Source: Alphaproteobacteria bacterium (GTDB lineage: Bacteria > Pseudomonadota > Alphaproteobacteria > Bin95). From it: a stretch of 64,000 nucleotides of DNA. Below, one piece after another: positions 1 through 64,000 of the stretch. The notes under the pieces are model-generated. The model saw nothing but the letters and a program-made list of their open reading frames with translations, did no database searches and was not told where the DNA came from. Within the stretch, counting starts at the first letter, position 1, and each line of letters opens with the position of its first letter. Made by a program: the position numbers and the translations under genes. The stretch lies in contig JACKII010000001.1 in NCBI GenBank assembly GCA_020638555.1, positions 1,287,829 to 1,351,828 of the forward strand. The letters are read 5' to 3'.

Positions 1-392
<392 letters not shown>

Positions 393-505
393 TCCTGCGC
401 GCGCCTGGTCGGAAGCCGCAAGGCCAAGGCCGCCTGCCCTGGAAATTCCCGGTGGCAGCGGCGGCTTCCGCAACGGCCGGGCGCGGTGGGAATTGGTGTC
501 CGGAG

Positions 506-546
506 ACGCCGGTTGACGCTTGTCAGCCGGCGTTTTCCTGTTTTAC
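506..546 (+). terminator. putative intrinsic terminator after ahcY
   Basis: GC-rich hairpin ccggttgacgc-ttg-tcagccgg followed by cgttttcctgtttt T-tract (coordinates approximate). Confidence 0.45.
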
Positions 547-583
547 GGTATCGCCTTAAGGTTGTCGTTGCCCGAGGGCTTGC

Positions 584-2650
584 GTGCTGGACCCGATATT
601 GCAGGACTGGGCGGTGCGGGCCATTGCCTGGTCGTTGCTGATCGCGGCCGGCGGTGCCCTGGCGGTGGTGTGGCTGCGCGGGCGCCGATCCTCCGACAGC
701 GCCGCCAACGCGCCGTCGCGCGGCCATCGGCCGGGCGCAGCCGCTGGGTCGGGCGCAGCCGCTGGGCCGACGCGCGGCCCGTTGGGCGGTGCCGCGATCC
801 GGGCGCGGGAGCGCCGTCATCTTCGCGCCCTGCTGGACGGTCTGCCCCATCCCGCCTGGCTGCGCGCGCCCGACCTGACCATGATCGCGGCCAACGCCGC
901 CTACGCCCGTGCGGTTTGCGCGCCCGACCCCGTCGCGGCGGTCGTGGGCGGGCGGGAACTGGGGCGGGGCGACCTGGGCCATGACGGCCGCTCCCTCGCG
1001 GTTTCGGCCCGGCGCACCGGCGTCGAACAGACCCAGAGCGCGACGGTGGTGGTGGCCGGTATGCGCCGGCTCTACCAGTTTTCGGAACGGCCCCTGGCGG
1101 ACGGTTGGGTTGTGGGCGCGGCTCAGGACATGTCCGCCATCGACGCCCTGCAGACCGACCTGACCTCGCATATCGAGGCCCACCAGGACGTGCTGGAGCA
1201 GCTGCGGGCCGGGATCGCCGTGTTCGACGGCGACCGCCGGCTGCGCTTCTTCAACCGGGCCTATGCCGCCATCTGGGGTTTGGATCCGGACTGGCTGGCA
1301 AACGGCCCGCTGCTGAGCGAGGTGCTGGAATCGCTGCGCCAGAAGCGCCGGCTGCCGGAGGTTGTCGACTTCGCCGAATTTCGCCGCCGGTCCGAACGCC
1401 GGTTTCAGACGCTGCTACAGCCCGAAGACCAGTTGTTGCACCTGCCCGACGGCCGCACGCTGCGCGAGGTGGTGGCGCCGCACCCCCTGGGCGGCCTGCT
1501 GTTCGTGCTGGAGGATGTGACGGACCGGTTGGCCCTGGAAAGCGGCTACAACACGCTGATTGCCGTGCAACGGGGCATTCTCGACCAGCTGGCGGATGGC
1601 GTCGCCGCGTTCGGCACCGATGGCCGGCTTTCGGTCGCCAACCCGGCCTTCCTGAACGTCCTGGGCCTGGCCGCCGTGCGGTTCGACACCGGCTCGCATA
1701 TCACCGATCTGCTGGACCGCTTGACGCCGCAGATCGCCGATGCCGACGCGTGGCCGGCCGCGCGCGCGGCGCTGGCCATCGCCGTCACCAACCGCGAGCC
1801 CCAGACCCGCCGCCTGTTCCTGGTCGACGGGCGCGTGCTCGATATCAGTTGCACGCCGCTCTCGGACGGCCGGGTGCTGATGCGGGTGCGTGACATCTCC
1901 GACACCTACAATGTCGAGCGGGTGCTGCTGGAGCGCAATGCCGCGCTGGAGGAGGCGAACCGCCTCAAAACCGACTTTCTCGCCAATGCCAGCTACGAAC
2001 TGCGCACGCCGCTCACCACCATTGCCGGGTTCGCGGAATTGTTGCAATCCGAACCCGATAGCCCGCTCGGCCCGCGCCAGCGGGAGTATCTGGCCGGGAT
2101 CACCAAGGCTTCGGATGCGCTGGCCGCGCTGATCGACAGCGTGCTCGACGTGTCCCTGGGGGAGGCGGGGCAATGGGATGCGGGCGCCGCGGACATCGCC
2201 GTCGCCCCGATTATCCGCTCCGTTGCCGCGGTGGTGCGACCCCAGATCGAGGCGCAGGGGCTGGAACTGACCGTGGTCACGGCGCCGGGCCTGGCCTCGA
2301 TCCAGGCGGACGAACGGCGGCTGCGGCAACTGGTGTTCAACCTGATGACCAGCGCCGCCCGCCACAATCGCGGCGCGTCCGGCATCGCCGTGACCTGCCG
2401 GGGGACGGACGACGGCGTCGAGATCGCCGCCGGCATCCAGCTGCCGCCCGTGGGCCCGGATCGTCACCTGTTCGAGAAGGAGCTGGCCCTGACCCTGGTG
2501 CAGCGTCTCGCGGTCCTGCACGGCGGCACGCTGGCCATCGACCGCGAGGCCGACCGGGCGCGGCTGGTCTGCCACCTGCCGCGCCGGCGTGGACCGTCGG
2601 CCGCGCCGCCCGCCGCCGCGCCGGCCGATCCCGCCACCGCGGCGCAATAA
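584..2650 (+). CDS. membrane-anchored PAS-domain sensor histidine kinase with atypical C-terminal ATPase domain
   Basis: N-terminal TM segment; HisKA H-box NRLKTDFLANASYELRTPLTTIAGF (PleC/DivJ-like); N-box LRQLVFNLMTSAARH is present but the G1/G2 glycine boxes are poorly conserved. Confidence 0.7.
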   Translation: MLDPILQDWAVRAIAWSLLIAAGGALAVVWLRGRRSSDSAANAPSRGHRPGAAAGSGAAAGPTRGPLGGAAIRARERRHLRALLDGLPHPAWLRAPDLTMIAANAAYARAVCAPDPVAAVVGGRELGRGDLGHDGRSLAVSARRTGVEQTQSATVVVAGMRRLYQFSERPLADGWVVGAAQDMSAIDALQTDLTSHIEAHQDVLEQLRAGIAVFDGDRRLRFFNRAYAAIWGLDPDWLANGPLLSEVLESLRQKRRLPEVVDFAEFRRRSERRFQTLLQPEDQLLHLPDGRTLREVVAPHPLGGLLFVLEDVTDRLALESGYNTLIAVQRGILDQLADGVAAFGTDGRLSVANPAFLNVLGLAAVRFDTGSHITDLLDRLTPQIADADAWPAARAALAIAVTNREPQTRRLFLVDGRVLDISCTPLSDGRVLMRVRDISDTYNVERVLLERNAALEEANRLKTDFLANASYELRTPLTTIAGFAELLQSEPDSPLGPRQREYLAGITKASDALAALIDSVLDVSLGEAGQWDAGAADIAVAPIIRSVAAVVRPQIEAQGLELTVVTAPGLASIQADERRLRQLVFNLMTSAARHNRGASGIAVTCRGTDDGVEIAAGIQLPPVGPDRHLFEKELALTLVQRLAVLHGGTLAIDREADRARLVCHLPRRRGPSAAPPAAAPADPATAAQ

Positions 2651-2761
2651 AGCTTTGTCGGTCGCGGCGAGCCGAAGGCATTCCGTCTCTCCGGGTTTTG
2701 CTCTAGGGTCGGGCCTTCGCAATCCAGGGCAATTCCCATTCGAACAAAGGCTTCTTGTCTC

Positions 2762-3739
2762 ATGAAGGTCCATGCAATCCGCTTCGCCAAGACCGGCGGC
2801 CCCGAGGTTCTGGAATGGCAGGAGGTCGAACTCGGCCAGCCGGGACCGGGCGAGGCGCTGGTGCGCAACAAGGCCGTCGGCCTGAACTATATCGACACCT
2901 ATCACCGTTCCGGCCTGTATCCGCTGCCGCTGCCCTCCGGCATCGGCCTGGAAGGCGCCGGCGTGGTCGAGGCCGTGGGCGAGGGGGTCACCAATGTGCA
3001 GGCGGGCGACCGCGTTTCCTATGGCACCGGCGCAATCGGCGCCTATGCCGAGGCCCGCGTCATGCCGGCGGCCAGCCTGCTGAAACTGCCGGACGCCATC
3101 CCGTTCGAGGCGGGGGCGGCGATGATGCTGAAGGGCATGACCGTCGAATACCTGCTGCACCGCACCTATGAGGTGAAGGCCGGCCAGACCGTGCTGTTCC
3201 AGGCGGCGGCGGGCGGCGTCGGCCTGATCGCCGGCCAGTGGCTGAAGGCGCTGGGCGTCACCGCCATCGGTACCGCCGGCGGCGCCGAGAAATGCGCGCT
3301 CGCCAAGGCGCATGGCTACGCTCATGTCATTGACTACACCAAGGAAAGCGTGCCCGAGCGCGTGCGCGAACTGACCGGCGGCAAGGGCGTGCCGGTGGTC
3401 TACGACTCCGTCGGCAAGTCGACCTGGGAAGGCTCGCTGGACTGCCTGAGCCCCCGCGGCCTGATGGTGAGCTTCGGCAACGCCTCCGGTCCGGTCGACG
3501 GCGTCAATCTGGGCATTCTGGGGGCCAAGGGCTCGCTTTACGTCACCCGCCCGTCGCTGATGGCCTACACGGGCACCCGTGCGGACCTGGAATTGTCCGC
3601 CGGCCGGCTGTTCGACATGGTCGCGGGCGGCAAGGTCGGGATCAAGATCAACCAGACCTACCCGCTGGCCGAGGCCGCCCAGGCCCATCGCGACCTGGAA
3701 AGCCGCAAGACCACCGGCTCGACGGTGTTCACGGTCTGA
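2762..3739 (+). CDS. qor: NADPH:quinone oxidoreductase (zinc-type alcohol dehydrogenase superfamily)
   Basis: 325 aa; MKVHAIRF..GGPEVLEW..ALVRNKAVGLNYIDTYHRSGLYPLP; AAGGVGL nucleotide motif; typical Qor length. Confidence 0.85.
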   Translation: MKVHAIRFAKTGGPEVLEWQEVELGQPGPGEALVRNKAVGLNYIDTYHRSGLYPLPLPSGIGLEGAGVVEAVGEGVTNVQAGDRVSYGTGAIGAYAEARVMPAASLLKLPDAIPFEAGAAMMLKGMTVEYLLHRTYEVKAGQTVLFQAAAGGVGLIAGQWLKALGVTAIGTAGGAEKCALAKAHGYAHVIDYTKESVPERVRELTGGKGVPVVYDSVGKSTWEGSLDCLSPRGLMVSFGNASGPVDGVNLGILGAKGSLYVTRPSLMAYTGTRADLELSAGRLFDMVAGGKVGIKINQTYPLAEAAQAHRDLESRKTTGSTVFTV

Positions 3740-3918
3740 TTCCGCGGCGCGTCCTCGGGGCGCGCCGCCCTCAACCCAATTTACCCTAGTGACTTGAAAT
3801 TGCGTGATATTCCGGGGTATCGGCCGCCGAAAACCCGGACGCCGCGGCAATTGACACGTCAGGCGCCGCCCCATACGGTGATCGTCACCCAATCATTCCG
3901 TCGAGATGTGCGCTTCGC

Positions 3919-5076
3919 ATGAGCCTGTCAGACGCTGCCTGGACGCAGTTGATTTCCGCCGCCCACACCTCCGGTCGCAAGGCGGCGCTGGCCATAACCG
4001 GCGGCGGCACCGGTGCGGTGGGGGAATTGTTGCGGATTCCCGGCGGGTCGCAGTTGTTGATCGAGGTGCAGGTTCCCTACAGCGAACAGGCGCTGGAGAC
4101 GTTCCTGGGGTTTGCGCCCGGCCAGGCGTGCAGCGCCGATACGGCGATCGCCATGGCGCAGAAGGCGCGGTTGCGGGCATCGGGGATGGTGGCGAGGGAT
4201 GCCGACCTCGTCGGGCTCGGGGCGACGGCGGCGCTTGTGAGCGACCGGCCGCGCCGCGGCGAACACCGATTTCATATCGCCTGCGTCGGAGCCGACAGCA
4301 TTGCCCATTGCACGGTCGTGCTGGCGAAGGGCCGGCGCGATCGGCCGGCGGAAGAGGCGCTGGTCGCCCGCGCGATCATTCTCTGGCTGGCGCGGGCCTG
4401 CGGCGTCGCCGCGCCGTCGCCGCAAAGTCTGCTCGACCCGGACGAACGCTTCGCCCAGGCGGAGGTTGCCGCCGCGGATAGGATCGACGCGCTCTTGGCC
4501 GGCAGTGTCGATCGGGTGACGGCTTTGCCCGACGGGCAATTGCTTCTGGCCTCGGCGCCGCCGGCGATGGTGATGCCGGGCTCGTTCAATCCGGTGCATG
4601 CCGGGCATGTTCGACTGGCCCAGGCGGCGTCGGACATTCAGCAGCAGCCCACGACGTTCGAAATTTCGGTGACCAATGTCGACAAGCCGCCGCTGACGGG
4701 CGACGTGGTCCGCCACCGTCTCCGGCAATTCGCCTGGAAATCGCCGGTCGAACTGACCCGGGCGCCCACCTTTCTGGAAAAGTCGCGGCTGTTCGCCGGC
4801 GCGACATTCGTTATTGGTGCCGATACGGCGGAACGCCTGGTGGCGGCAAAATACTATGACGACGACGAGGACCGCATGCACGCGGCCCTGGAGGAAATCG
4901 GCGGGTCCGGGGGAAGTTTCCTGGTGGCGGTGCGCGTTGATTCCGGCGGCCGTCTCATGACCCTGCGGGACATTCCCGTCCCGCACCGTTTCGCCGACCT
5001 GTTTCTGGAGATTCCCGAACACCGCTTCCGTCTGGATACGTCTTCGTCGGCGATCCGGCAGCAGGGTGACCGCTGA
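3919..5076 (+). CDS. two-domain protein: N-terminal CinA_C (PncC NMN-deamidase-like) domain fused to a NadD/NMNAT-like nucleotidyltransferase domain
   Basis: N-terminus aligns to CinA_C (AITGGGTGAVGELLRIPGGS..QVPYSEQALETFLGF..AIAMAQKAR) but ESCTGG is replaced by ITGGGTG; C-terminal half has the cytidylyltransferase HxGH motif PGSFNPVHAGH and VIGADT. Confidence 0.55.
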   Translation: MSLSDAAWTQLISAAHTSGRKAALAITGGGTGAVGELLRIPGGSQLLIEVQVPYSEQALETFLGFAPGQACSADTAIAMAQKARLRASGMVARDADLVGLGATAALVSDRPRRGEHRFHIACVGADSIAHCTVVLAKGRRDRPAEEALVARAIILWLARACGVAAPSPQSLLDPDERFAQAEVAAADRIDALLAGSVDRVTALPDGQLLLASAPPAMVMPGSFNPVHAGHVRLAQAASDIQQQPTTFEISVTNVDKPPLTGDVVRHRLRQFAWKSPVELTRAPTFLEKSRLFAGATFVIGADTAERLVAAKYYDDDEDRMHAALEEIGGSGGSFLVAVRVDSGGRLMTLRDIPVPHRFADLFLEIPEHRFRLDTSSSAIRQQGDR

Positions 5077-5208
5077 GAGGTCCGTTCGTTCGCCGGTGCC
5101 GCCTTTCGCGTAAGGGGCTGGCGGAGCCGGGCCCCAGGCGGCGGGTGAAGGAATTTCCGACTCTCCCGACAACACTCGACGGTTTGCCCTTGCGCGCCCG
5201 GAATTTGG

Positions 5209-5226
5209 GATAATTCGTTAATTATC
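5209..5226. promoter_or_regulatory. inverted repeat GATAATT-cgtt-AATTATC upstream of the ABC transporter operon
   Basis: 7-4-7 perfect palindrome in the AT-rich leader of the 5334 gene. Confidence 0.3.
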
Positions 5227-5275
5227 CAATCTATTGAGGAAACACATCTCTATTTATCGCGGATAGTGGCGGAAA

Positions 5276-5300
5276 TCGGGAAAATTTTCTATATTCCCGA
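5276..5300. promoter_or_regulatory. 25-bp palindromic candidate operator TCGGGAAAATTTTCTATATTCCCGA
   Basis: arms TCGGGAA / TTCCCGA, perfectly complementary, 30-60 bp upstream of the substrate-binding protein start codon. Confidence 0.4.
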
Positions 5301-5333
5301 AATCTCTTCCCGACCGAACACAAGGACTCGGCC

Positions 5334-6347
5334 ATGACCCGCTGGATGAGTGGCTTCGCGGCCGCCGCCCTGTTGCTTTTCACCACCATCCGTCCCGCCG
5401 CCGCCGAGACGTTGGAAATCGGCTATATGCCGATCCTGCCGGTTTCCCAGGTGTTCGTCGCGCTCGAGGAAGGGTGGCTGGCGGATGCCGGCATCGAGCC
5501 GAAGTTGATCCAGTTCCAGAACGGGCCCGCCATGGTCCAGGCGCTGCTGGCCGGCCAGCTCGACGTGGCCCATTTCGGCATCGGCCCGGCCATGGTCGCC
5601 CGCGCCAAGGGCGTCGACCTGAAGGTGGTGGCGTCCAGCACGGTCGAACAGATCAGCATTGTCGCCCTGCCGGACCTGGCGGCGGCTTTCGATGCCGGCC
5701 CGCCCGAAACCGCGTTCGCCCGATTCGCCGAAACCCATGGCCGCAAGCCGGTGATCGCCACCTTCCCGCTCGGCTCGGTGCCGGAGACGGTGCTGCACTA
5801 CTGGGTCGAACGCCAACTCGGCATTTCGCGCGATACCATGACCGTCGTTTACCAGGGCGCGGCCCAGGTGCAACAGGCGCTGCTGACCGGCGCGGTCGAC
5901 GGTGCGGCCATTCTGGAGCCGGTGGTGGCGCTGACGCTCGACCGGGTCGATGGCGCGAAGGTGGTGGCGAAGGGTTCCGAGCTTTTTCCCGGCCAGCCCG
6001 GCGCCGTGCTGGCCGTGCGCGAGGCGCTGATCGCACGCGCGCCGCAACTGGTCCAGGCCCTGGTCGCGGCCCAGATCCGCGCCACCGAAACGCTCCGCAA
6101 CGACCCGGAGGGAGCCGCCGCGGCTGTCGGCAAATATGTCGGTGGCGGCCGCATGCCGAAGCCCGTGGTGGTCCAGGCGCTCCAGAACAGCCAGCAGGCG
6201 TTCGTCGACGACCCGGACTACATCATCCCCGGCACCCGCACCATGCACGACTATCAGGCCGAGGTCGGCACGTTGAAGGCGAAGGTCGATCTGGACGCGC
6301 TGTTCGACACCCGGTTCTACAAGGCCGCAAAGGCCGCGGCGAACTAG
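5334..6347 (+). CDS. ABC transporter periplasmic substrate-binding protein, NitT/TauT (nitrate/sulfonate/bicarbonate) family
   Basis: signal peptide MTRWMSGFAAAALLLFTTIRPAAA; SsuA/TauA-like fold motifs (IGYMPILP...GQLDVAHFG). Confidence 0.8.
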   Translation: MTRWMSGFAAAALLLFTTIRPAAAETLEIGYMPILPVSQVFVALEEGWLADAGIEPKLIQFQNGPAMVQALLAGQLDVAHFGIGPAMVARAKGVDLKVVASSTVEQISIVALPDLAAAFDAGPPETAFARFAETHGRKPVIATFPLGSVPETVLHYWVERQLGISRDTMTVVYQGAAQVQQALLTGAVDGAAILEPVVALTLDRVDGAKVVAKGSELFPGQPGAVLAVREALIARAPQLVQALVAAQIRATETLRNDPEGAAAAVGKYVGGGRMPKPVVVQALQNSQQAFVDDPDYIIPGTRTMHDYQAEVGTLKAKVDLDALFDTRFYKAAKAAAN

Positions 6348-6351
6348 GGCC

Positions 6352-7164
6352 ATGGGGACGCTTGCGGAACCCCGAGGGCACGCGGTCCGGCGCAGCGCAC
6401 CGCTGCGCCCACTGCGCCTGCCCCGTCGCGCACTGCTGGGGCTTGCCGGCGTGCTGGCCTTTGTCGCGCTCTGGAAACTCTCGCACGATTACGCCTGGAC
6501 CGGTGCGGGCACCATGCCGGACCCGTTCAAGCTGCCCCGGGCGCTGTGGGACGAGTGGACCAGCGGGCGCCTGCTGCCGGCCATCGGCTCCAGTCTGATC
6601 CATTACGTCTGGGGGCTGGGCATCGGCGCCGTGCTGGGCATGGCCGTTGGCTTCGCGGCCGCTGCCAACGACACGTTCGAGGCCGCCCATGCCTATATCG
6701 CCCGGCTGCTGCGGCCGATCCCGCCGCTCGCCTGGGTGGTGTTCGCCATTGCCTGGTTCCAGGTAAGCCATGCGGGCGCCGCCTTCGTCATCGCCATCGG
6801 CGTGTTCTGGGTCAACTATTTCGCCACCCACGCCGCCGTGCGCGGTGTCGACCCGCGCTATTACGAGCTGGCACGGGTGTTCGGCCAGGGCGGGGCGGTC
6901 CGCCGGAGCGTCACCGTCACCTTGCCCGCCGCCGCGCCGGGGATGCTGTCCGGCTTCCGCACCGGAGTCGGCCAGGCCTGGATGGCGTTGATTGCCGCCG
7001 AACTGCTGGGCGTGCCCGGTATGGGCCAGGAAATGAACTCGGCCGCCGGTGTCGGCGCCTACGAGGCCGTGGTGATCTACATGTTCGCGATTTCGGCGGT
7101 CTATGCGATTTGCGACTTCGCCTTCGTCCGTCTGGAGAATTGGATCCTGCAATGGCGTCCCTGA
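6352..7164 (+). CDS. ABC transporter permease, NitT/TauT family
   Basis: multi-TM; EAA-like loop region; immediately follows the SBP gene and overlaps the ATPase gene. Confidence 0.75.
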   Translation: MGTLAEPRGHAVRRSAPLRPLRLPRRALLGLAGVLAFVALWKLSHDYAWTGAGTMPDPFKLPRALWDEWTSGRLLPAIGSSLIHYVWGLGIGAVLGMAVGFAAAANDTFEAAHAYIARLLRPIPPLAWVVFAIAWFQVSHAGAAFVIAIGVFWVNYFATHAAVRGVDPRYYELARVFGQGGAVRRSVTVTLPAAAPGMLSGFRTGVGQAWMALIAAELLGVPGMGQEMNSAAGVGAYEAVVIYMFAISAVYAICDFAFVRLENWILQWRP

Positions 7165-7901
7165 GCCTGCCGGTGGTCGAAATCGACCGGGTTACGCTGC
7201 GCCACCCGAAAGCCGCGGCACCGGTCTTGCGCGACGCCTCGCTGGCCGTCGGCGATGGCGAGTTCGTCTGTGTGGTCGGCGGGTCCGGCGTCGGCAAATC
7301 CACCCTGTTGCGCGCCATTGCGGGCCTGCTGGAAACGGAGCGGGGGGATGTGCGGGTGAACGTGCCGTCGGCGCCGGACCGCCGCGACCGGTCCGTGGTG
7401 TTCCAGGACAGCCGCCTGCTGCCCTGGCGCCGGGTCGCGGCCAATGTCGCGCTCGGCCTGACGGGCCTGCGGCTGGACCAGGGAGAGGCGGAGGCGCGGG
7501 TGCGCGATGCGCTGGCGCTCACCGGGCTGGCGGATTTTGCCGGCCGCTGGCCGCACCAGCTTTCCGGGGGGCAGGCCCAGCGGGTCGGCATTGCCCGGGC
7601 GCTGGCGGTGCGGCCCGCCATCCTGCTGATGGACGAGCCCTTCAGCGCCGTTGACGCCATCACCCGCACCCATTTGCAGGACGAGTTGGTCCGCATTTGG
7701 CAGGCGAGCGGCACGTCCGTTGTGTTTGTCACGCACGATATCGCCGAAGCGGTGTTTCTGGGCGATCGCGTCGTGGTCCTGGCCGGCGCGCCGGCGGGCA
7801 TTGCCGCCGATATTCCCGTGACCATTCCCCGATCCCGGCGGCGCGACGAGCAGGCGTCGGCGGCCTTGGTCCAGTCCATCGCGCAGCGCTTGCACGCGTG
7901 A
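7152..7901 (+). CDS. ABC transporter ATP-binding protein, NitT/TauT family
   Basis: Walker A GGSGVGKST; signature LSGGQAQRVGIARAL; Walker B LLMDEPFSAVD; true start is ATG at 7152 (MASLSLPVVEIDRVTL), inside the longer track ORF 6546..7901. Confidence 0.8.
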   Translation: MASLSLPVVEIDRVTLRHPKAAAPVLRDASLAVGDGEFVCVVGGSGVGKSTLLRAIAGLLETERGDVRVNVPSAPDRRDRSVVFQDSRLLPWRRVAANVALGLTGLRLDQGEAEARVRDALALTGLADFAGRWPHQLSGGQAQRVGIARALAVRPAILLMDEPFSAVDAITRTHLQDELVRIWQASGTSVVFVTHDIAEAVFLGDRVVVLAGAPAGIAADIPVTIPRSRRRDEQASAALVQSIAQRLHA

Positions 7902-8049
7902 GGAAGCCGCTGCCCCCCATGGCACCAGCCCCACCACCCCCGATGCCGTCGCGGTCCGCGTCGGCTGCAACAGCATAGCGTATCCAATCCGGGTCGACGG
8001 TTCCGCGAGGTGCCGTCTGTCCGGTTCTCGGGAAGCAGAAGAGGCCATT

Positions 8050-8559
8050 ATGAGCGATCTGAAATCCATCATTGCGAACATGCAGGCGAATCTGCGGGTC
8101 AGGCCCGACAGTGCCAAGGCGACGTTTCAATCCCAGTCGCGCTTGCAGGATGGCCTGCGGACCGTCGCCAAGATCCGCCAGCACGAGGTGACCGTCGACG
8201 AACCGCCGGCGCTCGGCGGCGAGGATGCGGGGCCGAACCCGGTCGAACTGATCCTGGCGGCACTCGGCACCTGCCAGGAAATCACCTACCGGGCTTACGC
8301 AACCGCGCTCGGCATCCCGTTGGAAAACGTCTCCGTCACGCTGGCGGGGGATCTGGATCTGCGCGGCTTCTTTGGCGTCGATGACAGCGTGCGCGCGGGC
8401 TATCAGCGGATCACGGGCACGGTCCGTCTGGAATCGAGTGCCGACGAGGAGACGCTCCTGGCCCTGCGCCAGGCGGTGAACGCGCACTGCCCGGTGCTGG
8501 ACATCATCAGGCAACCGGTGCCGGTCACGCTGGAACTGGACATCAAATCGCCCGGTTGA
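8050..8559 (+). CDS. osmC: OsmC/Ohr family peroxiredoxin-like protein
   Basis: 169 aa; GPNPVELILAALGTCQEITYR and AVNAHCPVLD motifs of the OsmC family. Confidence 0.85.
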   Translation: MSDLKSIIANMQANLRVRPDSAKATFQSQSRLQDGLRTVAKIRQHEVTVDEPPALGGEDAGPNPVELILAALGTCQEITYRAYATALGIPLENVSVTLAGDLDLRGFFGVDDSVRAGYQRITGTVRLESSADEETLLALRQAVNAHCPVLDIIRQPVPVTLELDIKSPG

Positions 8560-8661
8560 GCCGCCCGAACCGGTCCCGATCGTCCCGGCGCCGGGGTGCC
8601 GGGCCGGCGTGGTCGGGACCGGGGGCAGGATCGGGCGCAGGCGGTCCGCCGCACCCGGCCA

Positions 8662-8994
8662 TCAGTGCGAGATCATCCACGGTCTGGCCGTCGGGAAGGA
8701 TTTGGAGCCGTCCGGCCGGCTGAGCGTCTTGCGGGACGCGGTCCGGCCGCCGCTGCAACAGGCGCAGCCGGGGCCATGACTGGAAAGGCGTTTCGGACTG
8801 TCCGCCGCGCGCTCGTTGGTGGCGTGGGCCTGGCGCTGGACAGCGTCCATGCGCAGCACCCGCGGCACCGTCAGCATGACCCGCGGCGCGTCGGCGCCGC
8901 AGTCGGGGCAGGCGCAGGGGCGGTCGTACTCGGCCATGGGGCGCATGGCCGAGAACACGCCGTCCTGCTCGCACCGATATTCGTAGAGGGGCAT
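8662..8994 (-). CDS. fmdB: FmdB-family zinc-ribbon putative regulatory protein
   Basis: MPLYEYRCEQDG...CPDCG...CACCSG Cys-ribbon; directly downstream of the formamidase gene, as in fmdA-fmdB loci. Confidence 0.7.
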   Translation of the reverse strand: MPLYEYRCEQDGVFSAMRPMAEYDRPCACPDCGADAPRVMLTVPRVLRMDAVQRQAHATNERAADSPKRLSSHGPGCACCSGGRTASRKTLSRPDGSKSFPTARPWMISH

Positions 8995-9009
8995 GGGCGA
9001 TGGCTCTCC

Positions 9010-10185
9010 TTACAGGTCCGGGGCGAGCGGCACGTCGACGGAGCCGTCGAGATATTTCACCGGGCCGTTCGCGTTCGGCATCAGGTCCCATTCGAAGATG
9101 TCGGTCGGCAGCCAGAGCGTGGCGCAGGCGTTGGGAATGTCGACCACGCCCGAGATATGCCCTTGGCACGGCGCGGTGCCGAGAATGGCATAGGCCTGGG
9201 CGCCGGAATAGCCGAACTTCTTCAGATACTCGATGGCATTCAGGCAGGCTTGGCGATAGGCGACGTGGACGTCCAGATAGTGTTGGGTGCCGCTTTCGTC
9301 GACGGAAATGCCTTCGAAGATCAGGAAATCGTCGTATTTCGGCGTGATCGGCGACGGTTTGAAGATCGGGTTCTTCACGCCGTATTTGGCCATGCCGTCC
9401 TTGATCAGGTCCACCTTCAGGTGCAGCCAGCCGGCCATTTCGATGGCGCCGCAAAACGTGATCTCGCCGTCGCCCTGGCTGAAATGCAGATCGCCCATGG
9501 AGAGGCCGGCGCCGTCGACATAGACCGGAAAATACACCTTGGAGCCGCGCGACAGGTCCTTGATATCGCAGTTGCCGCCATGCTCGCGCGGCGGCACGGT
9601 GCGCGCGCCCTCGGCGGCGGCCGCCGCCTTGGCGTCGCCCTTGAGGCGGCCCATATGCGCGGTCGGGCCGCCGTCGGGCAGGGCGGCGAGCGGCGGCACG
9701 CGGCCTGGGTCGGTGTCGAACAGCGCCTTTTCGCGCGCGTTCCACAGGTCGAGCATTTTGCGATCCGGCAGGCAGCCGATCAGGCCCGGATGGATCAGGC
9801 CGGCATATTTCACGCCCGGCACGTGGCGCGAGGTGGTGAACATGCCGTGGAAATCCCAGATCGACTTCTGCGCCAGCGGAAAATGCTCGGTCAGGAAGCC
9901 GCCGCCGTTCTGCTTCGAAAAGAAACCGTTGAAGCCCCAAAGGCTCTCGTCCTTGGCGCCGATGTCCAGGATTTCGACCACCAACAGGTCGCCCGGCTTG
10001 GCGCCCTTCACGCCGATCGGGCCGGAGAGATAGTGCACCTGCTCCAATTCCACGTCGCGGACGTCGGCCGCATCGTCGTTGTTGGCGATCTGGCCGCCGG
10101 TCCAGTCGTAGGTTTCGACCTTGAAATCATCGCCCGGCGCGACCCAGACGCCGATCGGGATGTCCGGGTGCCAGCGATTGTGCAC
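9010..10185 (-). CDS. fmdA: formamidase (acetamidase/formamidase family); the N-terminal ~25 codons lie in another frame
   Basis: HNRWHPDIP...GGNCDIKDL...FSQGDGE motifs of the FmdA_AmdA family; the conserved leader TPIIEVNLSE is encoded just upstream in a different frame (about 10190-10240). Confidence 0.85.
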   Translation of the reverse strand: MHNRWHPDIPIGVWVAPGDDFKVETYDWTGGQIANNDDAADVRDVELEQVHYLSGPIGVKGAKPGDLLVVEILDIGAKDESLWGFNGFFSKQNGGGFLTEHFPLAQKSIWDFHGMFTTSRHVPGVKYAGLIHPGLIGCLPDRKMLDLWNAREKALFDTDPGRVPPLAALPDGGPTAHMGRLKGDAKAAAAAEGARTVPPREHGGNCDIKDLSRGSKVYFPVYVDGAGLSMGDLHFSQGDGEITFCGAIEMAGWLHLKVDLIKDGMAKYGVKNPIFKPSPITPKYDDFLIFEGISVDESGTQHYLDVHVAYRQACLNAIEYLKKFGYSGAQAYAILGTAPCQGHISGVVDIPNACATLWLPTDIFEWDLMPNANGPVKYLDGSVDVPLAPDL

Positions 10186-10293
10186 ATTCTCGTTGGTGTG
10201 CGGGTTTCGCTCAGATTGACTTCAATGATCGGCGTGTCAGTCTGGCTCCCTTTCGGCCGGTGCTGGCTTTTGCGCGGGGATTTGCGGGAAGGG

Positions 10294-10989
10294 TCAGACG
10301 GACAGGAAGCGGGAGACCTTGCGCCTCGTCGATGCGGCGCGCGCGGCGCTTCGTGCACGAATTCGCCGTTTTCGATCACGAGCACGCGGTCGGCGACGTC
10401 GAGCGCGAAGCGCAGCACCTGCTCCGAGACGACGATCGGCGAGGCCGCGCTGGTCGCGGATGCGCTTCAAGGTGCGCGCCATTTCCTTGATGATCGACGG
10501 CTGGATGCCCTCGGTCGGCTCGTCGAGCAGCAACACCTTGGGGTCGGACGCCAGCGCGCGCGGCGATGGCGAGCTGCTGCTGCTGGCCGCCGAGAGATTG
10601 CCGCCGCGGCGGGACTTCATCTCCAGCAGCACCGGGAACAGCTCGTAGATGCTCCTCGGGCTGACCGCGGACTTGCCGGTGGCGGTCAGGCCGGTCTCCA
10701 CATTCTCCTGCACCGTCATGGTGGAGAAGATTTGCCGGCCCTGGGGCACATAGGCGATGCCGTTGGCGACGCGCTGATAGGGCTTCAGCCGGGTGACCTC
10801 GGTGCCGTCGACGCTGACCGCGCCGGTCTTGGCCGGGACGATGCCGATCAGGGTTTTCATCAGCGTGGTCTTGCCCATGCCGTTGCGGCCCATGATGGCG
10901 ACGATCTCGCCCGGCTCCACCTGGAAGTCGAGGCCGTGCAGCACCTCGGATTCGCCATAGGCCGCGCGCAGGTTGGCGATGGAAAGCAT
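10294..10989 (-). CDS. urea/amide-type ABC transporter ATP-binding protein (UrtE-like), with local frameshifts
   Basis: Walker A GRNGMGKTT; DEPTEGIQPSII; the signature LSGGQQQQLAIARA is readable only in a shifted frame (read as LSAASSSSSPSPRA); the C-terminal ~40 aa (LRFALDVADRVLVIENGEFV) are in another frame. Confidence 0.65.
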   Translation of the reverse strand: MLSIANLRAAYGESEVLHGLDFQVEPGEIVAIMGRNGMGKTTLMKTLIGIVPAKTGAVSVDGTEVTRLKPYQRVANGIAYVPQGRQIFSTMTVQENVETGLTATGKSAVSPRSIYELFPVLLEMKSRRGGNLSAASSSSSPSPRALASDPKVLLLDEPTEGIQPSIIKEMARTLKRIRDQRGLADRRLGAGAALRARRRRPRARDRKRRIRARSAARAASTRRKVSRFLSV

Positions 10990-11000
10990 GGCGGTCTCCT

Positions 11001-11747
11001 TTAGTGTCCCAGATAGACTTCGACGACCTTCGGGTCGGCCTGCACGTGCTCCATCGAGCCCTCGGACAGCACCTTGCCCTGATGCAGAACGGTGACGCGG
11101 GTGGCGATGTCCTCGGCGAACTTCATGTCATGCTCGATCACGATCACCGAGCGGTCGCGGACAATGCGCTGTAGCAACTCCGCGGTCTTGACCCGCTCGG
11201 CCACCGACATGCCGGCCACCGGCTCGTCTAGCATCAGCAATTGCGGGTCCTGGATCAGCAACATGCCGATTTCGAGCCATTGCTTCTGGCCATGGCTGAG
11301 AAAAGCGGCCTTTTCGTTCAGGGCGCTGTCCAGGAAGATGGTCTCGGCCACCTCGCGGATGCGCTCGATCACCGCCGCGTCGCGCTGGAAGAACAGCGCG
11401 CCGAAGACGCCGTGGCCCTTGGGGTATGAAATCTCCAGGTTTTCGAACACGGTCAGGTCCTCATAGACCGACGGCGTCTGGAATTTGCGGCCGACGCCGG
11501 CATGGACGATCTGGTCCTCGCGCAGGGTCAGCAATTCCTGGCCCTTGAACTTGACCGAGCCGGCGGTGGCCTTGGTGCGGCCGCAGATCAGGTCCAGAAC
11601 CGTGGTCTTGCCCGCACCGTTCGGGCCGATGATGACCCGGCACTCGTTCGGGTCGATATAGAGGCTGAGATCGTCCACCGCCTTGAAGCCGTCGAACGAG
11701 ACCGTGAGCCCTTCCACCGCCAGCAGGAATTCGGATGCGTCTGCCAT
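11001..11747 (-). CDS. urea/amide-type ABC transporter ATP-binding protein (UrtD-like)
   Basis: 248 aa; Walker A GPNGAGKTT; LSHGQKQWLEIGMLL; LLMLDEP. Confidence 0.85.
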   Translation of the reverse strand: MADASEFLLAVEGLTVSFDGFKAVDDLSLYIDPNECRVIIGPNGAGKTTVLDLICGRTKATAGSVKFKGQELLTLREDQIVHAGVGRKFQTPSVYEDLTVFENLEISYPKGHGVFGALFFQRDAAVIERIREVAETIFLDSALNEKAAFLSHGQKQWLEIGMLLIQDPQLLMLDEPVAGMSVAERVKTAELLQRIVRDRSVIVIEHDMKFAEDIATRVTVLHQGKVLSEGSMEHVQADPKVVEVYLGH

Positions 11748-11759
11748 GGGAACTCCCTC

Positions 11760-12893
11760 CTACTCGGCCGGCGCGCGGACGGTGGGCGCGGACGCCTTGT
11801 CGGCGGCGCGTTGCGGCAGCAGCTTGCGCAGATTGGGGGCGATATACTGGTCGTAGATGCCGGCCAGGCCGTTCGGGAACACCAGCACCACGGCGATGAA
11901 CAACCCGCCGAGGCCCAGGAGCCAGATTTCGGGAAAACTCTCGGAGAAGGTGGTCTTGGCCCAGTTCACCAGCAGCGCGCCATAGACCGCGCCGAAGATC
12001 GAAAGCCGTCCACCGACGGCGCAGAAGATCACCATCTCGATCGAGGGCACGATGCCGACGAAGCTCGGCGACATGAAGCCGACCTGCAACGTGAACATCG
12101 CCCCGCCGATGGCGGCGAAGGCGGCGCCGACGCAGAAGACGAAGATCTTGAAATTGGCCACGTCATAGCCGGAAAAGCGCACCCGGTCCTCCTGGTCGCG
12201 CATGGCGATCAGGATGCGGCCCAGCTTCGACTTGGCGATGAAGTGGGCGGCGAACAGGCAGGCGAACAGCAGCGCGCCGTTGACGAAATAGAGGACGGTC
12301 TTGGCCTCGTCCGTGCGGATGTCCCAGCCTTGCAGCGTGCGCAGGTCGGTGATGCCGTTGACGCCGCCGGTATAGCCCTGCTGGCCGATGATCAGGATGG
12401 TGAGGATCGCGGCCACGGCCTGGGTGATGATGGCGAAATAGACGCCGCCCACCCGCCGCTTGAACATGGCGACGCCGATGACGAAGGCGAAGAGGGTCGG
12501 CACGGCCACGACCGCGAACAGGGTGAAGTGCAGGCTGTAGAAGGGCTGCCACCAGGACGGCAAGGCCGTGAGCTGGTTCCAGTCCATGAAGTCGGGGATG
12601 CCCGGCGTGGACTGGATCTTGGTGGCCTCGGGCGTGGAGGCTTCCAGCTTCAGGAACATGGCCATGCAATAGCCGCCCAGGCCGAAGAAAATGCCCTGGC
12701 CCAGGCTCAGAATGCCGCCCGCGCCCCAGCACAGCACCAGGCCGACCGCGACGAAGGCATAGGTCAGGTACTTGCCGAACAGGTTGAGGCGGAAGGAGTC
12801 GAGGGCGGCCGGCAGCACCAGGAAAATGACGGCGGCGAGGACGGCGAAGCCGACCATCTCCGACAGGGTGAAATAGCGGTTGCGCGCAAGCAT
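11760..12893 (-). CDS. urea/amide-type ABC transporter permease (UrtC-like)
   Basis: 377 aa multi-TM branched-chain-type permease with long N-terminal extension, typical of UrtC. Confidence 0.8.
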   Translation of the reverse strand: MLARNRYFTLSEMVGFAVLAAVIFLVLPAALDSFRLNLFGKYLTYAFVAVGLVLCWGAGGILSLGQGIFFGLGGYCMAMFLKLEASTPEATKIQSTPGIPDFMDWNQLTALPSWWQPFYSLHFTLFAVVAVPTLFAFVIGVAMFKRRVGGVYFAIITQAVAAILTILIIGQQGYTGGVNGITDLRTLQGWDIRTDEAKTVLYFVNGALLFACLFAAHFIAKSKLGRILIAMRDQEDRVRFSGYDVANFKIFVFCVGAAFAAIGGAMFTLQVGFMSPSFVGIVPSIEMVIFCAVGGRLSIFGAVYGALLVNWAKTTFSESFPEIWLLGLGGLFIAVVLVFPNGLAGIYDQYIAPNLRKLLPQRAADKASAPTVRAPAE

Positions 12894-12906
12894 GACGGTC
12901 TTTCCC

Positions 12907-13749
12907 CTATTTCCGCAGCTTCAGGGCGAACAGGCCCTGCGGGCGCAGCATCAGAATGCCGACCACCGTCATCAGCGTGAGCACCTTGGCCATGGAGCCG
13001 GACAGGAAGAACTCCATGATCGATTGCGCCTGGCTGATGGAAAACGCCGAGGCGATGGTGCCGAGCAGGCTGGCCGCGCCGCCGAACACCACCACCAGGA
13101 AGGTGTCGACGATATAGAGCTGGCCCGCCGTCGGCCCGGTCGAGCCGATCATGGTGAAGGCCGCGCCGGCGACCCCGGCGACGCCGCAGCCGATGCCGAA
13201 GGTCAGGCGGTCCGTGCGTTCGGTGTTGATGCCGACCGCGCCCGCCATGGTCCGGTTCTGGGTGACGGCGCGGACCTGCTTGCCCCAGCCGGAGCGGAAC
13301 AGCAGGAAATAGACCGCCAGCGAAATGCCCAGCGCCAGCATCATCACGAACAGGCCGTTGATCGGCACCTCGATCAGGTCGGTCACCTGGAGCGCGCCCA
13401 TCATCCAGTCGGGAATGGTGACGCCCACCTCGCGCGCGCCGAACACCGAGCGATAGACCTGTTGCAGGATCAGGCTGAGGCCCCAGGTGGCCAGCAGCGT
13501 ATCCAGCGGCCGTTTGTAGAGGTGGCGGATCAGCGCCCACTCCACCAGCATTCCCAGCCCGCCGGAGACGAAGAAGGCCGCAATCATCGCGATGAAGAAA
13601 TAGATGCCGAACAGGCCCGGCAGGTAATCGGCGAAGACGTGCGACAGCAGGTAGGTGACATAGGCGCCCAGGATCATGAATTCGCCGTGGGCCATGTTGA
13701 TGACGCCCATCTGGCCGAAGATGATCGCCAGGCCGAGCGCCATCAACAC
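12907..13749 (-). CDS. urea/amide-type ABC transporter permease (UrtB-like); N-terminus appears frameshifted up to about 13831
   Basis: LAIIFGQMGVINMAHGEF...; the upstream conserved MFADYSIGE.. and ..FAMQGFAGLILFFGL segments lie in two other frames. Confidence 0.75.
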   Translation of the reverse strand: MLMALGLAIIFGQMGVINMAHGEFMILGAYVTYLLSHVFADYLPGLFGIYFFIAMIAAFFVSGGLGMLVEWALIRHLYKRPLDTLLATWGLSLILQQVYRSVFGAREVGVTIPDWMMGALQVTDLIEVPINGLFVMMLALGISLAVYFLLFRSGWGKQVRAVTQNRTMAGAVGINTERTDRLTFGIGCGVAGVAGAAFTMIGSTGPTAGQLYIVDTFLVVVFGGAASLLGTIASAFSISQAQSIMEFFLSGSMAKVLTLMTVVGILMLRPQGLFALKLRK

Positions 13750-13936
13750 AAAGACCGAAAAACAGGATCAGGCCCGCAAAGCCCTGCATCGCAAAGATGG
13801 CGCCAATTCGCCAATCGAATAGTCGGCGAACATGGGATTCCGTTCTCCGTCGGCGGCCCGGACGCCGCCCGCGTCGCGGGCGCGCGACGCCGGCGGTCCC
13901 GGTCGCGGAGTGCTGTGCGCGGCGGGGGGCAGAGGC

Positions 13937-15212
13937 TTACTGGTAGCCCTCCGGGAACGGATCGGGCTCGACCAGGTCGGCGGTCTCGTACACCACCTCG
14001 TACTGGCCGTCGCTGCGGGCCTTGCCGACGCGCGTCTTGGACCAGAGGTGATGGTTTTCGTGGATGCGGACGTAAGCCTTCCGGCGCCTTGGTGAACTCG
14101 ATGCCCGGCGACGCCGCCGCGATCTTGTCGATATCGAAGGAGGCCGGCCTTTTCCGACCGCCATTTCCACAGCCACGGCCCGAGATAGGCGGCCTGGCGT
14201 CACGTCGCCGATCACCATGTTCTCGCCCCACATCTTCTTGAAAGGCGGCGACGAACGCGCCTTGTTGTTCGGGTTGTCCAGCGCTCTGGAAGTACTTCAT
14301 GCAGGCGCATGCGCCGACGATGTTCTCGCCGCCGATGCCGCGATTTCGTCTTCAGTCACCGAAATGGTGAGCAGCAGCGGTTTTGCTTGGTCGATCGATG
14401 CCGGCCGCCTTCAACTGCTTGTAGAAGGCGACGTTGGACCCGCCGACGACGATGGCATAGATCACGTCCGGCTTTTTCAGGCGGATCTTGTTGATGACCG
14501 AGTTGAACTGGGTGTGGCCGAGCGGATAATACTCCTCGCCCACCACTTTCAGGCCCAGCTGGCTTTCGATGTGCTTGCGCGCGATCTTGTTCGAGGTGCG
14601 CGGCCAGATATAGTCGGAGCCCAGCAGATAAAACGACTTGGCGCCCTTGGTCTCGGCCACCCAGTTCAGGCCGGCAATGATCTGCTGCGTCGCCTCCTGG
14701 CCGGTGTAGATCACGTTCGGCGACTGTTCCAGGCCCTCATAGAAGGTCGGATAGTAGAGGAAGCCGTTATACTGCTCGAATACCGGCAGCACCGCCTTGC
14801 GGCTGGCCGACGTCCAGCAGCCCATGACCGAGGCAACCTTGTCGTTGACCAGCAGCTTCTTCGCCTTTTCGGCGAAGGTCGGCCAGTCGGAGGCGCCGTC
14901 TTCCTGGATGAATTCGATCTTGCGGCCCAGCACGCCGCCCATGGCGTTGATCTGCGCGATGGCCAGCTTTTCCGCCTGGACCGACCCGGTCTCGGAAATC
15001 GCCATCGTGCCGGTGATCGAGTGCAGAATGCCGACGGTCGCCGTGGTGTCGGTCACGGCCAGGCCCGTGGTGTTGACCGCCGCGGTCGGGAAGTCCGCCG
15101 CCCGCAGGAATTTCGGCGCGAACAGGCCGGCGGTCAGCGCCGCACCGCCCGCCAGGACGCTGCGGCGGCTCAGGGGGCCGAGAATGGGCGATGTGGGATC
15201 CTTGTCGGACAT
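13937..15212 (-). pseudogene. urea/amide ABC transporter substrate-binding protein (UrtA/FmdD-like), interrupted by at least five frameshifts between about 13940 and 14400
   Basis: intact N-terminus with Tat/Sec-like signal ([42 protein letters not shown]); the C-terminal conserved blocks ([77 protein letters not shown]) are distributed over three frames. Confidence 0.7.
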
Positions 15213-15276
15213 AGCGCGCTCCTTCGTTTCATGACCGGGGCGGATGAACCGCCGACTTGACGAAGGATCGATGTGA

Positions 15277-15291
15277 TGTTGCATTGCAACA
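15277..15291. promoter_or_regulatory. perfect 7-1-7 palindrome TGTTGCA-T-TGCAACA in the divergent promoter region
   Basis: lies between the urtA-like operon (minus strand) and the NCS1-domain kinase gene (plus strand). Confidence 0.4.
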
Positions 15292-15379
15292 ATGGGCAGA
15301 AATGCGTAGTGCCCTCGGCAAAAGTGCGGCTTAGCTTTCCTGCAATCCCGGCCAGGCGTCGTCTGTCCGAACACCGCGA

Positions 15380-18300
15380 TTGAGAGGCCCGATGGCCGGC
15401 GACATTTCGGTTTCCCGCTTGAGGCGCACCTATAATCAATGGGTTGCCAACGAGACGCTTGAAGATTTTGCCCTGCGTTTCACCGCGTTCCGGGCGCGGA
15501 AATGGTCGTCACTGCGCGTGGCGAACACCGCCATCGGTTCTATTTCATTCCTGGCGCTGGAGGCCATCGGTGGGGCGATGACCCTGACCTACGGCTTTAA
15601 CAACGCAGTTGCAGCAATTTTAATCGTCGGCGCCGTTTTGTTCATCACCGGGGTGCCCATCGCCTATCACTCGGCCAGGGCCGGGGTGGATATCGACCTG
15701 CTGACCCGCGGCGCCGGCTTTGGCTATCTCGGTCGACGATCACCTCGTTGGTCTATGCCAGCTTCACCTTCATCTTCTTTGCCCTCGAAGCCGCGATCCT
15801 CGGCGCAGCGCCTGGAATGTGCCTCGGATTCGCTTGCCGATCGGCCTATCTTCTCAATGCGTTGCTGGTTATTCCGCTGGTCACCCACGGCTTCGCCCGC
15901 ATCGGCGTCTTTCAGAAATGGACGCAACCGCTCTGGATCGTCTTGCAGGTGCTGCCGTTCGTGGCCCTGGCCTGGGTCGGCAGCGAGGCCCTGCCGTGGG
16001 TGCGCCACCAGGGCCTGCCGCAAGGGCAGGTGGGCGCGAGCCTGGACCCGATCATGGTTGCCGCAGCAACGGGCATCGCGTTCGCATTGATCGCGCAAAT
16101 CGGCGAGCAGGTCGACTTCCTGCGCTTTCTGCCCCAACCCGAAAACCGGCGCGAGCGGCTTTCCTGGTGGCTCGCCCTGCTGGCGGCCGGGCCGGGCTGG
16201 GCCGTGATCGGCACGCTGAAAATGCTGGCCGGCTCGATCCTGACCGTGTTGATCCTGAATGCGGACGTGCCGGTGGAAGCCGCGATCGAGCCGACCATCA
16301 TGTATCTCGCGGCCTATGAGCGGTTCCTGCCGCCGGAGGCCGCGCTCGTCTTCACCATCGGCTTTGTGATCCTGGCGCAGCTCAAGATCAACGTAACCAA
16401 CGCCTATGCCGGCTCCATCGCCTGGTCGAACTTTTTCGCCCGCGTGACCCACAGCCATCCGGGCCGCGTGGTCTGGCTCGTGTTCAATGTCGCCATCGCG
16501 CTGATGCTGATGCAGTTCGGTGTGTTCGGGGCGCTGGAGAACACGCTGGCATTCTACTCCCACGTGGCGCTGGCCTGGATCGGGGCGATCACGGCGGACC
16601 TGATGATCAACCTGCCGCTCGGATTGCGCCCCCGACGGATCGAATTCCGCCGGGCCTATCTCTTCGACATCAACCCGGTCGGTGTGGGCGCGGCGGTGCT
16701 GGCGACGGGCCTTTCCCTGGTCGCATCGCTGGGTTTTCTCGGCGGCAATGTCGCGGCGTTTTCCAGCTGGATCGCGTTCGGCACCGCCATGATCGCGGCG
16801 CCGGCGATCGCCATCGCCACGAAAGGCCGGTTCTACCTGGCCCGGACGCCGCCGCCGCAGAGCCGCGCGGGGGAGCGCACGTGCATCATCTGTGAACACA
16901 AGTTCGACGGCCAGGACATGGTCGACTGCCCGTTTCACGGCGGCGCGGTCTGCTCGCTCTGCTGCACGCTGGAATCGCAATGCGAGGATGCGTGCAAGCC
17001 GGCGGCCCGGCTGCATCGCCAGGCGGCGGTGCTGGCCGGCCGGGTGCTGCCGGCCGGGATGCAGAAAACCGTGCTGACCCGCTATGGCGCCTTCGCCCCG
17101 ATCTTCGGCGCCATGGCGTTGGTCGTCGGCGTGCTTTTGCTGATCGTCTACCAGAATTTTCGCGTGGTCTCGCCCGATGCGGCCGATGCGGTCGGGCGCG
17201 CCCTGGCCCTGTCCTTCATGATCCTGGTGATCCTGGTGGGCGTTACCGCCTGGCTCTACACGCTGTCCGAGGAAAGCCGCATTCTCGCCAATCGCGAGCG
17301 GGAGCAGCAGACGCAGCGCCTGGTGGCCGAGATCGAGGCCCACCGGCGCACGGATGCGGAATTGCAGGAAGCGAAGGAGGCGGCGGAGGCCGCCAATCGC
17401 GCCAAGAGCCGGTATCTGGTGGGCATCACGCACGAATTGCGCACGCCTCTGAACGCGATTCTCGGCTATGCGCAGTTGCTGGAAAACGACCAGACCATTC
17501 CCGAACATCGCCGCCCGAGCGTGCGCACCATCCGCCATTCCTCCGAACACCTGGCCGACCTGATCGAAGGGCTGCTCGACATTTCCAAGATCGAGGCGGG
17601 GCGGATCGACGTCTACCGGATGGAGGTCAATCTGCGCGAACTGCTCGACCAGATTTGCGCCATCTTCGCCATCGAGGCCCGGGCCAAGGGGCTGGAATTC
17701 GTGGCCGAAATCGCCCCGGACACGCCGGCCTTCGTCTTTGCCGACGAGCGCCGGCTGCGGCAGATCCTGATCAATCTGCTGGCGAACGCGGTCCGCTACA
17801 CCGACAGGGGATCGGTCCGCCTGTCGGTGTTCTTCCGCAACGACATCGCGCATATCGCCGTGTCCGATACCGGCCGCGGCATTCCCCGTGCCGACTGGGA
17901 CCGGATTTTCACGCCGTTCGAGCGCATCGTCGATCCGAACAATGTCGTCCCGGGCACGGGGCTTGGGCTGACCATCACCAAGCTGCTGGTGGAGATGCTG
18001 GGCGGCGAACTGACGTTCGAGAGCGCCGTCGGCAAGGGGTCGAGTTTCCGCGTGCGCCTGTTCCTGAACCGCAGCGGGCGTGTGGCGCCGGCCGCGCAGG
18101 TGCGGCCGCGTTGCGGCTATCTGGGGCCGCGCCGGCATATTCTGATCGTCGACGACAATCACAGTCATCGCCAGTTGCTGGCCGATGCGCTCGGCCCGCT
18201 CGGCTTCCTGCTGTCCATGGCGGAGTCGGGTGACGTGGCGCTCACCGTCGCCCGCACCAAGCCGCCGGATCTGGCCCTGATCGACGTGGCCATGCCGGGC

Positions 18301-18735
18301 ATGACAGGGGTGGAGCTGGCCGAACGCCTGCGCCACGAATGCGGGCTCAAGGCGCCGTTGATCCTGGTCTCCGCCCATGCCGGCGACCAGTTGCACGGCC
18401 TCGGCGGCAATCCCACCCATGACGGATTCATCGCCAAGCCGGTCAATATCCCGGCCTTGCTGGACCGGATCGGCGAGGCGCTCCAACTCGCCTGGACCCA
18501 TGACGCCCCCGCGCCGGCCGCCGACCTGCCGCTCTGGGCGCCCTCTGAGACGCTGGCGGCCCTGGAGGAGAAGCTGGCAATCGCCCATCTGCGCGGCTTG
18601 CAGACGCTCCTGGCCGGCATGGACGCCACCGACCCGCGCACCGGGTCCTTCCGGCATCGGGCCGCGGCGCTCGTCGAGGCGGTCGATCTGGAAGGTCTCG
18701 CTGTCCTGATAAGGGAAACCCGCCATGCCGCCTGA
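15380..18735 (+). CDS. hybrid sensor histidine kinase with an N-terminal NCS1 (purine/cytosine/allantoin permease-like) 12-TM domain, HisKA-HATPase and a C-terminal receiver; one frameshift near 15730
   Basis: ORF 15380..16090 (NCS1-like: [32 protein letters not shown]) continues in ORF 15748..18735 (more TM helices, then [13 protein letters not shown] coiled coil, H-box [15 protein letters not shown], HATPase [25 protein letters not shown]); the join GAGFGYLG / [13 protein letters not shown] needs a 1-nt indel. Confidence 0.7.
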
Positions 18736-19654
18736 GTCCCCCATGGAGCCGCGCCGGCTGGTGCTTTTGGTCGATGACAGCCCGGAGGCCCTGACGGCCC
18801 TGGTCGAGGCGCTGGAGGATGCCGCCCTGACCGCGTTGGTGGCCCGCGACGGGCTTTCCGCCCTGGCCCTGCTCGACCGGGTGCGTCCCGATTTGATCCT
18901 GATGGATGCCGCGATGCCCGGCATCGATGGGTTCGAGACCTGCCGGCGGATCAAAAAGCGGCCCGAATTCTCGCTGACGCCGATCATCTTCATGACCGGG
19001 CTGACCGAGCGCGAGCATGTGCTCGCCGGTCTGGAGGCGGGCGGGGTCGACTATGTGACCAAGCCCATCGACCAGCAGGAAATGCTGGCGCGCATCCGCA
19101 TTCACCTGACCAATGCCGGTTTCGTCCAGGATGCGCGCGCGGCATTGGATGCGGCGGGGCCGGGTGTGCTGGCCATCGCCCGCGATGGCTCGACGCAATG
19201 GCTGTCCCGCCGGGCGGAGGAGCGGCTTGGCAGCGGCCTGGAGAACGTGTCCGAGAATGGCCGCAGCACCATATCCCTCTGGTTGGCCGAGACCGCGGGG
19301 CAGCCGCTGTCCGAATGCCGGCCCTTGGATATCCGCCTTGAGGACGGCAAGCTCGCCCGTCTCCAGGTTATCGGCCGCCCGGCCAGCGGCGATACCCTGG
19401 TCGGCGTTGCCTTGCAGGAGAACAGCAAGGACAGCGAAGTGCTCAGCCGCAAGCTGGGCCTGTCGCAGCGGGAAGGGGAGGTGCTGTCCTGGCTTGCGAA
19501 AGGGAAATCGAACAAGGACATCGCCACCATCCTGCACCTGAGCCCGCGGACGGTGACCAAGCATATCGAGAAAATCCTGGAAAAACTGGGCGTGGAGAAC
19601 CGAACCTCCGCCGCGATCCTTTCCGTCAAGATATTGATGAATTCGCAAGTGTGA
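18725..19654 (+). CDS. response regulator: receiver + linker + LuxR-type HTH
   Basis: REC LVLLVDDSPEAL..D..LILMDAAMPGIDG; C-terminal LuxR HTH LSQREGEVLSWLAKGKSNKDIATILHLSPRTVTKHIEKILEKLGV; overlaps the kinase stop. Confidence 0.85.
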   Translation: MPPESPMEPRRLVLLVDDSPEALTALVEALEDAALTALVARDGLSALALLDRVRPDLILMDAAMPGIDGFETCRRIKKRPEFSLTPIIFMTGLTEREHVLAGLEAGGVDYVTKPIDQQEMLARIRIHLTNAGFVQDARAALDAAGPGVLAIARDGSTQWLSRRAEERLGSGLENVSENGRSTISLWLAETAGQPLSECRPLDIRLEDGKLARLQVIGRPASGDTLVGVALQENSKDSEVLSRKLGLSQREGEVLSWLAKGKSNKDIATILHLSPRTVTKHIEKILEKLGVENRTSAAILSVKILMNSQV

Positions 19655-20132
19655 TTGCAAAGGCGATGGCAGTGACAAAAGCAATGCGTGCGTGAGGCCG
19701 GGTTCCGGCGGTATCCGATGGCTGCGTCGTGTCCGAGGCCGTATCCGAGGCGCGATGTGCGCGGTTGGCCGCTCTCGGCGCTGCGCGGCGGCTACGGTTT
19801 TCCGGCGCGCTCGCACCCCATCGCGTTGCGAGGCCCCGGCGGGCCGAACCCGGCGGTGTGCGGCGGACGGCGGGGCTTCCGCGCCCTTGCCGCCGCTCGG
19901 GGCGGAATTGCGGTCCCGGTCTCGCGTCAAAAAGGGCCATTGAACCGCTTACCGCAATCGATCCTATCTCGCCGGGCGTCGGGGGCAGACGGACGAGGCC
20001 GACTTGAGCGGCGACGGATGCGCAGGGCGCGAGATTGAGGAGCGAGGCCATGGCGCACCGCTACGCACACGATCGCCATCACACGCACGACCCCGCAGCC
20101 GCCCCGCCGGGCGCGGGCCGGGGGGCGCGGCC

Positions 20133-21362
20133 ATGATCCGCCATTCGGTTCGCGGCTGCATCACCGTCATCCCGGTCGTCGCAGCCCTGCTCGTCGCCCC
20201 GCTCGATCCGGCCCTGGCGCACCTGGCCGAGGCGATCACGGCGCGCACGGCCTGGGCCGCCTGGGATTTCACGCCGGATGTGGTCCTGCTCACCGGGTTG
20301 GCGGTGGCGATCTACATGGCCGGCCTGGTCCGGCGGCATGGCAGCAAGGTGACGACCCATTGGTGGCGGCACGCGTTGTTCCTGGCCGGTGTGGCGGCGG
20401 TCTTCCTCGCCCTGGAATCGCCGATCGACCCGATCGCGGAGCACCTGTTTTTCGTGCACCAGATCCAGCACCTGCTGTTGCATATGGTGGGGCCGATGCT
20501 GCTGGCGCTGTCCTGGCCGCAGGCGACGTTGACCGCCGGCCTGCCCGGTGCGGTCAAGACCGGGGTGCTGGCGCCGACCCTGACCAATGTCACGCTGCGG
20601 CGGGTGTTCGGCTTCCTGACCCATCCGGCCATCGTGACCGTGTTGTTCATCCTGTCCCTGTATTTCTGGGAAATCCCGCGCTTCCACAATTTCGCGCTGC
20701 TGAACGAGCCGGTTCACTACCTGATGCATGTCACCATGCTGGTGGCGGGCCTGCTGTTCTGGTGGCGGGTTTTCGACCGGCGTCCGCCGCGAACGCCCAT
20801 CGACCTGGACGACGATTTCGTGCCCTGGTGGCGCCCGTTCGCAAGGCGCCGTGCCGGCCATGGCCTGAATTACGGCGTTCGGCTGATGATGGTGTGGATC
20901 GTCGTTCTCTCCAACATTCTGCTCGGCGCCTACACCACGCTCAAAATGGCCCCGCTCTATACGGCGTATGCGGCGCTGGGGCGTCTGTTCGGCTACACGG
21001 CCCATGCGGACGAGATGCTGGGTGGCTTCGTCATCTGGATTCCCAGCAGCATGATGTGCCTGATCGCCGTGCTGATCGTGATCCATCTCTGGGGGCTGTA
21101 CGAAACCCGGATGGACCGGCTCCGCGTCGCGCGGCCGTTGTCGAATTCCGACGCCCTGCTCTATCCGCGGACCCGTCAGGCGGTGATCGAGCGCGCGGCC
21201 CCCAAGAACCGCGCGGTGGCGAGCGGGCTGGTCGTGTTCGTCATCGGCGTGTTCGTCACGGCCATCGTCACGGGCATTCTCGGCGCCGCGGCGGGTTCCG
21301 GGCGGGCCGCAGCGCCGCAGACGACGCTTCGGCCGCACCGCGGCGGTCACGCGGCGGAGTAG
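20133..21362 (+). CDS. polytopic membrane protein, cytochrome c oxidase assembly factor CtaG (Caa3_CtaG)/CopD-like
   Basis: multiple TM helices with His-rich motifs EHLFFVHQIQHLLLHMVGP and HYLMH; the start is taken at MIRHSVRGC; it lies upstream of the copper cluster. Confidence 0.45.
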   Translation: MIRHSVRGCITVIPVVAALLVAPLDPALAHLAEAITARTAWAAWDFTPDVVLLTGLAVAIYMAGLVRRHGSKVTTHWWRHALFLAGVAAVFLALESPIDPIAEHLFFVHQIQHLLLHMVGPMLLALSWPQATLTAGLPGAVKTGVLAPTLTNVTLRRVFGFLTHPAIVTVLFILSLYFWEIPRFHNFALLNEPVHYLMHVTMLVAGLLFWWRVFDRRPPRTPIDLDDDFVPWWRPFARRRAGHGLNYGVRLMMVWIVVLSNILLGAYTTLKMAPLYTAYAALGRLFGYTAHADEMLGGFVIWIPSSMMCLIAVLIVIHLWGLYETRMDRLRVARPLSNSDALLYPRTRQAVIERAAPKNRAVASGLVVFVIGVFVTAIVTGILGAAAGSGRAAAPQTTLRPHRGGHAAE

Positions 21363-23218
21363 GCTTCCAGCTTTTCCATGTGCAGCAGCCATTGCGCCTC
21401 GGCCCGGTCGAGCGCCTCCGTCACCTCGGCAAACTTCTTTTGCAGCGTCTCCGCCTGCTCGGAACTGGCCTTGGTGTAGAAGTCCGGGTCGGCCAGGGTG
21501 GCGACGATCTTATCCTTGATTCCGGTAAGCTTTTCGACCCGCTCTTCCCAGGCGCGCACGGTCTTGCGCAGGGCCAGGGTTTCCTCCCGGCTCGGCCGTT
21601 TCGCACCGCGGGCGGGTTCGGCGGGTTTGGCCGGCTTTGCCTCCTCTTTCGCCGTGGCGACGCCCTTCAGATACAGGTCGCGATAGGCTTCGAGGTCGTC
21701 CTCGTACGGGCGGACGCGGCCCTTGTGCACCAGCCAGAGCCGGTCGGCGACGGCCGAGAGCAGGTGCATGTCATGGCTGACCAGGATCACGGCGCCGCTA
21801 TAGGCGTTCAGCGCCTCCACCAGCGCCTCGCGGCTTTCGATGTCGAGGTGGTTGGTGGGCTCGTCCAGGATCAGCAGGTGCGGCGCCGGCAGCGTGGCGA
21901 GCAGCAGCGACAGCCGCGCCTTCTGGCCGCCGGACAACCGGCCGACCGGCGTTTCCGCCTGGTCCGGCCCCAGGCCGAAGCCGGCGAGGCGCGCGCGCAG
22001 GCGGCTTTCGTGCTGGCCCGGCTGTTCGCGCATCAGGTGCTGCAACGACGTCTCGCGGACGTCCAGCTCCTCCACCTGGTGCTGGGCGAAAAAGCCGACC
22101 CGCAGCTTGCGCGCCGCCGTGATCTCGCCCGCCATCGGCTTCAGCCGGTCCGACAGCAGCTTGGCGAGCGTGGTCTTGCCCTCGCCGTTGCGGCCGAGCA
22201 GCGCGATGCGGTCGTCCTGGTCCAGGCGCAGGTTCAGGCCCGACAGCACCGGCCGGCCGTCATAGCCGACGGCGACGCCGTCCAGCGTCAGGATCGGCGA
22301 GGCCAGTTCCTCCGGCTCCGGAAAGGTGAAGCGGGTGCGCGCCTCGTCTTCCGGCGCGCGGATGATCTCCATCTTTTCCAGCATCTTGACGCGGGCCTGC
22401 GCCTGCTTCGCCTTGGTGGCCTTGGCGCGGAAGCGGTCGACAAAGCTTTGCAGGTGGGCGCGCCGCGCCTCCTGCTTTTTCGCCTGGGCCGCCTGCAACG
22501 CCCGCTGGGCGGCACGCTGGCGGGCGAACTGGTCATAGGGGCCGGAGTAATAGGTGAGGCTGCGGTTTTCCAGATGCAGGATCGAGCCGACCGCCCGGTT
22601 CAGCAATTGCCGGTCGTGGCTGATGATCAGGACCGTGTGCTCGTAGCGGGCCAGATAGGTCTCCAGCCAGAGCGCGCCTTCCAGGTCCAGATAGTTGGTC
22701 GGCTCGTCCAGCAGCAGATAATCGGGGGCCGAGAACAGCACCGCCGCCAGCGCCACCCGCATGCGCCAGCCGCCGGAAAAGGCGGAGCAGGGCATTTGCT
22801 GCTCGTCGTGGCTGAAGCCCATGCCGGCGAGGATGGTGGCGGCCCGGCTTTCGGCCGACCAGGCGCCGATGTCGGCGAGGCGGGTCTGGATTTCGGCGAT
22901 GCGGGCCGGGTCGCTGGCGGTTTCCGCCTCCGCCAGCAGGGCGGCGCGTTCGGTGTCGGCCGCCAGCACGGTGTCCAGCAGCGAGACCTCGTTGGAGGGA
23001 ACCTCCTGGTCGACGCCGCCGATGCGGGCGCGGGCCGGGATGGCGATCTCGCCGCCATCCGGCTGCAACTCGCCGCGGATCAGGCGAAACAGGGTGGTCT
23101 TGCCGGCGCCGTTGCGGCCGATCAGGCCGACCTTGTGGCCGGTCGGGATCGTGGCCGACGCGTCCTGGAACAGCGGGCGGCCTTCGATGGCGAAATTGAG
23201 GTTGGTGATGCGCAGCAT
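21347..23218 (-). CDS. ABC-F family ATPase (Uup/YheS-like), two ABC domains plus C-terminal coiled coil
   Basis: 623 aa; two Walker A motifs (GRNGAGKTT, GRNGEGKTT); two LSGG signatures; charged helical C-terminal tail. Confidence 0.85.
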   Translation of the reverse strand: MLRITNLNFAIEGRPLFQDASATIPTGHKVGLIGRNGAGKTTLFRLIRGELQPDGGEIAIPARARIGGVDQEVPSNEVSLLDTVLAADTERAALLAEAETASDPARIAEIQTRLADIGAWSAESRAATILAGMGFSHDEQQMPCSAFSGGWRMRVALAAVLFSAPDYLLLDEPTNYLDLEGALWLETYLARYEHTVLIISHDRQLLNRAVGSILHLENRSLTYYSGPYDQFARQRAAQRALQAAQAKKQEARRAHLQSFVDRFRAKATKAKQAQARVKMLEKMEIIRAPEDEARTRFTFPEPEELASPILTLDGVAVGYDGRPVLSGLNLRLDQDDRIALLGRNGEGKTTLAKLLSDRLKPMAGEITAARKLRVGFFAQHQVEELDVRETSLQHLMREQPGQHESRLRARLAGFGLGPDQAETPVGRLSGGQKARLSLLLATLPAPHLLILDEPTNHLDIESREALVEALNAYSGAVILVSHDMHLLSAVADRLWLVHKGRVRPYEDDLEAYRDLYLKGVATAKEEAKPAKPAEPARGAKRPSREETLALRKTVRAWEERVEKLTGIKDKIVATLADPDFYTKASSEQAETLQKKFAEVTEALDRAEAQWLLHMEKLEAYSAA

Positions 23219-23873
23219 GACGGCGGGATGTGCCGGATGCGGGCCGGGCCGTCAATCGGCTAGGCGGGGGAGGGGGCGGGATGCCACGGCCGGTACGGCC
23301 CCGTTGCGGGCGGTGGACAGGGCGGCGGGAATCGCCTATCCAATTCCGGTGTCCAATCCGTCCCCCCGAACAAAATGGTTCGCCCCCTTGTGGTCCCTGC
23401 CCAGTCTCAGGCGGCTGACCCTGGTCATTGCGATGGCCTTGGCTCTGTGCGTTGCGACCCTGGGCGGCAGCGCCGTTGCCTTCGGTCCGGTCCACCAGGC
23501 CGCGGACTGTTGCGATGGCCAGGGCGCCAATGGCGGTTGTGATCGCGGCGGTATGCACCGGGCGGGACACTGGGAGGTCAAGGCGCCGGTTTCCGAACAT
23601 GATAAGGGCCGCGCGCACGAGTGCGGCGCTCTGGCCGGCCATTGCGGCGGCCCGGCCCTCGGCGCGGGCTCCGTTGCGGCGTCCCACTGCCCGATCGGCA
23701 AGGCGAAAGTGGCGCCGGCCGGCGATGGCCCCGCGGCCTCGCGTGTCCTGGACGTCGAGACACCGCCCCCTCGCGTCTAGCGTTTGCAGATGAGGGCTGC
23801 CGGCCGCCGGCCGCGCCTTCATTCGCGGTATTCGTCACCCATTCTGCAAATGTTTCGATACGAGGACCCACTT

Positions 23874-24488
23874 ATGGGCAAATCCCCGATATTTTGTGCG
23901 CCGCGCATCCTGGCCGTAGCGGCGGTCGCCTCCCTCCTTTCGCTGCCGGCTCTGGCGTCCGGCTCCCATGCCGGCGGGCATGGCGACGGACACGGCGGCG
24001 GGCATGGGGGCGGCATGGCCATGCAAGGCCAGCCCGGCGAGGCGGCCAATGTCTCGCGCACCGTGAATGTCGTCATGCACGACAATTCCTACGAGCCGGG
24101 CAGCATCTCGGTTAAGCCGGGCGAGACGGTCCGCTTCAAGATCCGCAATGCCGGCGAACTGGTGCACGAGTTCAATATCGGCACCGCCGCCATGCACGCC
24201 GATCATCAGGAAGAAATGATGATGATGATGCAGCAGGGCGTGCTCATGCCGGACCATATCGACCGGATGGCGGCCCGGCACATGCAGAAGACCATGGGCC
24301 ACGGCATGCACAACGATCCGAACAGCGTGCTGCTGGAGCCGGGCCAGTCCGGGGAGGTGATCTGGACCTTCCCGAAGCAGGCCGCGGCCGAGATCGAATT
24401 CGGCTGCAACGTGCCGGGCCACTACCAGTCCGGCATGCACGGCCAATTCCGGATGCCGGGCCAACCCCACACGAGCGGCGGTTCCTGA
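23874..24488 (+). CDS. periplasmic cupredoxin-like copper-binding protein with His/Met-rich regions (CopI-like)
   Basis: signal peptide; His-rich SGSHAGGHGDGHGGGHGGGM; Met-rich HQEEMMMMMQQG; C-terminal cupredoxin ligand pattern CNVPGHYQSGMHG. Confidence 0.65.
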   Translation: MGKSPIFCAPRILAVAAVASLLSLPALASGSHAGGHGDGHGGGHGGGMAMQGQPGEAANVSRTVNVVMHDNSYEPGSISVKPGETVRFKIRNAGELVHEFNIGTAAMHADHQEEMMMMMQQGVLMPDHIDRMAARHMQKTMGHGMHNDPNSVLLEPGQSGEVIWTFPKQAAAEIEFGCNVPGHYQSGMHGQFRMPGQPHTSGGS

Positions 24489-24562
24489 CCGCCGGGCGAG
24501 GCATTCGGTGCATTGCGCCGGGTGCCCCCTCTCCGATCCAAGCTTCCAACAGAGGATAGACG

Positions 24563-26353
24563 ATGGAGACCATCGGCTTTGTCCGGGCCTGTGCGCTCGG
24601 TCTCGGCCTGGTTGCGCTCCCCATGGGCAGCGCTTCCGCCGACACGTACAATCTCACGGTCGACCGGGTGACGGTCGACACCGGCGACTTCACCAAGACC
24701 GGCGTCGGCTTCAATGGCCGCGCGACGCCGACCGTCCTGCGCTTCCACGAGGGCGAGGCGGTCACGATCAACGTCACCAACAACCTGTCCGAGGATACCT
24801 CGGTCCACTGGCACGGCTTGATCCTGCCGTTCGACCAGGACGGCGTGCCGAAGATCAGCTATCCCGGCATCGCGCCGGGCCAGACCTTCACCTACCGTTT
24901 TCCGATCCGCCAGGCCGGCACCTACTGGTTCCACAGCCATAGCGGCTACCAGGAACCGGACGGGGCCTATGGCGCCATCGTCATCGCGCCGAAGGAGGGC
25001 GAGCCGGTCCGCTATGACCGGGATTATGTGGTGCAACTGGCCGACGCGCATCCGCACCCGGGCAACCGCATCATGCGCAACCTGAAAATGATGCCGGACT
25101 ATTACAACCGCCGCCAGCGCACGCTGTTCGACTTCCTGCGCGACTCGGAGGAGAAGGGGCTGGGGCCCGCGCTCGCCGACCGCCGCGCCTGGGGCGAAAT
25201 GCGGATGATGCCGACGGATATCGAGGATCTCCAGGGCTTCACGCCGCTGATCAACGGCAAGGGGCCGGACCAGAACTGGACCGGCCTGTTCAAGCCGGGC
25301 GAGCGGGTGCGGCTGCGCTTCATCAACTCCTCGGCCATGACCTATTTCGACATCCGCATTCCCGGCCTGAAAATGACGGTGGTGCAGGCGGACGGCAACG
25401 CTGTCGAGCCCGTGCCCGTCGACGAGTTCCGCATCGCCGTGGCCGAGACCTATGACGTGGTCGTCCAGCCCTCGGACGAGAAGGCCTACACGATCTTTGC
25501 CGAATCCATGGGCCGGACGGCCTTTGCCCGCGGCACGCTCGCGCCGCGGCCGGGCATGCGCGCCGCCGTGCCGGCACTGCGCCCGCCGGGGCTCCTGACC
25601 ATGGCCGATATGGGCATGGCTCATGGCGACATGGCGGGCATGGACCATGGCAGCATGGCCGGAATGGACCATGGCGACATGGCGGGCATGGACCATGGCA
25701 GCATGGCCGGAATGGACCATGGCGACATGGGCCAAGGCTCGGACGCCCAGACGCACGCCATGCCGGACGGCAGCCAGATGCCGGGGATGGACCATTCGGG
25801 CCATGCCGGGATGGCGGCCGCCGCCAGGCCGGACCCGTTTTATGCGCCGGGCAGCGGCCTCGCCCCGCAGGCGGCGCAGGCCGGTGGCAAGATGCTGTCC
25901 TATGCCGACCTGAAGGCGCAGCGCCCGCTCTATGCCTACCGCGAGGCGACGCGCGAGATCGAACTCCGCCTGACCGGCAACATGGAGCGCTATATCTGGT
26001 CGATCAACGGCGTGAAATACGAGGACGCCGAGCCGATCCGCCTGCAATACGGCGAGCGCGTGCGCTTCAAATTCGTCAACGAAACCATGATGACCCACCC
26101 GATGCACCTGCACGGCATGTGGTCGATCCTCGACAACGGCAACGGCGCGTGGAACCCGGTCAAGCACGTCATCAGCGTCGCGCCCGGCACGACCGTCACC
26201 ACCGAGACCGAGGTGGATGCGCCCGGCCAATGGGCCTTCCACTGCCATCTTTCCTACCACGCCGACAGCGGCATGTTCCGAAAGGTCGTCGTCGAGGGCG
26301 GTCCGGGCAAGGCCCGTTCCACCGCCTCGGCCGCGCCGGTCACCGGAGGCTGA
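24563..26353 (+). CDS. copA: copper-resistance multicopper oxidase CopA with Met/His-rich insert
   Basis: 596 aa; HWHG and HSH copper sites; HCHLSYH; tandem MAGMDHGS/MAGMDHGD repeats. Confidence 0.85.
   Translation: METIGFVRACALGLGLVALPMGSASADTYNLTVDRVTVDTGDFTKTGVGFNGRATPTVLRFHEGEAVTINVTNNLSEDTSVHWHGLILPFDQDGVPKISYPGIAPGQTFTYRFPIRQAGTYWFHSHSGYQEPDGAYGAIVIAPKEGEPVRYDRDYVVQLADAHPHPGNRIMRNLKMMPDYYNRRQRTLFDFLRDSEEKGLGPALADRRAWGEMRMMPTDIEDLQGFTPLINGKGPDQNWTGLFKPGERVRLRFINSSAMTYFDIRIPGLKMTVVQADGNAVEPVPVDEFRIAVAETYDVVVQPSDEKAYTIFAESMGRTAFARGTLAPRPGMRAAVPALRPPGLLTMADMGMAHGDMAGMDHGSMAGMDHGDMAGMDHGSMAGMDHGDMGQGSDAQTHAMPDGSQMPGMDHSGHAGMAAAARPDPFYAPGSGLAPQAAQAGGKMLSYADLKAQRPLYAYREATREIELRLTGNMERYIWSINGVKYEDAEPIRLQYGERVRFKFVNETMMTHPMHLHGMWSILDNGNGAWNPVKHVISVAPGTTVTTETEVDAPGQWAFHCHLSYHADSGMFRKVVVEGGPGKARSTASAAPVTGG
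25622..25730 (+). repeat. 48-bp perfect tandem duplication inside copA encoding the Met-rich motif
   Basis: catggcgacatggcgggcatggaccatggcagcatggccggaatggac occurs twice back-to-back, followed by a partial third copy. Confidence 0.8.
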
Positions 26354-26357
26354 AGCC

Positions 26358-27062
26358 ATGCGGAAAATCTTGTGCACTGCCGCCGGGGCCCTGGCCGTCG
26401 CCATGGCCACGGCCCTGCCCGCCATGGCCGAGGAGCCGTTCTGGGGGGTCCAGGCCGAGCAATTGGAGGCCCGGCTGACGGAAGGGTCCGATGTCCTCGC
26501 CTGGGATTTCGACGCGCTCTATGGCACGGACGAACTCAAGCTGGTCTGGCGCAGCGAGGCCGAATACGCGACCGCGGACGACCGGTTCGAGAAGCTGGAA
26601 AACCAGATCCGTCTGCAAACCCCGATCTCGACCTTTTTCGACGCGGTGGCGGGGTTCCGGGCGGATACGCCGGCCGGGCCGGACCGCTATTCCGGCGTGA
26701 TCGGCCTTCACGGCCTCGCGCCGCAATGGTTTGAGATCGACCTGGACCTGTTCGTGTCCGACAAGCCGTCGCTGCGGTTCGAGGCGGACTATGAGGCCCT
26801 GATCACCAACCGCATCACCCTGACGCCCAGCGTCGAGGTGGACCTGCCGTTCACGGACGACCACAAGCGGGATATCGGCGCCTTCGGCCCCAGGATCGAG
26901 GTGGGGGCCAGGCTCAGCTACGACCTGATCGACCGCCTGGTCTCGCCCTATGTCGGCGTTCACTACGAACAGAAGTTCGGCGAAACCGCAAACCTGGCCC
27001 GGGCCGCCGGCGAGGATTCCGGCACTGTCTACTTCGTCGTCGGAACCCGGATCCTGTTCTGA
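26358..27062 (+). CDS. copB: copper resistance protein B (outer-membrane)
   Basis: signal peptide MRKILCTAAGALAVAMATALPAMA; CopB family motifs (WDFDALYGTDELKLVWRSEAE); immediately downstream of copA. Confidence 0.8.
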   Translation: MRKILCTAAGALAVAMATALPAMAEEPFWGVQAEQLEARLTEGSDVLAWDFDALYGTDELKLVWRSEAEYATADDRFEKLENQIRLQTPISTFFDAVAGFRADTPAGPDRYSGVIGLHGLAPQWFEIDLDLFVSDKPSLRFEADYEALITNRITLTPSVEVDLPFTDDHKRDIGAFGPRIEVGARLSYDLIDRLVSPYVGVHYEQKFGETANLARAAGEDSGTVYFVVGTRILF

Positions 27063-27065
27063 CCC

Positions 27066-27100
27066 GAACCCCCGGCGGCGCCTCGCCGCCGGGGTCTTTC
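27066..27100. terminator. putative bidirectional terminator between copB and ctrA
   Basis: hairpin cccggcggcg-cctc-gccgccggg followed by gtctttcc. Confidence 0.4.
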
Positions 27101-27144
27101 CCGGCCCCGCGAATTTCGGGCGCTCCTGCGACCCGGAAACCGCG

Positions 27145-27870
27145 TCAGGCGGCCGCGCGCGCGGTGGCCTTGGCGTCGGCCTTGTCCGTCTGCGGCGGCG
27201 GATCGCGCAGCACATAACCCCGTCCCCAGACGGTTTCGATATAGTTCTCGCCGCCGGTCGCCATGTTTAGCTTCTTGCGCAGCTTGCAGATGAAGACGTC
27301 GATGATCTTCACCTCCGGCTCGTCGATGCCGCCATAGAGATGGTTCAGGAACATCTCCTTGGTCAGGGTCGTGCCCTTGCGGATCGAGAGCAGTTCCAGG
27401 ATCTGGTATTCCTTGCCGGTCAGATGCAGCGGCTGGTCGTCCACCTCGGAGGTGCGGGTGTCGAGATTGACGGCGAGCCGGCCGGTGCGGATCACCGATT
27501 CCGAGTGGCCGCGGGCCCGGCGGATGATGGCGTGCACGCGCGCCACCAGTTCCCGCCGGTCGAACGGCTTGGTCAGATAGTCGTCGGCACCGATGCCGAA
27601 ACCCTTGATCTTGCTGTCCGGCTCGGCCAGACCCGACAGGATGAGGGTCGGTGTGTCCACCTTGGCCGACCGCAGCCGGCGCAACACCTCATAGCCGTCG
27701 ATATCCGGCAGCAGAATGTCGAGAATGATCAGGTCGTAATCGTAGAGCTTGCCGATTTCGAGACCGTCTTCGCCAAGATCGGTCGTGTCGCACACGAAAC
27801 CATCCGCCTTCAGGATGGCTTCGACGGTTCGCGCTGTCGCGTTGTCGTCTTCCACAATTAAGACACGCAT
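27145..27870 (-). CDS. ctrA: cell-cycle master response regulator CtrA (OmpR family)
   Basis: near-identical to canonical CtrA blocks: [105 protein letters not shown]. Confidence 0.92.
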
Positions 27871-28068
27871 TCGCCTTACCTCGGTTCGATTCGGTTCTCA
27901 AAGTGTCATGCTTAATATCACCTTATCTTTGCATTCTTAACAAGAACTAAATTTTTGGTTGTATTTCTGGATATACAGCGAACGACCGAGGTGCGCGATT
28001 TTGTTGTCATTTCGGCCGGTTGGTCGAAGCGACAGAGGGTACTACCCGCATAGGTTGTGGCGAATCGG

Positions 28069-28356
28069 TTAACCGTCGTTGGCTTGGCGGTACTGGCCGG
28101 CCCGCGTCGTGCGCAATCCGGCCAGACCGTAGGCCTCGACCAGGCGTTGCCAGGACGCGATTTCCTCCTGGCTCAGATTGTAGCGCGTGCACGCCTCGTC
28201 GAGGGTCAACAGCCCGCCGCGAACCGCCGCCACGACCTCTGCCTTGCGGCGGACGACCCAGCGTTTGGTGTCCGGCGGCGGCAGGGTTTCCAGGGTGAGC
28301 GGTTCGCCGGTCGGCCCGATGACGCGGCGTGGCGTTTTGGTGGCTTCGTGCTGCAT
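28069..28356 (-). CDS. sciP: DUF1153-family small transcription factor, SciP-like CtrA antagonist
   Basis: 95 aa; TKRWVVRRKAEVVAAVRGGLLTLDEACTRYNLSQEEIASWQRLVEAYGLAGLRTT; adjacent to and co-oriented with ctrA. Confidence 0.7.
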   Translation of the reverse strand: MQHEATKTPRRVIGPTGEPLTLETLPPPDTKRWVVRRKAEVVAAVRGGLLTLDEACTRYNLSQEEIASWQRLVEAYGLAGLRTTRAGQYRQANDG

Positions 28357-28674
28357 GGTTGGTCAGAACCCGATTGACGGTGCCATGCCGTCCTGGCTCC
28401 CTCCGCTTTGGCCGGACTCTAACGCCGCAGGGTTGCCAAACGCCTAATGTCGGCGGATTTGCGATGAGATATTGGGTGCGGATGTCGTATTATGTTACTG
28501 TTAAGAAAAGGGTCCGGCGGATTGCGCTTTCTCCGTGTATGCGTACGGCGGTGCATGTTGCTGATTTCGTGGGCACAAACCGACCAAAACTGCCACAATC
28601 AAAGCGTTGACCCGCCGCCCGGAACGCGGTAACAGCCCCGCCTAGGCATTGTACTTTCGGCTAGGGGAGGCCGC

Positions 28675-29091
28675 ATGGAAGTCGTCCTACCGCCGGACTA
28701 TCAACCGTCCGAGCAGGAAGAGTTCATGAACCCGCTACAGGTGGAGTATTTCCGACAGAAGCTTCAGGAATGGCGCGACCAACTGCTTGAGGAAGCCGAG
28801 CAGACGCTGAATTCGCTGCAATCGGACAGCCTGGCCCAGCCGGACTGGACCGATCGGGCGTCGATGGAAACCGACCGGGCGCTGGAACTGCGCACCCGGG
28901 ATCGGGCGCGCAAGTTGATCGTCAAGATCAACGAGGCGCTGAACCGGGTCGAGGATGGGTCTTACGGCTTTTGCGAGGAAACCGCACAGCCCATCGGCAT
29001 CAAACGGCTGATGGCGCGGCCGATCGCGACGCTCAGCATCGAGGCGCAGGAACGGCACGAACGGATGGAGCGCTCGCACCGCAACGATTGA
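28675..29091 (+). CDS. dksA: RNA polymerase-binding transcription factor DksA (Cys-poor alphaproteobacterial type)
   Basis: 138 aa; coiled-coil plus C-terminal DksA/TraR finger region GSYGFCEETAQPIGIKRLMARP. Confidence 0.85.
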   Translation: MEVVLPPDYQPSEQEEFMNPLQVEYFRQKLQEWRDQLLEEAEQTLNSLQSDSLAQPDWTDRASMETDRALELRTRDRARKLIVKINEALNRVEDGSYGFCEETAQPIGIKRLMARPIATLSIEAQERHERMERSHRND

Positions 29092-29092
29092 T

Positions 29093-29124
29093 GCCGGTCA
29101 GCCCGAGGCGGCCGGCATTTTTGC
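29093..29124 (+). terminator. intrinsic terminator after dksA
   Basis: gccggtcagcccgaggcggccggc hairpin followed by atttttg. Confidence 0.5.
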
Positions 29125-29210
29125 GGTGTGGGTCTTCACGGTTTGTCAACCAAAACGGGTATGATTAAGGTGTTACGCACCTTTCCCTGCCCGAAGGTTG
29201 CGCCATCGCC

Positions 29211-31082
29211 ATGCCGCAAACGCCTCTTTCCGCACGATCGGCGCCCGGCTCGCTGGAAGCGACCCGGGCGGTTCGCCGCGCCCTGACGGCCGGGATGGCC
29301 GGCGCGGTGCTGGCCGGTCTTTCGGCCGCCGCGCTTGCGGCCGGTGGACCTGTTGCGGTCGGTGCCGCCGGCGGTGCGGCCGGTGTCGTCCTGGCGCTGC
29401 TTGGCGGCGGCCGGGCCTGGAAGCGCGTCGGCGACCGCCCGCCGCCTGCCCCGCCGGTTGACGGCCATGCGCCGGTCATTCCCCGCCCGCCGGCCCCGAA
29501 CCGCTTGGCGCCGGGCACCGGACCCTCCCAGCCGATCCCCTCGCTTTCCCCGTCCTCGCTTCCCCCGTCCTCGCCCCAATTGTCGCCGCCGGCACTGCGC
29601 GGCCTGTTCGAGGACGGCCCGATCGGCATCGCGGTCCTGGCCGACGACGGGCGGGTGGTCGAGAGCAATGCCGCCTTCCGCGACCTCGCCATGGACCGGA
29701 GCCCGGGAAATGAGGCCGGCAAGGCGGACGGCCGCAGCGGCGGCGCGATCTGCGACCGCATGGCCGCGCAGTCGGGTGAGGGCCTGGCCGAGCGCCTGAC
29801 CGATCCCGCTCCCGGCAGTCTCGACGTGACCTTTGGTCGGGAGGACGAACGCTGCGGCACCCTGTTTCTCGGCCCGCCGGAAAGCGGGCGCCGGGTGCTG
29901 CACCTGATCGAGACCACCCACCAGAAAAAGCTGGAAGTGCAGTTCGCCCAGTCGCAGCGCATGCTGGCCGTGGGCAAGCTTGCGGGCGGTATTGCCCACG
30001 ATTTCAACAACCTGCTGACCGCGATGACCGGGTTTTGCGATCTTCTGCTGTTGCGGCACACGCCGGGCGACCCGTCGTTTGCCGACATCATGCAGATCAA
30101 GCAGAACGCCAACCGGGCCGCCAATCTGGTGCGCCAGCTCCTGGCGTTCTCGCGCCAGCAGACCCTGCAACCGCGGGTGCTGACCCTGGCGGACGTGATC
30201 GCCGACCTTTCCAGCTTGTTGCGCCGCCTGATCGGGGCCGGCATCACGCTGCGGGTCGAGCACGGGGCTTCGGTCGCGCCGGTCCGCGTCGACCGGGTTC
30301 AGCTCGAACAGGTGCTGATCAATCTCGCCGTCAACGCCCGCGATGCGATGGCGGGGCAGGGCGAACTCACCATCAGCAGCCGCGACGTCCGGCCTGACCA
30401 GGTCAACGACCCTCCGCGCCAGCCGCCGCTACCGGCCGGACGCTGGGTCCTGATCGAGGTGCGGGACAGCGGCACCGGCATTCCGGCCCGGCATCTCGAC
30501 CGCATATTCGAGCCCTTCTTCACCACCAAGCCGGTGGGGGAGGGCACCGGGCTCGGCCTGTCGACCGTCTATGGCATCGTCAAGCAGACCGACGGCTATA
30601 TCTATGCGGAGAACGCGCCGGAGGGCGGTGCGGTCGTCAGCGTCTACCTGCCGGCCCATGACGGCGCGGCCGAAGCGGTCGATGCGGCCGCGTCGAACCC
30701 GTCCGACCTCACCGGCCAGGGCGCGGTGCTGTTGGTGGAGGACGAGGACCCGGTGCGCCTGTTCGCGGCCCGCGCGCTGCGCAGCAAGGGCTATCGCGTC
30801 ACCGAGGCGCGGACGGGGCTGGCCGCCGTCGCGCTGTTGGAGCAGGCGACGGAGCCGTTCGACCTGCTCATCACCGACGTGGTCATGCCCGAAATGGACG
30901 GCCCGGCCCTGATCGAGCGGGTGCGCGCGAACTGGCCGCAAACGCGCGTGATCTGCATCAGCGGCTATGCCGAGGGCGCGTTCCGCGACAAGCTGAGCGA
31001 ATTCGACGATGTGCGTTTCCTGGCAAAGCCGTTCAGCCTCCAGGAACTGGCGGGCAAGGTGAAGGACGTGCTGGCCGCGTGA
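29211..31082 (+). CDS. CckA-like hybrid sensor histidine kinase (TM, PAS, HisKA, HATPase, REC)
   Basis: H-box QSQRMLAVGKLAGGIAHDFNNLLTAMTGFCDLLL (CckA-type); HATPase GTGLGLSTVYGIV; C-terminal receiver VLLVEDEDPVR..DLLITDVVMPEMDG. Confidence 0.6.
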   Translation: MPQTPLSARSAPGSLEATRAVRRALTAGMAGAVLAGLSAAALAAGGPVAVGAAGGAAGVVLALLGGGRAWKRVGDRPPPAPPVDGHAPVIPRPPAPNRLAPGTGPSQPIPSLSPSSLPPSSPQLSPPALRGLFEDGPIGIAVLADDGRVVESNAAFRDLAMDRSPGNEAGKADGRSGGAICDRMAAQSGEGLAERLTDPAPGSLDVTFGREDERCGTLFLGPPESGRRVLHLIETTHQKKLEVQFAQSQRMLAVGKLAGGIAHDFNNLLTAMTGFCDLLLLRHTPGDPSFADIMQIKQNANRAANLVRQLLAFSRQQTLQPRVLTLADVIADLSSLLRRLIGAGITLRVEHGASVAPVRVDRVQLEQVLINLAVNARDAMAGQGELTISSRDVRPDQVNDPPRQPPLPAGRWVLIEVRDSGTGIPARHLDRIFEPFFTTKPVGEGTGLGLSTVYGIVKQTDGYIYAENAPEGGAVVSVYLPAHDGAAEAVDAAASNPSDLTGQGAVLLVEDEDPVRLFAARALRSKGYRVTEARTGLAAVALLEQATEPFDLLITDVVMPEMDGPALIERVRANWPQTRVICISGYAEGAFRDKLSEFDDVRFLAKPFSLQELAGKVKDVLAA

Positions 31083-31223
31083 CGTCGGCCACGGCGATTG
31101 CGATTCGCCGGCGGTGATTTGGCGGGTCTTCGGCGCACGCCGTTTCATTCCCGTTTCATCCCGGAATAGGCCAATATATTGCTATTAAATCCTAATTTCT
31201 GGTGTGAAAATGGTGTATACAAA

Positions 31224-31253
31224 GAACATTGCGCGAAAGAACAAAATGTGCAC
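31224..31253 (+). promoter_or_regulatory. candidate (imperfect) alphaproteobacterial SOS box upstream of recA
   Basis: GAAC-attgcgc-GAAA followed by GAAC-aaaatgt-GCAC, about 50-80 bp upstream of the recA ATG; consensus is GAAC-N7-GAAC. Confidence 0.3.
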
Positions 31254-31303
31254 AATGGGGCGTTGCCAACGCGCCGCGGCGCGTGCGATGATGGAGGTAG
31301 TGG

Positions 31304-32413
<1,110 letters not shown>

Positions 32414-32598
32414 GGGGCGGCGCCGGCGGTCGTAAGGGGCGCGCGAGCGCGAGCCGGCGGCGGTCCGGCCTGCGCCTGCGCCAGTGGTCGCCTGGACACA
32501 AACCCGCTTGCGCGATAAGGGAAGGCTTGCGGCACGGCACCCCGTCGGCGACGGTGTGACGCGCTGCCAGCAATTTCGAACAACAGGCCCAGGCACCC

Positions 32599-35250
32599 AT
32601 GGCGACGACCAGCGACATCCGCGCGACCTTCCTCAACTATTTTGCCAAGAACGGGCACGAAATCGTGGATTCGAGCCCGCTGGTGCCGCGCAACGATCCA
32701 ACCCTGCTGTTCACCAATGCCGGCATGGTGCAGTTCAAGAACGTGTTCACCGGCGTCGAACATCGGCCCTATGCCCGCGCTACCACCTCCCAGAAATGCG
32801 TGCGCGCGGGCGGCAAGCACAACGACCTGGAAAATGTCGGCTACACCGCCCGCCATCACACCTTTTTCGAGATGCTGGGCAATTTCTCGTTCGGCGACTA
32901 TTTCAAGGATGCCGCGATCGAGTTCGCCTGGAACCTGGTGACCGGCGAATTCGGCCTGCCCAAGCAGAAGCTGCTGGTCACCGTTTATTCCGAGGACGAA
33001 GAGGCGGCGCGGCTCTGGAAGCGGATTGCCGGCCTCTCCGAAGACCGCATCATCCGCATTCCCACCAGCGACAATTTCTGGGCCATGGGCGACACCGGCC
33101 CCTGCGGTCCGTGCTCCGAAATCTTCTATGACCACGGGCCGGAGATCTGGGGCGGCCCGCCCGGCTCGCCGGAGGAAGACGGCGACCGTTTCATCGAGAT
33201 CTGGAACCTGGTCTTCATGCAGTACGAGCAGGTGACCAAGGAGCAGCGGGTCGACCTGCCGCGACCGTCCATCGACACCGGCATGGGTCTGGAACGCATC
33301 GCCGCCGTGCTGCAGGGCAAGCACAACAATTACGACATCGACCTGTTCCGCGCCCTGATCCTGGCCTCGGCCGAGGCGACCGGCGTCGATCCGGACGGGC
33401 CGCAGGCGGCCTCGCACCGGGTTATCGCCGACCATCTGCGCGCCGCGAGCTTTCTGATTGCCGACGGCGTCCTGCCCTCGAACGAGGGCCGGGGCTATGT
33501 GCTGCGCCGCATCATGCGCCGCGGCATGCGCCACGCCCATCTGCTGGGCGCGCAGGACCCGCTATTGTACCGGCTGGTGCCGGAACTGGTGCGCCAGATG
33601 GGTACCGCCTTCCCGGAACTGGTTCGCGCCCGGCCGCTCATCACCGAAACGCTGAAGCTGGAGGAAGAGCGCTTCAAGCAGACGCTCGGCCGCGGCCTGC
33701 GCCTGCTGGAGCAGGAGACCGACAGCCTCGGCGCCGGCGACCGGCTCTCCGGCGATGTCGCCTTCCGCCTGTACGACACCTATGGCTTTCCGCTCGACCT
33801 GACCCAGGACGTGCTGCGCGCGCGCGAGATCGCGGTCGACACCGATGGGTTCGACGCCGCCATGGAACGGCAGCGGGCCGAGGCACGGGCCGCCTGGGCC
33901 GGCTCCGGCGAGGCGGCGGACGAGGCGATCTGGTTCGACCTGCGCCAGGAACTGGGCGCGACCGACTTTCTCGGCTATGGCACGACCGAGGCCGAGGGCG
34001 TGGTGGTCGCCCTGGTGGCCGACGGCCAGCGGGTCGAGCGGGCGGAGGCGGGCCGGCAGGTGGCGATCCTCACCAACCAGACCCCGTTCTATGGCGAGTC
34101 CGGCGGCCAGGTCGGCGACACCGGCCGCATTGTCGGCGAGGATGGGCGCGCCACCGTGCGCGAGACCCAGAAAAGGCTGGGCGACCTGTTCGTTCACCTC
34201 GCGACGGTGGAGGAGGGGACGCTGGCCGTCGGCGATGCGGTCGCGCTCAGCGTGGATACGGCCCGGCGCAACGCCATCCGCCGCAACCACTCGGCCACCC
34301 ACCTGCTGCACGCAGCGCTGCGCCGCGCCCTCGGCGATCATGTCGCCCAGCGCGGCTCGCTGGTGACGCCGGATCGGCTGCGCTTCGACATCTCCCACCC
34401 CAAGCCGGTCGACGCCGACGAACTCGCCCGGATCGAGGCGGAGGTGAACGAGCGCGTGCGCCTGAACGCGCCGGTCACCACCCGCCTGTTGCCGACGGAG
34501 CAGGCGATCGAGGCCGGCGCCATGGCGCTGTTCGGCGAGAAATACGGCGACGAGGTGCGGGTGGTCACCATGGGCGGCGACGACCCGGACGACGCCGACC
34601 GGCCCTATTCGGTGGAACTCTGCGGCGGCACCCATGTGCACCAGACCGGCGACATCGGTGCGTTCCTGGTGGTGAACGAGGGGGCGGTGGCCGCCGGCGT
34701 GCGCCGGTTGGAAGCGCTGACCGGCCAGGCCGCCCAGGCCTATACGGCGGAGCGGCTGCGCCTGCTGGAGCAGGCGGCGCAGCAACTGCGCACCACGCCG
34801 GACCATGTTGCCGAGCGCATCGCGGCCCTGCTGGACGAGCGCCGCAAGCTGGAACGCGAAATCGGCGACCTGCGTCGCCAGCTCGCCACCGGTGGCGGCG
34901 GCGCCAAGCCGGAGGTGCAGGAGGTCGCCGGCATGAAGTTCGCCGCCCGCAAGCTGGCGGACGTGCCGGCCAAGGATCTGCGCGGCATGGCCGACGAGGT
35001 GAAGAAGCAACTGGGCTCCGGCGTCGTCGCCATCGTCACCGTGGTCGAGGGCAAGGGCTCGCTGGTGGTCGGCGTCACCGACGACCTGAAGGACACGGTC
35101 AGCGCGGTCGACCTGGTGCGGGCCGGCGCGGCCGCCATGGGCGGCAAGGGCGGCGGCGGCCGTCCCGACCTGGCCCAGGCCGGCGGCCCGGATGGCGCCA
35201 AGGCGGACGATGCGCTGGCTGCTATCGCTGCCGCCATGGGCGGGGCCTGA
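32599..35250 (+). CDS. alaS: alanine--tRNA ligase
   Basis: 883 aa; [35 protein letters not shown], HxxxH editing motifs, C-terminal DHHA1. Confidence 0.95.
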
Positions 35251-35288
35251 CCGGCTCTTTCCCCCGTCCGAGCGCGGTCATCGCAACG

Positions 35289-35326
35289 AAAACGCCCGCC
35301 CCTGGCACCAGGGGCGGGCGTTTTGC
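35289..35326. terminator. bidirectional intrinsic terminator between alaS and the convergent protease gene
   Basis: aaaacgcccgcccctgg-cacc-aggggcgggcgtttt: perfect hairpin flanked by A-tract and T-tract. Confidence 0.65.
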
Positions 35327-35353
35327 CTTGCCGTGTTTCAGGCCGGCGCGGCG

Positions 35354-38300
35354 TTAATGAAACAGGCCCAGATCGTCGACGATGACGCCGCCCGAGGCCG
35401 TGATCACGACATGGTCGACATTGTCGAACATCGCATCGCTCAGGTGCAGGCCGGTTTCCTTGTGGTCCTGGATGCGCACGGTTTCCGAGCCGACCAGCGT
35501 GCCGTTGTCATAGCCTTCGATCAGCAGGTCGACCCTCTTGCCGCTGACGGCGGTGAAGAAGCCGCTGTCGAAGTCGAAATGGGCGCTATCGCTGCGGGCG
35601 AAGCTGAAACTGTCGCCGACGCTTTCGCCGGCGAACGAGCCGCTGACCACGCCGGTCTGGCGGTTGGTCAGCACCAGGTTCGTGAAGACGAACCCGTCCT
35701 GGTCGGCGCTGCCGCCCTCGAAGTCGATCACCGTGGCGATCGGCGCCGGCGGCGGGGTGCCGGCGCCGGCAATGTCGACGGTGACCGTCGCCATGTCGCT
35801 GCCGCCATGGCCGTCGCTGATCTGGTAGGTGAAGCTGTCGGTTGCGGTCTGGCCGTCATAGAGGCTGTCGAAGGCGCCGTTCGGGTCGTAGCTGAAGCTG
35901 CCGCTGGGGTCGAACAGCACCAGCGCGCCGGAGGCCAGGGTGACGCTGCCGTCGGTGTCGCCCTCGACCGAGACCAGGGCGAGCGGGTCGCCGTCCGGAT
36001 CGCTGTCCGCACCGAAGCCGTTGTCGGCCAGCAGGTTGCCGGAGACCGTCGCGGTTTCGGTCGTGGTGAAGGCGTCGCTGTGGGCGACCGGGGGCGTGTT
36101 GCCGCCGGGCAGGATCTCCGTGTGGGTGGTGAAGGCCAGGTTGTCCGCGTAGATCTCGCCCCTGGCGCTGATCTCGACCCGGTCGATGGAATCGAACGCG
36201 GTCGAGAATGCGCGGTCGGCACTGCGGTTGCCGAACGCGTTGAAGCTGTCGGTGCCCACCAGAACGCCGTCGTCATAGGCAGCAATGTCGACGCGCACCC
36301 GGCCGCCGGCGGAGATGAAGGACGCCGCGTCGAAGTCGAAGTCGGCGCCGCCGGCGGTGATGACGAACTGGCCGTCGGCACCGGTCGCGCCATAGGCCGC
36401 GCCCGAGAGCGCCGTGCCGGCAACCACGGTCAGGCCGGCGAAGATCAGATTGTGTTCGCCGGCATAGCCGCCGGCGGGCACGCCCTCGAAATCGATCAGC
36501 ACGGGCTCCGCGACCGTCTGGGGCGAGACACCGGCGATGGTCAGGGCGACCGTGGCGCTGTCGCTGCCGCCCTGGCCGTCCACCACGGTGTAGGTGAAGC
36601 CGTCGCTGGCGCTCTGGCCGGTTACCAGCGCATCGAACGCGCCGTTGGTGTCGTAGCTGAACGTGCCGTCCGCGTTCACGGTCAGCAGCGCGCCGGACGC
36701 GAGGGCGATGGTGCTGCCGACGGCCGCCGCACTGCCGTTCACCGCCGCCACGGCGAGAACGCCGCCATCGGCGTCGCTGTCGTTCGCCAGCACATTGCCG
36801 GCAATCGGGCCGGCCTCGTCGCCGGAAAACGCGTCGTTGACCGCGACCGGGGCCTGGTTGTCGAAGGCGCCGTTGATGGTGATGGAAACGGTCGCCTGGT
36901 CGCTCTTGTTGCCGTCGGTGATGGTGTAGGTGAAGCTGTCGGCGCCGGTCTGGCCCACGTCCAGCGCGTTGAAGGCGCCGTTCTGGTCATAGGCGACGGT
37001 GCCGTCGGCATTCAGCGTGACCCGCGCGCCGGAGGCCAGCATCACCGTATCCCCGGCGATCACGGCCTGGCCGTCCAGCATGGTGATGCTGAGCGGGTCG
37101 CCTTCGGGGTCGCTGTCGTTCGCCAGCACCGCCAAGCCCGACAGCACCACGTCCTCGTCCACCGTCACGGTGTCGTTCACGGCCACCGGCGGCAGGCTGT
37201 CGAAGGCGCCGTCGATGGTGATGGTCACCGTGGCCGAGGCGGTATCGCTGCCGTCGCTCGCGGTGTAGGTGAAGCTGTCGGTGCCGGTCTGCCCCACATT
37301 CAGGGCGTCGAAGGCGCCGTTCTGGTCGTAGACGAAGCTGCCGTCGCTCGCGACCGTCAGCAGCGCGCCCGAGGCGAGGGCAATCGTGCTGCCGACATTC
37401 GCGGCCGAGCCGTTGACCGCGGCGACGCTCAGCGCCAGCGGCGCGGCGTCGGGGTCGCTGTCGTTCGCCAGCACATTGCCGCCCGTCAGCACCACGTCTT
37501 CCGTGACGCGGTAGGCGTCGTCGCTCGCCGTCGGCGCGATATTCGGGGCGAAGGTCGCGGCGATGTCGGTCCAGGAGACGGTCACGTCGGCGAACACCAG
37601 GGTCTCGACGCTGCTTTCCACCCGGTCGGTGTCGGCGGCGGTGACTTCCAGGAATTCGCCGAACAGGCCGAAGGAGTAGGCAGAGTAGTTCGCGGTCAGC
37701 ACCAGCTGGTCGAGGCCGGTGCCGCCCAGATAGGTGTCGTTGCCGGCGCTTTCCAGGAAGATGTCGTTGCCGCCATTGCCGGTGAACGTGTTGTCGGCGG
37801 CATTGCCGGTGAAGACGTCGTCGCCGCTGCCGCCCTTGGCGTTCTCGATCAGCGAGCGCGCGTCGCCCTGATACTGCAGGGCATTGAACAGGTGGCCGCG
37901 GGCATAGGTGACCGGGTTGCCGGCATAGCCGAAATCCAGCATGGCCCGCTGGAAGTTGCCGTTGGCGTCCAGGTCGACATAGCCGCCGGGCGTCAGGTCG
38001 ACATTCAGCGACGTGGTGTAGTTCGAGAAGTCGTAGGTGTCGTTGCCGTTGCCGTCCCAGACGGTGCGGAACACGCGGTTGCCGCCGGGCGTGCCGGTGC
38101 CGATGCCGTCGACGAACATCTCGCCGGTGGTGGTGGAGAACGAGTAGACCGTGTCGCCGGCATTGGTGGCGAAATTGGCGCCGTACATGCGCTGGATCGC
38201 GGCGACGTCCAGCATCATCAGGCTCTGCGAATAGCCCCAGGTCTCGTTGGCATAGCCGTAGGTCAGCGGCTTGCCGACCCAGGACCGGTAGGTCATGACG

Positions 38301-39061
38301 CTGTATTCCATCGAGTCGAACTCGTACGGAATCGCGCCCGGGCCGCTGGTATCCTGGCCGTGCTTCAGGCCGAGCGCGTGGCCCAGCTCGTGCAGGAAGG
38401 TGTGGTACTGGTAGTTGCCGATCTGCGGGCTGTTATAGCCCGAGGTGTTGAAGAAGGCGTCGCCGCCGACCGGGTTGGTGCTGGGATAATAGGCATAGGC
38501 GGTGCCGGGCGCGTCCGAGCGGGCGAGGCGCAGGTCCGCGTCGATCACCCGTTCGCCGGCATTGTCGCCCAATTCCTCGAATGTCAGGCCGCTGATGGCG
38601 GCATACTGGCCGAGCGCATCATAGGTGACGCCCATCTGGGTCGCGTTGAAGCCGCTGACGCTGGCGATGGCGGTGCTGTCGTAATAGTTCGCCTCATAGT
38701 CGGCGGCGCTGGAGGCGAAGCCGAAGGTCAGCGCGGTTTGCTGCCAGTAGCTGCCGCTGATCAGGGCATCGACGCCCTGGTCCGCATCGCCGGTGTTGGT
38801 GTCGTACGGAAAGCTGCCGCCGGTCGCCTGTTGCGAGTCATAGGTCGGAAGGTTCGCGTCAAAGTTGAATATGGAAATATTCAAATCGTGCAGCTTCTGC
38901 CACGCGATTGGGTCCATACCGTCGGGCGGCGTGCCATCGCGGCCGGGCGCGGCGAGATCGTCGAGCGAAAAATGCCCCTTCGCTTCATTACAGGCGCTAC
39001 AACCGCATCCGTAAGATCCCGTATGCGCGAGCGAATATTGTTCGCCATCAGGCTTGGTCAT
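35354..39061 (-). CDS. large secreted serralysin-like (M10B) zinc metalloprotease with RTX nonapeptide repeats and multiple VCBS/cadherin-like repeat domains
   Basis: HTFLHELGHALGLKHGQD zinc site and SVMTY Met-turn; GGSGDDVFTGNAADNTFTGNGGNDIF RTX repeats; at least five ~100-aa repeats each carrying VLANDSDPDGDPL. Confidence 0.8.
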   Translation of the reverse strand: MTKPDGEQYSLAHTGSYGCGCSACNEAKGHFSLDDLAAPGRDGTPPDGMDPIAWQKLHDLNISIFNFDANLPTYDSQQATGGSFPYDTNTGDADQGVDALISGSYWQQTALTFGFASSAADYEANYYDSTAIASVSGFNATQMGVTYDALGQYAAISGLTFEELGDNAGERVIDADLRLARSDAPGTAYAYYPSTNPVGGDAFFNTSGYNSPQIGNYQYHTFLHELGHALGLKHGQDTSGPGAIPYEFDSMEYSVMTYRSWVGKPLTYGYANETWGYSQSLMMLDVAAIQRMYGANFATNAGDTVYSFSTTTGEMFVDGIGTGTPGGNRVFRTVWDGNGNDTYDFSNYTTSLNVDLTPGGYVDLDANGNFQRAMLDFGYAGNPVTYARGHLFNALQYQGDARSLIENAKGGSGDDVFTGNAADNTFTGNGGNDIFLESAGNDTYLGGTGLDQLVLTANYSAYSFGLFGEFLEVTAADTDRVESSVETLVFADVTVSWTDIAATFAPNIAPTASDDAYRVTEDVVLTGGNVLANDSDPDAAPLALSVAAVNGSAANVGSTIALASGALLTVASDGSFVYDQNGAFDALNVGQTGTDSFTYTASDGSDTASATVTITIDGAFDSLPPVAVNDTVTVDEDVVLSGLAVLANDSDPEGDPLSITMLDGQAVIAGDTVMLASGARVTLNADGTVAYDQNGAFNALDVGQTGADSFTYTITDGNKSDQATVSITINGAFDNQAPVAVNDAFSGDEAGPIAGNVLANDSDADGGVLAVAAVNGSAAAVGSTIALASGALLTVNADGTFSYDTNGAFDALVTGQSASDGFTYTVVDGQGGSDSATVALTIAGVSPQTVAEPVLIDFEGVPAGGYAGEHNLIFAGLTVVAGTALSGAAYGATGADGQFVITAGGADFDFDAASFISAGGRVRVDIAAYDDGVLVGTDSFNAFGNRSADRAFSTAFDSIDRVEISARGEIYADNLAFTTHTEILPGGNTPPVAHSDAFTTTETATVSGNLLADNGFGADSDPDGDPLALVSVEGDTDGSVTLASGALVLFDPSGSFSYDPNGAFDSLYDGQTATDSFTYQISDGHGGSDMATVTVDIAGAGTPPPAPIATVIDFEGGSADQDGFVFTNLVLTNRQTGVVSGSFAGESVGDSFSFARSDSAHFDFDSGFFTAVSGKRVDLLIEGYDNGTLVGSETVRIQDHKETGLHLSDAMFDNVDHVVITASGGVIVDDLGLFH

Positions 39062-39475
39062 TAGGGAACCCTTCTCCAGGTTATTCGCCGCTTTTGTGCG
39101 TTTTGGGGTATCGGCGGCTTGATCATAGGGATGGGCAGCCGATTGCCAATGGGCCTTCTATCATACGTATGGTTGTGTATAGAATAAGGGAAAGAGCGTA
39201 GCGCGACGGATGATGCGGGCCGGTTCCCGACAAAACGGGCGACGAAATTCCGGTACGACCGCAGGTGACGGTGCGCTCCGGACAAGTTTTGGTCCGAAAG
39301 CGAATAATTTCAGTCGACACGTACGGGTTGTCGGCAATGCATGCCCAACGCCTGTGGCGGCGCTGGGCGAGGCGAAATGCCACTCTCCGGCCGTGGGTCG
39401 GCCTCGGACCCGGTGGCCGGACCCGTCGGGTGTCAATGACGCATGGGGAACAGCAGAGACGGAGCGATTCTGGGC

Positions 39476-40501
39476 TCAGGCGGCCGGCCCGGCGTCCCAC
39501 AGCCCCTGATAGGCGAACAGCGCCGGCGCCCCGCCGGTGTGCCAGAAACACACCCGCTCGCCATCGGGCAGGACATGGCGGCGGCGCAGCGCCAGCAGGC
39601 CGGCGAACACCTTGCCGGTATAGACCGGGTCCAGCACCACCCCTTCCGTCCGCGCCATCAGGGTGATGGCGTCCACCAGGGCCGGGCTCAGGCGGCCATA
39701 GCCGGGGGCGAGCGCGTCGTCGAACACGGCGATGTCGTCCTCGTGTACCGGGTTTTCCATCCCCAGCAACTCGCCGATCTCGCGGCAGCGGTCGAACAGG
39801 CGCGGGATCTGGGCGCCGGCGTCGCGGCGCACGCACAGCCCCAGCACCGGGTCCTGGCAGCCCAGCGCGCGCAGGCCGAACAGCAGGCCGCCATGGCTGG
39901 CGCCGCTGCCCGACGCGATCACATGCACCGTGTGCGCCCGGCACTGCGCGCGATACTCGATCGCCGCCTGGCAATAGCCGAGCGCACCCAGCGGCCGGTG
40001 GCCGGGGCCGAGCGGGATCACATAGGGTTTGCGGCCCGCCGCACGCAACTCCTCGGCCCAGGCGGCCAGCGCCCGGTCGGCGCCGGCCTCGTCCTCGCCG
40101 TGCGGATAGGCGCGCAGTTCCGCACCGAACAGCCGGTCCAGGAACACGTTGCCGCCCGTGTGGTAGAGCGGATCGTCGGTCGCGACGCGCTCTTCCAGTT
40201 GCAGGCAGACGCGCAGGCCCAGCCGCGCGCCGGCCGCGGCGATGGTGCGCAGCACGTTCGACTGCACGGCGCCGGTGATCAGCACTGTGTCCGCGCCTTC
40301 GGCTATGGCCTCGCCTAGATAGACGGCCAGTTGGCGCACCTTGTTGCCGCCCATGCCGAGGCCGCCGATATCGTCGCGTTTCAGCCAGAGGTCCAGCCCC
40401 AGCCGGTCCGACAGGCGCTGCGCCCGCTCCAGCGGCGTTGCCATGGCCTGGCCGAGCGGGGCTTGCGGGAAACGGGCGAGGGCGGAAGCGAGGTCTTGCA
40501 T
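39476..40501 (-). CDS. PLP-dependent D-cysteine desulfhydrase / ACC deaminase family protein
   Basis: 341 aa; ATPLERAQRLSDRLGLDLWLKRDDIGGLGMGGNKVRQLAVYL..TGAVQSNVLRT; 4-nt overlap with the upstream EamA gene. Confidence 0.75.
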   Translation of the reverse strand: MQDLASALARFPQAPLGQAMATPLERAQRLSDRLGLDLWLKRDDIGGLGMGGNKVRQLAVYLGEAIAEGADTVLITGAVQSNVLRTIAAAGARLGLRVCLQLEERVATDDPLYHTGGNVFLDRLFGAELRAYPHGEDEAGADRALAAWAEELRAAGRKPYVIPLGPGHRPLGALGYCQAAIEYRAQCRAHTVHVIASGSGASHGGLLFGLRALGCQDPVLGLCVRRDAGAQIPRLFDRCREIGELLGMENPVHEDDIAVFDDALAPGYGRLSPALVDAITLMARTEGVVLDPVYTGKVFAGLLALRRRHVLPDGERVCFWHTGGAPALFAYQGLWDAGPAA

Positions 40502-41343
40502 CACGAATTGCTCCGGGCGAGCCATAAGCCACTGGCAATGATGAGGGCAGAGCCGCCCAAGGTCCAGACCGCCGGCACCTCGCCGAAGGCCAGCAAGGCA
40601 AACACGGCGGCATAGACCAGGGTGGAATAGAACAGCGGCGCCAGCAGGCTGGCCTCGCCCTCGCGCATGGCGGCGATCATCAACACCTGGCCGGTGACCG
40701 TGATGGCGCCGATCAGCGCGATCAGGCCGGCCTGCTCCCAGGTGGGCACGGCCCAGACGAAGGGCAGGATGGCGGCGGTGATCAGCAGGCCGCCGCCATT
40801 GGTGTAGACCATGGCCGTGCCGACGGCGTCGCGCTGGGCGACGAAGCGGGCGCAGGTCACTTCCACGCCCATGGCGAGCGCGGCGGCGAACGGCACCAGC
40901 GCCATGGCCTGGAACGTCTCCGGCGTCGGTCGCGTGATCAGCAGCGCGCCGGCAAAGCCCAGTGCGACCGCGCCCCAGCGCGCGCCGCGCACCCGCTCGC
41001 CGAGAAAGAGCGCCGCCAGCAGCAGGGCGAAGAACGGGCTCGCGTAGGAGATCGCGGTGACGTCGGCGACCGGCAGATGCGCGACGCCGATGAAGATGCA
41101 CGTGGCCGAGATCACGCCGCCGCCGGCGCGCAGCAGGTACATGGCCGGCACCGCCGAACGCGCCTCCGCATGCCGGGTTGCCAGCAGCGGCGCCACCAGC
41201 AGGAACCCGGCCAGATAGCGGCCGAAGGTGATCAGCAGCGGGTGGATCGGGTTTTCGGCCTGGGTTTCCGCCACCAGCCGCGCGACCACGTTGGTCGCGG
41301 CGAAGAAGGCGCAGGCGAGCAGCACAAGGAGAATGGGCCGCAT
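40501..41343 (-). CDS. EamA/DMT-family transporter
   Basis: 280 aa, 10 TM helices, duplicated EamA domains. Confidence 0.75.
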   Translation of the reverse strand: MRPILLVLLACAFFAATNVVARLVAETQAENPIHPLLITFGRYLAGFLLVAPLLATRHAEARSAVPAMYLLRAGGGVISATCIFIGVAHLPVADVTAISYASPFFALLLAALFLGERVRGARWGAVALGFAGALLITRPTPETFQAMALVPFAAALAMGVEVTCARFVAQRDAVGTAMVYTNGGGLLITAAILPFVWAVPTWEQAGLIALIGAITVTGQVLMIAAMREGEASLLAPLFYSTLVYAAVFALLAFGEVPAVWTLGGSALIIASGLWLARSNS

Positions 41344-41501
41344 GGGCGCCGACGGACCTTCCGCAGGAGTGAACCGCCCGAGAGCCTACCAGGGCGCCGC
41401 GCCAGGGGAAGCCCCCAAGTCCTCCACCCGTCAACCTTTCGGGAGGGCAAGGGGCGGGGTGGGGGCCGGGCGGAGGTCGGGCGGGTTGCCGGAACGCCGC
41501 G

Positions 41502-42392
41502 TCACGCGCGGGGGATGATGGCGCCGGGCGCCTGGATCACCCGCGCGGCGAGGCGCTGGCCGGCCATGGCGGCGGCCTCCGCCGGCTCTCCCGCCAGGCG
41601 GGCGGCGAGATAGGCGCCGTTGAAGGCGTCGCCGGCCGCGGTGGTGTCCACGACCGCCGCCACCGGCTCGGCCGCCAGCACCGTGCCATCGGACAGGTGG
41701 ACGCCGCGCGCACCGTCCTTCACCGCTGCCTCCTGCACGCCGAAGCTCTGCAACTGGCGCAGTGCTGCGGCCGGGGTGGCCGAGCCGAACACCGTGCGCA
41801 TGTCGTCCAGTCCCGGCAGGGCGATGGTGCTCCAGGCGAGCGCGATCTGCAGGGTGGAGGCGGCTTCGGCCAGGTCCTCCCACAATTGCGGGCGGTAATT
41901 GATGTCGAAGGCGACCTGGCCGCCGGCCTCCACCACTTCGCGCATGGCCTCGAACACGGCGAGCCGGCTTTCCACGTCCAGCACCGCCAGCGAAATGCCG
42001 GTCAGGTAGAGCCATTTCGCCTGGCGCAGGTCGGCCAGCGCGGCGGTCGCGTCGCGGCCGCGGAACAGGTCGCGATAGGGGGCGGCGTCGCGCCAGTAAT
42101 AGAAGCTGCGCTCGCCCAGGGCGTCGGTGGCGATCCAGTAGAGGCCGGGCACGCGGCCGGGTATGCGTCGGACCGCGTGGCAGTCGATGCCCTCGTCCCG
42201 CCAGGCATGGATCATATCGGCGCTGAACGGGTCGTCGCCCAAGGCCGTGACATAGCGCACGTCCGCGCCGCTGCGGGCGGCATAAATGGCCGTGTTGAGC
42301 GTATCGCCGCCGAAGGCCCGGACCGCCGTGCCGTCGGGGCGCTCCGAGAGTTCCAGCATGCATTCGCCGACACAGACGAGCGGATGGCGGGA
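41502..42392 (-). CDS. kdgK: PfkB-family sugar kinase, 2-dehydro-3-deoxygluconokinase-like
   Basis: MSRHPLVCVGECMLE..; DTTAAGDAFNGAYLAARL motif of the ribokinase/pfkB family; start chosen at the internal Met of the longer track ORF. Confidence 0.7.
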   Translation of the reverse strand, partial: SRHPLVCVGECMLELSERPDGTAVRAFGGDTLNTAIYAARSGADVRYVTALGDDPFSADMIHAWRDEGIDCHAVRRIPGRVPGLYWIATDALGERSFYYWRDAAPYRDLFRGRDATAALADLRQAKWLYLTGISLAVLDVESRLAVFEAMREVVEAGGQVAFDINYRPQLWEDLAEAASTLQIALAWSTIALPGLDDMRTVFGSATPAAALRQLQSFGVQEAAVKDGARGVHLSDGTVLAAEPVAAVVDTTAAGDAFNGAYLAARLAGEPAEAAAMAGQRLAARVIQAPGAIIPRA

Positions 42393-42498
42393 CATGGGAT
42401 CGGAGCCTTTCATCGCGAACGACGGTCTCCGGGCGAGGGCGCGCGGACAACCCGTAGGGACGGAAATACACGCGAACCGCCCCGGACAAAACCGGAAA

Positions 42499-42878
42499 CC
42501 CGACAGGCTTCTGTACCCCGGAGGTGGCGGCGCCGCCATCCGGGGCCGGTCGCGGCGAGCGAACACTGGCGCCTTGGGTGTTCGATGACGGCCACCGGTC
42601 CCGGATCGGCGCTCCGCCCCGTCCGGGAAACACCGGGCGCCTCAGGCGTCGGTGGCGCGAAAGGAGGGGCGGTCGCAGAACTGCCTCGCCCGACAGGCTT
42701 CTGTACCCCGGAGGTGGCGGAGCCGCCATCCGGGGCCGGTTGCGGCGAGCGAACACCGGCGCCTTGGGTGTTCGATGACGGCCGCCGGTCCCGGATCGGC
42801 GCTCCGCCCCGTCCGGGAAACACCTGGCGCCTCAGGCGTCGGTGGCGCGGAAAGAGGGGCGGTCCACCATGCGGGCCT
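42499..42878. repeat. tandem direct duplication (2 x ~176 bp, 190-bp period, about 96 % identical)
   Basis: copy 1 about 42499-42674, copy 2 about 42689-42864; copy 2 includes the last ~10 codons and stop of the GST gene, and copy 1 keeps a relic of the same codons (..DRPSFRATDA*). Confidence 0.85.
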
Positions 42879-43449
42879 GCCAGGCGGCCAGGCGCGGATG
42901 GGCCGTGCGCCAGTCCTCGCCGATGCGGCGGTCGTAGAAGTCCAGCGCCACGGCGACCAGGATGCGGCCGAGGCTGATCTCGCGCGCTTCCAGCGCGTCC
43001 GCCTGCGCCTCCAGGGCATCGAAGCAGCGGCTCTGCCGTTCGGTTTCGAGGGCGACGAAGCCGGGGGAGCGCTCGTTTTCCGGCCGCCGCCCTTCGCGGG
43101 TGCGCCAGGCGATCGAGTCGAGAAAGGCGTGGGCGAAGCCGTCCAGCGCCTTGTCCTGCCAGTAGGCGGGGTCGCCCTCCGGCTGCAACAGGGACGGGTT
43201 GCCCAGCCGGTTCAGATAGTCCGACACCGCCGTGGACTCGACCAGCACCAGCCCCTGGTGCGGTCCGTCCTCCACCACCAGGCACGGCACCTTGCCCGTG
43301 GCGCTGTGGGCCAGCACCTCGTTTTCGGCGGTGCGGAGCTGCGACGGCACTTCGGTGATCTGGCCGGACAGGCCCTGTTCGTGGGCAACGATGCGCGCCT
43401 TGCGGGCAAACGGAGAGGTCGGGGAGATATAAAGGGACATGCGGGGCAT
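42832..43449 (-). CDS. glutathione S-transferase (possible GSH-dependent maleylpyruvate isomerase)
   Basis: MSLYISPTSPFARKARIVAHEQGL thioredoxin-like GST N-domain; immediately downstream of gentisate 1,2-dioxygenase. Confidence 0.7.
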   Translation of the reverse strand: MPRMSLYISPTSPFARKARIVAHEQGLSGQITEVPSQLRTAENEVLAHSATGKVPCLVVEDGPHQGLVLVESTAVSDYLNRLGNPSLLQPEGDPAYWQDKALDGFAHAFLDSIAWRTREGRRPENERSPGFVALETERQSRCFDALEAQADALEAREISLGRILVAVALDFYDRRIGEDWRTAHPRLAAWQARMVDRPSFRATDA

Positions 43450-43475
43450 GGGGGTTCGCCTTTGCGATCGGAGGG

Positions 43476-44522
43476 TCAGGGGGTGTTGCCGCGGTCCTCG
43501 CGCCAGAGGTCGAGCTTTTCCTGCACGACCCGGTCGGAGAAGCCGAAGACGACGGCGTCGGTGCGGGCGCGGTGGCGGCGCCAGGCCCAGCTGGGCGCGA
43601 CCAGGACGTCGCCCGGGCCCCAGCGGAAGGTCTCGCCGCCGATCTCGCTCTCGCCCTCGCCCTCGGCCACGCAGAACACGGTGGCGTCGGTGGCGCGATA
43701 GGGCCGGGTCTCGAAGCCGGCGTCGAAGGCCTGGAGATAGGCGGCCATGGTTGGCATGGCGTGGCCGCCGGTCAACGGGTTGACATAGCGCAGGCGCCGG
43801 CCGTGGCAGGCATCCAGCGGCGCGGCGGCAACCGCGGCCTTGGAGCGGTCGTAAGGGTAGTGGAACACCGGCGAGGTCTGGCCCGGCGGGGTTTCGTCCG
43901 GCAGCATGGCGCTGCCATAGCGGGCCAGGCTCGCGCCCGGCGGCTCGGTCGGGGTGCGCGCCTTCTCGGCCGAGCGTTCGGCAAAGCTGGTGTCCAGCAA
44001 CTGGATCATCGGAATGTCGAGGCCATCGAGCCAAACCACCGGCCCGTCGCCCAGATTGCCGTGGTCGTGCCAGCCCCAGGTGGGCGTGATGACGAAGTCG
44101 CCGGGCCGCATCGTGACCCGCTCGCCCGCCACCGTAGTGTAGCCGCCCTCGCCCTCGATCAGGAAGCGCAGCGCCGTCTGGGCGTGGCGATGGGCCGGCG
44201 CGATCTCGCCCGGCAGCACCAGTTGCAGGCCGGCATAGAGCGAGGTGGTGGCGCGGCTCAGGCCGGCCAGGCCCGGGTTTTCCAGCACCAGCACCCGCCG
44301 CTCGGCTTCCTCGGCCGAGATGATGGCGCCGGAGGCGAGCACGTGCGGCCGCACGGCCGGATAGGACCAGTGCACCGGCCGGCAGCCGGACTGCGGCTCC
44401 GGCGTGATCAGGCCGGCCATCACCTCCCAGAGCGGGGTCAGCGACTGGGGCCGGATCGTGTCGTAGAACGCGGCGCGCTCGGCCGCGGTGTCGGCGGGAG
44501 GAGTGTCGGCGGGTGGGGCCAT
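43476..44522 (-). CDS. gentisate 1,2-dioxygenase (bicupin)
   Basis: 348 aa; two cupin motifs (PGEIAPAHRHAQTALRF..WHDHGN and LTGGHAMPTMAAYLQAF); start at the internal Met MAPPADTPP of the 736-aa track ORF. Confidence 0.8.
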   Translation of the reverse strand: MAPPADTPPADTAAERAAFYDTIRPQSLTPLWEVMAGLITPEPQSGCRPVHWSYPAVRPHVLASGAIISAEEAERRVLVLENPGLAGLSRATTSLYAGLQLVLPGEIAPAHRHAQTALRFLIEGEGGYTTVAGERVTMRPGDFVITPTWGWHDHGNLGDGPVVWLDGLDIPMIQLLDTSFAERSAEKARTPTEPPGASLARYGSAMLPDETPPGQTSPVFHYPYDRSKAAVAAAPLDACHGRRLRYVNPLTGGHAMPTMAAYLQAFDAGFETRPYRATDATVFCVAEGEGESEIGGETFRWGPGDVLVAPSWAWRRHRARTDAVVFGFSDRVVQEKLDLWREDRGNTP

Positions 44523-44692
44523 GGGGCGGCGGGCCTCCCTCGCGGGGGGGTGGGAACAGGTGGTCAGCCTATCAGACCGAAACCGGATGCGGTAGCGCCG
44601 CGTTGGCCAGCCCGTTACCGGATTCGGGTCGGCGGACTTCGCCAAAATCGCCACGGGTTCCGTGGGATAAGGCCGTGGCGATGCCGGCCCTT

Positions 44693-47600
44693 TCAATGAA
44701 AATCCCGCGACGGCACCGGAAACCGCTTGCGGCCTTGCTCCGGCCGGACCGCCGTATCGGCGGGGGTGGGTGGGCCGTCCAGGTCGCCGAGCCAGTGCGA
44801 GCGGTCCTCCAGGCGCTCGGCCACCACGTGGATCACCAGCCCCTCGCGCTGCAACCGCCCCCGCACCCACAGCAGCCGCGCGCCCATGACGATGGCCCGG
44901 TGCGCCTCGAACACTTTCGGCCAGACGATGACGTTGGCGATGCCGGTTTCGTCCTCCAGGGTCGCGAAGATCACGCCCTTGGCGCTGCCCGGCCGCTGCC
45001 GCACCAACACCAGGCCGGCGACGGTCACCGGACGGTCCGCCGGCAGGTGCGGCAGGCGGTTGCTCGGCGCGGCTTCGGGCAGGCGCGGGCGCAGCAGCGC
45101 CAGCGGATGCCGGCGCAGCGTCAGGCGCTGGCGGCGATAGTCCTCCGCCACCTGCTCGCCCAGGCTGGCCTCGGGCAGAAGCACCGCCGGCTCCGCCCGG
45201 CCCTCGCCGGCGGCGGCGAACAGCGGCAGGTCCTCGACCGACGGCGGCAGCGCCCGCACGGCCCAGAGCGCCTGCCGGCGGTTCAGCCCCAGCGAGCCGA
45301 ACGCATCCGCCTCCGCCAGGCGTTCCAGCGCGGCGGCGGAGAGCCCCGCCCGCGCCCGCAGCTCCGCGACCGCGCCATAGCCGCCGGCGGGCCGCGCCGC
45401 CACCAGGGCGGCGGCATCCGCCTCGCGCAGCCCCTTGATCTGCCGCAGCCCCAGCCGCAACGAGCGCTCCGGCCGGGCCGCGGTCACGCCCCAGCCGATT
45501 GAGCCCCGTGCCGGCCCCGGCCCGGCGCCGGGCTCCAGCGTGCAGTCCCAATCGCTGGCGTTGGCATCCGCCGGCAGCACGCGCACGCCGTGTTCGGCCG
45601 CATCGCGCACGATCTGCGCCGGGGCGTAGAAGCCCAGCGGCTGGCTGTTCAGCAGGGCGGCCGCGAACACTTCCGGATAATGGCATTTCAGCCAGGACGA
45701 GACATAGACCAGCAGGGCGAAACTGGCCGCATGGCTTTCGGGAAAGCCGTAAGTGCCGAAGCCCTCGATCTGCTTGAAGCAGCGCTCGGCAAAGTCGCGG
45801 TCATAGCCGCGCGCGACCATGCCGCCGACCATCTTGTCGTAGAATTTGCCGATGTCGCCGCCGCGTTTGAACGTGGCCATGGCCCGGCGCAGCCGGTCGG
45901 CCTCGTCCGGGGTGAAGCCGGCGGCGACGATGGCGATCTTCATCGCCTGTTCCTGGAACAGCGGCACGCCCAGGGTCTTGCCCAGCACCCGTTCCAGGTC
46001 CGGCGAGGGGAATTCCACCTTCTCCCGGCCCTCGCGCCGGCGCAGATAGGGGTGGACCATGTCGCCCTGGATCGGCCCGGGCCGGACGATGGCGACCTCG
46101 ATCACCAGATCGTAGAAATTGCGCGGCTTCAGGCGGGCCAGCATCGACATCTGCGCCCGGCTTTCCACCTGGAACGTGCCGAGGGAATCGGCGCGCGACA
46201 GCATTTCATAGGTGGCCCAGTCGCCCTCCGGCAGGCTGGCAAGGCCCAGGTCGCGGCCATAGTCGGTGCGCAACAGGTCGAACGCCTTGCGCACGCAGGT
46301 CAGCATGCCGAGGCCCAGCACATCCACCTTCAGAATGCCGAGCGCGTCGATGTCGTCCTTGTCCCATTCGATCACCGTGCGCTCGGCCATGGCGGCGTTC
46401 TCGACCGGCACCAGCGCCTCCAGGCTGTCGCGGGCGATGACGAAGCCGCCGGTGTGCTGCGAGAGATGGCGCGGAAAGCCCATCAGCTCGCGCGCCAGCG
46501 TCAGGGTCAGGGCGATGCGCCGGTCGGTCGGGTCCAGGCCGGCCTCGGCCACGCGCTGTTCCACCACGTCGGTGTCGTGCGAGCCCCAGAGGCGGCCGCC
46601 GATCGCGCCCACCGTGTCCGGCGACAGGCCCATGGCCTTGCCCACATCGCGCAGCGCGCCGCGGCCGCGATAGGTGACGACCGTCGCCGTCAGCCCGGCC
46701 CGGTCGCGGCCATAGCGGCGATAGAGATACTGGATCACCTCCTCGCGCCGTTCGTGCTCGAAATCGACGTCGATGTCCGGCGGCTCGTCGCGGGCGGCGG
46801 AGACGAAGCGCTCGAACAGCAGGTCGATGCGCGCCGGATCGACCGCGGTCACGCCCAGGCAGTAGCACACGGCCGAATTCGCCGCCGAGCCCCGCCCCTG
46901 GCAGAGAATGCCCTGGCTGCGGGCAAAGCGGACGATGTCGGTGACCGTCAGGAAATAGGGCGCATAGCCCAGCGTCTCGATCAGGCGCAGCTCGCCCGCG
47001 ATGGCATCCGTCACCTTGGCCGGCACGCCCGCCGGATAGCGCCGGGCCGCGCCCTCGCGGGTCAGGCGGGCCAGGGTCTGCTGGGCGGTCTCGCCTGCGA
47101 CCAGGATTTCCGCCGGGTATTCGTAGCGCAGTTCGTCCAGCGAGAAGGTACAGCGCTCCGCCAACGTCCGCGTGTGGGCGAGCGCCTCCGGCCGTTCGCG
47201 GAACAGGCGGGCCATTTCCGCCGGCGGTTTCAGGTGGCGCTCCGCATGGGCGGCCAGAAGGAAGCCGGCCCGGTCGATGGGGGTGCGGTGGCGGATGCAG
47301 GCCAGCACGTCCGCCAGTGGCTTGCGGCCGGGGGCATGCATCAGCGGCCGGTTGGTCGCCAAGAGCGGCAGCCGGTGCCGGTCCGCCAGTGCTGCGTCCC
47401 CTGCCAAGCCGTCGCTGCCGTCGAAGCGCGGATGCGTGGCGAGATAGAGGTTATGGCCCAGTTCGCCCTTCAGCCGCGCCGCCAGCGCATCGGCGTCGTC
47501 CGCGGCGGGGATCGTCTCCGGCAGCAGGGCGAGTGCCAGCCCTTCGGCCTGCTCCAGCATGTCGGCGAGGTCGAGCCAGCAGGCACCCTTCGGCGCCCGC

Positions 47601-47953
47601 CGCCGGCCGCGGCTGATCAGGCGCGAGAGGCGGGCATAGGCGGCGCGGTCCTCGGGCCAGGCGAGCAGGCTCGGCCCGTCCGGCGGTCGCGGCCGCTGGT
47701 CCGGACCCAGCGGTTTGGCCGCGTAAGCCGCCACGTCCCGCACCAGGTCCAGCCGGGCGCCGACCACATAGCGCAGCCCCGCCCGCCGGGCCGCCACATG
47801 GCCGCGCACCACGCCGGCCAGGCTGTTGCGGTCGCAGATCGCCAGCGCCGAAAGCCCGAGCGCCGCCGCGGCCACGGCCAGTTCGTCCGGGTGCGAGGCG
47901 CCTTCCAGGAAGCTGAAATTGCTCTGCGCGCCGAGTTCGGCATAGGCGGCCAT
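44693..47953 (-). CDS. dnaE2: error-prone DNA polymerase DnaE2 (ImuC)
   Basis: 1086 aa; PHP domain MAAYAELGAQSNFSFLEGASHPDEL; polymerase III alpha core; OB fold. Confidence 0.92.
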   Translation of the reverse strand: MAAYAELGAQSNFSFLEGASHPDELAVAAAALGLSALAICDRNSLAGVVRGHVAARRAGLRYVVGARLDLVRDVAAYAAKPLGPDQRPRPPDGPSLLAWPEDRAAYARLSRLISRGRRRAPKGACWLDLADMLEQAEGLALALLPETIPAADDADALAARLKGELGHNLYLATHPRFDGSDGLAGDAALADRHRLPLLATNRPLMHAPGRKPLADVLACIRHRTPIDRAGFLLAAHAERHLKPPAEMARLFRERPEALAHTRTLAERCTFSLDELRYEYPAEILVAGETAQQTLARLTREGAARRYPAGVPAKVTDAIAGELRLIETLGYAPYFLTVTDIVRFARSQGILCQGRGSAANSAVCYCLGVTAVDPARIDLLFERFVSAARDEPPDIDVDFEHERREEVIQYLYRRYGRDRAGLTATVVTYRGRGALRDVGKAMGLSPDTVGAIGGRLWGSHDTDVVEQRVAEAGLDPTDRRIALTLTLARELMGFPRHLSQHTGGFVIARDSLEALVPVENAAMAERTVIEWDKDDIDALGILKVDVLGLGMLTCVRKAFDLLRTDYGRDLGLASLPEGDWATYEMLSRADSLGTFQVESRAQMSMLARLKPRNFYDLVIEVAIVRPGPIQGDMVHPYLRRREGREKVEFPSPDLERVLGKTLGVPLFQEQAMKIAIVAAGFTPDEADRLRRAMATFKRGGDIGKFYDKMVGGMVARGYDRDFAERCFKQIEGFGTYGFPESHAASFALLVYVSSWLKCHYPEVFAAALLNSQPLGFYAPAQIVRDAAEHGVRVLPADANASDWDCTLEPGAGPGPARGSIGWGVTAARPERSLRLGLRQIKGLREADAAALVAARPAGGYGAVAELRARAGLSAAALERLAEADAFGSLGLNRRQALWAVRALPPSVEDLPLFAAAGEGRAEPAVLLPEASLGEQVAEDYRRQRLTLRRHPLALLRPRLPEAAPSNRLPHLPADRPVTVAGLVLVRQRPGSAKGVIFATLEDETGIANVIVWPKVFEAHRAIVMGARLLWVRGRLQREGLVIHVVAERLEDRSHWLGDLDGPPTPADTAVRPEQGRKRFPVPSRDFH

Positions 47954-47969
47954 CGCACCCCGTCCCGGC

Positions 47970-48395
47970 TTATGCCGTCACCACGTCGCGCAGATGGCAG
48001 ACCAGCGGCCCGGCCTCCGTGCCCTTCACCGCCGCCAGCAGGCGGGCGTCGACCGTCACCATGCGGCCGGCCACGTGCTGGGCGCAGGCGATGTAGAAAC
48101 AGTCGTAGGACGGATGGGCGAGCCGGCGGCTCCACTGCCAGGCCGGCTCCGCCAGGTCGACGCCGGCGACGAGGCGGCGCAGGATCAGCGGCAGGGCGGC
48201 GGCGATCTGCCGGGCATAGTCCTCGGCCAGGTCGTCCTGCTGCCAGCGCTTCCAGAGCAGGTTGGTCAGTTCCGGCACGATCAGGTCCGGCGCGTACAGG
48301 GGCCGGTCGATCTCCAGCAACCGCATGGCCCGATCGCTGCCCGGTTCGGGAAAGAACCATTTCGCGGCAATGCTGGCGTCGACGACGAAGCTCAC
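47970..48395 (-). CDS. vapC: PIN-domain toxin VapC
   Basis: 141 aa; acidic catalytic residues at FVVDAS (D6), VPELTNLL (E), YDCFY (D), TVDARL (D). Confidence 0.85.
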   Translation of the reverse strand: MSFVVDASIAAKWFFPEPGSDRAMRLLEIDRPLYAPDLIVPELTNLLWKRWQQDDLAEDYARQIAAALPLILRRLVAGVDLAEPAWQWSRRLAHPSYDCFYIACAQHVAGRMVTVDARLLAAVKGTEAGPLVCHLRDVVTA

Positions 48396-48625
48396 CGTCC
48401 GCGGCCCTCCCGGACCAGGGCGGTGCTGTCGCCGAACCGGCGGGGACCGGCCAGGGCGCGGATGCGCTGGCTGATGCGGGCGAAGTCGGCGGGCGGCGGC
48501 GCGGCCGCGGCATCGGTCAGCAGCGCGCGCAGTTCCGCTTCCAGCGAGCGGTTGTGGCGCCGGGCCTGCGCCCTCAGACGCTCGGCAACCGCGTCGTCCA
48601 GGTTGCGGATGGTGATCGTGGCCAT
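48392..48625 (-). CDS. vapB: ribbon-helix-helix antitoxin VapB (FitA/Arc-like)
   Basis: 77 aa; MATITIRNLDDAVAERLRAQARRHNRSLEAELRALL; 4-nt ATGA overlap with vapC; AGGGAG ribosome-binding site upstream. Confidence 0.75.
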   Translation of the reverse strand: MATITIRNLDDAVAERLRAQARRHNRSLEAELRALLTDAAAAPPPADFARISQRIRALAGPRRFGDSTALVREGRGR

Positions 48626-48663
48626 GGTGTTCGGCTCCCTTGTCTTTATTCCTATGATCGAGC

Positions 48664-50229
48664 TCACCCGAAAATGCCGTGCACGAACCAGCCGGGTTTC
48701 GGCTTCCCGTCGGTTCCGCCCGCTCCCGCGCCGTCGTACAGCCCCTGGCGGAACACCCAGAGCCGCTGGCCGGCGGCGTTCTCCACCCGGTAATAGTCGC
48801 GGGTGCGGCGGGCGAGGGGGGCGGCCGGGTCGTCCGGCGGTGCCTCGCGCCACCATTCCGGCGTCAGCCGTTGCGGACCCTCGCCGCGGACGATGCGGTG
48901 CAGCACCTTGCCCCAGCGGATCGCGGCGGGCGGATAGTCCGGCAGCAGCGCCGTCGCCTCCACCGGCTCCGGCCGGGCCAGCAGGCGCAGCGGCAGCACC
49001 TCGCCCGGCGGCGGCTGCCAGTCGGCCCAGCGCGCCGCCACCTCCGCCGCCGCGTGGTGCAGGGCCGGCAGCGGTTCGACCCGCCGTTCCGGCAGGTGGC
49101 TGGTCACCGGCGCCATCCACCGCACCCGTTCCGGCCCCAGCCGCTGGCTGAGGCGGTCGATCAGCGCCGCCATGGCATCGTCCGTCGCGGCCCGGTCCTG
49201 CCAGAACCCGCATTCCGTCGGGGCGAGGCGTTCGGTTTCCGGCGCGCTCAGCACCAGGGTTTCGATGCCGAAGCCCAGGTCGCAGCCCTCCAGTTGCCCT
49301 TCCAGCAGGCGCAGCAGACGCGCCGGCTGGCGCACCGGCCGGCTGGTGCGCGCGGTGGCCCGGTGCACCCGGCCATCCATGGCATAGCAGGCCAGTTCCA
49401 GCCGTCGCGCGCCGCTCTCCGCCGTTTCCAACTGCCGGCAGAGTTCCGCCAGCAGCCGGTCGACGACGGCGCTCAGATCCTCCGCCCGGATCAGCGGTTC
49501 GGCCTCGTCCCGGCGCAGGCGGAAGGGCGGCGGCGGGTGGCGGGCCGCCAGCGATTCCGCCGTCCGTCCCAGCGCCTGGTCCAGCCGGCGCAGCAGTTGC
49601 GCGCCGAAGCGCCGGGCGAGCGGCGCCCGCGGCAGGCCGGCCACGTCGCCGATGCGCCGCAGGCCCACCTGCGCCAGGTCCGCCACCGTTGCCGCCGGCA
49701 GGCGCAGCGCGGCGAGCGGCAGCGGTGCCAGGGATTGCCGCAGCGCCGCCGATCCGCCCGGTGCAGTCCATGCCCGGCCATAGCGGGCCAGGGCCCAGGC
49801 CGCGCCCGGCGTTTCCGCCATCGCCGCCCGCGCCTCGAAGCCGAAGCCCTCCAGCCGCGCCAGCAGGTCGTCGCGCAATGCCGCCTCGCCGCCGAACAGG
49901 TGGTCGCAGCCGGTCGTGTCCAGCAGCAGCCCGTCCGCGCCGTCCAGCGCCAGCAGCGGCGTGTAGCGCTCGCACCAGTCGGCGAGCCGGCCAAGGCCGC
50001 GCAACTCCCGCAGCGGGTTGGCCGGGTGGGTTCGCAGCGCGGGGTGCAGCGCCCGCGCATCCGCCAGCGTCATGCCGGCGGCGATGCCCAACGCCGCCGC
50101 CGCGGCGTTGGCGGCGGCCACGCGCGGCACGCCGGCCGTCTCCGCCAGGGTGGCGAGCGGCTCCACCGTTCGGCCCAGCCGGTCGGTGGCGAACCGGGGC
50201 AGCCAGAGCGAGAGATAGCGTCGGCTCAT
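48664..50229 (-). CDS. imuB: Y-family-like mutagenesis protein ImuB
   Basis: MSRRYLSLWLPRFATDRL N-terminus typical of ImuB; 521 aa; start taken at the second Met of the track ORF. Confidence 0.85.
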   Translation of the reverse strand: MSRRYLSLWLPRFATDRLGRTVEPLATLAETAGVPRVAAANAAAAALGIAAGMTLADARALHPALRTHPANPLRELRGLGRLADWCERYTPLLALDGADGLLLDTTGCDHLFGGEAALRDDLLARLEGFGFEARAAMAETPGAAWALARYGRAWTAPGGSAALRQSLAPLPLAALRLPAATVADLAQVGLRRIGDVAGLPRAPLARRFGAQLLRRLDQALGRTAESLAARHPPPPFRLRRDEAEPLIRAEDLSAVVDRLLAELCRQLETAESGARRLELACYAMDGRVHRATARTSRPVRQPARLLRLLEGQLEGCDLGFGIETLVLSAPETERLAPTECGFWQDRAATDDAMAALIDRLSQRLGPERVRWMAPVTSHLPERRVEPLPALHHAAAEVAARWADWQPPPGEVLPLRLLARPEPVEATALLPDYPPAAIRWGKVLHRIVRGEGPQRLTPEWWREAPPDDPAAPLARRTRDYYRVENAAGQRLWVFRQGLYDGAGAGGTDGKPKPGWFVHGIFG

Positions 50230-50253
50230 TTTGTTCCTCCTGCCGGGCATTAA

Positions 50254-50268
50254 GTTCTATATATGTTC
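50254..50268. promoter_or_regulatory. alphaproteobacterial LexA (SOS) box GTTC-N7-GTTC
   Basis: GTTCTATATATGTTC, a perfect direct repeat, about 30 bp upstream of the imuB start on the minus strand. Confidence 0.6.
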
Positions 50269-50390
50269 TGTTTTCAAGCGAAAAATTGGCACCGACCATT
50301 CGTCTTTCGCCCTCGCGGCAATCGCCCCGCTGGGCAGGCGGAGCGCGCCATGGCAGAGTGCGGTCGGTTTCCGTTCGATGGAGCAGCCCC

Positions 50391-51431
50391 TTGGCCTCGA
50401 CGTCTGCGACCGCAAAGCCGATCAATCTCGCACTGCAAGGCGGCGGCTCGCACGGGGCCTTCACCTGGGGCGTGCTCGATCGCATTCTGGAAGACGAGCG
50501 TCTGGTGGTGGAGGCGATCGGCGGCACCAGCGCCGGCGCCATGAACGCGGTGGTCGCGGCCAGCGGCCTGATCGAGGACGGGCGCGACGGCGCGCGCCGC
50601 CATCTGGCCGCCTTCTGGACCGCGGTGGCCGAGGCCGGCCGCTCCAGCCCGCTGAAGCGCAGCCCGATCGACGTCTGGATGGGCAACTGGTCGCTCGACA
50701 ACTCGCCGGTCTACATCCTGTTCGACCTGATGAGCCGCCTGACCTCGCCCTATGATTTCAATCCGTTCGACCTGAACCCGTTGCGCGACCTGGTGGAACG
50801 CCAGGTCGATTTCGCCAGGCTGCGCGAGACGCCGGGGGTCGACCTCTATCTTTCGGCCACGAACGTGAAGACCGGCCATGTGCGCGTGTTCCAGCGCGCA
50901 GAGGTGACGGCGGACGTGGTGATGGCGTCCGCCTGTCTGCCGCACCTGTTCCACGCGGTCGAGATCGGCGATCACGCCTATTGGGACGGCGGCTATATGG
51001 GCAATCCCTCGCTGTTCCCGTTCTTCCACCGCAGCGAATCCGCCGACATCGTCATCGTCCAGATCAACCCGATCGTGCGCGAGGAGGTGCCGCGCACCGC
51101 CCGCGAAATCCTCGACCGCCTGAACGAGATCACCTTCAACAGCTCGCTGCTGGGCGAGATGCGGGCCATCGAATTCGTGCATCGCCTGCTGGAGGACGGC
51201 CATCTGGCGGAGGGCCGGTATCGCCAGATCCTGATCCACATGATCGAGTCGCGGAAGACGCTGCGCTCGCTCGGCGCCTCGTCGAAGCTGAACACCGAGA
51301 TGGACTTTCTGCGCTATCTGTTCGAAACCGGGCGCCGGGTCGCCGATCGCTGGCTGGCCGAGCATTTCGACGATATCGGCGTGCGCGGCACCGTCGACCT
51401 GAAAGCCGTCGTCAGCGGCCCCCGATCTTGA
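50391..51431 (+). CDS. patatin-like phospholipase
   Basis: oxyanion hole GGGSHGAF; serine hydrolase motif GTSAGA; DGG catalytic Asp motif (YWDGGYMGN); no ATG nearby, so a TTG start at 50391 is assumed. Confidence 0.7.
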   Translation: MASTSATAKPINLALQGGGSHGAFTWGVLDRILEDERLVVEAIGGTSAGAMNAVVAASGLIEDGRDGARRHLAAFWTAVAEAGRSSPLKRSPIDVWMGNWSLDNSPVYILFDLMSRLTSPYDFNPFDLNPLRDLVERQVDFARLRETPGVDLYLSATNVKTGHVRVFQRAEVTADVVMASACLPHLFHAVEIGDHAYWDGGYMGNPSLFPFFHRSESADIVIVQINPIVREEVPRTAREILDRLNEITFNSSLLGEMRAIEFVHRLLEDGHLAEGRYRQILIHMIESRKTLRSLGASSKLNTEMDFLRYLFETGRRVADRWLAEHFDDIGVRGTVDLKAVVSGPRS

Positions 51432-51515
51432 TATTCGAAGGGCCAGATATGCCGGGTCCGATATCGGGGGCCTGATATCCCGCTTCCGGCCGCCGTTCCC
51501 CGTTAGGAGTTCTTA

Positions 51516-52160
51516 ATGCAAGTCCGCATCGTCGTCGTCACGCCCTTTCAGCAGAATTGCAGCGTGTTCTGGTGCGAGGAGACCATGAAGGCCGCCGTGG
51601 TCGACCCCGGCGGCGACCTCGACCAGATCGAGGCGGCCATCGCCGCAAGCGGCGCCACCGTCGAGCGCGTGCTGCTGACCCACGGCCATGTCGACCACGC
51701 CGCCGCCGCCGGTGCGCTGGCCAAACGCCTGGGCGTGCCCATCGAAGGCCCGCATATCGGCGACAAATTCCTGATCGACGGCCTGCCGGAGCAGGCGGCG
51801 CGCTATGGCTTCGGCGACGCCGAGCCCTTCACCCCCGACCGCTGGCTGGAGCAGGGCGACACCGTCAGCGTCGGCAATCTGCGCCTGGACGTGAAGCACT
51901 GCCCGGGTCATTCGCCCGGCCATGTCATCTACAATATCGAGGCGTTCCGGGTGGCGATCGTCGGCGACGTGCTGTTCCGCGGCTCCATCGGCCGGACGGA
52001 CCTTCCGGGCGGCGACCACGACCAGCTTATCGCTTCGATCCGCACCCAGCTTTGGCCGCTGGGCGATGACATCACCTTCGTTCCCGGCCACGGCCCCGCC
52101 TCCACCTTTGCGATCGAGCGGCAGACCAACCCCTTCGTCGCCGACCAGTTGTTCCGCTAA
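51516..52160 (+). CDS. MBL-fold metallo-hydrolase (glyoxalase II-like)
   Basis: THGHVDH zinc motif; 214 aa. Confidence 0.8.
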   Translation: MQVRIVVVTPFQQNCSVFWCEETMKAAVVDPGGDLDQIEAAIAASGATVERVLLTHGHVDHAAAAGALAKRLGVPIEGPHIGDKFLIDGLPEQAARYGFGDAEPFTPDRWLEQGDTVSVGNLRLDVKHCPGHSPGHVIYNIEAFRVAIVGDVLFRGSIGRTDLPGGDHDQLIASIRTQLWPLGDDITFVPGHGPASTFAIERQTNPFVADQLFR

Positions 52161-52401
52161 GCTGGCCGCCGTCGCGTCGACAACGGAATCCGAGCCATCT
52201 GTCTTGACGTCATTGCGAGTCCGCGGAGCGGGCGAAGCAATCCAAACCGGCGATCCGGCTTGGTTGAGGCGACGGCCTGGATTGCTTCGTCGCCCATGGC
52301 GCCTCGCAATGACGCGCGTTGGATGGCACGACAGTTGCCGCCGTCGCCGATCGCGATAGAGTCTGCAACTGTCACACTCCCGCAGAAAGACACCCGCCCC
52401 G

Positions 52402-53379
52402 ATGATCATCGATTGCCACGGCCACCTGCTGCCGGAAGCCCTGCTGGAAGAACTGGCCGACCGGCGGAGCGACTTCCCCTCGATCCGGGTGGAGCGCCCG
52501 GACGGCAAGTGGCAACTCGGCTTTGCCGGCGGCGCGCTGACCCGGCCGATCATGCCGCGCCTGCGCGAGACCGAGCAGCGCTTCGACTGGATGCAGCGGG
52601 AAGGGCTGGAACACCAGGTCTGCGGCGGCTGGCTCGACGCCTTCGGCTATGAACTGCCGGCGGACGAGGGCGTGCGCTGGTCGCGCCTGACCAACCACCA
52701 TCTGGCCCGCGCGGCCCGCGAGGCCGGCAAGGTCACGGCGCTCTGTACCGTGCCGCTCCAGGATGGCGCGAAGGCCGCCATGGTGCTGGCCGAGGCCATG
52801 GACGAGCACGGCTTTGCCGGCGCCATGATCGGGACCCAGCCCAAGGGCCTGGGCGGCAATCTCGACGACCCGGACCTGGCGCCGTTCTGGCAGGCCGCGC
52901 ACGACCGCAACGCCGTCATCATGGTCCATCCGGTATTCGACGTGACCGACCGGCGGGTGCTGGACTATGACATGGTCAACGCCGTCGCCCGCCTGAACGA
53001 CCTGACCACCGCGGTCGCCCGCCTGCTGTTCAGCGGCCATCTGGTCCAGTACGACGCCATGCGCCTCGTGGTGCTGACCGGCGGGGCGGCGCTGCCCTAT
53101 TGCCTGGGCCGCCTGCTGCGCAACCACGAGAACCACCCGGAATACGCCGACCCGCGCGCCGGCTTCGAGCGGCTCTGGTTCGACAGCCTGGTGTTCGAGC
53201 CGGACGTGCTGGAATTCCTCTGCCGGCGCGTCGGCGCCGGGCGGGTGATGCTGGGCTCGGACTGGCCGTTCCCCATCGGCGACTTCACCCCGGCCAAGGT
53301 GGTCCGCGAGGCCAACTTGTCCGCCGGCGACCGCGACGCCATTCTGGGCGGCACCGCTGCCGAACTGCTGGGATTGTAA
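52402..53379 (+). CDS. amidohydrolase-2 family protein (ACMSD-like decarboxylase/hydratase)
   Basis: MIIDCHGHLLPE start; HPxFD and DWPFP motifs of the amidohydrolase_2 family. Confidence 0.75.
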   Translation: MIIDCHGHLLPEALLEELADRRSDFPSIRVERPDGKWQLGFAGGALTRPIMPRLRETEQRFDWMQREGLEHQVCGGWLDAFGYELPADEGVRWSRLTNHHLARAAREAGKVTALCTVPLQDGAKAAMVLAEAMDEHGFAGAMIGTQPKGLGGNLDDPDLAPFWQAAHDRNAVIMVHPVFDVTDRRVLDYDMVNAVARLNDLTTAVARLLFSGHLVQYDAMRLVVLTGGAALPYCLGRLLRNHENHPEYADPRAGFERLWFDSLVFEPDVLEFLCRRVGAGRVMLGSDWPFPIGDFTPAKVVREANLSAGDRDAILGGTAAELLGL

Positions 53380-53383
53380 CGCC

Positions 53384-54553
53384 ATGGCGCCGATGGACCT
53401 CTCGCCCCGCGAACTGCTGGAAAAGCTGGTGAGCTTCGACACCACCAGCCGCAACTCCAACCTGGCGCTGCTCGATTTCGTCGAGGCGTATCTGGCGAGC
53501 CACGGGCTTTCCGGCTGGCGCGTCTATGACGAGACCGGGCAGAAGGCCAATCTGTTCGTTTCCGCCGGGCCGGACGAGCCGGGCGGCATCGTCCTTTCCG
53601 GCCATGTGGACGTGGTGCCGGTCGACGGCCAGGACTGGACCAGCGACCCGTTCACCCTGACCGAGCGGGACGGCAAGCTCTATGGCCGCGGTTCGTGCGA
53701 CATGAAGGGGTTCGTGGCGCTCTCGCTCTGGGCCGTGCCGCAATTCCTGAAGCGCGGCCTGAAAAAGCCGGTGCATCTGGCCATTTCCTATGACGAGGAG
53801 GTCGGCTGTATCGGCGTGCGCGGCATGCTGCACCGCCTCGCGGCCCAGGATCAGCGCCCCGGCCTCTGCATTGTCGGCGAGCCGACCGAGTTCCAGCCGG
53901 TGGTGGCGCACAAGGGCAAGTGGTCGTTCCGGGTGCGGGTGCGCGGCAAGGAATGCCATTCCTCGCTGGCGCCGACCGGCGTCAACGCGGTGGAATACGC
54001 GGCCGAGGCGGTCACCTGGCTGCACCGCGAGGGCCGGCGTTTCGCCCGGGAAGGCACGCGCGACGAGCTCTACGACCTGGCGCACACCACGGTGCATGTG
54101 GGCACGCTGAACGGCGGCACCGCCCTCAACATCGTGCCGCAGGAGGCGAATTTCGTCTTCGAATACCGCTACATCGCCCAGGACAACCCCGACGACATCC
54201 ACCAGCGCTTCCTCAAATTCATCCGCGAGGAGCTGGAGCCGGAAATGCAGGCGGTGGACCCCGCCGCCGGCTTCACCATCGAGACCATCAGCCAGATCCC
54301 CGGCCTGGAGATCGCGCCGGACCACGAGGTGGTGAACCTGGCCCGGCAACTCTCCGGCCGCAACGACCACGCCAAGGTGGCCTATGGCACCGAGGCGGGC
54401 CTGTTCCAGGAGATCGCGGCGATCCCCACCGTGGTCTGCGGCCCCGGCAACATCGCCCAGGCGCACAAGCCGGACGAGTATCTCGCGCTCGACCAGTTGG
54501 CCAAGGGCAAGGAATTTATGCTAAGATTGGCCGATCGCGTTTGCCGGGAATGA
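53384..54553 (+). CDS. M20 family peptidase, acetylornithine deacetylase (ArgE)-like
   Basis: SGHVDVVPV..W..PF; GRGSCDMKG; EEVG; 389 aa. Confidence 0.8.
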   Translation: MAPMDLSPRELLEKLVSFDTTSRNSNLALLDFVEAYLASHGLSGWRVYDETGQKANLFVSAGPDEPGGIVLSGHVDVVPVDGQDWTSDPFTLTERDGKLYGRGSCDMKGFVALSLWAVPQFLKRGLKKPVHLAISYDEEVGCIGVRGMLHRLAAQDQRPGLCIVGEPTEFQPVVAHKGKWSFRVRVRGKECHSSLAPTGVNAVEYAAEAVTWLHREGRRFAREGTRDELYDLAHTTVHVGTLNGGTALNIVPQEANFVFEYRYIAQDNPDDIHQRFLKFIREELEPEMQAVDPAAGFTIETISQIPGLEIAPDHEVVNLARQLSGRNDHAKVAYGTEAGLFQEIAAIPTVVCGPGNIAQAHKPDEYLALDQLAKGKEFMLRLADRVCRE

Positions 54554-54563
54554 GGCTTGGACG

Positions 54564-55553
54564 GTGGCATTCGACCGTCGCTATCTGCTGCTGCTGATTT
54601 TGCCGCTGACGGTCTATGCCCTGGTCTATGCCGTGCTGGACCCGGCGCGGCCGATGCAGGTGACCTTTCCCGTGATCGACCGGGACGCGTTTCCGACGGT
54701 GGCGGGCGAGGAAGCGCGGCAACGCTATTTCTGGCTGAGCGCCTTCACCCTGCTGACCGCGGTGGCCCTGGGCATTGCGATGGGGGCGGCGCTGTCCGTG
54801 TGGCGGCTCGCGCCGCGGCGGGACCGGGGGCTGGTGTTCCTGCTGATGGCCGTGGTCCTGGGCGCGGTTGCCGCCGTCGAACTCTCCGGCAGCGTCACGT
54901 CCTGGTATGTGTATCTCGGCAAGAACCTGTTCCTGTCGATCTTCCCCTATATCCGGACCGGAGAGCATGCCACCGCCATGCAGGCCTTCCTGACCGGCCA
55001 GGCGGTGATCAAGATCGCCACCGCCGCGGCCCTGGTGCCGCTCGCCGTCGGCCTGGTGCTGACGCTGTCGCGGCCGGCCGAGGGCGCCACCCTGGCCGCC
55101 CGGGCCCGTTCCCTGGCGAGCGCGACGGAGCAGCAAAAGGCGTTTTTGCGGCACGCTGCCCTGCTGTACGTGCTAGCCTTGCTGGCGGTTTGGGCCTGGA
55201 TGTACTGGCCGATCCCTTTCCTGAAAGACCCGCCCGGCTCCACGACGGTCACCGATGCCTATAACGGTCTCGCCACCGGGGCGTTGTTGTTGCAGGGGGT
55301 GGCGTTCAGCATCGGCGTTGCCGCCATCTACCTGCCGCCGGCCCTGCTGCTGCGCCACCGCGCCGCCCTGCTGACCCGGCAGATCGAGGACGATCCGTCC
55401 GACGATGGCGACGAGGACGCCGACGCGGTGCTGGCCTTCCTCTCGGTCCATCCCATCGACTATTTGCGCCAGGCGCTGGCGCTGGTGCTGCCCGCGCTGG
55501 TCAGCCTGCTGCCCTCGCTCCAGAGCATCGCCAGCGCGCTGGCCACCGGCTGA
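54564..55553 (+). CDS. hypothetical polytopic membrane protein
   Basis: 329 aa, about 8 predicted TM helices, acidic C-terminal tail DDPSDDGDEDAD; no family recognised. Confidence 0.45.
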   Translation: MAFDRRYLLLLILPLTVYALVYAVLDPARPMQVTFPVIDRDAFPTVAGEEARQRYFWLSAFTLLTAVALGIAMGAALSVWRLAPRRDRGLVFLLMAVVLGAVAAVELSGSVTSWYVYLGKNLFLSIFPYIRTGEHATAMQAFLTGQAVIKIATAAALVPLAVGLVLTLSRPAEGATLAARARSLASATEQQKAFLRHAALLYVLALLAVWAWMYWPIPFLKDPPGSTTVTDAYNGLATGALLLQGVAFSIGVAAIYLPPALLLRHRAALLTRQIEDDPSDDGDEDADAVLAFLSVHPIDYLRQALALVLPALVSLLPSLQSIASALATG

Positions 55554-55559
55554 GCGAGA

Positions 55560-55734
55560 CGGCGCGGGCGCGCTCACCGCCCTTCGCCCCCATTCCCCGC
55601 CCGAGCTTTCCCGGCCGGAGCCTGCCTTTGGCAGGTGCCGAGCCGGGACCTCCCGCCGAATTCGCTCCTGCGCCGCGCGCCCTCCCGGCCCTCCCTTCCA
55701 CTCCGGCCGGGACAGCGGGGCAGTGGTGCCGGCA
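55560..55734. repeat. REP-like GC-rich hairpin repeat element (agctttcccggcc...gccgggacctc family)
   Basis: shares the agctttcccggcc / gccggga(c/t)ctc / ttcgctcc modules with the larger array at 56730-57290. Confidence 0.5.
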
Positions 55735-56721
55735 TCACGCGGTGATCGCCTGCGCCCGTTCGATGCTTTTCAGCGTCTGGGCCGGATCGAGGCCCGGCCA
55801 GTGCATGCGCAGGATCACATGGTCGCCGCCGGTGGACTCCACCACGCGCGCCACCTGATCCTTCACCTTGGCGCGGTCGCCGACGATGAAATGGCTGTCG
55901 ACGAAGGCGTCGAAATTCGCTTCCAGCGTATCGCCGCCGACATTCTTGTTCCCCCAGCTGGCATAGGCCTTGTATTTGTAGAGCAGGGCCGCGCGGCAGA
56001 TTTCCAGCGCGTCGGCCCCGTCCGGCCCGATGAAGCACTCGCGGCAGACCGGCCGGGTCGCCGGCGCCGGCAGGCCCGCCTCGGTCCGCGCCGCGTCGTA
56101 GTCGCGCTTCAGGCTCGCCAGTTCGTCGAAGGTCTGGCTGAAGCTGGTGATCCAGGCGTCGCCGATCCGCGCCGCCCGCCGCACCGAGGCCGGCACGCTG
56201 CCGCCGACCCAGATCGGGCAGCCCTCCGGCCGCACCGGCCGCATCGACAGGCCGACATCGTCCAGATGGTAGTATTTGCCGTGATGCGTCACCCGCTCCT
56301 CGGTCCAGAGCCGGCGGATCACCTCGATGCTCTCCACCATGCGCCCGACCCGTTCGGAGATGTGGGCGCCATGGATCGCGAATTCCTCCGGCCGGTAGCC
56401 GAGGCCTGCGGTCAGCACATAATTGCCGCCGGACAGCCAGTCGAGCGTCGCTGCCTGCTCGGCCACGAACACCGGGTTCTGCACCGGCAACAGCAGCACC
56501 GCCGGCCCGATGGTGGTGTCCGGCACCTCGGCGGTGAGGCGGGCCATCAGCGTGTGCGTGTCGAACATGCGCACCGGGTTGGTGGCGAAATGGTGCGGCA
56601 GCCAGAGCGACGAGAAACCGGCCCCCTTCGCCGCCCGCGCCTGCGCCAGCAGCCCGTCCAGCGCCCGTTGCGGGTCGCCGTCGTTGGGGAATTGCGGGTT
56701 GAGATAGAGACCGTATTGCAT
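55735..56721 (-). CDS. LLM-class (luciferase-like) flavin/F420-dependent oxidoreductase
   Basis: 328 aa; MQYGLYLNPQF..; LLM fold motifs; near cofD/cofE. Confidence 0.8.
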   Translation of the reverse strand: MQYGLYLNPQFPNDGDPQRALDGLLAQARAAKGAGFSSLWLPHHFATNPVRMFDTHTLMARLTAEVPDTTIGPAVLLLPVQNPVFVAEQAATLDWLSGGNYVLTAGLGYRPEEFAIHGAHISERVGRMVESIEVIRRLWTEERVTHHGKYYHLDDVGLSMRPVRPEGCPIWVGGSVPASVRRAARIGDAWITSFSQTFDELASLKRDYDAARTEAGLPAPATRPVCRECFIGPDGADALEICRAALLYKYKAYASWGNKNVGGDTLEANFDAFVDSHFIVGDRAKVKDQVARVVESTGGDHVILRMHWPGLDPAQTLKSIERAQAITA

Positions 56722-56729
56722 GGCGTGGC

Positions 56730-57290
56730 GTTCCTCGAGGCTGGGCGTTTTGGCCAGAGCCTGCCACACTTCCCGCGCGCCGTCATGGCGAACAACCGAG
56801 CCTCCCACCCGTTTCGCCTTCCCGGCCTCGCGCCGGGGTCTCCCGCCCTTTCCAAGCTTTCCCGGCCCCGCGCCGGGACCTCTCCTCTTCCAAGCTTTCC
56901 CGGCCTTGCGCCGGATCTCCTGCCAGGTTCGCTCCCCCGGCCGGAAGGTCCAAGATCCCGGCTCTCCCCGGATCAAGTCCGGGGGGTCCAGAAAGGGGAG
57001 GGGAAAGCGGGGAGGCCGGGACCCGCAGCCTTTCCGGCTTTCCGGCCTCGCACCCGGACCTCTCGCGCCTTCAAGCTTTCCCGGCCTTGCGCCGGGATCT
57101 CCTACCAGGTTCGCTTCCGCGGCCCGGAAAGATCCCGCTCTTTCCCCGGACCAAGTCCGGGGTCCGGCCAGGAAAGCGGGCGGGGCCGGAAAGCAAGGCA
57201 GCGGGAAAGCGGATCAGCCGGGGAAAGCGGGGAGGGACGGCTCCACTCCGGCCGGGGCGGCTTGGGGGCGGCTGCCGGGTCGACGCCGCC
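56730..57290. repeat. array of REP-like palindromic repeat elements; includes two ~105-bp composite units (about 56890-56995 and 57071-57176)
   Basis: at least five copies of (c/t)caagctttcccggcc(nn)gcgccggga(c/t)ctc hairpins plus repeated gga(t/c)caagtccgggg(g)tcc hairpins; no ORF with coding signal. Confidence 0.65.
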
Positions 57291-57295
57291 CGCCG

Positions 57296-58234
57296 CTAGC
57301 CCTTGTGCTCGGCAATCGCCTCGGCGAGGCGCAAGGCGATCTCCGCGACCCGGTGCCGGTCGGCGGCGGTCTGCATCAGCGTCCCGGTCACGGCGGTGGC
57401 GATCGCCAGCCCGGCGGAGTCCGCCGCATCGGCCTCGTCGATCACCAGGCCGTCGAGCCGGTCGCCATACTGCGCCACCAGCCCGGCATTGGTGACGTCC
57501 AGGCCCAGCTCGGCGAACATCTTCGCCGTCGGCCCTTTCACCGCCTGGCCGCCGATCAGCGGCGAGACCGCCACCACCGGCGCGCCCAGCCCCGTCAGCC
57601 ACGCGGCCATGCCCGGCACCGCCAGGATCGGCCCGATGGAGATGAACGGGTTGGAGGGACACACCACCACCGCCTCCACGTCCCGCAACGCCCGCAGGGC
57701 CGCCGGCACCGCCGCCCGCTCCGCGTCACGGTGGGTGAAGCCGGTCACCACCGGCGCGCAGCGCTCGCGCACGAAATAGTGCTGGAAGGCCAGATCGCCA
57801 TGCCCGGCCGTGTGCACCACGGTCGGCACCGGCGTCTCGCTCATCGGCACGATGCGGGTGGCGATCCCCGCCGCCTCGCAGAGCGCCGCCGTCACCGCGC
57901 TGAGCGGCTCGCCGGCACGCAGCCGCCGCGTGCGCTCCAGGTGCAGCGCCAGGTCGCGGTCGCCCAGGTTGAACCAGGTCTCGGCGCCGATCTCGCCCAG
58001 CGCGGCCATGCAGTTCCAGGTCTCGCCGGCCCGGCCCCAGCCGCGTTCGGTGTCGTTCCAGCCGGCCAGCGCATAGAACACGGAGTCGATGTCGGGCGCG
58101 ATGTGCAGGCCCAGATGCTCGAAATCGTCGCCGGTGTTGGCCACCACCACCAGGTCGCCCGGCGGCAGGATGTCGGCCAGCCCCGCCACCAGCTTGGCGC
58201 CGCCGACGCCGCCGGAGAGTGCCACCACGGTCAT
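57296..58234 (-). CDS. cofD: 2-phospho-L-lactate transferase CofD (F420 biosynthesis)
   Basis: MTVVALSGGVGGAKLVAGL..VVVANTGDDFEHLGLHI N-terminal signature of CofD. Confidence 0.8.
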   Translation of the reverse strand: MTVVALSGGVGGAKLVAGLADILPPGDLVVVANTGDDFEHLGLHIAPDIDSVFYALAGWNDTERGWGRAGETWNCMAALGEIGAETWFNLGDRDLALHLERTRRLRAGEPLSAVTAALCEAAGIATRIVPMSETPVPTVVHTAGHGDLAFQHYFVRERCAPVVTGFTHRDAERAAVPAALRALRDVEAVVVCPSNPFISIGPILAVPGMAAWLTGLGAPVVAVSPLIGGQAVKGPTAKMFAELGLDVTNAGLVAQYGDRLDGLVIDEADAADSAGLAIATAVTGTLMQTAADRHRVAEIALRLAEAIAEHKG

Positions 58235-58364
58235 GCGTTCGCTTCCCTTTCATTCGAGCGTTTGGGCTCGGCCCTCCCCCCGGCTTCACCGCGAGTGGTC
58301 GGGGATGCCGGCGTATCGAGGGGCGAAGCATCGGGGAGGGAAGGCAGAGATGTCGCCAGCCCCC

Positions 58365-59126
58365 TCACCGGAACATGTCGTCCAGGGCGGGCCGCACCAG
58401 GGCCGCCGCCGGCAGCGGCGCGGGCTCTGCGGACAGGCCGCGGATCAGCACCGCCGGCGTGCCTTCCGCGCCTTCGCCCATGGCGACGCAGGCGGCGGCG
58501 GCCAGCTGGTCCGCGTGGCCGACAATGGAGACTTTCAATTCCCGCCCCATCATGTCCGCCTGGCCGCGAATGTCGTTGACCGCGCGGATGCCGGCGCAGC
58601 CGATGGCGATGCCGCAGGTGCCGATGCGCCAGGCCCGGCCGACGCTGTCGGTGATCAGCACCGCCGGCCGGGTGCCCGTCAGCCGCTCCAGCGCGCCGGC
58701 CAGCGCCTCGGCCGAGCGGTCCGGGTCCTCCGGCAGCAGCAGCACCTGGTCACCGGCGCCGTCGATATTGCTCTGGTCGATGCCGGCATTGGCCATGACC
58801 ATGCCGAGCCGCTGTTCCACCACCAGCAGGTTGTCGCGATAGCGCAGCACGTGGTTCGACTCGTCCAGCGTCACCTGTACCAGGCGCGGGTCCTTGCCGG
58901 TGCGCCGCGCCCAGTCCTCGGCGGCCGCACCGGGCGTCACCGCGTCCAGGCGGCGATAGCGCCCCTCGGCCTTGGAGACGACCTTCTGCGCCAGCGCGAC
59001 CACGTCGCCCGGCTGCAGCGCCAGGCGGTTGGCGGCGAGACAGTCGGCGATCTGGCGGGCCAGATCGTCGCCGGGCTGCACGCGCGGAAAGCCGGCGAGG
59101 GTGTGATAGGTCAAGGTCGGGGCCAT
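58365..59126 (-). CDS. cofE: coenzyme F420-0:gamma-glutamyl ligase CofE
   Basis: GDVVALAQKVVSKAEGR and NAGIDQSN motifs; 253 aa; start at the internal Met of the track ORF. Confidence 0.75.
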   Translation of the reverse strand: MAPTLTYHTLAGFPRVQPGDDLARQIADCLAANRLALQPGDVVALAQKVVSKAEGRYRRLDAVTPGAAAEDWARRTGKDPRLVQVTLDESNHVLRYRDNLLVVEQRLGMVMANAGIDQSNIDGAGDQVLLLPEDPDRSAEALAGALERLTGTRPAVLITDSVGRAWRIGTCGIAIGCAGIRAVNDIRGQADMMGRELKVSIVGHADQLAAAACVAMGEGAEGTPAVLIRGLSAEPAPLPAAALVRPALDDMFR

Positions 59127-59341
59127 GGGCTGCTCCTGGTGCGGGTCGGCGCATCGTTCCCTGCCGCAGCCGGTTCGGCAAGAGCGTCGCGGCCGCACCG
59201 GGCCCTTTCCGGCCCGCAAAATGCCCCCGCTACGCAAAACGGCCCGGATACCCGCAAGGTATCCAGGCCGGAGCGTGCGGGAACCGCCCGCGCCTCGAGG
59301 GGAGCCCCGCAAGTGGAGGCCGAGGCGCGGGGGAACTCGCG

Positions 59342-60742
59342 CTAGGCGCGGCGGCGCCGACGCAGGGTCATGCCCAGCCCCAGCAAGCCCGGCACCAGCA
59401 GCACGAGCGTGGCCGGCACGGGGACGCCGGAGGCGGGAATGTTGGTGCCAATCGGCGTGATGGTGATCTGGCCGCTGCCGATGGTGTTGAACGTCACCGC
59501 CACCGGGAAGGCCATGGCATTGTTGGGGTCCAGCATCAGCGACGGGTCGATGCCCTGAACGCTGAAGAAATCGACCGGCGAGCCGAACGTGTAGCTCTCG
59601 CCCGCCATCAGGGTGGCGATCTGGGTCAGCGTGCCGCCGACGTCGATCAGCAATTCATAGCCGTCCATATCCGGCACCGTCGCCAGCGACGGCATGGTGA
59701 CACTCGCGAACAACAGGTTCTGGATCGCATAGTCGAATCCCGTGGTCACCACCGGGTCCAGCCAGAGCGGCGTATCCGGGGAGTCGACCGTGATGTCGAA
59801 CACGAAGGGCGGTTCGTTGTTGCCGGGCAATAGCGGCAGGGATTCCGAACTGCCGGGCGCCGGCGGCACCGCATTGCCGAACAGGGTCTGGGTCAGATAG
59901 GTGGCCGTTTCCCCGGCGGCCAGCGAGTAGTTGTTGTTGAACGCCAGGGTGACGTCATAGGCGTTGTCGATGAAGCCGTCGCCGTTCGTGTCGCCGGCGA
60001 CCGTGTCGTTCAGGGTGCCGCCCACCGCGACCTTGTTGCCGAGACCGGAATAGGAGGAAACCTCGAACCGGCCGGGCGGGCTCTGGTCGCCGCCGTTGGC
60101 GGTGATGCCCACGAAGGTCGTGGACTGGCTGGGGCTGTCGGCCGAATCGGTCTCGAACAGGACCTGGTTGCCGCCAAGGGTGATGATTCCGCCGCCGTCG
60201 GCGATGGATTCGTCGAATTCCAGATCGCCGTCCAGATAGCGCTTCAGCGCGAAGCTGTTGGGGACCGAGGCGGTGTTGGTGATGCGGTAGCTCTGATTCA
60301 ACTGCGAACCGATGCGCGTGCCGGAGCCGTCGAACGAGGACACCAGGGTCTGCGTCAACCGAAAGTCCAGCGAGCCGAGTTGGAAGCTGCTGGTGGCGCT
60401 GGTCGGCGAGCTTTGCTGAACCACCAAATCCGGCAGGCCGCCGCTGCTACGGATGGAGCCCGTGGTCAGGAAGGTTCCGGGGCCGCTCAGATACACGCCG
60501 CTTTCAAAGGTCGTGCCGCTGGCGCTGGCGCTGCCGACCGGCGTGTAGAACGCGTCGCCCGTGCCGTTGCCGCCGACCGCAAGGCCGAACGAGCCGTAGC
60601 CGTCGACATCGACGGTCACGCTTCCGGGGCCGGTGCCGTTCGTCAGCGTAATCGCCTGTGCCGGTGCGGCAAGACCGATTGCGATGGCCGCGCCGATCAG
60701 GGCGCTCCTGCACATCGGTCGGTCCATGATCGGAGTTATCAT
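59342..60742 (-). CDS. secreted PEP-CTERM-anchored protein (exosortase substrate candidate)
   Basis: N-terminal signal peptide (CRSALIGAAIAIGLAAPAQA); Thr/Ser/Gly-rich body; C-terminus PVPATLVLLVPGLLGLGMTLRRRRRA matches the PEP-CTERM sorting-signal architecture. Confidence 0.55.
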   Translation of the reverse strand: MITPIMDRPMCRSALIGAAIAIGLAAPAQAITLTNGTGPGSVTVDVDGYGSFGLAVGGNGTGDAFYTPVGSASASGTTFESGVYLSGPGTFLTTGSIRSSGGLPDLVVQQSSPTSATSSFQLGSLDFRLTQTLVSSFDGSGTRIGSQLNQSYRITNTASVPNSFALKRYLDGDLEFDESIADGGGIITLGGNQVLFETDSADSPSQSTTFVGITANGGDQSPPGRFEVSSYSGLGNKVAVGGTLNDTVAGDTNGDGFIDNAYDVTLAFNNNYSLAAGETATYLTQTLFGNAVPPAPGSSESLPLLPGNNEPPFVFDITVDSPDTPLWLDPVVTTGFDYAIQNLLFASVTMPSLATVPDMDGYELLIDVGGTLTQIATLMAGESYTFGSPVDFFSVQGIDPSLMLDPNNAMAFPVAVTFNTIGSGQITITPIGTNIPASGVPVPATLVLLVPGLLGLGMTLRRRRRA

Positions 60743-61114
60743 TCTGTTGGTCCTTTCGCGGTATCGATCCGTCTCCTGATGTGGGCCAATGAAGCAATTT
60801 GTGTGCCAGTGTCGCGGGTGGAGCAGGCGCACAGATCGGAACCGCTCGAACCTTTCGGCTAGGCGAATGGTCTGTCGCACCAATCCGACGGACCCGTTTC
60901 TGTCGCGGGGCGGCGTGCGGAGCCGGGTTCGACGCGGCGGGCGGGTGCAAGGTGCGGCTTGGGTGTAAAGTCGGCGCCATGTGTTAACGGAGCGTTACAG
61001 TTCGGACGGGCTCCCGCTGCCGGACGCCGCCGGCGGCGGGGGCCTTGGCAGCGGCGGGAAAATGGGGCGACAATGCCGGCCAACCCAAAACGCCCCCGGA
61101 GGACCCGCCCGCCC

Positions 61115-62053
61115 ATGCCCGCCCAAATCGGCTATCTCATCCCCACGCGCGAGGCGATCATGGAAGGCCGGCCCCAGGCCGCGCCCCTGCTCGCGCTTGC
61201 CGAGCAGGCCGAGGATCTCGGCTATGACTCGGTCTGGATCGGCGACTCGCTCACCGCCCGGCCGCGGCACGAGCCACTGACCCTGCTGGCCGCCATCGCC
61301 GGCCGCACCCGGCGGGTCAAGCTCGGCACCGCCGTGCTGCTGCCGGCGCTCCGCAACCCGGTCCTGCTCGCCCACACCGTCGCCACTCTCGACCAGGCGA
61401 GCGATGGCCGGGTGATCCTCGGCTACGGCATTGCCGGCGACGTGCCCAACATCCGCGCCGAGTTCGAAAGCGCCGGCGTGCCGTTCGACAAGCGCATCGG
61501 CCGCATGATCGAAGGATTGCAACTCTGCCGCGCCCTCTGGAGCGGCGACAAGGTCGACTGGAACGGCCGCTGGAGTCTGTCCGGCCAGCAGATCGGCCCG
61601 ACCCCGGCGCAGGCGGGCGGCCCGCCGGTCTGGATCGGCGGCTCGCACCCCAACGCGCTGAAGCGCGCCGCCCGGCATTTCGACGGCTGGTTCCCGACCG
61701 GCCCCGGCGCGGATGTCTGCGGCCAGCAATGGCGGGAGGTGCAGCAGCACGCCAAGGCCGAGGGCCGCGCCGACGGCGCCATGAGTTTCGCGGTCTACCT
61801 GACCCTCGCCATCGACGACAGCCATGAGGCCGGTGTCGCCCGCATCGACAAATTCCTGGAAGCCTATTACGGCGTGCCCGGCCACATCCTGCGCCGCCGC
61901 ATGGCCAGCTTCGGCGGCCCGGCGGAGGAAGCGGCGGCCTTCGTCAAATCCTATGTCGACCAGGGGGCGAGCCATGTTTGCATCCGCTTCGCCGGCGACC
62001 ACGAACAGTCCCTGAAAACCATGGCGGCGCTCCGCCAGCAGATGGGAGGCTAG
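61115..62053 (+). CDS. LLM-class F420/flavin-dependent oxidoreductase
   Basis: MPAQIGYLIPTREAIMEG..DSVWIGDSL..; LLM fold; 312 aa. Confidence 0.8.
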   Translation: MPAQIGYLIPTREAIMEGRPQAAPLLALAEQAEDLGYDSVWIGDSLTARPRHEPLTLLAAIAGRTRRVKLGTAVLLPALRNPVLLAHTVATLDQASDGRVILGYGIAGDVPNIRAEFESAGVPFDKRIGRMIEGLQLCRALWSGDKVDWNGRWSLSGQQIGPTPAQAGGPPVWIGGSHPNALKRAARHFDGWFPTGPGADVCGQQWREVQQHAKAEGRADGAMSFAVYLTLAIDDSHEAGVARIDKFLEAYYGVPGHILRRRMASFGGPAEEAAAFVKSYVDQGASHVCIRFAGDHEQSLKTMAALRQQMGG

Positions 62054-62057
62054 GCCC

Positions 62058-62825
62058 ATGCGTTTCGAGAACAAGATCGCGCTCATCACCGCCGCCGGCG
62101 CCGGCATCGGCAAGGCCACGACCGAAATCCTGGTGCGCGAGGGCGCCACCGTCATCGCGGTCGAAAACCAGCAGGACCGGCTCGACGCCCTCGTGGCCTC
62201 GCTGGACAACCAGCCGGGCCGGGTCGTGCCCCGGTGCATCGACGCCATGGACGAGGTCCAGGCGCGCCAGTGCGTGCAGCAGGCAATCGACGAATTCGGC
62301 CGCATCGACATTCTGGTGAACGCGGTCGGCGGCTCCACCATCATTCCGAAGCCGAATGTCGACATCGACCAGATGCCGCTCAGCGACTGGCAGAAAATCC
62401 TCGACTTCAACCTGACCGCCACCTTCCTGTTCACCAACGCGGTGGTGCCGCACATGAAGGCGAACAAGTACGGCAAGATCGTCGACCTCGCCTCCATCGC
62501 CGGGCGCGGCACCAGCTTCGAGTCGTCCTCGCCCTATGCGGTCGCCAAGGGCGGTATCATCGCCATGGTGCGCCGGCTGTCGTTCGAACTCGGCCCCTAT
62601 GGCATCTGCATCAACGCCATCGCCCCCAGCCTGACGCTTACCGAGCGCATCACCCCGCACTGGGAACGCCGCTCGGCCGAGGACAAGGCGAACGAGCTGA
62701 AACGCTTCCCGCTCGGCCGCGTCGCCGTGGCGGAGGATCAGGCCAAGGTCATCGCCTTCCTGGCCTCGTCGGATGCGGATTTCGTCACCGGCGTCACCAT
62801 CGACGTGAACGGAGGCCAGCTATGA
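62058..62825 (+). CDS. SDR-family oxidoreductase
   Basis: TAAGAGIGKAT Rossmann motif; NAVG; YxxxK (YAVAK). Confidence 0.85.
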   Translation: MRFENKIALITAAGAGIGKATTEILVREGATVIAVENQQDRLDALVASLDNQPGRVVPRCIDAMDEVQARQCVQQAIDEFGRIDILVNAVGGSTIIPKPNVDIDQMPLSDWQKILDFNLTATFLFTNAVVPHMKANKYGKIVDLASIAGRGTSFESSSPYAVAKGGIIAMVRRLSFELGPYGICINAIAPSLTLTERITPHWERRSAEDKANELKRFPLGRVAVAEDQAKVIAFLASSDADFVTGVTIDVNGGQL

Positions 62826-63736
62826 GCCTGCCGGATCGGAACGACACGCTCGGCATTGTCGGCGTTGGCGTCATGGGCGGCGGCATCGCCGCGAACCTGC
62901 TGAAGGGCGGCGCCAAGCTGGTCGTCTACGACCAGAACCCGGCCCGGGTGCAGCACTTCGCCAGCCTCGGCGCCTATGCCGCCTCCAGCCCGGCGGATGT
63001 GGCGCGCCAGGCGTCGACGCTCATCAGCATGGTAGAGACCACGGCCCAGTCGGAAGAGGTCATCATGGGGCCGGAGGGCTTCCAGTCCAAGGCCCGGGCC
63101 GGCGACGTCATCCTGTCGATGGCCACCATCGACCCGCTGGCGGTCAAGCGCTGGCACGCCGAACTGAAGCCCCGCGGCATCGACCTGATCGACGCGCCGG
63201 TCTCCGGCGGCCAGGAGCGGGCGGAATCCGGCGACCTCTCCATCATCTGCGGCGGCGACGCCGACGTGGTGGAGCGGGTGAAGCCGCTGCTCGGCGCCTG
63301 CGCCCGCCAGGTGTTCCACATGGGCGAGGTGGGCCAGGGGCTCGCCATGAAGCTGGTCAACAACATGCTGATCCAGGTCGGCACGGTGGCGGTGGCCGAG
63401 GCCATGGTGCTGGGCGCCAAGGCCGGGCTGGAGCCGCAGGCGATGATCGACGTGATCCGCCAGTCCACCGGCCATTCGGTGGCGTTCGAGATGCGGGCGC
63501 CGCGCTATCTCAGCGGCGATTTCGAGCCGGGCGGTACCGTCGACATCACCTGGAAGGACCAGACGCTCCAGACCGATTTTGCCAACGCGCTGGGCGTGCC
63601 GCTGTTCCTCGCCAACACCACGCGCCAGATTTTCCAGTGGGCGCGGGGCCTTGGTCTCAACAAGAAGGACAGTTCCATCACCGTCACCCTGTACGAAAAG
63701 GCCGCCGGCGTGAAACTCGGGCCCCGCGAGGACTGA
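62822..63736 (+). CDS. NAD(P)-dependent oxidoreductase, 3-hydroxyisobutyrate/6-phosphogluconate dehydrogenase family
   Basis: GIVGVGVMGGGIA NAD-binding motif; DAPVSGG; KLVNN; 4-nt overlap with the SDR gene. Confidence 0.8.
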   Translation: MSLPDRNDTLGIVGVGVMGGGIAANLLKGGAKLVVYDQNPARVQHFASLGAYAASSPADVARQASTLISMVETTAQSEEVIMGPEGFQSKARAGDVILSMATIDPLAVKRWHAELKPRGIDLIDAPVSGGQERAESGDLSIICGGDADVVERVKPLLGACARQVFHMGEVGQGLAMKLVNNMLIQVGTVAVAEAMVLGAKAGLEPQAMIDVIRQSTGHSVAFEMRAPRYLSGDFEPGGTVDITWKDQTLQTDFANALGVPLFLANTTRQIFQWARGLGLNKKDSSITVTLYEKAAGVKLGPRED

Positions 63737-63759
63737 GAGCCCTTGCCGCCGGTGCCGAC

Positions 63760-64000
63760 TTACGGCCCGCTATAGGCGAACTTGCCGACCAGCGACGATT
63801 TCCCCGGATGGGCAAAGCGCATCCGGGGGTCGCTCAACTGCATGGTGGCCGCCCGCCGCACGAAGGTCGGCCCGGTGTGGAACGGGACGGCCAGCCCGCT
63901 GACCTCCGGGTCGAGCGGTGCTTCGCCATGGCGGCTGGCCTTGATGTGAAAGCCCAGCATCGCCTCGCATGTCCCAAGCGATGCTGGCCATGGCATTTTC
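63760..64000 (-). CDS. 3' end of an unidentified gene running into the window edge
   Basis: ORF open to the window end; no recognisable motif. Confidence 0.2.
   Translation of the reverse strand, partial: KMPWPASLGTCEAMLGFHIKASRHGEAPLDPEVSGLAVPFHTGPTFVRRAATMQLSDPRMRFAHPGKSSLVGKFAYSGP

Follow-up and report, generated by a model that had tools for sequence, protein, structure and literature searches.

The gene described here encodes a two-domain protein, in which an N-terminal domain of the CinA_C/PncC fold is followed by a C-terminal NadD/NMNAT-like nucleotidyltransferase. It lies in a 64-kb stretch of alphaproteobacterial DNA analysed as a whole (the window), where a complete open reading frame, running from ATG to stop, was read from the sequence at 3919..5076 (385 aa plus stop codon; all coordinates in this text refer to the + strand). 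An identical protein (100%; P0001) is encoded in an Alphaproteobacteria MAG, where it is annotated as hypothetical. It can be proposed, with a probability of roughly 45%, that the protein is an accessory enzyme of cofactor metabolism, in which an ATP-dependent adenylyltransferase acting on a mononucleotide (NMN-type) is combined with a CinA-like domain which would bind a ligand without catalysing its conversion.

Domain architecture and fold

The two Pfam profiles named for a check in an earlier note on this DNA gave a divided answer for the window protein: CTP_transf_like (PF01467) is matched above its cut-off (23.3 bits against 21), whereas CinA (PF02464) stays below its gathering cut-off (16.6 bits against 23.5). 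Among 47 diverse family members 45 match CTP_transf_like and 21 match CinA (E ≤ 0.01), and one relative (P0245) passes the Pfam CinA threshold across the whole model with 30.2 bits. When the family profile was compared with the PDB, CinA structures were found at E = 0.003 and NadD, the best match and one belonging to the C-terminal domain, at E = 5.6e-5. The Pfam search gave no match to PF00994, the MoCF or COG1058 N-terminal domain, in the fusion protein, which opens with the CinA_C-like domain.

Structure prediction from 31 close homologues gave an unusable AlphaFold model (pLDDT 43), and 129 diverse sequences were used instead. The AlphaFold2 model obtained from these 129 homologues is confident (pLDDT 91.8) and recovers both a CinA/PncC fold and a NadD-like fold. 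In a Foldseek search against the PDB the top 11 matches are CinA/PncC chains (2a9s_B: E 2.6e-5, probability 1.00, TM 0.71), the matching part of the model being residues 1-170 (2A9S). The C-terminal half (215-385) is matched by NadD (5deo_A, E 1.5e-4, TM 0.49) and then by PPAT.

Three parts can thus be drawn from the model. The N-terminal domain (aa 1-170, 3919..4428), with degenerate catalytic residues, is assigned to the CinA_C/PncC fold by the Foldseek match to 2a9s_B, by the profile comparison with the PDB and by the sub-threshold Pfam CinA score. A linker subdomain (aa 171-214, 4429..4560), delimited by the secondary structure of the model and by conservation, consists of a strand, a helix and a hairpin and carries a conserved PDG (204-206). 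The C-terminal domain (aa 215-385, 4561..5073) is a NadD/NMNAT-like HIGH-motif nucleotidyltransferase according to Pfam CTP_transf_like, the PDB profile, Foldseek and NCBIfam. These limits agree with the approximate ones read earlier by eye (about 20-180 and 215-385), and every motif quoted at that time was found at its place in the 385-aa protein. The fusion in a single polypeptide is genuine: both domain calls were upheld, the homologues are full length, and neither a stop codon nor a gene split between the domains, such as two adjacent genes artificially merged would show, was seen in them.

The nucleotidyltransferase domain

The C-terminal domain appears to be an adenylyltransferase of the NAD-synthesis type, with all of its ATP-binding and catalytic motifs apparently intact. 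The HxGH ATP-binding motif is read as PGSFNPVHAGH (aa 220-230, 4576..4608), aligned to the corresponding motifs of NadD, PPAT and NMNAT; G221, F223, P225, H227 and H230 are invariant in each subfamily, and H227-A-G-H230 corresponds to (T/H)xGH. Behind strand 2 stands a family signature, SVTNVDKPP (aa 250-258, 4666..4692), with an invariant K256; it forms part of ISVTNVDKPPL (aa 249-259), and the pattern E[LI]S[VI][TVA]NVDK was used to retrieve relatives from genomes. The stretch VIGADTAERLVAAKYY (aa 298-313, 4810..4857) opens with VIGADT (aa 298-303) and holds the GxD motif, R306 and an aromatic pair, Y312-Y313; its G300, D302 and R306 are invariant. The second ATP-binding motif, of the ISSTxxR type, is SSSAIR (aa 375-380, 5041..5058), aligned to ISSTxIR of NadD/NMNAT, with S375, S376 and R380 invariant. 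None of the motifs HxGH, GxD and SSSxxR varies between bacteria, phage and long forms.

Which mononucleotide would be served by this domain is less sharply indicated. The NCBIfam models matched among the 47 members are TIGR00482 (23/47), NF000843 (22/47), PPAT (8/47) and FAD synthase, which is RibF-related (1/47), and on these matches the NadD-type models are the closest to the domain within PF01467. The NadD equivalog models (TIGR00482, NF000843 and others) are matched far under their cut-offs (21.8 against 112.45 bits, 16.8 against 240 bits). Alignment of the family profile by hhalign with one E. coli sequence each of NadD and PncC covered the HxGH region alone or had low probability, and the central substrate-binding part of the domain was aligned to NadD neither by HMMER nor by hhalign. 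Equivalog scores of this size, together with the unaligned substrate region, speak against an NAD-type enzyme. The pyridine ring is stacked by a Trp, W117 in EcNadD and W169 in hNMNAT1. In a MAFFT alignment Y312/Y313 stand opposite W117/Y118 of E. coli NadD, in a register of low confidence, since HMMER and hhalign leave this region unaligned.

The CinA-like domain

Active PncC deamidases have been defined by conserved blocks, among which P-I, P-III (Lys) and P-VI mark activity (PMC3855486). The K301/T340 deamidase mechanism and the ligand contacts were described for TtCinA (PMC4246079), and the mutants K63A and S31A of AtCinA (A. tumefaciens) are inactive (PMC5384747). Block P-I, AESCTGG, is replaced in the window protein by AITGGGTG (aa 25-32, 3991..4014), which bears out the loss of ESCTGG noticed in the first reading of the sequence. 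In the profile alignment to 2A9S T27 falls opposite the catalytic Ser31, and the position is occupied by Thr in 51, Ala in 51 (about 40%), Ser in 26 and Gly in 1 of 129 sequences. Of block P-III (YxNxxK), read as YSEQAL (aa 54-59, 4078..4095) by alignment to TtCinA and AtCinA and lying within QVPYSEQALETFLGF (aa 51-65), the Tyr is kept (Y54, invariant across the family) and the catalytic Lys has become Leu59. The equivalent of Lys63 is Leu in 74, Met in 43, Phe in 11 and Val in 1 of the 129 bacterial sequences and Thr in phage and long forms; it is never Lys. The PncC blocks TGIAGPxGG and KPVGTV are replaced by a family-specific loop, GLGATAALVSDRPRRGEHR (aa 99-117, 4213..4269), of which G99, T103, G114, H116 and R117 are kept in every subfamily. 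Block P-VI, S/T-G-I/V-AGPxGG (Thr105/Gly106), is absent, G99-L-G-A-T-A-A-L-V-S-D standing instead; the invariant G99 would occupy the Thr105/Thr340 position in an ungapped register given by the 2A9S profile alignment and by counting against E. coli PncC. Because the positions of the catalytic Ser31, Lys63 and Thr105 are altered throughout the family, so that neither the Ser/Lys dyad nor the Thr needed for the alternative Lys/Thr mechanism is left, PncC-type NMN deamidation by this domain is almost certainly excluded, as far as sequence comparison can tell.

The anchors that CinA uses for the 5'-phosphate and ribose of NMN/NaMN, on the other hand, are kept, namely the PGxS backbone, Tyr54 (the counterpart of Tyr58) and Arg140/142. 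PGGS (aa 41-44, 4039..4050), within LLRIPGGS (aa 37-44), corresponds to block P-II (G-A/S-S), which is retained and would, by analogy to CinA, bind phosphate through its backbone; G42 and S44 do not vary in any subfamily, and their counterparts Gly284/Ser286 of TtCinA contact the NaMN phosphate (PMC4246079). Block P-VIII is found in KGRRDRPAEE (aa 137-146, 4327..4356), with the Arg that binds phosphate in CinA (Arg145 in AtCinA, Arg377 in TtCinA; PMC4246079, PMC3855486) and with family-specific K137, R142 and E145. R140 is conserved in 127/129 and R142 in 129/129 sequences, and K137, G138 and R142 are kept in every subfamily. AIAMAQKAR is located at aa 76-84.

The domain has gained an invariant basic and His cluster (R113, H116, R117, K137). 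Counted together, the family-invariant polar residues of the domain are H16, E49, D109, R110, H116, R117, K137, R142 and E145, more than would be expected of a mere binding module, and they could mark a new active site. A phage homologue departs at several such residues (E49G, D109L, R140D). The truly universal residues of the domain are mainly glycines together with S44, Y54, R113, H116, R117, K137 and R142, a set that looks typical of phosphate binding.

Family size and distribution

Relatives were found in no fewer than 913 clusters formed at 50% identity (E < 1e-30) and in no fewer than 582 species genomes, and the survey of the fusion across lineages which the earlier note had asked for shows it to be widespread and no artefact. 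Lengths were judged on about 150 cluster representatives, about 240 homologues and the best 80 genome loci; nearly all relatives seen in full have about 380 aa, the exceptions being a few fragments and some longer variants, in which the sole extra domain found is an uninformative TPR fusion. The carriers are Alphaproteobacteria (soil), Chloroflexota (marine) and Planctomycetota. Identity is 72-85% between MAGs assigned to several families of Alphaproteobacteria, a sign that purifying selection acts strongly on both domains.

A full-length viral relative is present in BFVD (A0A6J5RR79, E 4.9e-28), and further full-length relatives are carried by a huge phage (LR745208.1) and by a giant-virus bin. 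Viruses often encode NAD-salvage genes, and the full-length viral relatives are a point in favour of an NAD-type enzyme.

Promoter and gene neighbourhood

A sigma-70-like promoter candidate, TTGACA-N17-TACGGT, was read from the sequence at 3851..3879, 40 nt 5' of the ATG; a stricter consensus scan made no promoter call at this place. The layout TTGACT-N17-CACCGT is conserved before 78 orthologues in differing genomic contexts (alignment A8), with A at position 2 invariant and T at position 6 conserved in at least 90%, and together with a short leader it makes up a conserved upstream block of about 75 nt. A structured leader RNA was considered and is not supported: covariation in the inverted repeat GTCCGAA...TTCGGAC is mixed and does not convince, and the promoter spacer contains the 5' arm of the repeat. 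No Rfam riboswitch or leader RNA, NAD and FMN types included, was matched upstream in the window or in 25 loci, and the lack of an NAD or other riboswitch before the gene in this set speaks against an NAD-type enzyme.

In the alphaproteobacterial clade of the window the gene appears to be monocistronic: a conserved sigma-70-like promoter of its own precedes it and none of its neighbours is conserved, which fits a stand-alone salvage or homeostasis function and not a pathway operon. An operon partner was sought in this clade by clustering the neighbours in 80 alphaproteobacterial loci, and nothing was common to more than 11 of them, those being generic SDRs, so that a partner of this kind was rejected. 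Searches with E. coli queries found no NadD or PncC paralogue in the 64-kb window. Membership in a known anti-phage defence system found no backing: the window protein and four diverse relatives match no PADLOC-DB model.

Gene context varies among clades. A Flavin_Reduct gene stands upstream in 6/69 loci; in one Chloroflexota clade this adjacency is kept across 49-85% protein identity, even with differing downstream genes. A PNPOx-like gene stands upstream in 2 loci, and in another clade PNPOx_N/Pyridox_ox_2 is situated 10 bp upstream, behind a gene of the Acyl-CoA_dh_2 type. UbiD(-UbiA-UbiX) follows downstream in 6/76 loci; in a third clade UbiD-UbiA-Flavoprotein (UbiX-like) begins 7-120 bp downstream, and UbiD alone adjoins the gene in a lineage of 32% GC (L164), whose protein is just 33-38% identical to the others, as well as in one alphaproteobacterial locus (L132). 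These immediate neighbours in several non-alphaproteobacterial clades are flavin-linked and not NAD-linked, which is a further point against an NAD-type enzyme.

Such contexts suggest a flavin-linked reading, unlikely on the whole, in which the C-terminal domain would adenylylate or pyrophosphorolyse an FMN-type mononucleotide (FMN/FAD or prenylated-FMN), the CinA-like pocket would hold the flavin mononucleotide, and the protein would serve flavin reductase, two-component monooxygenase or UbiX/UbiD systems. That Flavin_Reduct, PNPOx-like and UbiD(-UbiA-UbiX) genes are immediate neighbours in separate clades is consistent with it, and the hydrophobic residue in place of the catalytic Lys, with the YY pair of the C-terminal domain, might suit a larger aromatic ring. 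However, each of these associations is seen in less than 10% of the surveyed loci, and they are absent from the clade of the window (80 loci, no conserved neighbour). NadD is a closer match in sequence and fold than the FMN adenylyltransferases are (RibF-related models 1/47; the RibF-type chain 3op1 at E 0.056), no FMN riboswitch was found by Rfam in the window and the loci, and the use of NAD(P)H by Nuo as well as by flavin reductases makes the same contexts compatible with an NAD role. In its strongest form, that the family is a previously unrecognised flavin or prenylated-FMN accessory enzyme outside NAD salvage, with an FMN-type mononucleotide held by the remodelled CinA-like pocket and adenylylated or de-adenylylated by the NadD-like domain, the proposal is decidedly unlikely; such a role would explain why, in Chloroflexota and elsewhere, the gene repeatedly stands beside UbiD-UbiA-UbiX or genes resembling flavin reductases.

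Proposed function

In the preferred reading of an NMN-type adenylyltransferase with a ligand-binding CinA-like domain, the C-terminal domain would move AMP from ATP onto the phosphate of a mononucleotide. Judged solely by family resemblance, the substrate would most probably be NMN or NaMN, giving NAD+ or NaAD, because the two families from which the domains come have no known ligands other than pyridine mononucleotides. The same mononucleotide, or some related phosphorylated compound, may then be bound by the CinA-like domain, which would have no catalytic part and would serve either substrate capture and hand-over or allosteric control. The second option of the earlier note, binding of a nicotinamide nucleotide without deamidation, is consistent with these features and is unproven.

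The excess of conserved residues in the N-terminal domain can also be taken as a sign of new catalysis: with H16/E49/D109/H116/K137/R142/E145 the domain might, for example, hydrolyse a pyridine nucleotide that has been damaged or modified, or repair it, and the product would be adenylylated by the C-terminal domain. This neo-functionalised bifunctional enzyme is distinctly doubtful: it would account for the unusually dense invariant charged and His residues, absent from canonical PncC, and for the strong purifying selection on both domains, and the domain order may match consecutive steps, but the N-terminal domain shows no catalytic motif that is already known, and the substitutions of the phage homologue leave universal residues that are typical of phosphate binding.

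It is quite improbable that the protein is a non-enzymatic sensor or regulator, both domains of which would only bind NMN, NAD or ATP and thereby control another protein or act in a chaperone-like way. The catalytic degeneracy of the N-terminal domain and the moonlighting and weak activity reported for yeast Pof1 and other NMNATs (PMC13191266, PMC12470169) would agree with a pseudoenzyme of this kind; against it stand the invariance of the transferase ATP motifs in bacteria, phage and long forms, unexpected for a pure binder, the absence of any DNA-binding or partner domain, and the lack of a conserved partner gene among the loci surveyed.

A bifunctional NMN deamidase and NaMN adenylyltransferase channelling NMN to NaAD, the first suggestion of the earlier note, is hardly credible, since, even though the domain pair represents consecutive steps of the pyridine nucleotide cycle (PMC4246079) and JGI pipelines give its members the names of these enzymes, the Lys63 position is never Lys, the Ser31 position is Thr, Ala or Ser (Ala in 40%), Thr105 is Gly, AtCinA is inactivated by the corresponding exchanges K63A and S31A (PMC5384747), and the blocks P-I, P-III (Lys) and P-VI of active deamidases (PMC3855486) are not found.

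Significance

The family is large and strongly conserved, and full-text literature and database searches found no describing paper, curated family, NCBIfam model, PADLOC model or solved structure for the fusion. They agree with the opinion, expressed before any search had been made, that the architecture is undescribed, although the sequences themselves are already deposited by the thousand under automatic names (PncC, NadD or hypothetical; JGI pipelines label them PncC or NadD). The family is at present misnamed on a large scale: "NMN deamidase PncC" is almost certainly wrong, and "nicotinate-nucleotide adenylyltransferase" is unproven. If the protein is an NMN-type adenylyltransferase with an NMN-binding pseudo-deamidase domain, it would represent a new way of recycling NMN without deamidation, and it would show cleanly how a catalytic domain can be reused for ligand binding. 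If the link with flavin and UbiD is real, the family would belong to an unknown step in the handling of flavin or prFMN cofactors.

Comparison with known systems

The principle of two NAD-recycling modules in one polypeptide is shared with COG1058-PncC (CinA), NadM-Nudix (Synechocystis slr0787) and NadR (PMC3680494). The present fusion differs from these in its pair of modules (CinA_C and NadD-like), for which no description was found, and in that one module is degenerate. With NadD/NMNAT (PF01467) the C-terminal domain has in common the HxGH, ISSTxxR and GxD motifs and the Rossmann-like fold. The similarity to NadD stays at the level of motifs, with about 18% identity and scores far below the equivalog cut-offs; the family has signatures of its own (SVTNVDKPP, APTFxEK and, in the low-confidence MAFFT register, YY instead of WY) and a CinA-like N-terminal domain, and the conserved contexts expected of a housekeeping gene are missing.

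Yeast Pof1 (YCL047C) is a single-domain protein of about 258 aa. It belongs to the PF01467 type, carries T/HxxH and SxxxxR motifs and acts as an NMN-specific NMNAT of low activity without the conserved NMNAT Trp (PMC13191266, PMC12470169). Compared by description only, Pof1 lacks the Trp conserved in other NMNATs and the fusion family has Tyr there, in the low-confidence MAFFT register.

For the N-terminal domain the closest systems are the PncC/CinA C-terminal NMN deamidases (E. coli PncC/YgaD, A. tumefaciens CinA 2A9S, T. thermophilus CinA 4CT8), which have the same fold (TM 0.71). P-II PGxS, the P-III Tyr, the P-VII Gly, the phosphate-binding Arg of P-VIII, MAxxA and the terminal amphipathic helices are shared with them. 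Unlike these enzymes, the fusion is without Ser31, Lys63 and Thr105, has P-VI (TGIAGPxGG) replaced by GxGCTAxxxTDRPKRGxHR, carries a nucleotidyltransferase and no COG1058 domain, and falls under the Pfam CinA threshold.

E. coli YdeJ and YfaY also have the CinA_C fold, with changed blocks in the active site, and neither deamidates NMN (PMC3855486). The structural similarity of these inactive CinA paralogues (YdeJ, PDB 5KOL; YfaY) to the N-terminal domain is comparable (5kol and 5vu3 in Foldseek). YdeJ is a single-domain protein, unlike the two-domain fusion, and the two have degenerated in opposite ways: YdeJ keeps AESCTGG and the Lys and loses GxS and Arg145, whereas in the fusion family GxS, Tyr and Arg are still present and Ser, Lys and Thr have gone.

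Fusion protein and its family

The gene at 3919-5076 (+ strand) encodes one conserved polypeptide in which a CinA_C fold, deprived of the deamidase residues but retaining the ligand anchors, is joined to a NadD-like transferase with intact ATP motifs. The ORF runs from ATG to stop without interruption, and its 385-aa product is identical in sequence to P0001, a database protein labelled hypothetical (Alphaproteobacteria MAG). All motifs quoted in the earlier note were found in the window sequence where it had placed them. Pfam matches of the protein by itself are weak: CTP_transf_like reaches 23.3 bits against a cut-off of 21 (residues 219-307) and CinA 16.6 bits against 23.5 (residues 25-87), below threshold; NCBIfam yields NadD and PPAT matches, all sub-threshold. 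Among 47 diverse family members PF01467 was matched in 45 and PF02464 in 21, one member clearing the Pfam CinA threshold across the full model, and family profiles retrieve NadD (8AIH, E 5.6e-5), PPAT, human NMNAT1 and CinA by sequence. Structure prediction gave a pLDDT of 43 with 31 close homologues, and a pLDDT of 91.8 (pTM 0.67) with 129 diverse ones. When this model was compared with the PDB by Foldseek, the top 11 hits were CinA/PncC-domain chains (among them 2A9S, with a TM of 0.71 on the target, 6MR3, 4CT8/4CTA, 5VU3, 5KOL), and the other half matched NadD of M. abscessus best (5DEO, E 1.5e-4) and after it PPAT and ATP sulfurylase. The CinA_C-like domain comprises residues 1-170, a small linker subdomain 171-214 and the nucleotidyltransferase domain 215-385. 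An antisense ORF of 415 aa (3928-5175, - strand) spans the whole gene; it most likely owes its existence to the 68% G+C content, because the homologues found and both domain folds favour the + strand, and it illustrates how poorly ORF length can be relied upon in the window.

Thousands of relatives were found in a search space of 5.8 billion proteins, the closest 120 being full-length, mostly 384-400 aa long and 72-85% identical. When 1.84 billion cluster representatives were scanned exhaustively with HMMER, 4251 clusters matched at E<=1e-3 and at least 913 at E<=1e-30. Almost all of the 150 top clusters span query residues ~5-383 in proteins of ~375-400 aa, and therefore the two domains form one conserved polypeptide, as the earlier note had supposed, and not a merged gene pair. 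By source name, members come from Alphaproteobacteria (Stellaceae, Acetobacteraceae, Hyphomicrobiaceae), Chloroflexota (Dehalococcoidia and marine (Tara) lineages included) and Planctomycetota (Gemmataceae, Bythopirellula), and a one-genome-per-species scan revealed at least 582 loci with the gene. Viral copies also exist: the match of BFVD A0A6J5RR79 (uncultured Caudovirales phage) extends over the whole model (E 4.9e-28), the uncultured 485-kb phage LR745208.1 encodes a full-length homologue of 383 aa (L097:7878-9029), and a giant-virus-bin contig (IMG/VR GVMAG, L096:1746-3221) carries a form of 491 aa that is extended at its N-terminus by a hydrophobic stretch and groups with unnamed metagenomic proteins in a subfamily of 420-490 aa. 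Ligase-like ORFs were seen by eye near the LR745208.1 copy. Pipelines name the members "hypothetical", "NMN deamidase PncC" or "nicotinic acid mononucleotide adenylyltransferase", and no description of the fusion was found as an NCBIfam family, PADLOC model, solved structure or paper. The family is large and unannotated, pairing two known NAD-related folds of which one is catalytically degenerate.

Residues of the N-terminal domain

Active NMN deamidases are defined by nine sequence blocks (PMC3855486). S31 and K63 of the A. tumefaciens enzyme (numbering used for PncC below) constitute a Ser/Lys dyad, S31A and K63A being inactive (PMC5384747), and an alternative mechanism relies on Lys301/Thr340 in T. 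thermophilus CinA, where phosphate is held by Arg377 and Tyr296 along with the Gly284 and Ser286 backbone, and ribose by Ala343 and Gly344 (PMC4246079). In profile-to-structure alignments, the replacement of ESCTGG observed in the earlier note proved real: the window protein reads AITGGGTG, with T27 at the position of S31, which is occupied by T in 51, A in 51, S in 26 and G in 1 of 129 members. K63 corresponds to L59 (L in 74, M in 43, F in 11, V in 1; T in phage and long forms; K never) and T105 to G99, an invariant Gly placed by an ungapped, sequence-based loop register. G46/S48 of block P-II (G42/S44), Y58 (Y54) and G120 (G114) are invariant in the family; R145 (R140) is kept in 127 of 129 members, and R142 is invariant. 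The PncC loop TGIAGPxGG...KPVGTV has become GxGCTAxxxTDRPKRGxHR, followed by a KGxRDRxxEE motif, and R113, H116, R117, K137 and R142 are kept even in phage and long forms.

As judged from these alignments, the deamidase catalytic residues are missing family-wide under either mechanism, and those anchoring phosphate and ribose persist. Because of this combination it is concluded that the N domain has probably kept the ancestral pocket as a binding site for a phosphorylated ligand and would not deamidate NMN by known chemistry. The residue analysis corrects a widespread mis-annotation of the family.

Residues of the C-terminal domain

Invariant in bacterial, long and phage forms are G221, F223, P225, H227 and H230 (HxGH), K256, R267 and K288, together with G300, D302, R306, F334, R339, S375, S376 and R380 (ISSTxxR type). 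By its motifs the domain possesses all that HIGH nucleotidyltransferases need for ATP binding and catalysis, and it is therefore probably active. Weak matches to PF01467 subfamilies among the 47 members were most frequent for two NadD-type models (23/47 and 22/47), followed by PPAT (8/47) and a FAD-synthase-related model (1/47). Since the mononucleotide-binding centre could not be aligned with NadD by HMMER or hhalign, the substrate can only be inferred; MAFFT sets the conserved pair Y312-Y313 against W117-Y118 in the E. coli enzyme NadD, a correspondence that is at most suggestive.

Gene context and promoter

Two genes unrelated to it flank the gene in the window: upstream a Zn-ADH-type oxidoreductase (2762-3739), which presumably resembles quinone oxidoreductases, and downstream an NMT1-type ABC substrate-binding protein (5334-6347). 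No neighbouring family occurred in more than 11 of 80 alphaproteobacterial loci (the best 80 of at least 582). Upstream of the gene, 78 alphaproteobacterial loci with differing neighbours share a conserved block of ~75 nt (upstream alignment A8; L008-L157), consisting of TTGACT-N17-CACCGT and a ~30-nt leader ending ...CTTCGGACCACACACGCACC-ATG; the window copy (3851-3879) is diverged and reads TTGACA-N17-TACGGT. An inverted repeat, GTCCGAA...TTCGGAC, straddles the -10 box, RNA-stem covariation is mixed, and no Rfam family was matched upstream of the gene in the window and 25 loci. The block is read as a putative promoter of the sigma-70 type and the gene as monocistronic; the conserved arrangement looks like a mobile promoter-plus-gene unit or an operator. 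Context was heterogeneous across 91 more diverse loci (80 metagenome loci obtained with the family consensus, ten fetched earlier and the window).

Elsewhere in the window, Pfam identifies a formamidase/acetamidase FmdA_AmdA (E 1e-177) with an FmdB-type zinc-ribbon gene (8662-10185, - strand), adjoined by look-alikes, by eye, of a branched-chain/urea-type ABC ATPase and permease (10294-12893, - strand). The N-termini encoded at 31304-32410 and 32599-35247 (+ strand) resemble RecA and AlaS by eye; E. coli recA has pncC directly upstream, and no cinA/pncC-like ORF is evident by eye at the recA-like ORF of the window.

Proposed function and alternatives

We tentatively propose, with a probability of about 0.45, a mononucleotide (NMN-type) adenylyltransferase with a non-catalytic ligand-binding N domain. 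The mononucleotide that the C domain would adenylylate is most probably NMN or NaMN, which are favoured because both domains descend from families with pyridine mononucleotides as their only known ligands; the N domain would bind NMN, NaMN or a related ligand and serve in substrate capture or allosteric control. Of the functions considered, a variation on known NAD salvage is the likeliest, and the protein offers a clear and cheap target for experiment.

A flavin-type substrate is the strongest alternative, albeit an unlikely one, and is suggested by recurrent neighbours in several clades. Flavin_Reduct, the commonest immediate upstream family (6/69 loci, all in one marine Chloroflexota clade), holds its pairing across 49-85% identity, also where downstream genes differ, and in a separate clade the gene of a PNPOx-like FMN-binding protein (PNPOx_N/Pyridox_ox_2) stops 10 bp 5' of the family gene. 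Both belong to one FMN-binding split-barrel clan, whose genes lie immediately upstream at L004:6414-6989, L005:6237-6830, L089:5397-5978, L100:4391-4981, L102:22-576, L165:732-1343, and L098 and L099:5541-5990; a nuoA-N operon follows downstream in the Chloroflexota loci L005, L089, L100 and L102. UbiD, the commonest downstream family (6/76 loci), is found in lineages sharing 33-43% identity: in one clade (L088:7174-10226, L092:7278-10311, L094:7153-10131, L151:761-2215), where in L088, L092 and L094 the downstream genes begin 7-120 bp past the family gene and UbiD is followed by UbiA and a UbiX-like flavoprotein (the L151 sequence ends within UbiD), in a 32%-GC lineage with 33-38% identity to all others (L164:3970-4806), and in an alphaproteobacterial locus (L132:5144-6877). 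Such neighbours recur often enough for a flavin, prFMN or quinone link to be kept as a rival, but they are too rare to define family function, and flavin reductases and Nuo also use NAD(P)H.

In a low-GC marine clade (32% GC; L166, L168, L169, L170, L173, L175), with ~31-34% identity to other clades, the neighbours of the gene are a ~500-aa ORF of photolyase/cryptochrome-related look (by eye), an alpha/beta-hydrolase (Pfam Abhydrolase in 4/69 upstream neighbours) and, downstream, a ROK/glucokinase gene (Pfam ROK in 5/76 downstream neighbours).

Somewhat less probable again is a neo-functionalised N domain that has acquired a new catalytic activity, and a pure sensor or pseudoenzyme is improbable. 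Of the earlier note's interpretation the fusion and the altered motif stand, but its channelling of NMN to NaAD through deamidation and adenylylation is very improbable, the equivalents of S31, K63 and T105 being lost across the family.

Comparison with known systems

Among characterised proteins, yeast Pof1 may be the nearest relative of the C domain. It is an NMN-specific NMNAT of low activity, without the Trp conserved in other NMNATs (PMC13191266, PMC12470169). With NadD/NMNAT the C domain shares motifs and fold and stays below the equivalog thresholds, and the N domain has the fold of PncC/CinA_C but lacks its catalytic blocks. The inactive CinA paralogues YdeJ and YfaY keep ESCTGG and Lys and lose GxS and Arg, whereas the fusion family displays the complementary degeneration. 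The bifunctional NAD-recycling fusions COG1058-PncC, NadM-Nudix and NadR are alike in design logic, but differ from the fusion family in the pair of modules that they combine.

Follow-up and report, generated by a model that had tools for sequence, protein, structure and literature searches.

A hybrid histidine kinase with an NCS1-like membrane sensor and a probable cysteine-rich coupling domain, encoded divergently from a urea/amide uptake and formamidase operon

Results and Discussion

The locus described here lies on a 64,000-nucleotide stretch of an alphaproteobacterial contig (JACKII010000001.1), hereafter called the window, and encodes a transporter-like hybrid histidine kinase together with a LuxR-type response regulator. 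We consider it reasonably probable that the two proteins form a dedicated two-component system for the divergent urtABCDE-fmdA-fmdB genes, and thus for the uptake and hydrolysis of formamide, short-chain amides or urea.

Organization of the locus

The kinase locus spans two open reading frames in the ORF listing (15380..16090 and 15748..18735), which are present as written in the preliminary description, as are the peptides quoted there, including GTGLGLTI. The change of frame formerly placed near 15730 could be located exactly at 15733 by tblastn with the intact homologue P0001 (1117 aa, 90% identical), whose residues 5-118 map to 15392-15733 in one frame and whose residues 119-1117 map to 15733-18732 in the other. 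A TTG codon at 15380 is an alternative start and agrees with the start in homologues. The features of the kinase and regulator genes are as follows.

15392..18735, plus strand: hybrid sensor histidine kinase gene, product of about 1114 aa once joined, frame lost through a deletion of 1 nt at 15733
15521..16818, plus strand: 12-TM LeuT-fold, NCS1-like sensor domain (predicted), aa about 44-476 of the joined protein (hydropathy, AF2, Foldseek, hhalign)
16882..16995, plus strand: cytoplasmic 8-Cys domain, Cys8 (conservation, AF2)
17083..17265, plus strand: TM13-TM14 hairpin, returning the chain to the cytoplasm (hydropathy)
17269..17415, plus strand: charged helical segment linking to the DHp domain, either a signalling helix or a coiled coil (sequence)
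17404..17601, plus strand: HisKA domain with H-box, aa 672-737 of the joined protein (Pfam PF00512, E 1.1e-16)
17743..18066, plus strand: HATPase_c catalytic domain containing GTGLGLTI, aa 785-892 (PF02518, E 6e-25)
18139..18471, plus strand: fused receiver domain (Response_reg), aa 917-1027 (PF00072, E 4.8e-18)
18472..18732, plus strand: C-terminal helical tail of about 87 aa (no Pfam match at E<=10)
18725..19654, plus strand: response regulator of 309 aa, REC and GerE/LuxR HTH (Pfam)

All three signalling domains named in the preliminary description (HisKA, HATPase and receiver) are thus recovered by Pfam in the joined protein, which by its domain content is a hybrid HisKA-family histidine kinase devoid of an HPt domain. 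The C-terminal tail was considered as an HPt domain and rejected, the last 90 residues giving no Pfam Hpt match at E<=10. Profile comparison of the tail with the HPt domain of the family member P0162 gives P 0.72 (hhalign), and no more than 76 of 114 sequences retain the candidate histidine of the tail.

The regulator overlaps the kinase, as formerly described: its ATG at 18725 precedes the end of the kinase stop at 18735, an overlap of 11 nt. With a REC domain at aa 13-125 (PF00072, E 2.4e-28) and a GerE/LuxR HTH at aa 246-299 (PF00196, E 1.6e-20) it is assigned by its Pfam content to the NarL/FixJ (LuxR-type) response regulators; the atypical 120-aa linker between these domains has no Pfam match. 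Identical regulator proteins are deposited at NCBI (MCA8928319.1 and MCB9928948.1).

The urt and fmd genes are transcribed divergently from the kinase-regulator pair.

13940..15212, minus strand: urtA, urea/short-chain amide binding protein (tblastn; NCBIfam on the L001 orthologue)
10294..13833, minus strand: urtB (12907-13833), urtC (11760-12893), urtD (11001-11747) and urtE (10294-10989) (tblastn; NCBIfam on the L001 orthologues)
8662..10242, minus strand: fmdA, formamidase (about 9010-10242), and fmdB, zinc-ribbon protein (8662-8994) (tblastn; NCBIfam on the L001 orthologues)

The copies in the window are 79-97% identical to the genes of locus L001, with 97% for fmdA and 85% for fmdB (tblastn). 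The intact L001 orthologues exceed the NCBIfam cut-offs throughout (UrtA 552 bits against 493, UrtB 405 against 250, UrtC 446 against 296, UrtD 376 against 304, UrtE 331 against 286 and FmdA, an equivalog, 756 against 500), and the FmdB family and zinc ribbon are matched as well. These equivalog matches confirm the adjoining formamidase and urea/amide ABC transporter cluster of the preliminary description.

The membrane sensor domain

The AF2 model of the 12-TM sensor (pLDDT 73, pTM 0.77) superposes best on NCS1 transporters. The five best Foldseek matches are NCS1 structures only (E 1.8e-8 to 1.6e-7, TM up to 0.65/0.73), headed by CodB (7qoa, E 1.8e-8) and Mhp1 (2jln, E 2.8e-8), and the next LeuT-fold family follows at E 4.6e-5, with the SSS structures 5nv9 and 7uuz at 4.6e-5 or worse. 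A profile of 65 sensor sequences aligns with the CodB family over 388 columns and all 12 TMs (hhalign P 7.8e-5, probability 61.5%, with a CodB alignment of low diversity, Neff about 2); the reversed control yields P 0.23. In this alignment the sensor and CodB show colinear motifs at the TM3-4 loop and in TM6 and TM8, among them pairs that include LTADFVRF and NIWTTNDNALYASG. The JGI annotation likewise reads 'purine-cytosine permease-like'.

At the level of family models the relationship is not seen. In residues 1-640 of the kinase, Pfam matches nothing at thresholds up to E 10 and NCBIfam nothing meaningful, the sensor profile has no match at E<=10 among PDB sequences, and PF02133 is absent in 120 homologues, for which the precomputed Pfam annotation lists kinase and receiver domains only. 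In the hhalign register, an alignment of moderate confidence, most of the CodB substrate-site and Na2-site residues (taken from PMC9379551) are replaced in the sensor: Q105 by T130, W108 by F133, F204 by L237, T278 by V339 and N275, of the Na2 site, by the invariant K336. Two residues persist, T279 as T340 and N280 as N341, and the latter, the TM8 Asn, is invariant. In the same register of moderate confidence, neither the conserved substrate-sandwiching aromatics of NCS1 proteins (TM3 Trp, TM6 Phe/Trp) nor the TM8 Thr-Thr Na2 site are retained. Within the family itself conservation is high, with 131 invariant columns among 14 sequences of 60-77% identity.

The best structural matches, and possibly the 12-helix profile alignment, argue for a divergent NCS1-like sensor module. 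Since no NCS1 or solute-carrier HMM matches, an outcome that the preliminary description had named as refuting its NCS1 assignment, the domain is termed NCS1-like rather than a demonstrable member of the NCS1 family; of the earlier assignment the transporter-like character is supported and the family membership is not.

The cysteine-rich domain

Between TM12 and the TM13-TM14 hairpin the chain harbors a small cytoplasmic domain with eight cysteines, all of which are invariant in 27 diverse sequences; the motif is found in 73 of 86 long family representatives. Its AF2 model (pLDDT 75.6) gives matches to FYVE, RING and PHD-like folds, none of them significant. Cys8 probably serves for coupling, as a zinc-finger-like domain holding two metals.

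The frameshift in the kinase gene

Two sites in the window disturb the kinase reading frame.

15733..15733, plus strand: frameshift through loss of 1 nt within a Gly codon (..GFGYLG|STITS..; tblastn, comparison with L085)
15801..15843, plus strand: patch specific to the window in which base swaps and two pairs of mutually compensating indels garble 12 residues; L085 reads AQALEYCLGIPLEIA

The deletion at 15733 is common to the window and to an independent MAG contig from a different assembly (JAGQRM010000092.1, locus L085), so that the kinase copy of the source organism, whose frame is lost at codon 115, is probably a recent pseudogene. Contig and window are 99.57% identical, and all 72 differences lie in 13979-14874 and 15801-15843, none at 15733; within these two segments L085 agrees with the homologues and the window does not. 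The 3' half of urtA is garbled in the window by about nine indels specific to it, and urtB and urtE carry further clusters of +/-1 indels. Judged by this comparison, the indel patches other than 15733 are window-specific assembly noise.

It is therefore necessary to weigh whether the split into two ORFs, too, is only an assembly or sequencing error, with an intact kinase in the living organism. The error patches just described, confined as they are to two segments, and the indel clusters in urtB and urtE fit such a reading, as does the corrected frame, which is free of premature stops and shows a dN/dS of 0.05-0.12. We nevertheless regard it as unlikely, though by no means negligible: the 15733 deletion is the sole indel shared by L085, a separate assembly free of the other errors; on the L085 contig no kinase gene or protein is recorded although the neighbouring genes, with an intact urtA, are; and the site itself, CTCGGTCGA, contains no slippery heptamer for programmed frameshifting.

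The intergenic palindromes

Two elements are located between urtA and the kinase gene.

15277..15291, strand not assigned: P1, perfect 15-bp palindrome TGTTGCATTGCAACA, located 64 nt 5' of the start codon of urtA
15292..15311, strand not assigned: P2-like element ATGGGCAGAAATGCGTAGTG, degenerate form of the family-wide palindrome TACGTCA-N2-TGACGTA

P1 has no second exact copy within the 64-kb window. Its core, T[GA][CT]TGC[AG]..[TC]GCA, is present at 53 of the 77 genome loci, 64-99 nt away from urtA, and over 58 loci of 21 kb all 54 matches fall in the urtA-kinase intergenic region. P2, a 7-2-7 element, is more widespread (64 of 77 loci), with 96 of 102 matches in that region over the same 58 loci; the window, like L001 and L008, retains only its right half, and the intergenic region of the Klebsiella plasmid discussed below bears the P2 element TACGTCATTTAACGTA. 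P1, through which the preliminary description had the regulator act, is thus a real and conserved element, but as a candidate site for the regulator the neighbouring P2 is no weaker than P1.

Bradyrhizobium loci have a sigma54-like TGGTACGGGATTTGC upstream of the kinase gene, a hint that nitrogen control operates at another level.

Distribution and modularity of the family

The family comprises more than 5,500 protein clusters in at least 597 species. In 69 of the 70 genome loci with enough flanking sequence the urt genes are divergent from the kinase, and fmdA is present in 64 of the 70. Elsewhere other enzymes take the amidase role. A Zhongshania locus contains an AmiE equivalog and an AmiB-like ATPase beside the kinase, and on Klebsiella plasmids the amidase is a 335-aa protein annotated as formamidase by PGAP and named AmiF in the ST307 papers. 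Judged by gene content, the amidase is swapped non-orthologously (FmdA, AmiE, AmiF) around a constant core of sensor, regulator and transporter. This variation in amidase type points to a short-chain amide or urea as the signal. Allantoin or a nucleobase, offered as ligands in the preliminary description, are not favoured, the conserved partners being three kinds of amidase and Urt.

In other proteins the same module precedes GAF/PAS-GGDEF-EAL or HK-REC-HPt outputs (Pfam), standalone module proteins of 546-576 aa without an output domain exist, and paralogues (Tistrella pTM1, L036) are encoded away from urt and fmd genes. By domain architecture, the 12-TM, Cys8 and hairpin segments together are a portable signalling input.

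Proposed mechanism and alternatives

In the proposed system, formamide, acetamide or urea (a small amide or ureide) would bind in the central LeuT-type pocket, and the ligand-driven rocking of the transporter-like domain would be relayed through Cys8, in the role that STAC has in CbrA, and the TM hairpin to the kinase. The phosphorylated LuxR-type regulator would then bind P2 and/or P1, 64-100 nt upstream of urtA, and activate the operon. Selection on the locus is consistent with this reading, dN/dS between the window and L001 being 0.05-0.17 with in-frame stops absent. Several observations do not sit easily with a dedicated system, namely a hybrid kinase lacking HPt, the Tistrella pTM1 and L036 paralogues outside urt/fmd loci, the half-degenerate P2 in the lineage of the window, and a sensor that fails NCS1 HMMs and has most CodB substrate and Na2 residues replaced.

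Alternatively, the 12-TM domain could be a true transceptor: it would still carry a substrate across the membrane, be it an amide, urea or some other solute, and its signalling would be a side effect of the transport cycle, as proposed for CbrA. The complete LeuT/NCS1 fold with all 12 helices and the standalone module proteins of 546-576 aa fit this, as do the equivalents of CodB T279 and N280 in TM8 and the invariant Lys at the position of N275; CbrA and further proton-coupled transporters are described as having a lysine placed in the Na2 site (PMC13022988). With a high-affinity ABC importer encoded alongside (urt in 69 of 70 informative loci), however, the cell has no need of another way in for the solute, the sandwiching aromatics and one Na2 threonine are replaced, and the extreme conservation (131 invariant columns in 14 sequences) is more typical of a signalling device, so that we hold this alternative to be rather improbable, roughly one chance in a few.

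Least probable, and given little weight here, is a sensor of something other than amides, be it redox or metal status via Cys8, membrane energetics or an ion gradient via the LeuT-fold domain, or general nitrogen status: eight invariant cysteines could hold a redox-active metal or Fe-S cluster, the module drives c-di-GMP enzymes elsewhere, some paralogues lie outside amide loci and the Bradyrhizobium sigma54-like element may be counted in its favour, but the synteny with urt and amidase genes is near-universal, the amidase type changes while the sensor stays, and the Cys8 fold matches, though non-significant, are structural two-zinc fingers.

Returning to the amide-responsive two-component system, a broader proposal is made more tentatively, at slightly less than even chances: the 12-TM NCS1-like domain and Cys8 may constitute a portable input module of the membrane that has not been described before. 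It would descend from a nucleobase/ureide permease, would have been turned to the detection of the smallest amides (formamide, acetamide and urea), and would serve c-di-GMP enzymes and histidine kinases, as well as standalone proteins, across 597 bacterial species or more.

Comparison with known systems

The closest counterparts are the kinases CbrA, CrbS and MxtR (SLC5/SSS, STAC, kinase), in which, as here, a LeuT-fold secondary transporter is N-terminal to a histidine kinase. CbrA-type kinases and the present one both have a small cytoplasmic domain between transporter and kinase, and CbrA-type kinases control nutrient-use genes, as the present one probably does. They differ in that NCS1 is the best structural match here, SSS members scoring about 1000-fold worse (Foldseek), and no SSF or STAC Pfam match is found in kinase aa 1-640; in that coupling would involve an 8-Cys domain and an extra two-TM hairpin; in the fused receiver; in the partner, which is LuxR/NarL-type here and NtrC-type for CbrA; and in the proposed target, an operon for amide/urea uptake and amidase. 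The earlier likening to transporter-fused kinases is retained on the grounds of the LeuT-fold sensor fused to a kinase, and the present system is rated as a variant of these CbrA-like kinases. The preliminary description knew of no characterised NCS1-domain sensor kinase, and no characterised example was found in the literature searched; the sensor seems unstudied. The small domain of CbrA is STAC, which sits docked beneath the transporter and, as has been proposed, passes the movements of the latter on (PMC13022988).

With CodB (cytosine), Mhp1 (hydantoin) and PF02133 the sensor shares the 12-TM LeuT fold and colinear motifs, but it has no PF02133 match, its site residues are mostly replaced and it is fused to signalling outputs.

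In the aliphatic amidase operon of Pseudomonas aeruginosa, short-chain amide catabolism is controlled by the amide itself, as is proposed here. The mechanism is entirely different, with no kinase and no DNA-binding regulator. AmiC, a soluble sensor resembling binding proteins, acts there by sequestering AmiR, which is an antiterminator (PMC13209695).

The same type of gene cluster as in the present locus is found in the 'urea transport system' (UTS; UrtABC and AmiF) on pKPN-307 of K. pneumoniae ST307/CG307. Divergently from its urtABCDE and formamidase genes the plasmid encodes a protein of 1126 aa that shares 48% identity with the family across 1075 residues; a LuxR-type regulator gene is nearby, and its UrtA protein is 83.5% identical and carried by 368 Klebsiella plasmid records. 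The UTS amidase is of the AmiF type, in contrast to FmdA here, and the LuxR and kinase genes, which overlap in the present locus, have IS elements between them in the one plasmid that was examined. The ST307 papers cover only UrtA, UrtB, UrtC and AmiF and do not mention sensor or regulator (PMC5506382, PMC13060141). If the input module is what is tentatively proposed above, it would be the unrecognised sensor of this transport system on epidemic K. pneumoniae ST307 plasmids.

Kinase and regulator genes

The kinase is spread over two overlapping plus-strand open reading frames in different frames, and the gene of its partner regulator follows directly:

15380-16090 (+), first kinase reading frame
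15748-18735 (+), second kinase reading frame
18725-19654 (+), regulator of 309 residues

All peptides quoted in the preliminary description are found in the translations of the two kinase frames. The C-terminal half of the kinase harbors HisKA, HATPase_c and receiver domains and the regulator a REC and a GerE domain (Pfam), with the regulator ATG at 18725 overlapping the kinase stop by 11 nt, so that the proposed hybrid kinase with an overlapping REC-LuxR gene is borne out. The C-terminal tail of the kinase was considered as a degenerate HPt domain and rejected as such; the protein is a hybrid kinase without an HPt domain. Between REC and the GerE helix-turn-helix the regulator contains an unusually long segment of 120 residues (aa 126-245, nt 19100-19459), which has no Pfam match at E ≤ 10 and may represent an extra, undescribed domain.

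The single-nucleotide frame change presumed to join the two frames was placed at 15733 by tblastn with the best-matching protein, P0001 (90% identical), and by DNA alignment. Residues 5-118 of P0001 correspond to 15392-15733 and residues 119-1117 to 15733-18732 in the other frame, one base being absent in the Gly codon of GFGYLG/STITS. With the joined N-terminal 640 residues as query more than 5,500 protein clusters were retrieved, nearly all of 1,110-1,120 residues and uninterrupted.

Sequence quality and the frameshift

Compared with L001, an orthologous metagenome contig, ±1 indels are clustered in the urt genes and the kinase:

10321-10592, urtE, indel patch versus L001, within a stretch (10205-10592) dense in ±1 indels and base swaps
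13758-13913, 5′ end of urtB, indel patch versus L001
14074-14394, 3′ half of urtA, indel patch versus L001
15733, 15801 and 15820, kinase, indels versus L001

The patches split urtA, urtB and urtE into false fragments and look like local consensus errors of long-contig MAG assembly. Two NCBI MAGs, both labelled 'Alphaproteobacteria bacterium', encode a regulator protein identical at every residue (MCA8928319.1 and MCB9928948.1; longest contig 1.36 Mb). One of the contigs concerned, L085 (GCA_020425505.1, 13.4 kb), shares 99.57% identity with window positions 13982-27371; all 72 differences fall inside two patches, 13979-14874 and 15801-15843, while 15844-27371 is free of any difference. Within both patches L085 agrees with the homologues, for example at LAQALEYCLGIPLEIAYL, where the window is scrambled, and judged by this comparison the patches are either errors of the window assembly or local strain noise.

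The deletion at 15733 is common to the window and L085, and L085 has protein records for the neighbors of the kinase but none for the kinase itself. After frame correction the kinase has no premature stops and a dN/dS of 0.05-0.12 versus L001. As far as the aligned contigs tell, this lineage probably has a genuine frameshift of recent origin, and the window copy of the kinase is probably broken; an artifact common to both assemblies is the less likely explanation of the missing base. Programmed -1 frameshifting was rejected because the site lacks a slippery heptamer.

Fold of the sensor domain

According to hydropathy, 12 TM helices (aa about 50-480) are followed by a cytoplasmic Cys-rich stretch, two further TM helices and a charged helix leading into HisKA. 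The sensor region has no Pfam match at E ≤ 10 and nothing meaningful among the NCBIfam models, and a profile of 14 sequences of the 12-TM domain gave no match to PDB sequences at E ≤ 10. With an AlphaFold2 model of the domain (pLDDT 73, pTM 0.77), the top five Foldseek matches are CodB (7qoa) and Mhp1 (2jln, 4d1a, 2x79), with E-values of 1.8e-8 to 1.6e-7 and TM-scores of NCS1 matches of up to 0.65 (query) and 0.73 (target); LeuT-fold proteins outside NCS1 (SiaT, NIS, LeuT, LAT1, AdiC, Nramp, DUR3) reach 4.6e-5 at best.

When the domain was aligned by hhalign to one CodB sequence alone, the match was insufficient (E 0.052); it became stronger only with alignments on both sides. Sixty-five sensor domains versus a CodB-family alignment match over 388 columns and all 12 helices (probability 61.5%, P 7.8e-5; reversed-template control P 0.23). 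In this register the signature stretches 'LL.R..FG..GS' (TM3-4), '.DF.RF' (TM6) and 'N..TN...Y..G' (TM8) are colinear with CodB. The CodB positions binding cytosine or Na+ (PMC9379551) are mostly replaced (Q105 by T, W108 by F, F204 by L, T278 by V, N275 by K), with the equivalents of T279 and N280 kept. Some members carry the COG-based JGI name 'purine-cytosine permease-like protein'. The modeled sensor domain is best described as a divergent NCS1-like LeuT-fold module and, since most cytosine and Na+ residues of CodB are replaced, not as a demonstrable member of PF02133; the earlier assignment to NCS1 holds for the fold, but not for family membership by Pfam or NCBIfam.

The eight-cysteine domain and distribution of the module

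When 1.84 billion representatives were searched exhaustively with a profile, the 12-TM module was found in 1,790 clusters (50% identity, E ≤ 1e-3). It occurs in three settings: before HisKA-HATPase-REC, in some cases accompanied by GAF and a true HPt; before GAF/PAS-GGDEF-EAL; and in proteins of 546-576 residues ending right behind the Cys motif. In P0140, P0138 and P0130 the 12-TM plus eight-cysteine module is joined to such GAF/PAS-GGDEF-EAL c-di-GMP enzymes, whose genomic contexts might reveal other ligands.

The Cys-rich stretch, here termed Cys8, conforms to C-x2-C-x12-C-x7-C-x2-CC-x5-C-x3-C in 73 of 86 long representatives, with all eight cysteines invariant. Its model (pLDDT 75.6) has no significant Foldseek match (best E 0.32), the top non-significant ones being two-zinc cross-brace fingers of FYVE, RING and PHD type, and the PDB profile similarity to zinc fingers and rubredoxin zinc knuckles is weak (E 0.016 or worse); Cys8 is therefore assigned to no fold family. 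In the structure of CbrA the STAC domain docks beneath the SLC5 domain, whose motions it is proposed to transmit (PMC13022988). Cys8 is the positional counterpart of STAC, to which it may be likened by analogy.

Genomic association with urt and amidase genes

With one genome scanned per species, the family is carried by at least 597 species, among those listed Rhodobacterales, Sneathiella, Bradyrhizobium, Afipia, Methylocella, Cellvibrio, Zhongshania and Janthinobacterium. Among the fetched loci that reach about 7 kb or further upstream (70 in all), urt genes lie divergent from the kinase in 69 and fmdA is present in 64; together with the L001 orthologues of UrtA-E and FmdA, which all score over the curated NCBIfam cut-offs, this confirms the suggested urt/formamidase neighborhood. 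In Zhongshania FmdA is replaced: behind urtE lie genes for an AmiE aliphatic-amidase equivalog (711 bits, cut-off 427) and an AmiB-like AAA ATPase. On Klebsiella plasmids a family member of 1126 residues (48% identical over 1075 residues), with a LuxR-type gene nearby, is divergent from urtABCDE and a 335-residue amidase, named 'formamidase' by PGAP and AmiF in papers on ST307 (PMC5506382, PMC13060141). These describe the cluster as the 'novel urea ABC-transport system' of pKPN-307, proposed to aid urinary-tract colonisation by K. pneumoniae ST307, and mention neither kinase nor regulator. A genome paper on Ectopseudomonas guguanensis (PMC13296017) points out, without analysis, two-component genes of LuxR type next to urtABCDE and fmdA.

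That sensor, regulator and Urt core stay constant while the amidase is one of three unrelated or distantly related kinds argues, on gene order, for a system serving the use of short-chain amides, possibly urea, and against nucleobases and allantoin, which had been put forward as signals and are disfavored by these constant partners.

On the K. pneumoniae plasmid NZ_CP054968.1 (L086) copies of IS1 and IS110 (1081-3965 and 14942-17073) bracket the kinase-urtABCDE-formamidase block and stand between it and the gene of the LuxR-type regulator; the cluster has the look of mobile cargo, and on this plasmid kinase and regulator may be uncoupled. A megablast search for the kinase locus on a plasmid record gave partial matches to paralogues only. 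One paralogous kinase-regulator pair on Tistrella mobilis pTM1 (L083, 8926-13472; kinase of 1194 residues) is not beside urt or fmd genes, a urtA-type gene being located on another plasmid, NC_017966.1; some family members therefore have other or remote targets.

The intergenic region between urtA and the kinase

The perfect palindrome noticed at the outset, P1 (TGTTGCATTGCAACA, 15277-15291), has no second exact copy in the window and lies inside a block conserved with L001. The region between urtA and the kinase could be delimited in 77 genome loci, of which 53 contain the P1 core T[GA][CT]TGC[AG]-N1-2-[TC]GCA..A and 64 a second element, P2 (TACG[TC]-N5-7-[AG]CGTA, typically TACGTCA-N2-TGACGTA); both are present in 49 and neither in nine, some of the latter with visible variants. 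Over 58 loci of 21 kb each, the intergenic bin holds 54 of 54 P1 and 96 of 102 P2 matches. The palindrome is thus a real cis-element but not the sole candidate for regulator binding, P2 being better conserved. The 7-2-7 layout of P2 is one familiar from NarL-family regulators. P2 reads TACGTCATTTAACGTA on the Klebsiella plasmid, and the window lineage retains its right half alone, ATGGGCAGAAATGCGTAG. Assignment of either element to the regulator by comparative data failed, both being kept wherever the regulator is.

Neither a sigma70 consensus promoter nor a terminator was found in 15150-15450, and the absence of the former would fit an activator-dependent promoter. A sigma54 promoter considered at TGGGCAGAAATGCG in the window was rejected by eye for its wrong GG/GC spacing, and a search of 8000-20500 for riboswitches and sRNAs gave no Rfam match at E ≤ 1. 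Most Bradyrhizobium loci (L017, L020, L024 and others) contain, about 25-45 nt past the P1 core (in L017 around 9930-9950), a sigma54-type match, TGGTACGGGATTTGC, which points at the kinase gene and of which no equivalent was seen in the window; by its sequence this match suggests NtrC/sigma54 nitrogen control of the kinase-regulator operon in Bradyrhizobium.

Other genes in the window and on related contigs

Downstream of the regulator a copper-resistance cluster is found, separated from it by two genes:

20004-21362, CtaG-like protein
21347-23218 (-), ABC-F ATPase
23784-31082, copper-resistance cluster, including a cupredoxin-like protein
24563-26353, CopA-type multicopper oxidase of the cluster
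26217-27062, CopB of the cluster
27145-27870 (-), OmpR-type regulator, after CopB
29211-31082, second hybrid kinase, after the OmpR-type regulator

At 584-2650 a PAS-PAS-HisKA kinase reading frame is located, part of which (1925-2557) was aligned by the kinase query in tblastn and which contains no HATPase_c by Pfam at E ≤ 1e-5. On the metagenome contigs L001 (11296-11580, minus strand) and L002 (8488-8772) a conserved reading frame of 94 residues, matched by neither Pfam nor NCBIfam, converges on the regulator gene.

Proposed mechanism and comparison with known transceptors

Architecture, fold, modularity, synteny and cis-elements are observed here, whereas the identity of the ligand and the signaling path are inferred: the signal would pass to the kinase through Cys8 and the TM13-TM14 hairpin, and the regulator would activate the operon at P1 or P2. 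The LuxR regulator might receive its phosphate straight from the DHp histidine, the fused receiver then being a modulator, or by way of an unlinked HPt protein.

In the open-access literature, a search for functional studies of an NCS1-like kinase, a formamide sensor or a urt/fmd two-component system gave annotation-level mentions only. Public annotation names the proteins 'ATP-binding protein' or 'hybrid sensor histidine kinase/response regulator'; there is no family entry in Pfam, NCBIfam or PDB, and defining the family would therefore help to annotate thousands of proteins that at present go under 'ATP-binding protein'. Its fixed genomic partners give a clear ligand hypothesis, and the kinase would be the missing inducer-sensing regulator of operons for formamidase and short-chain amide uptake.

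To our knowledge the transceptors (transporter-fused kinases) described so far belong essentially to the SLC5 family, whose members CbrA and CrbS have already established the general idea; new here are a lineage that is NCS1-like, the Cys8 domain and the link to an amide operon. In contrast to CbrA and CrbS, the present family employs a different LeuT-fold lineage and an eight-cysteine coupling domain, and would represent a second, independent way for a transporter fold to drive a kinase.

Follow-up and report, generated by a model that had tools for sequence, protein, structure and literature searches.

What maintains a toxin–antitoxin pair between the two core genes of a mutagenesis cassette, and which promoter drives it there? 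Most accounts treat toxin–antitoxin (TA) modules as highly mobile genes that vary from strain to strain. In the stretch of alphaproteobacterial DNA analysed here (64 kb, referred to below as the window), a vapBC pair separates imuB from dnaE2. A search of the literature found no paper that links a TA or PIN protein to imuB–dnaE2. An earlier note on this DNA, made from the letters alone, proposed that the pair is co-transcribed with the cassette under SOS control, and the open reading frames, gene identities and spacings that it gave match exactly those obtained from the ORF list, Pfam and NCBIfam. The features are as follows, with imuB the first gene of the presumed operon.

44693–47953, minus strand: dnaE2, 1086 aa; NCBIfam NF004225 'error-prone DNA polymerase', 1391 bits against a cutoff of 939
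47970–48395, minus strand: vapC, 141 aa; predicted PIN-domain toxin; GTG start; PF01850, 2.8e-11
48392–48625, minus strand: vapB, 77 aa; FitA-like ribbon-helix-helix antitoxin; PF22513, 6.9e-17
48626–48663, minus strand: imuB–vapB spacer, 38 nt; remnant of the vapBC control region, lacking an operator palindrome
48635–48640, minus strand: vapB ribosome-binding site AGGGAG, 9 nt ahead of the vapB ATG
48664–50229, minus strand: imuB, 521 aa; operon gene 1; Pfam IMS, 1.7e-8
50249–50254, minus strand: putative -10-like hexamer CTTAAT, placed by consensus; conserved in clade members
50254–50268, unstranded: LexA-type box GTTCTATATATGTTC (GAACATATATAGAAC), GAAC-N7-GAAC on the coding strand; 24 nt ahead of the imuB ATG
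50272–50277, minus strand: putative -35-like hexamer TTGAAA of the cassette promoter, placed by consensus

The genes are closely packed: 38 nt separate imuB from vapB and 16 nt separate vapC from dnaE2, while the vapB stop overlaps the vapC start by 4 nt (GTGA), an arrangement in which VapB is translationally coupled to VapC. The next gene upstream of imuB is divergent and belongs to the patatin family (Pfam Patatin, 4.3e-21). The dnaE2 product carries the Pfam domains PHP, DNA_pol3_alpha, finger, HHH_6 and OB and, scoring above the NF004225 cutoff, is a DnaE2-type error-prone C-family polymerase. ImuB is Y-family-like, aligns over its full length with the ImuB proteins of 80 related cassettes and is 57–82% identical to those of seven loci of the same clade (L001–L006 and L099).

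The profile-HMM matches listed above bear out the identification of the pair as PIN and ribbon-helix-helix (RHH) proteins. The closest solved structure to the vapB product is FitA (2H1O/2BSQ; E ~1e-3), and the VapB N-terminus (MATxTIRNLDD...RSLEAELR) is conserved in all junction copies. An AlphaFold2 model of VapC (pLDDT 95.6) has a confident PIN fold, the best PDB match of which is PAE0151 (2FE1; TM 0.78–0.84), followed by many VapC toxins. A family alignment of 27 members shows no variation at D6, E42, D98 or D116; judged by alignment and model, the PIN active site appears intact, and VapC is presumably toxic. The pair thus resembles the FitAB/VapBC family, typified by FitAB of Neisseria gonorrhoeae, in its RHH antitoxin, in the four acidic residues of its PIN toxin, and in an antitoxin gene that comes first with overlapping stop and start codons. 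It differs in that the closest solved structure to the toxin is the archaeal PAE0151 and not FitB.

The existence of a LexA-type box ahead of imuB is established by conservation across related cassettes, and not by the number of such boxes in the window, where GTTC-N7-GTTC occurs twice against 1.45 expected, which is not above chance. Nearly every related cassette opens with a GAAC-N7-GAAC box that has an A/T-rich spacer, and the position of the box, -38 to -40 from the imuB start, is constant in L001–L006 and L099, the seven other loci of the clade for which upstream sequence exists. The box fills the 17-nt spacer between the TTGAAA and CTTAAT hexamers; CTTGAAA, which includes the -35-like hexamer, is kept in L001, L003, L005, L099 and L179, and the GGAGGA ribosome-binding site of imuB and its ATG at 50229 are kept in relatives. 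A stricter consensus promoter scan did not list the TTGAAA-17-CTTAAT arrangement, and consensus scans of positions 44400–50600 found no terminator-like or sigma-70-like sites. From the conservation of the box we infer that the cassette is under LexA control. As in canonical imuA–imuB–dnaE2 cassettes (Caulobacter, Pseudomonas; mycobacterial ImuA'–ImuB–DnaE2), a LexA box heads the cassette and an ImuB with a RecA-NT motif is followed by DnaE2. Unlike them, this cassette has a TA pair lodged between imuB and dnaE2, and an adjacent imuA is absent in the window's clade, with none found in the 64-kb window.

The earlier note allowed that vapBC might prove to be a strain-specific passenger. The synteny comparison excludes this, since the pair is conserved at this junction across the window's clade, and several further lineages have it there too. 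Among the 80 closest species-level genome loci, 11 have vapB–vapC between imuB and dnaE2. The same FitA/PIN family occupies the junction in 14 further metagenomic contigs. Carriers include L089, L090, L179 and L180, and also 10 loci among the best 80 that VapC matched in metagenomes; all the loci derive from metagenome-assembled genomes (MAGs) or metagenomes. Decayed remnants occur in four more loci, with vapB only in L004, L071 and L077 and an N-truncated vapC in L078. The upstream order MBL–patatin–box–imuB is kept in L003 and L006, and is also seen in L004 and L099, whose contigs stop within the MBL gene. The junction is empty in most of the 80 related cassettes, and in other lineages it contains unrelated cargo: IS200-like Y1 transposases, DUF559 endonuclease-like genes, a glyoxalase-family gene, a histidine kinase and DUF5131.

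For 16 of 17 junction VapC lineages the nearest neighbour is another junction VapC (permutation p <= 1e-4), and junction VapCs group together, apart from about 70 non-junction relatives. Strict monophyly of the junction VapCs receives no bootstrap support (bootstrap NJ, 139 columns), and we therefore rely on the nearest-neighbour permutation test; one capture event or a few would fit the data alike. Pairwise identities of VapC follow those of ImuB closely (Pearson 0.96, Spearman 0.83). Within clades dS of vapBC is about that of imuB, and the co-divergence of junction VapC with ImuB spans dS of ~1–2. The vapC gene is under purifying selection in the window's clade (dN/dS 0.23–0.58). In the L010 group, where Leu occupies the position of VapC D98 and the VapB C-terminus is remodelled, vapC dN/dS is 0.05–0.09, equal to that of imuB despite the D98L change. 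One TA family is here tied to a single junction in the main non-Pol V mutagenesis cassette, and has co-diverged with it across many species.

The region immediately upstream of vapB bears on which promoter drives the pair. The density of TGMTAKCA palindromes is 13.75 per kb within the 80 nt ahead of vapB and 0.07 per kb overall, and 53 of 70 related loci have FitA-type operator palindromes in front of vapB. These 8-bp palindromes in relatives are of the TGCTATCA/TGATAGCA type, which we take to resemble the published FitA operator. Judged by sequence, a FitA-type operator and promoter remain ahead of vapB in most embedded pairs, and such a promoter would also read into dnaE2. The window has lost this region: TGMTAKCA is found nowhere in the 64 kb, and alignment with the 63–72-nt spacers of L001, L002, L003, L099 and L179 shows that ~30 nt of the spacer have been deleted, removing TGCTAGCA. 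Elsewhere the operator palindromes are degenerate (L179, L180) or absent (L006, L004 and the L010 group). A promoter of its own just upstream of vapB had been named in the earlier note as an argument against co-transcription; one is present in most relatives and deleted in the window, so the argument does not apply here. With operator and promoter deleted, vapBC expression would come from the LexA-box promoter. Co-transcription of imuB–vapB–vapC–dnaE2 from the SOS promoter, as first proposed, is likely in this genome, in which there is no internal terminator or promoter-like site by consensus scan and the operator palindromes are gone.

Taken across the loci, a series of states is visible: the autonomous promoter intact; the promoter lost, as in the window; the catalytic residue lost and the protein conserved; and the pair pseudogenised. 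The series offers a natural test set for two questions, namely, whether chromosomal TA pairs act beyond stabilising their neighbourhood, and what, apart from LexA, governs expression of the error-prone DnaE2.

The explanation that we consider probable is that a FitAB-type VapBC is resident in imuB–dnaE2 cassettes, internal to a LexA-repressed operon in this genome, and kept by addiction. A FitAB-type VapBC would have been captured at the imuB–dnaE2 junction and thereafter co-inherited with the cassette. Most carriers would have retained the VapB-operated promoter, giving two-promoter cassettes, as in E. coli dinB–yafNO. In the lineage of the window the vapBC operator and promoter would first have decayed and then been deleted, leaving a single LexA-repressed operon, P(LexA box)–imuB–vapB–vapC–dnaE2, from which vapBC would be made together with the mutasome after DNA damage. 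The most likely role of the pair would be addiction, vapBC making the cassette hard to lose; a side effect may be a pulse of RNase-mediated translation arrest whenever degradation of VapB outpaces that of VapC, whether during SOS or afterwards. Should the pair merely stabilise the cassette, the case would be a tidy evolutionary one with little mechanistic consequence. Several points weigh against this explanation. Tight LexA repression may leave basal VapBC too low for addiction, and a weak promoter within the 3' end of imuB may escape consensus scans. The junction also takes unrelated cargo and is to that extent a permissive site, which may account for part of the recurrence. Finally, strong purifying selection on the D98L toxin of the L010 group is not explained by pure addiction.

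The closest precedent for a TA pair in an SOS polymerase operon is E. coli dinB–yafNO, to which the earlier note aptly compared the locus. There, two promoters serve yafNO, namely, the SOS promoter of dinB and one just ahead of the antitoxin gene that YafN autoregulates (PMC2814082), and the gene content of the dinB–yafN–yafO–yafP operon varies between strains (PMC3105422). In both systems a type II TA pair is co-oriented with, and downstream of, an error-prone polymerase gene that is under LexA control (in the window, by prediction), and as in dinB–yafNO no terminator separates polymerase gene from TA pair in the window by consensus scan. The second, antitoxin-autoregulated promoter has its counterpart in the two-promoter layout predicted for the window's operator-bearing relatives, and induction of the TA pair by damage from the upstream polymerase promoter, known for dinB–yafN–yafO–yafP, would be expected in the window. 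The differences are considerable. A PIN/VapC RNase with a FitA-type RHH antitoxin takes the place of the RelE-like YafO with YafN, and ImuB–DnaE2 that of Pol IV; the pair lies between two mutasome genes, ahead of the one for the catalytic subunit; many alphaproteobacterial species-level lineages share the association, in which the pair co-diverges with the cassette; and the proximal TA promoter is deleted in the window. With respect to the FitAB/VapBC family, too, the window copy is unusual in having no operator or promoter of its own and in being embedded in an SOS operon.

An alternative is that vapBC is a neutral selfish passenger: the junction would be a permissive landing site, the pair would be kept by its own addiction, and its co-expression with the cassette would be incidental and of no effect on SOS or mutagenesis. 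The unrelated cargo at the same junction in other lineages, the several decaying copies (L004, L071, L077 and L078) and the empty junction of most of the 80 related cassettes are all as this would predict. We nevertheless think it unlikely, because junction VapCs cluster with one another and not with the ~70 non-junction relatives, and because VapC co-diverges with ImuB over dS ~1–2. The L010-group copy is a further difficulty, for it lacks the catalytic Asp and is presumably non-toxic, yet has a dN/dS (~0.05–0.09) like that of imuB. Moreover, with vapBC upstream of dnaE2, the state of the vapBC promoter necessarily affects dnaE2 transcription.

Rather unlikely, in our estimate, is that the ImuB–DnaE2 mutasome cassette has taken on a dedicated VapBC lineage as a working component, whether as a LexA-independent dnaE2 promoter switch that senses antitoxin degradation or, in lineages that have lost the PIN active site while selection remains as strong as on imuB, as a non-nuclease accessory subunit. 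The window would then be an intermediate stage, in which the pair, having relinquished its separate promoter, had become obligately tied to the SOS operon. We regard it as quite unlikely that VapBC is a co-opted, working part of mutasome control. The pair might supply a second, LexA-independent and stress-sensing dnaE2 promoter, derepressed upon degradation of VapB; VapC might trim specific RNAs and so time translesion synthesis; or, where PIN is inactive, the product might be a non-nuclease accessory protein. Operator-bearing copies do lie 1–50 nt upstream of dnaE2, with no space for a terminator, at least two clades have kept the pair over long periods, and selection on both genes in the L010 group equals that on imuB despite D98L and the remodelled VapB C-terminus. 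Against co-option, most cassettes function without vapBC, the pair decays in several lineages, the operator needed for a second promoter is missing in the window, and neither of two recent surveys that deal systematically with bacterial DNA polymerases, the Y family among them, uses the word 'toxin' (PMC6511836, PMC12926913).

The absence of imuA from the cassette, pointed out in the earlier note, is confirmed: tblastn with 34 ImuA proteins found no ImuA-like sequence in the 64-kb window, and a profile HMM found no ImuA there, its sole weak match being recA itself. No imuA lies upstream of imuB in L003, L005 or L006 (~10 kb of upstream sequence each), and an adjacent imuA is absent throughout the window's clade. 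That vapBC replaced or compensates for imuA is very improbable, even though every clade member lacks an adjacent imuA and carries vapBC or a remnant of it, because eleven cassettes hold both (L010, L034, L052, L055, L058, L060, L062, L089, L090, L122 and L132), cassettes with neither exist (L013 and L048), vapBC lies downstream of imuB and not in the position of imuA, nothing in the PIN/RHH pair resembles the RecA-like ImuA, and ImuB still carries the motif through which ImuA or RecA is bound. The suggestion that vapBC displaced imuA is accordingly rejected on the co-occurrence of the two, and the loss of imuA is a trait in its own right in the window's clade.

The RecA-NT motif of ImuB binds ImuA or RecA (PMC11791113). 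Since the RecA-NT-like motif ALIDRLSQRLGPERVRWMAPVTSHLPERR is conserved in the window's ImuB, a partner is still to be expected, be it RecA or the product of an unlinked imuA. The ImuA-less variants in the literature reportedly lack a typical ImuB as well (PMC6511836), unlike the cassette described here, in which ImuB is typical. The window's clade, with a typical ImuB–DnaE2 and no linked imuA, thus bears on the substitution of RecA for ImuA.

The 3' end of vapC (GRMVTVDARLLAAVKGTEAGPLVCHLRDVVTA) is highly conserved, and a regulatory element acting at the nucleotide level was considered there and rejected. Synonymous sites vary: codons for invariant residues are identical at 12 of 26 positions in the 3' end, compared with 11 of 34 in the N-terminal part. 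The variation shows that the constraint acts on the protein.

Re-reading of the sequence confirmed the coordinates, strands and spacings that the earlier note had given for imuB-vapB-vapC-dnaE2: imuB and vapB are separated by 38 nt, vapB and vapC overlap by 4 nt, and 16 nt lie between vapC and dnaE2. The PIN and RHH assignments of the two small proteins, checked against profiles, also held.

50254-50268: LexA-type box GTTCTATATATGTTC, 24 nt before the imuB ATG
48664-50229, minus strand: imuB, 521-aa protein with the IMS (Y-family) fold (Pfam)
48392-48625, minus strand: vapB, 77-aa FitA-like RHH protein (6.9e-17)
47970-48395, minus strand: vapC, 141-aa PIN protein (Pfam, 2.8e-11)
44693-47953, minus strand: dnaE2, 1086-aa protein of the NCBIfam 'error-prone DNA polymerase' subfamily, score far over cutoff
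31301-32410, plus strand: recA (Pfam RecA, 2.4e-143), ~12 kb from the cassette
31239-31253: near-consensus box GAACAAAATGTGCAC, ~50 nt upstream of recA, one mismatch to GAAC-N7-GAAC

The divergent gene upstream of imuB encodes a patatin (Pfam). A 27-member family alignment shows no variation at the four acidic residues of the VapC PIN domain (D6, E42, D98 and D116), and the AlphaFold2 model of VapC (pLDDT 95.6) matches PAE0151 and a long series of VapC toxins; the best solved-structure relative of VapB is FitA. The C-terminal 32 residues of VapC (110-141; window 47970-48068; GRMVTVDARLLAAVKGTEAGPLVCHLRDVVTA) are near-invariant in the clade while the remaining protein is ~50% identical, and because synonymous sites vary there the constraint is on the protein level.

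To place the pair we used 80 genome loci, at species level, that encode relatives of ImuB (L-numbers denote these and further genome or metagenome loci; the window's clade is L001-L006, L099, L179 and L180). In tblastn searches with the window's VapB and VapC, 11 of the 80 carry vapB-vapC, in the same order, at the imuB-dnaE2 junction: four in the window's clade (L001, L002, L003, L006), five in a second group (L010, L034, L058, L060, L062) and two isolated (L052, L055). Remnants occur in L004, L071 and L077 (vapB only) and in L078 (N-truncated vapC). Database homologues of VapC add L089 and L090 (imuA-imuB-vapB-vapC), L179 and L180. The same pair thus recurs across genomes and further contigs, which excludes a strain-specific passenger, an outcome the earlier note had left open. 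All of this evidence is computational and drawn largely from MAGs and metagenomic contigs; recurrence in many independent assemblies argues against an assembly artefact.

In 10 of the 80 loci returned by a metagenome scan with a VapC alignment, the pair is flanked by ImuB or DnaE2; the remaining ~70 lie in unrelated contexts. The VapBC family overall is ordinary and widespread, and a sizeable fraction of the closest relatives of the window's VapBC sits at the imuB-dnaE2 junction. In other lineages the junction holds IS200-like Y1 transposases, DUF559 endonuclease-like genes, a glyoxalase/bleomycin-resistance-family gene, a histidine kinase or DUF5131 (unrelated cargo at L012:11568-12206, L051:5635-6288, L029:11835-12161, L070:11803-12207, L028:11655-12092, L040:11685-12119, L052:11598-12086, L019:7378-8118 and L071:5686-6459); it is a recurrent insertion site. 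Between vapC and dnaE2 of L099 (L099:3725-3855) lies a tandem duplication of ~100 nt from the vapC 3' end.

Pairwise identities of VapC and ImuB are strongly correlated (Pearson 0.96, Spearman 0.83). On the ImuB tree vapBC carriers are scattered over at least four places; on the VapC tree all junction copies outside the window's clade group together, with only two non-junction sequences among them, and those of the window's clade make up another group. With sequences dereplicated at 60% identity, the nearest neighbor is a junction VapC in 16 of 17 junction lineages (permutation p <= 1e-4); bootstrapping of the alignment (139 columns) did not recover strict monophyly of junction VapCs. Taken together, the identity correlation, the trees and the nearest-neighbor test point to one or a few cassette-resident vapBC lineages that move and diverge with the cassette, and make independent random insertions unlikely. 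Synonymous divergence (dS) of vapB and of vapC is close to that of imuB within clades, and both genes are under purifying selection (dN/dS in the window's clade: vapC 0.23-0.58, imuB 0.20-0.44; in the L010 group: vapC 0.05-0.09, imuB 0.06-0.08).

GTTC-N7-GTTC occurs twice in the window against 1.45 expected, a count that by itself is no proof of a box. Across the 80 loci, however, a GAAC-N7-GAAC box with an A/T-rich spacer stands at the head of nearly all cassettes, upstream of imuA where imuA is present. In the window the box occupies the 17-nt spacer separating TTGAAA from a CTTAAT hexamer; its position is fixed in L001-L006 and L099 (-38 to -40 relative to the imuB start), and the CTTGAAA, CTTAAT and AGGAGGAAC-AAAATG flanks are likewise conserved in the clade. 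Conservation of this predicted site across related cassettes means that LexA control is well supported. The second perfect match, GTTCGGCGACTGTTC at 14715-14729, is probably due to chance, since its spacer is GC-rich, unlike that of every cassette box.

Palindromes of 8 bp, TG(C/A)TA(G/T)CA, lie within the 80 nt preceding vapB in 53 of 70 loci, often two or three together with 11-nt spacing around a CATAAT-like element. Their density there is 13.75 per kb, compared to 0.07 per kb overall, and both non-junction relatives and the majority of junction copies have them. Such palindromes are the likely antitoxin operator and promoter expected for a FitA-type module (we take the FitA operator to be TGCTATCA/TGATAGCA). 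Most embedded modules would then be transcribed from two promoters, and since merely 1-50 nt separate vapC from dnaE2 in these modules, transcription from the vapB promoter should continue into dnaE2 as well.

State of the palindrome upstream of vapB
Intact: L001, L002, L003, L099
Degenerate: L179 (VapC 87% identical to the window's), L180
Deleted, ~30 nt lost: the window (38-nt spacer versus 63-72 nt)
Absent: L006, L004
Absent, 13-nt spacer: L010 group

No copy of the palindrome occurs anywhere in the 64-kb window, and a scan of the cassette found no terminator-like or sigma-70-like site within it. Given this loss, the window's vapBC appears to have no autonomous control, and its expression must, on the sequence, come from the LexA-box promoter. 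The earlier proposal, made from spacing, that vapBC is probably co-transcribed with imuB-dnaE2 thus holds up for this genome, with operator loss as the stronger ground.

P(LexA)-imuB-vapB-vapC-dnaE2 would accordingly be a single SOS operon, in which VapB and VapC are made, after damage, in coupled fashion with ImuB and DnaE2. If the pair behaves as known VapBC modules do, a transient RNase-mediated translation block would follow whenever VapB is degraded faster than VapC; vapBC would be kept chiefly through addiction, its loss being costly, and would incidentally shield a cassette otherwise easily lost.

Instead of pure addiction, the cassette may have co-opted vapBC. In all five L010-group VapCs (L010:11839-12261, L034:11839-12261, L058:11839-12261, L060:11752-12174, L062:11836-12258) Leu replaces catalytic Asp98 (HLATY versus YDCFY), and the VapB C-terminus is remodelled; dN/dS of vapB-vapC is nevertheless 0.05-0.11, a constraint equal to that on imuB. 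This VapC may be a domesticated, non-nuclease PIN protein, and a copy apparently inactive yet constrained counts against pure addiction. Against a special role, most cassettes are without the pair, some copies decay, and the junction takes other cargo too.

The nearest precedent is E. coli dinB-yafNO, an SOS-regulated TA in a translesion-polymerase operon with dual promoters, where two-promoter transcription was demonstrated experimentally (PMC2814082). Here the TA family and the polymerase system differ, the pair sits between two mutasome genes, and the association is broad and old. In the literature searched we found no publication that connects a TA or PIN protein with imuB-dnaE2, and neither of two recent systematic surveys covering bacterial DNA polymerases, those of the Y family included (PMC6511836, PMC12926913), contains the word 'toxin'. 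The window is one instance of the association, notable for promoter loss and an imuA-less background.

In more distant loci a ~260-280-aa protein directly upstream of imuB is an NCBIfam ImuA_translesion match (E-values 1e-19 to 1e-16, short of the equivalog cutoff). When 34 such ImuA-type proteins served as tblastn queries, almost every locus matched just upstream of imuB; there is no match in the 64-kb window or in L001-L006 (for three of these, ~10 kb of upstream sequence was covered), and the sole match of an ImuA profile HMM in the window is recA. The reported lack of an ImuA-like ORF at the cassette is thus borne out within 64 kb. The order MBL-fold gene, patatin, box, imuB is common to the window's clade, which indicates that the imuA-less state is old and vertically inherited.

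The earlier suggestion that vapBC displaced imuA is contradicted by 11 cassettes with both (L010, L034, L052, L055, L058, L060, L062, L089, L090, L122, L132) and by L013 and L048 with neither; judged by gene content, imuA loss and vapBC presence are independent traits. At L013 (imuB 3713) and L048 (imuB 2998) the LexA box immediately precedes imuB, and the 3-3.7 kb upstream of it that were searched give no ImuA match; these two may have lost linked imuA independently.

ImuB of the imuA-less clade retains a RecA-NT-like motif, and in mycobacteria this motif is essential for ImuA' binding (PMC11791113); a partner, an unlinked ImuA or RecA, is therefore still expected. RecA was proposed by Timinskas and Venclovas for other ImuA-less variants, which were noted to be also without typical ImuB (PMC6511836). 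At the site immediately preceding the RecA-NT motif, the ImuB sequence reads xxFW in the imuA-less clade (ECGFWQ, window ~49200-49220) but Q-x-x-L/F in ImuA-bearing relatives. This is presumably the beta-clamp-binding position, and the clamp motif may have changed together with imuA loss. In many ImuA-bearing loci the imuA ORF extends ~65-80 nt beyond the start of the ImuB alignment (e.g., L008:9295-10080, imuB start 10001), so that these have either a substantial imuA/imuB overlap or a later imuB start.
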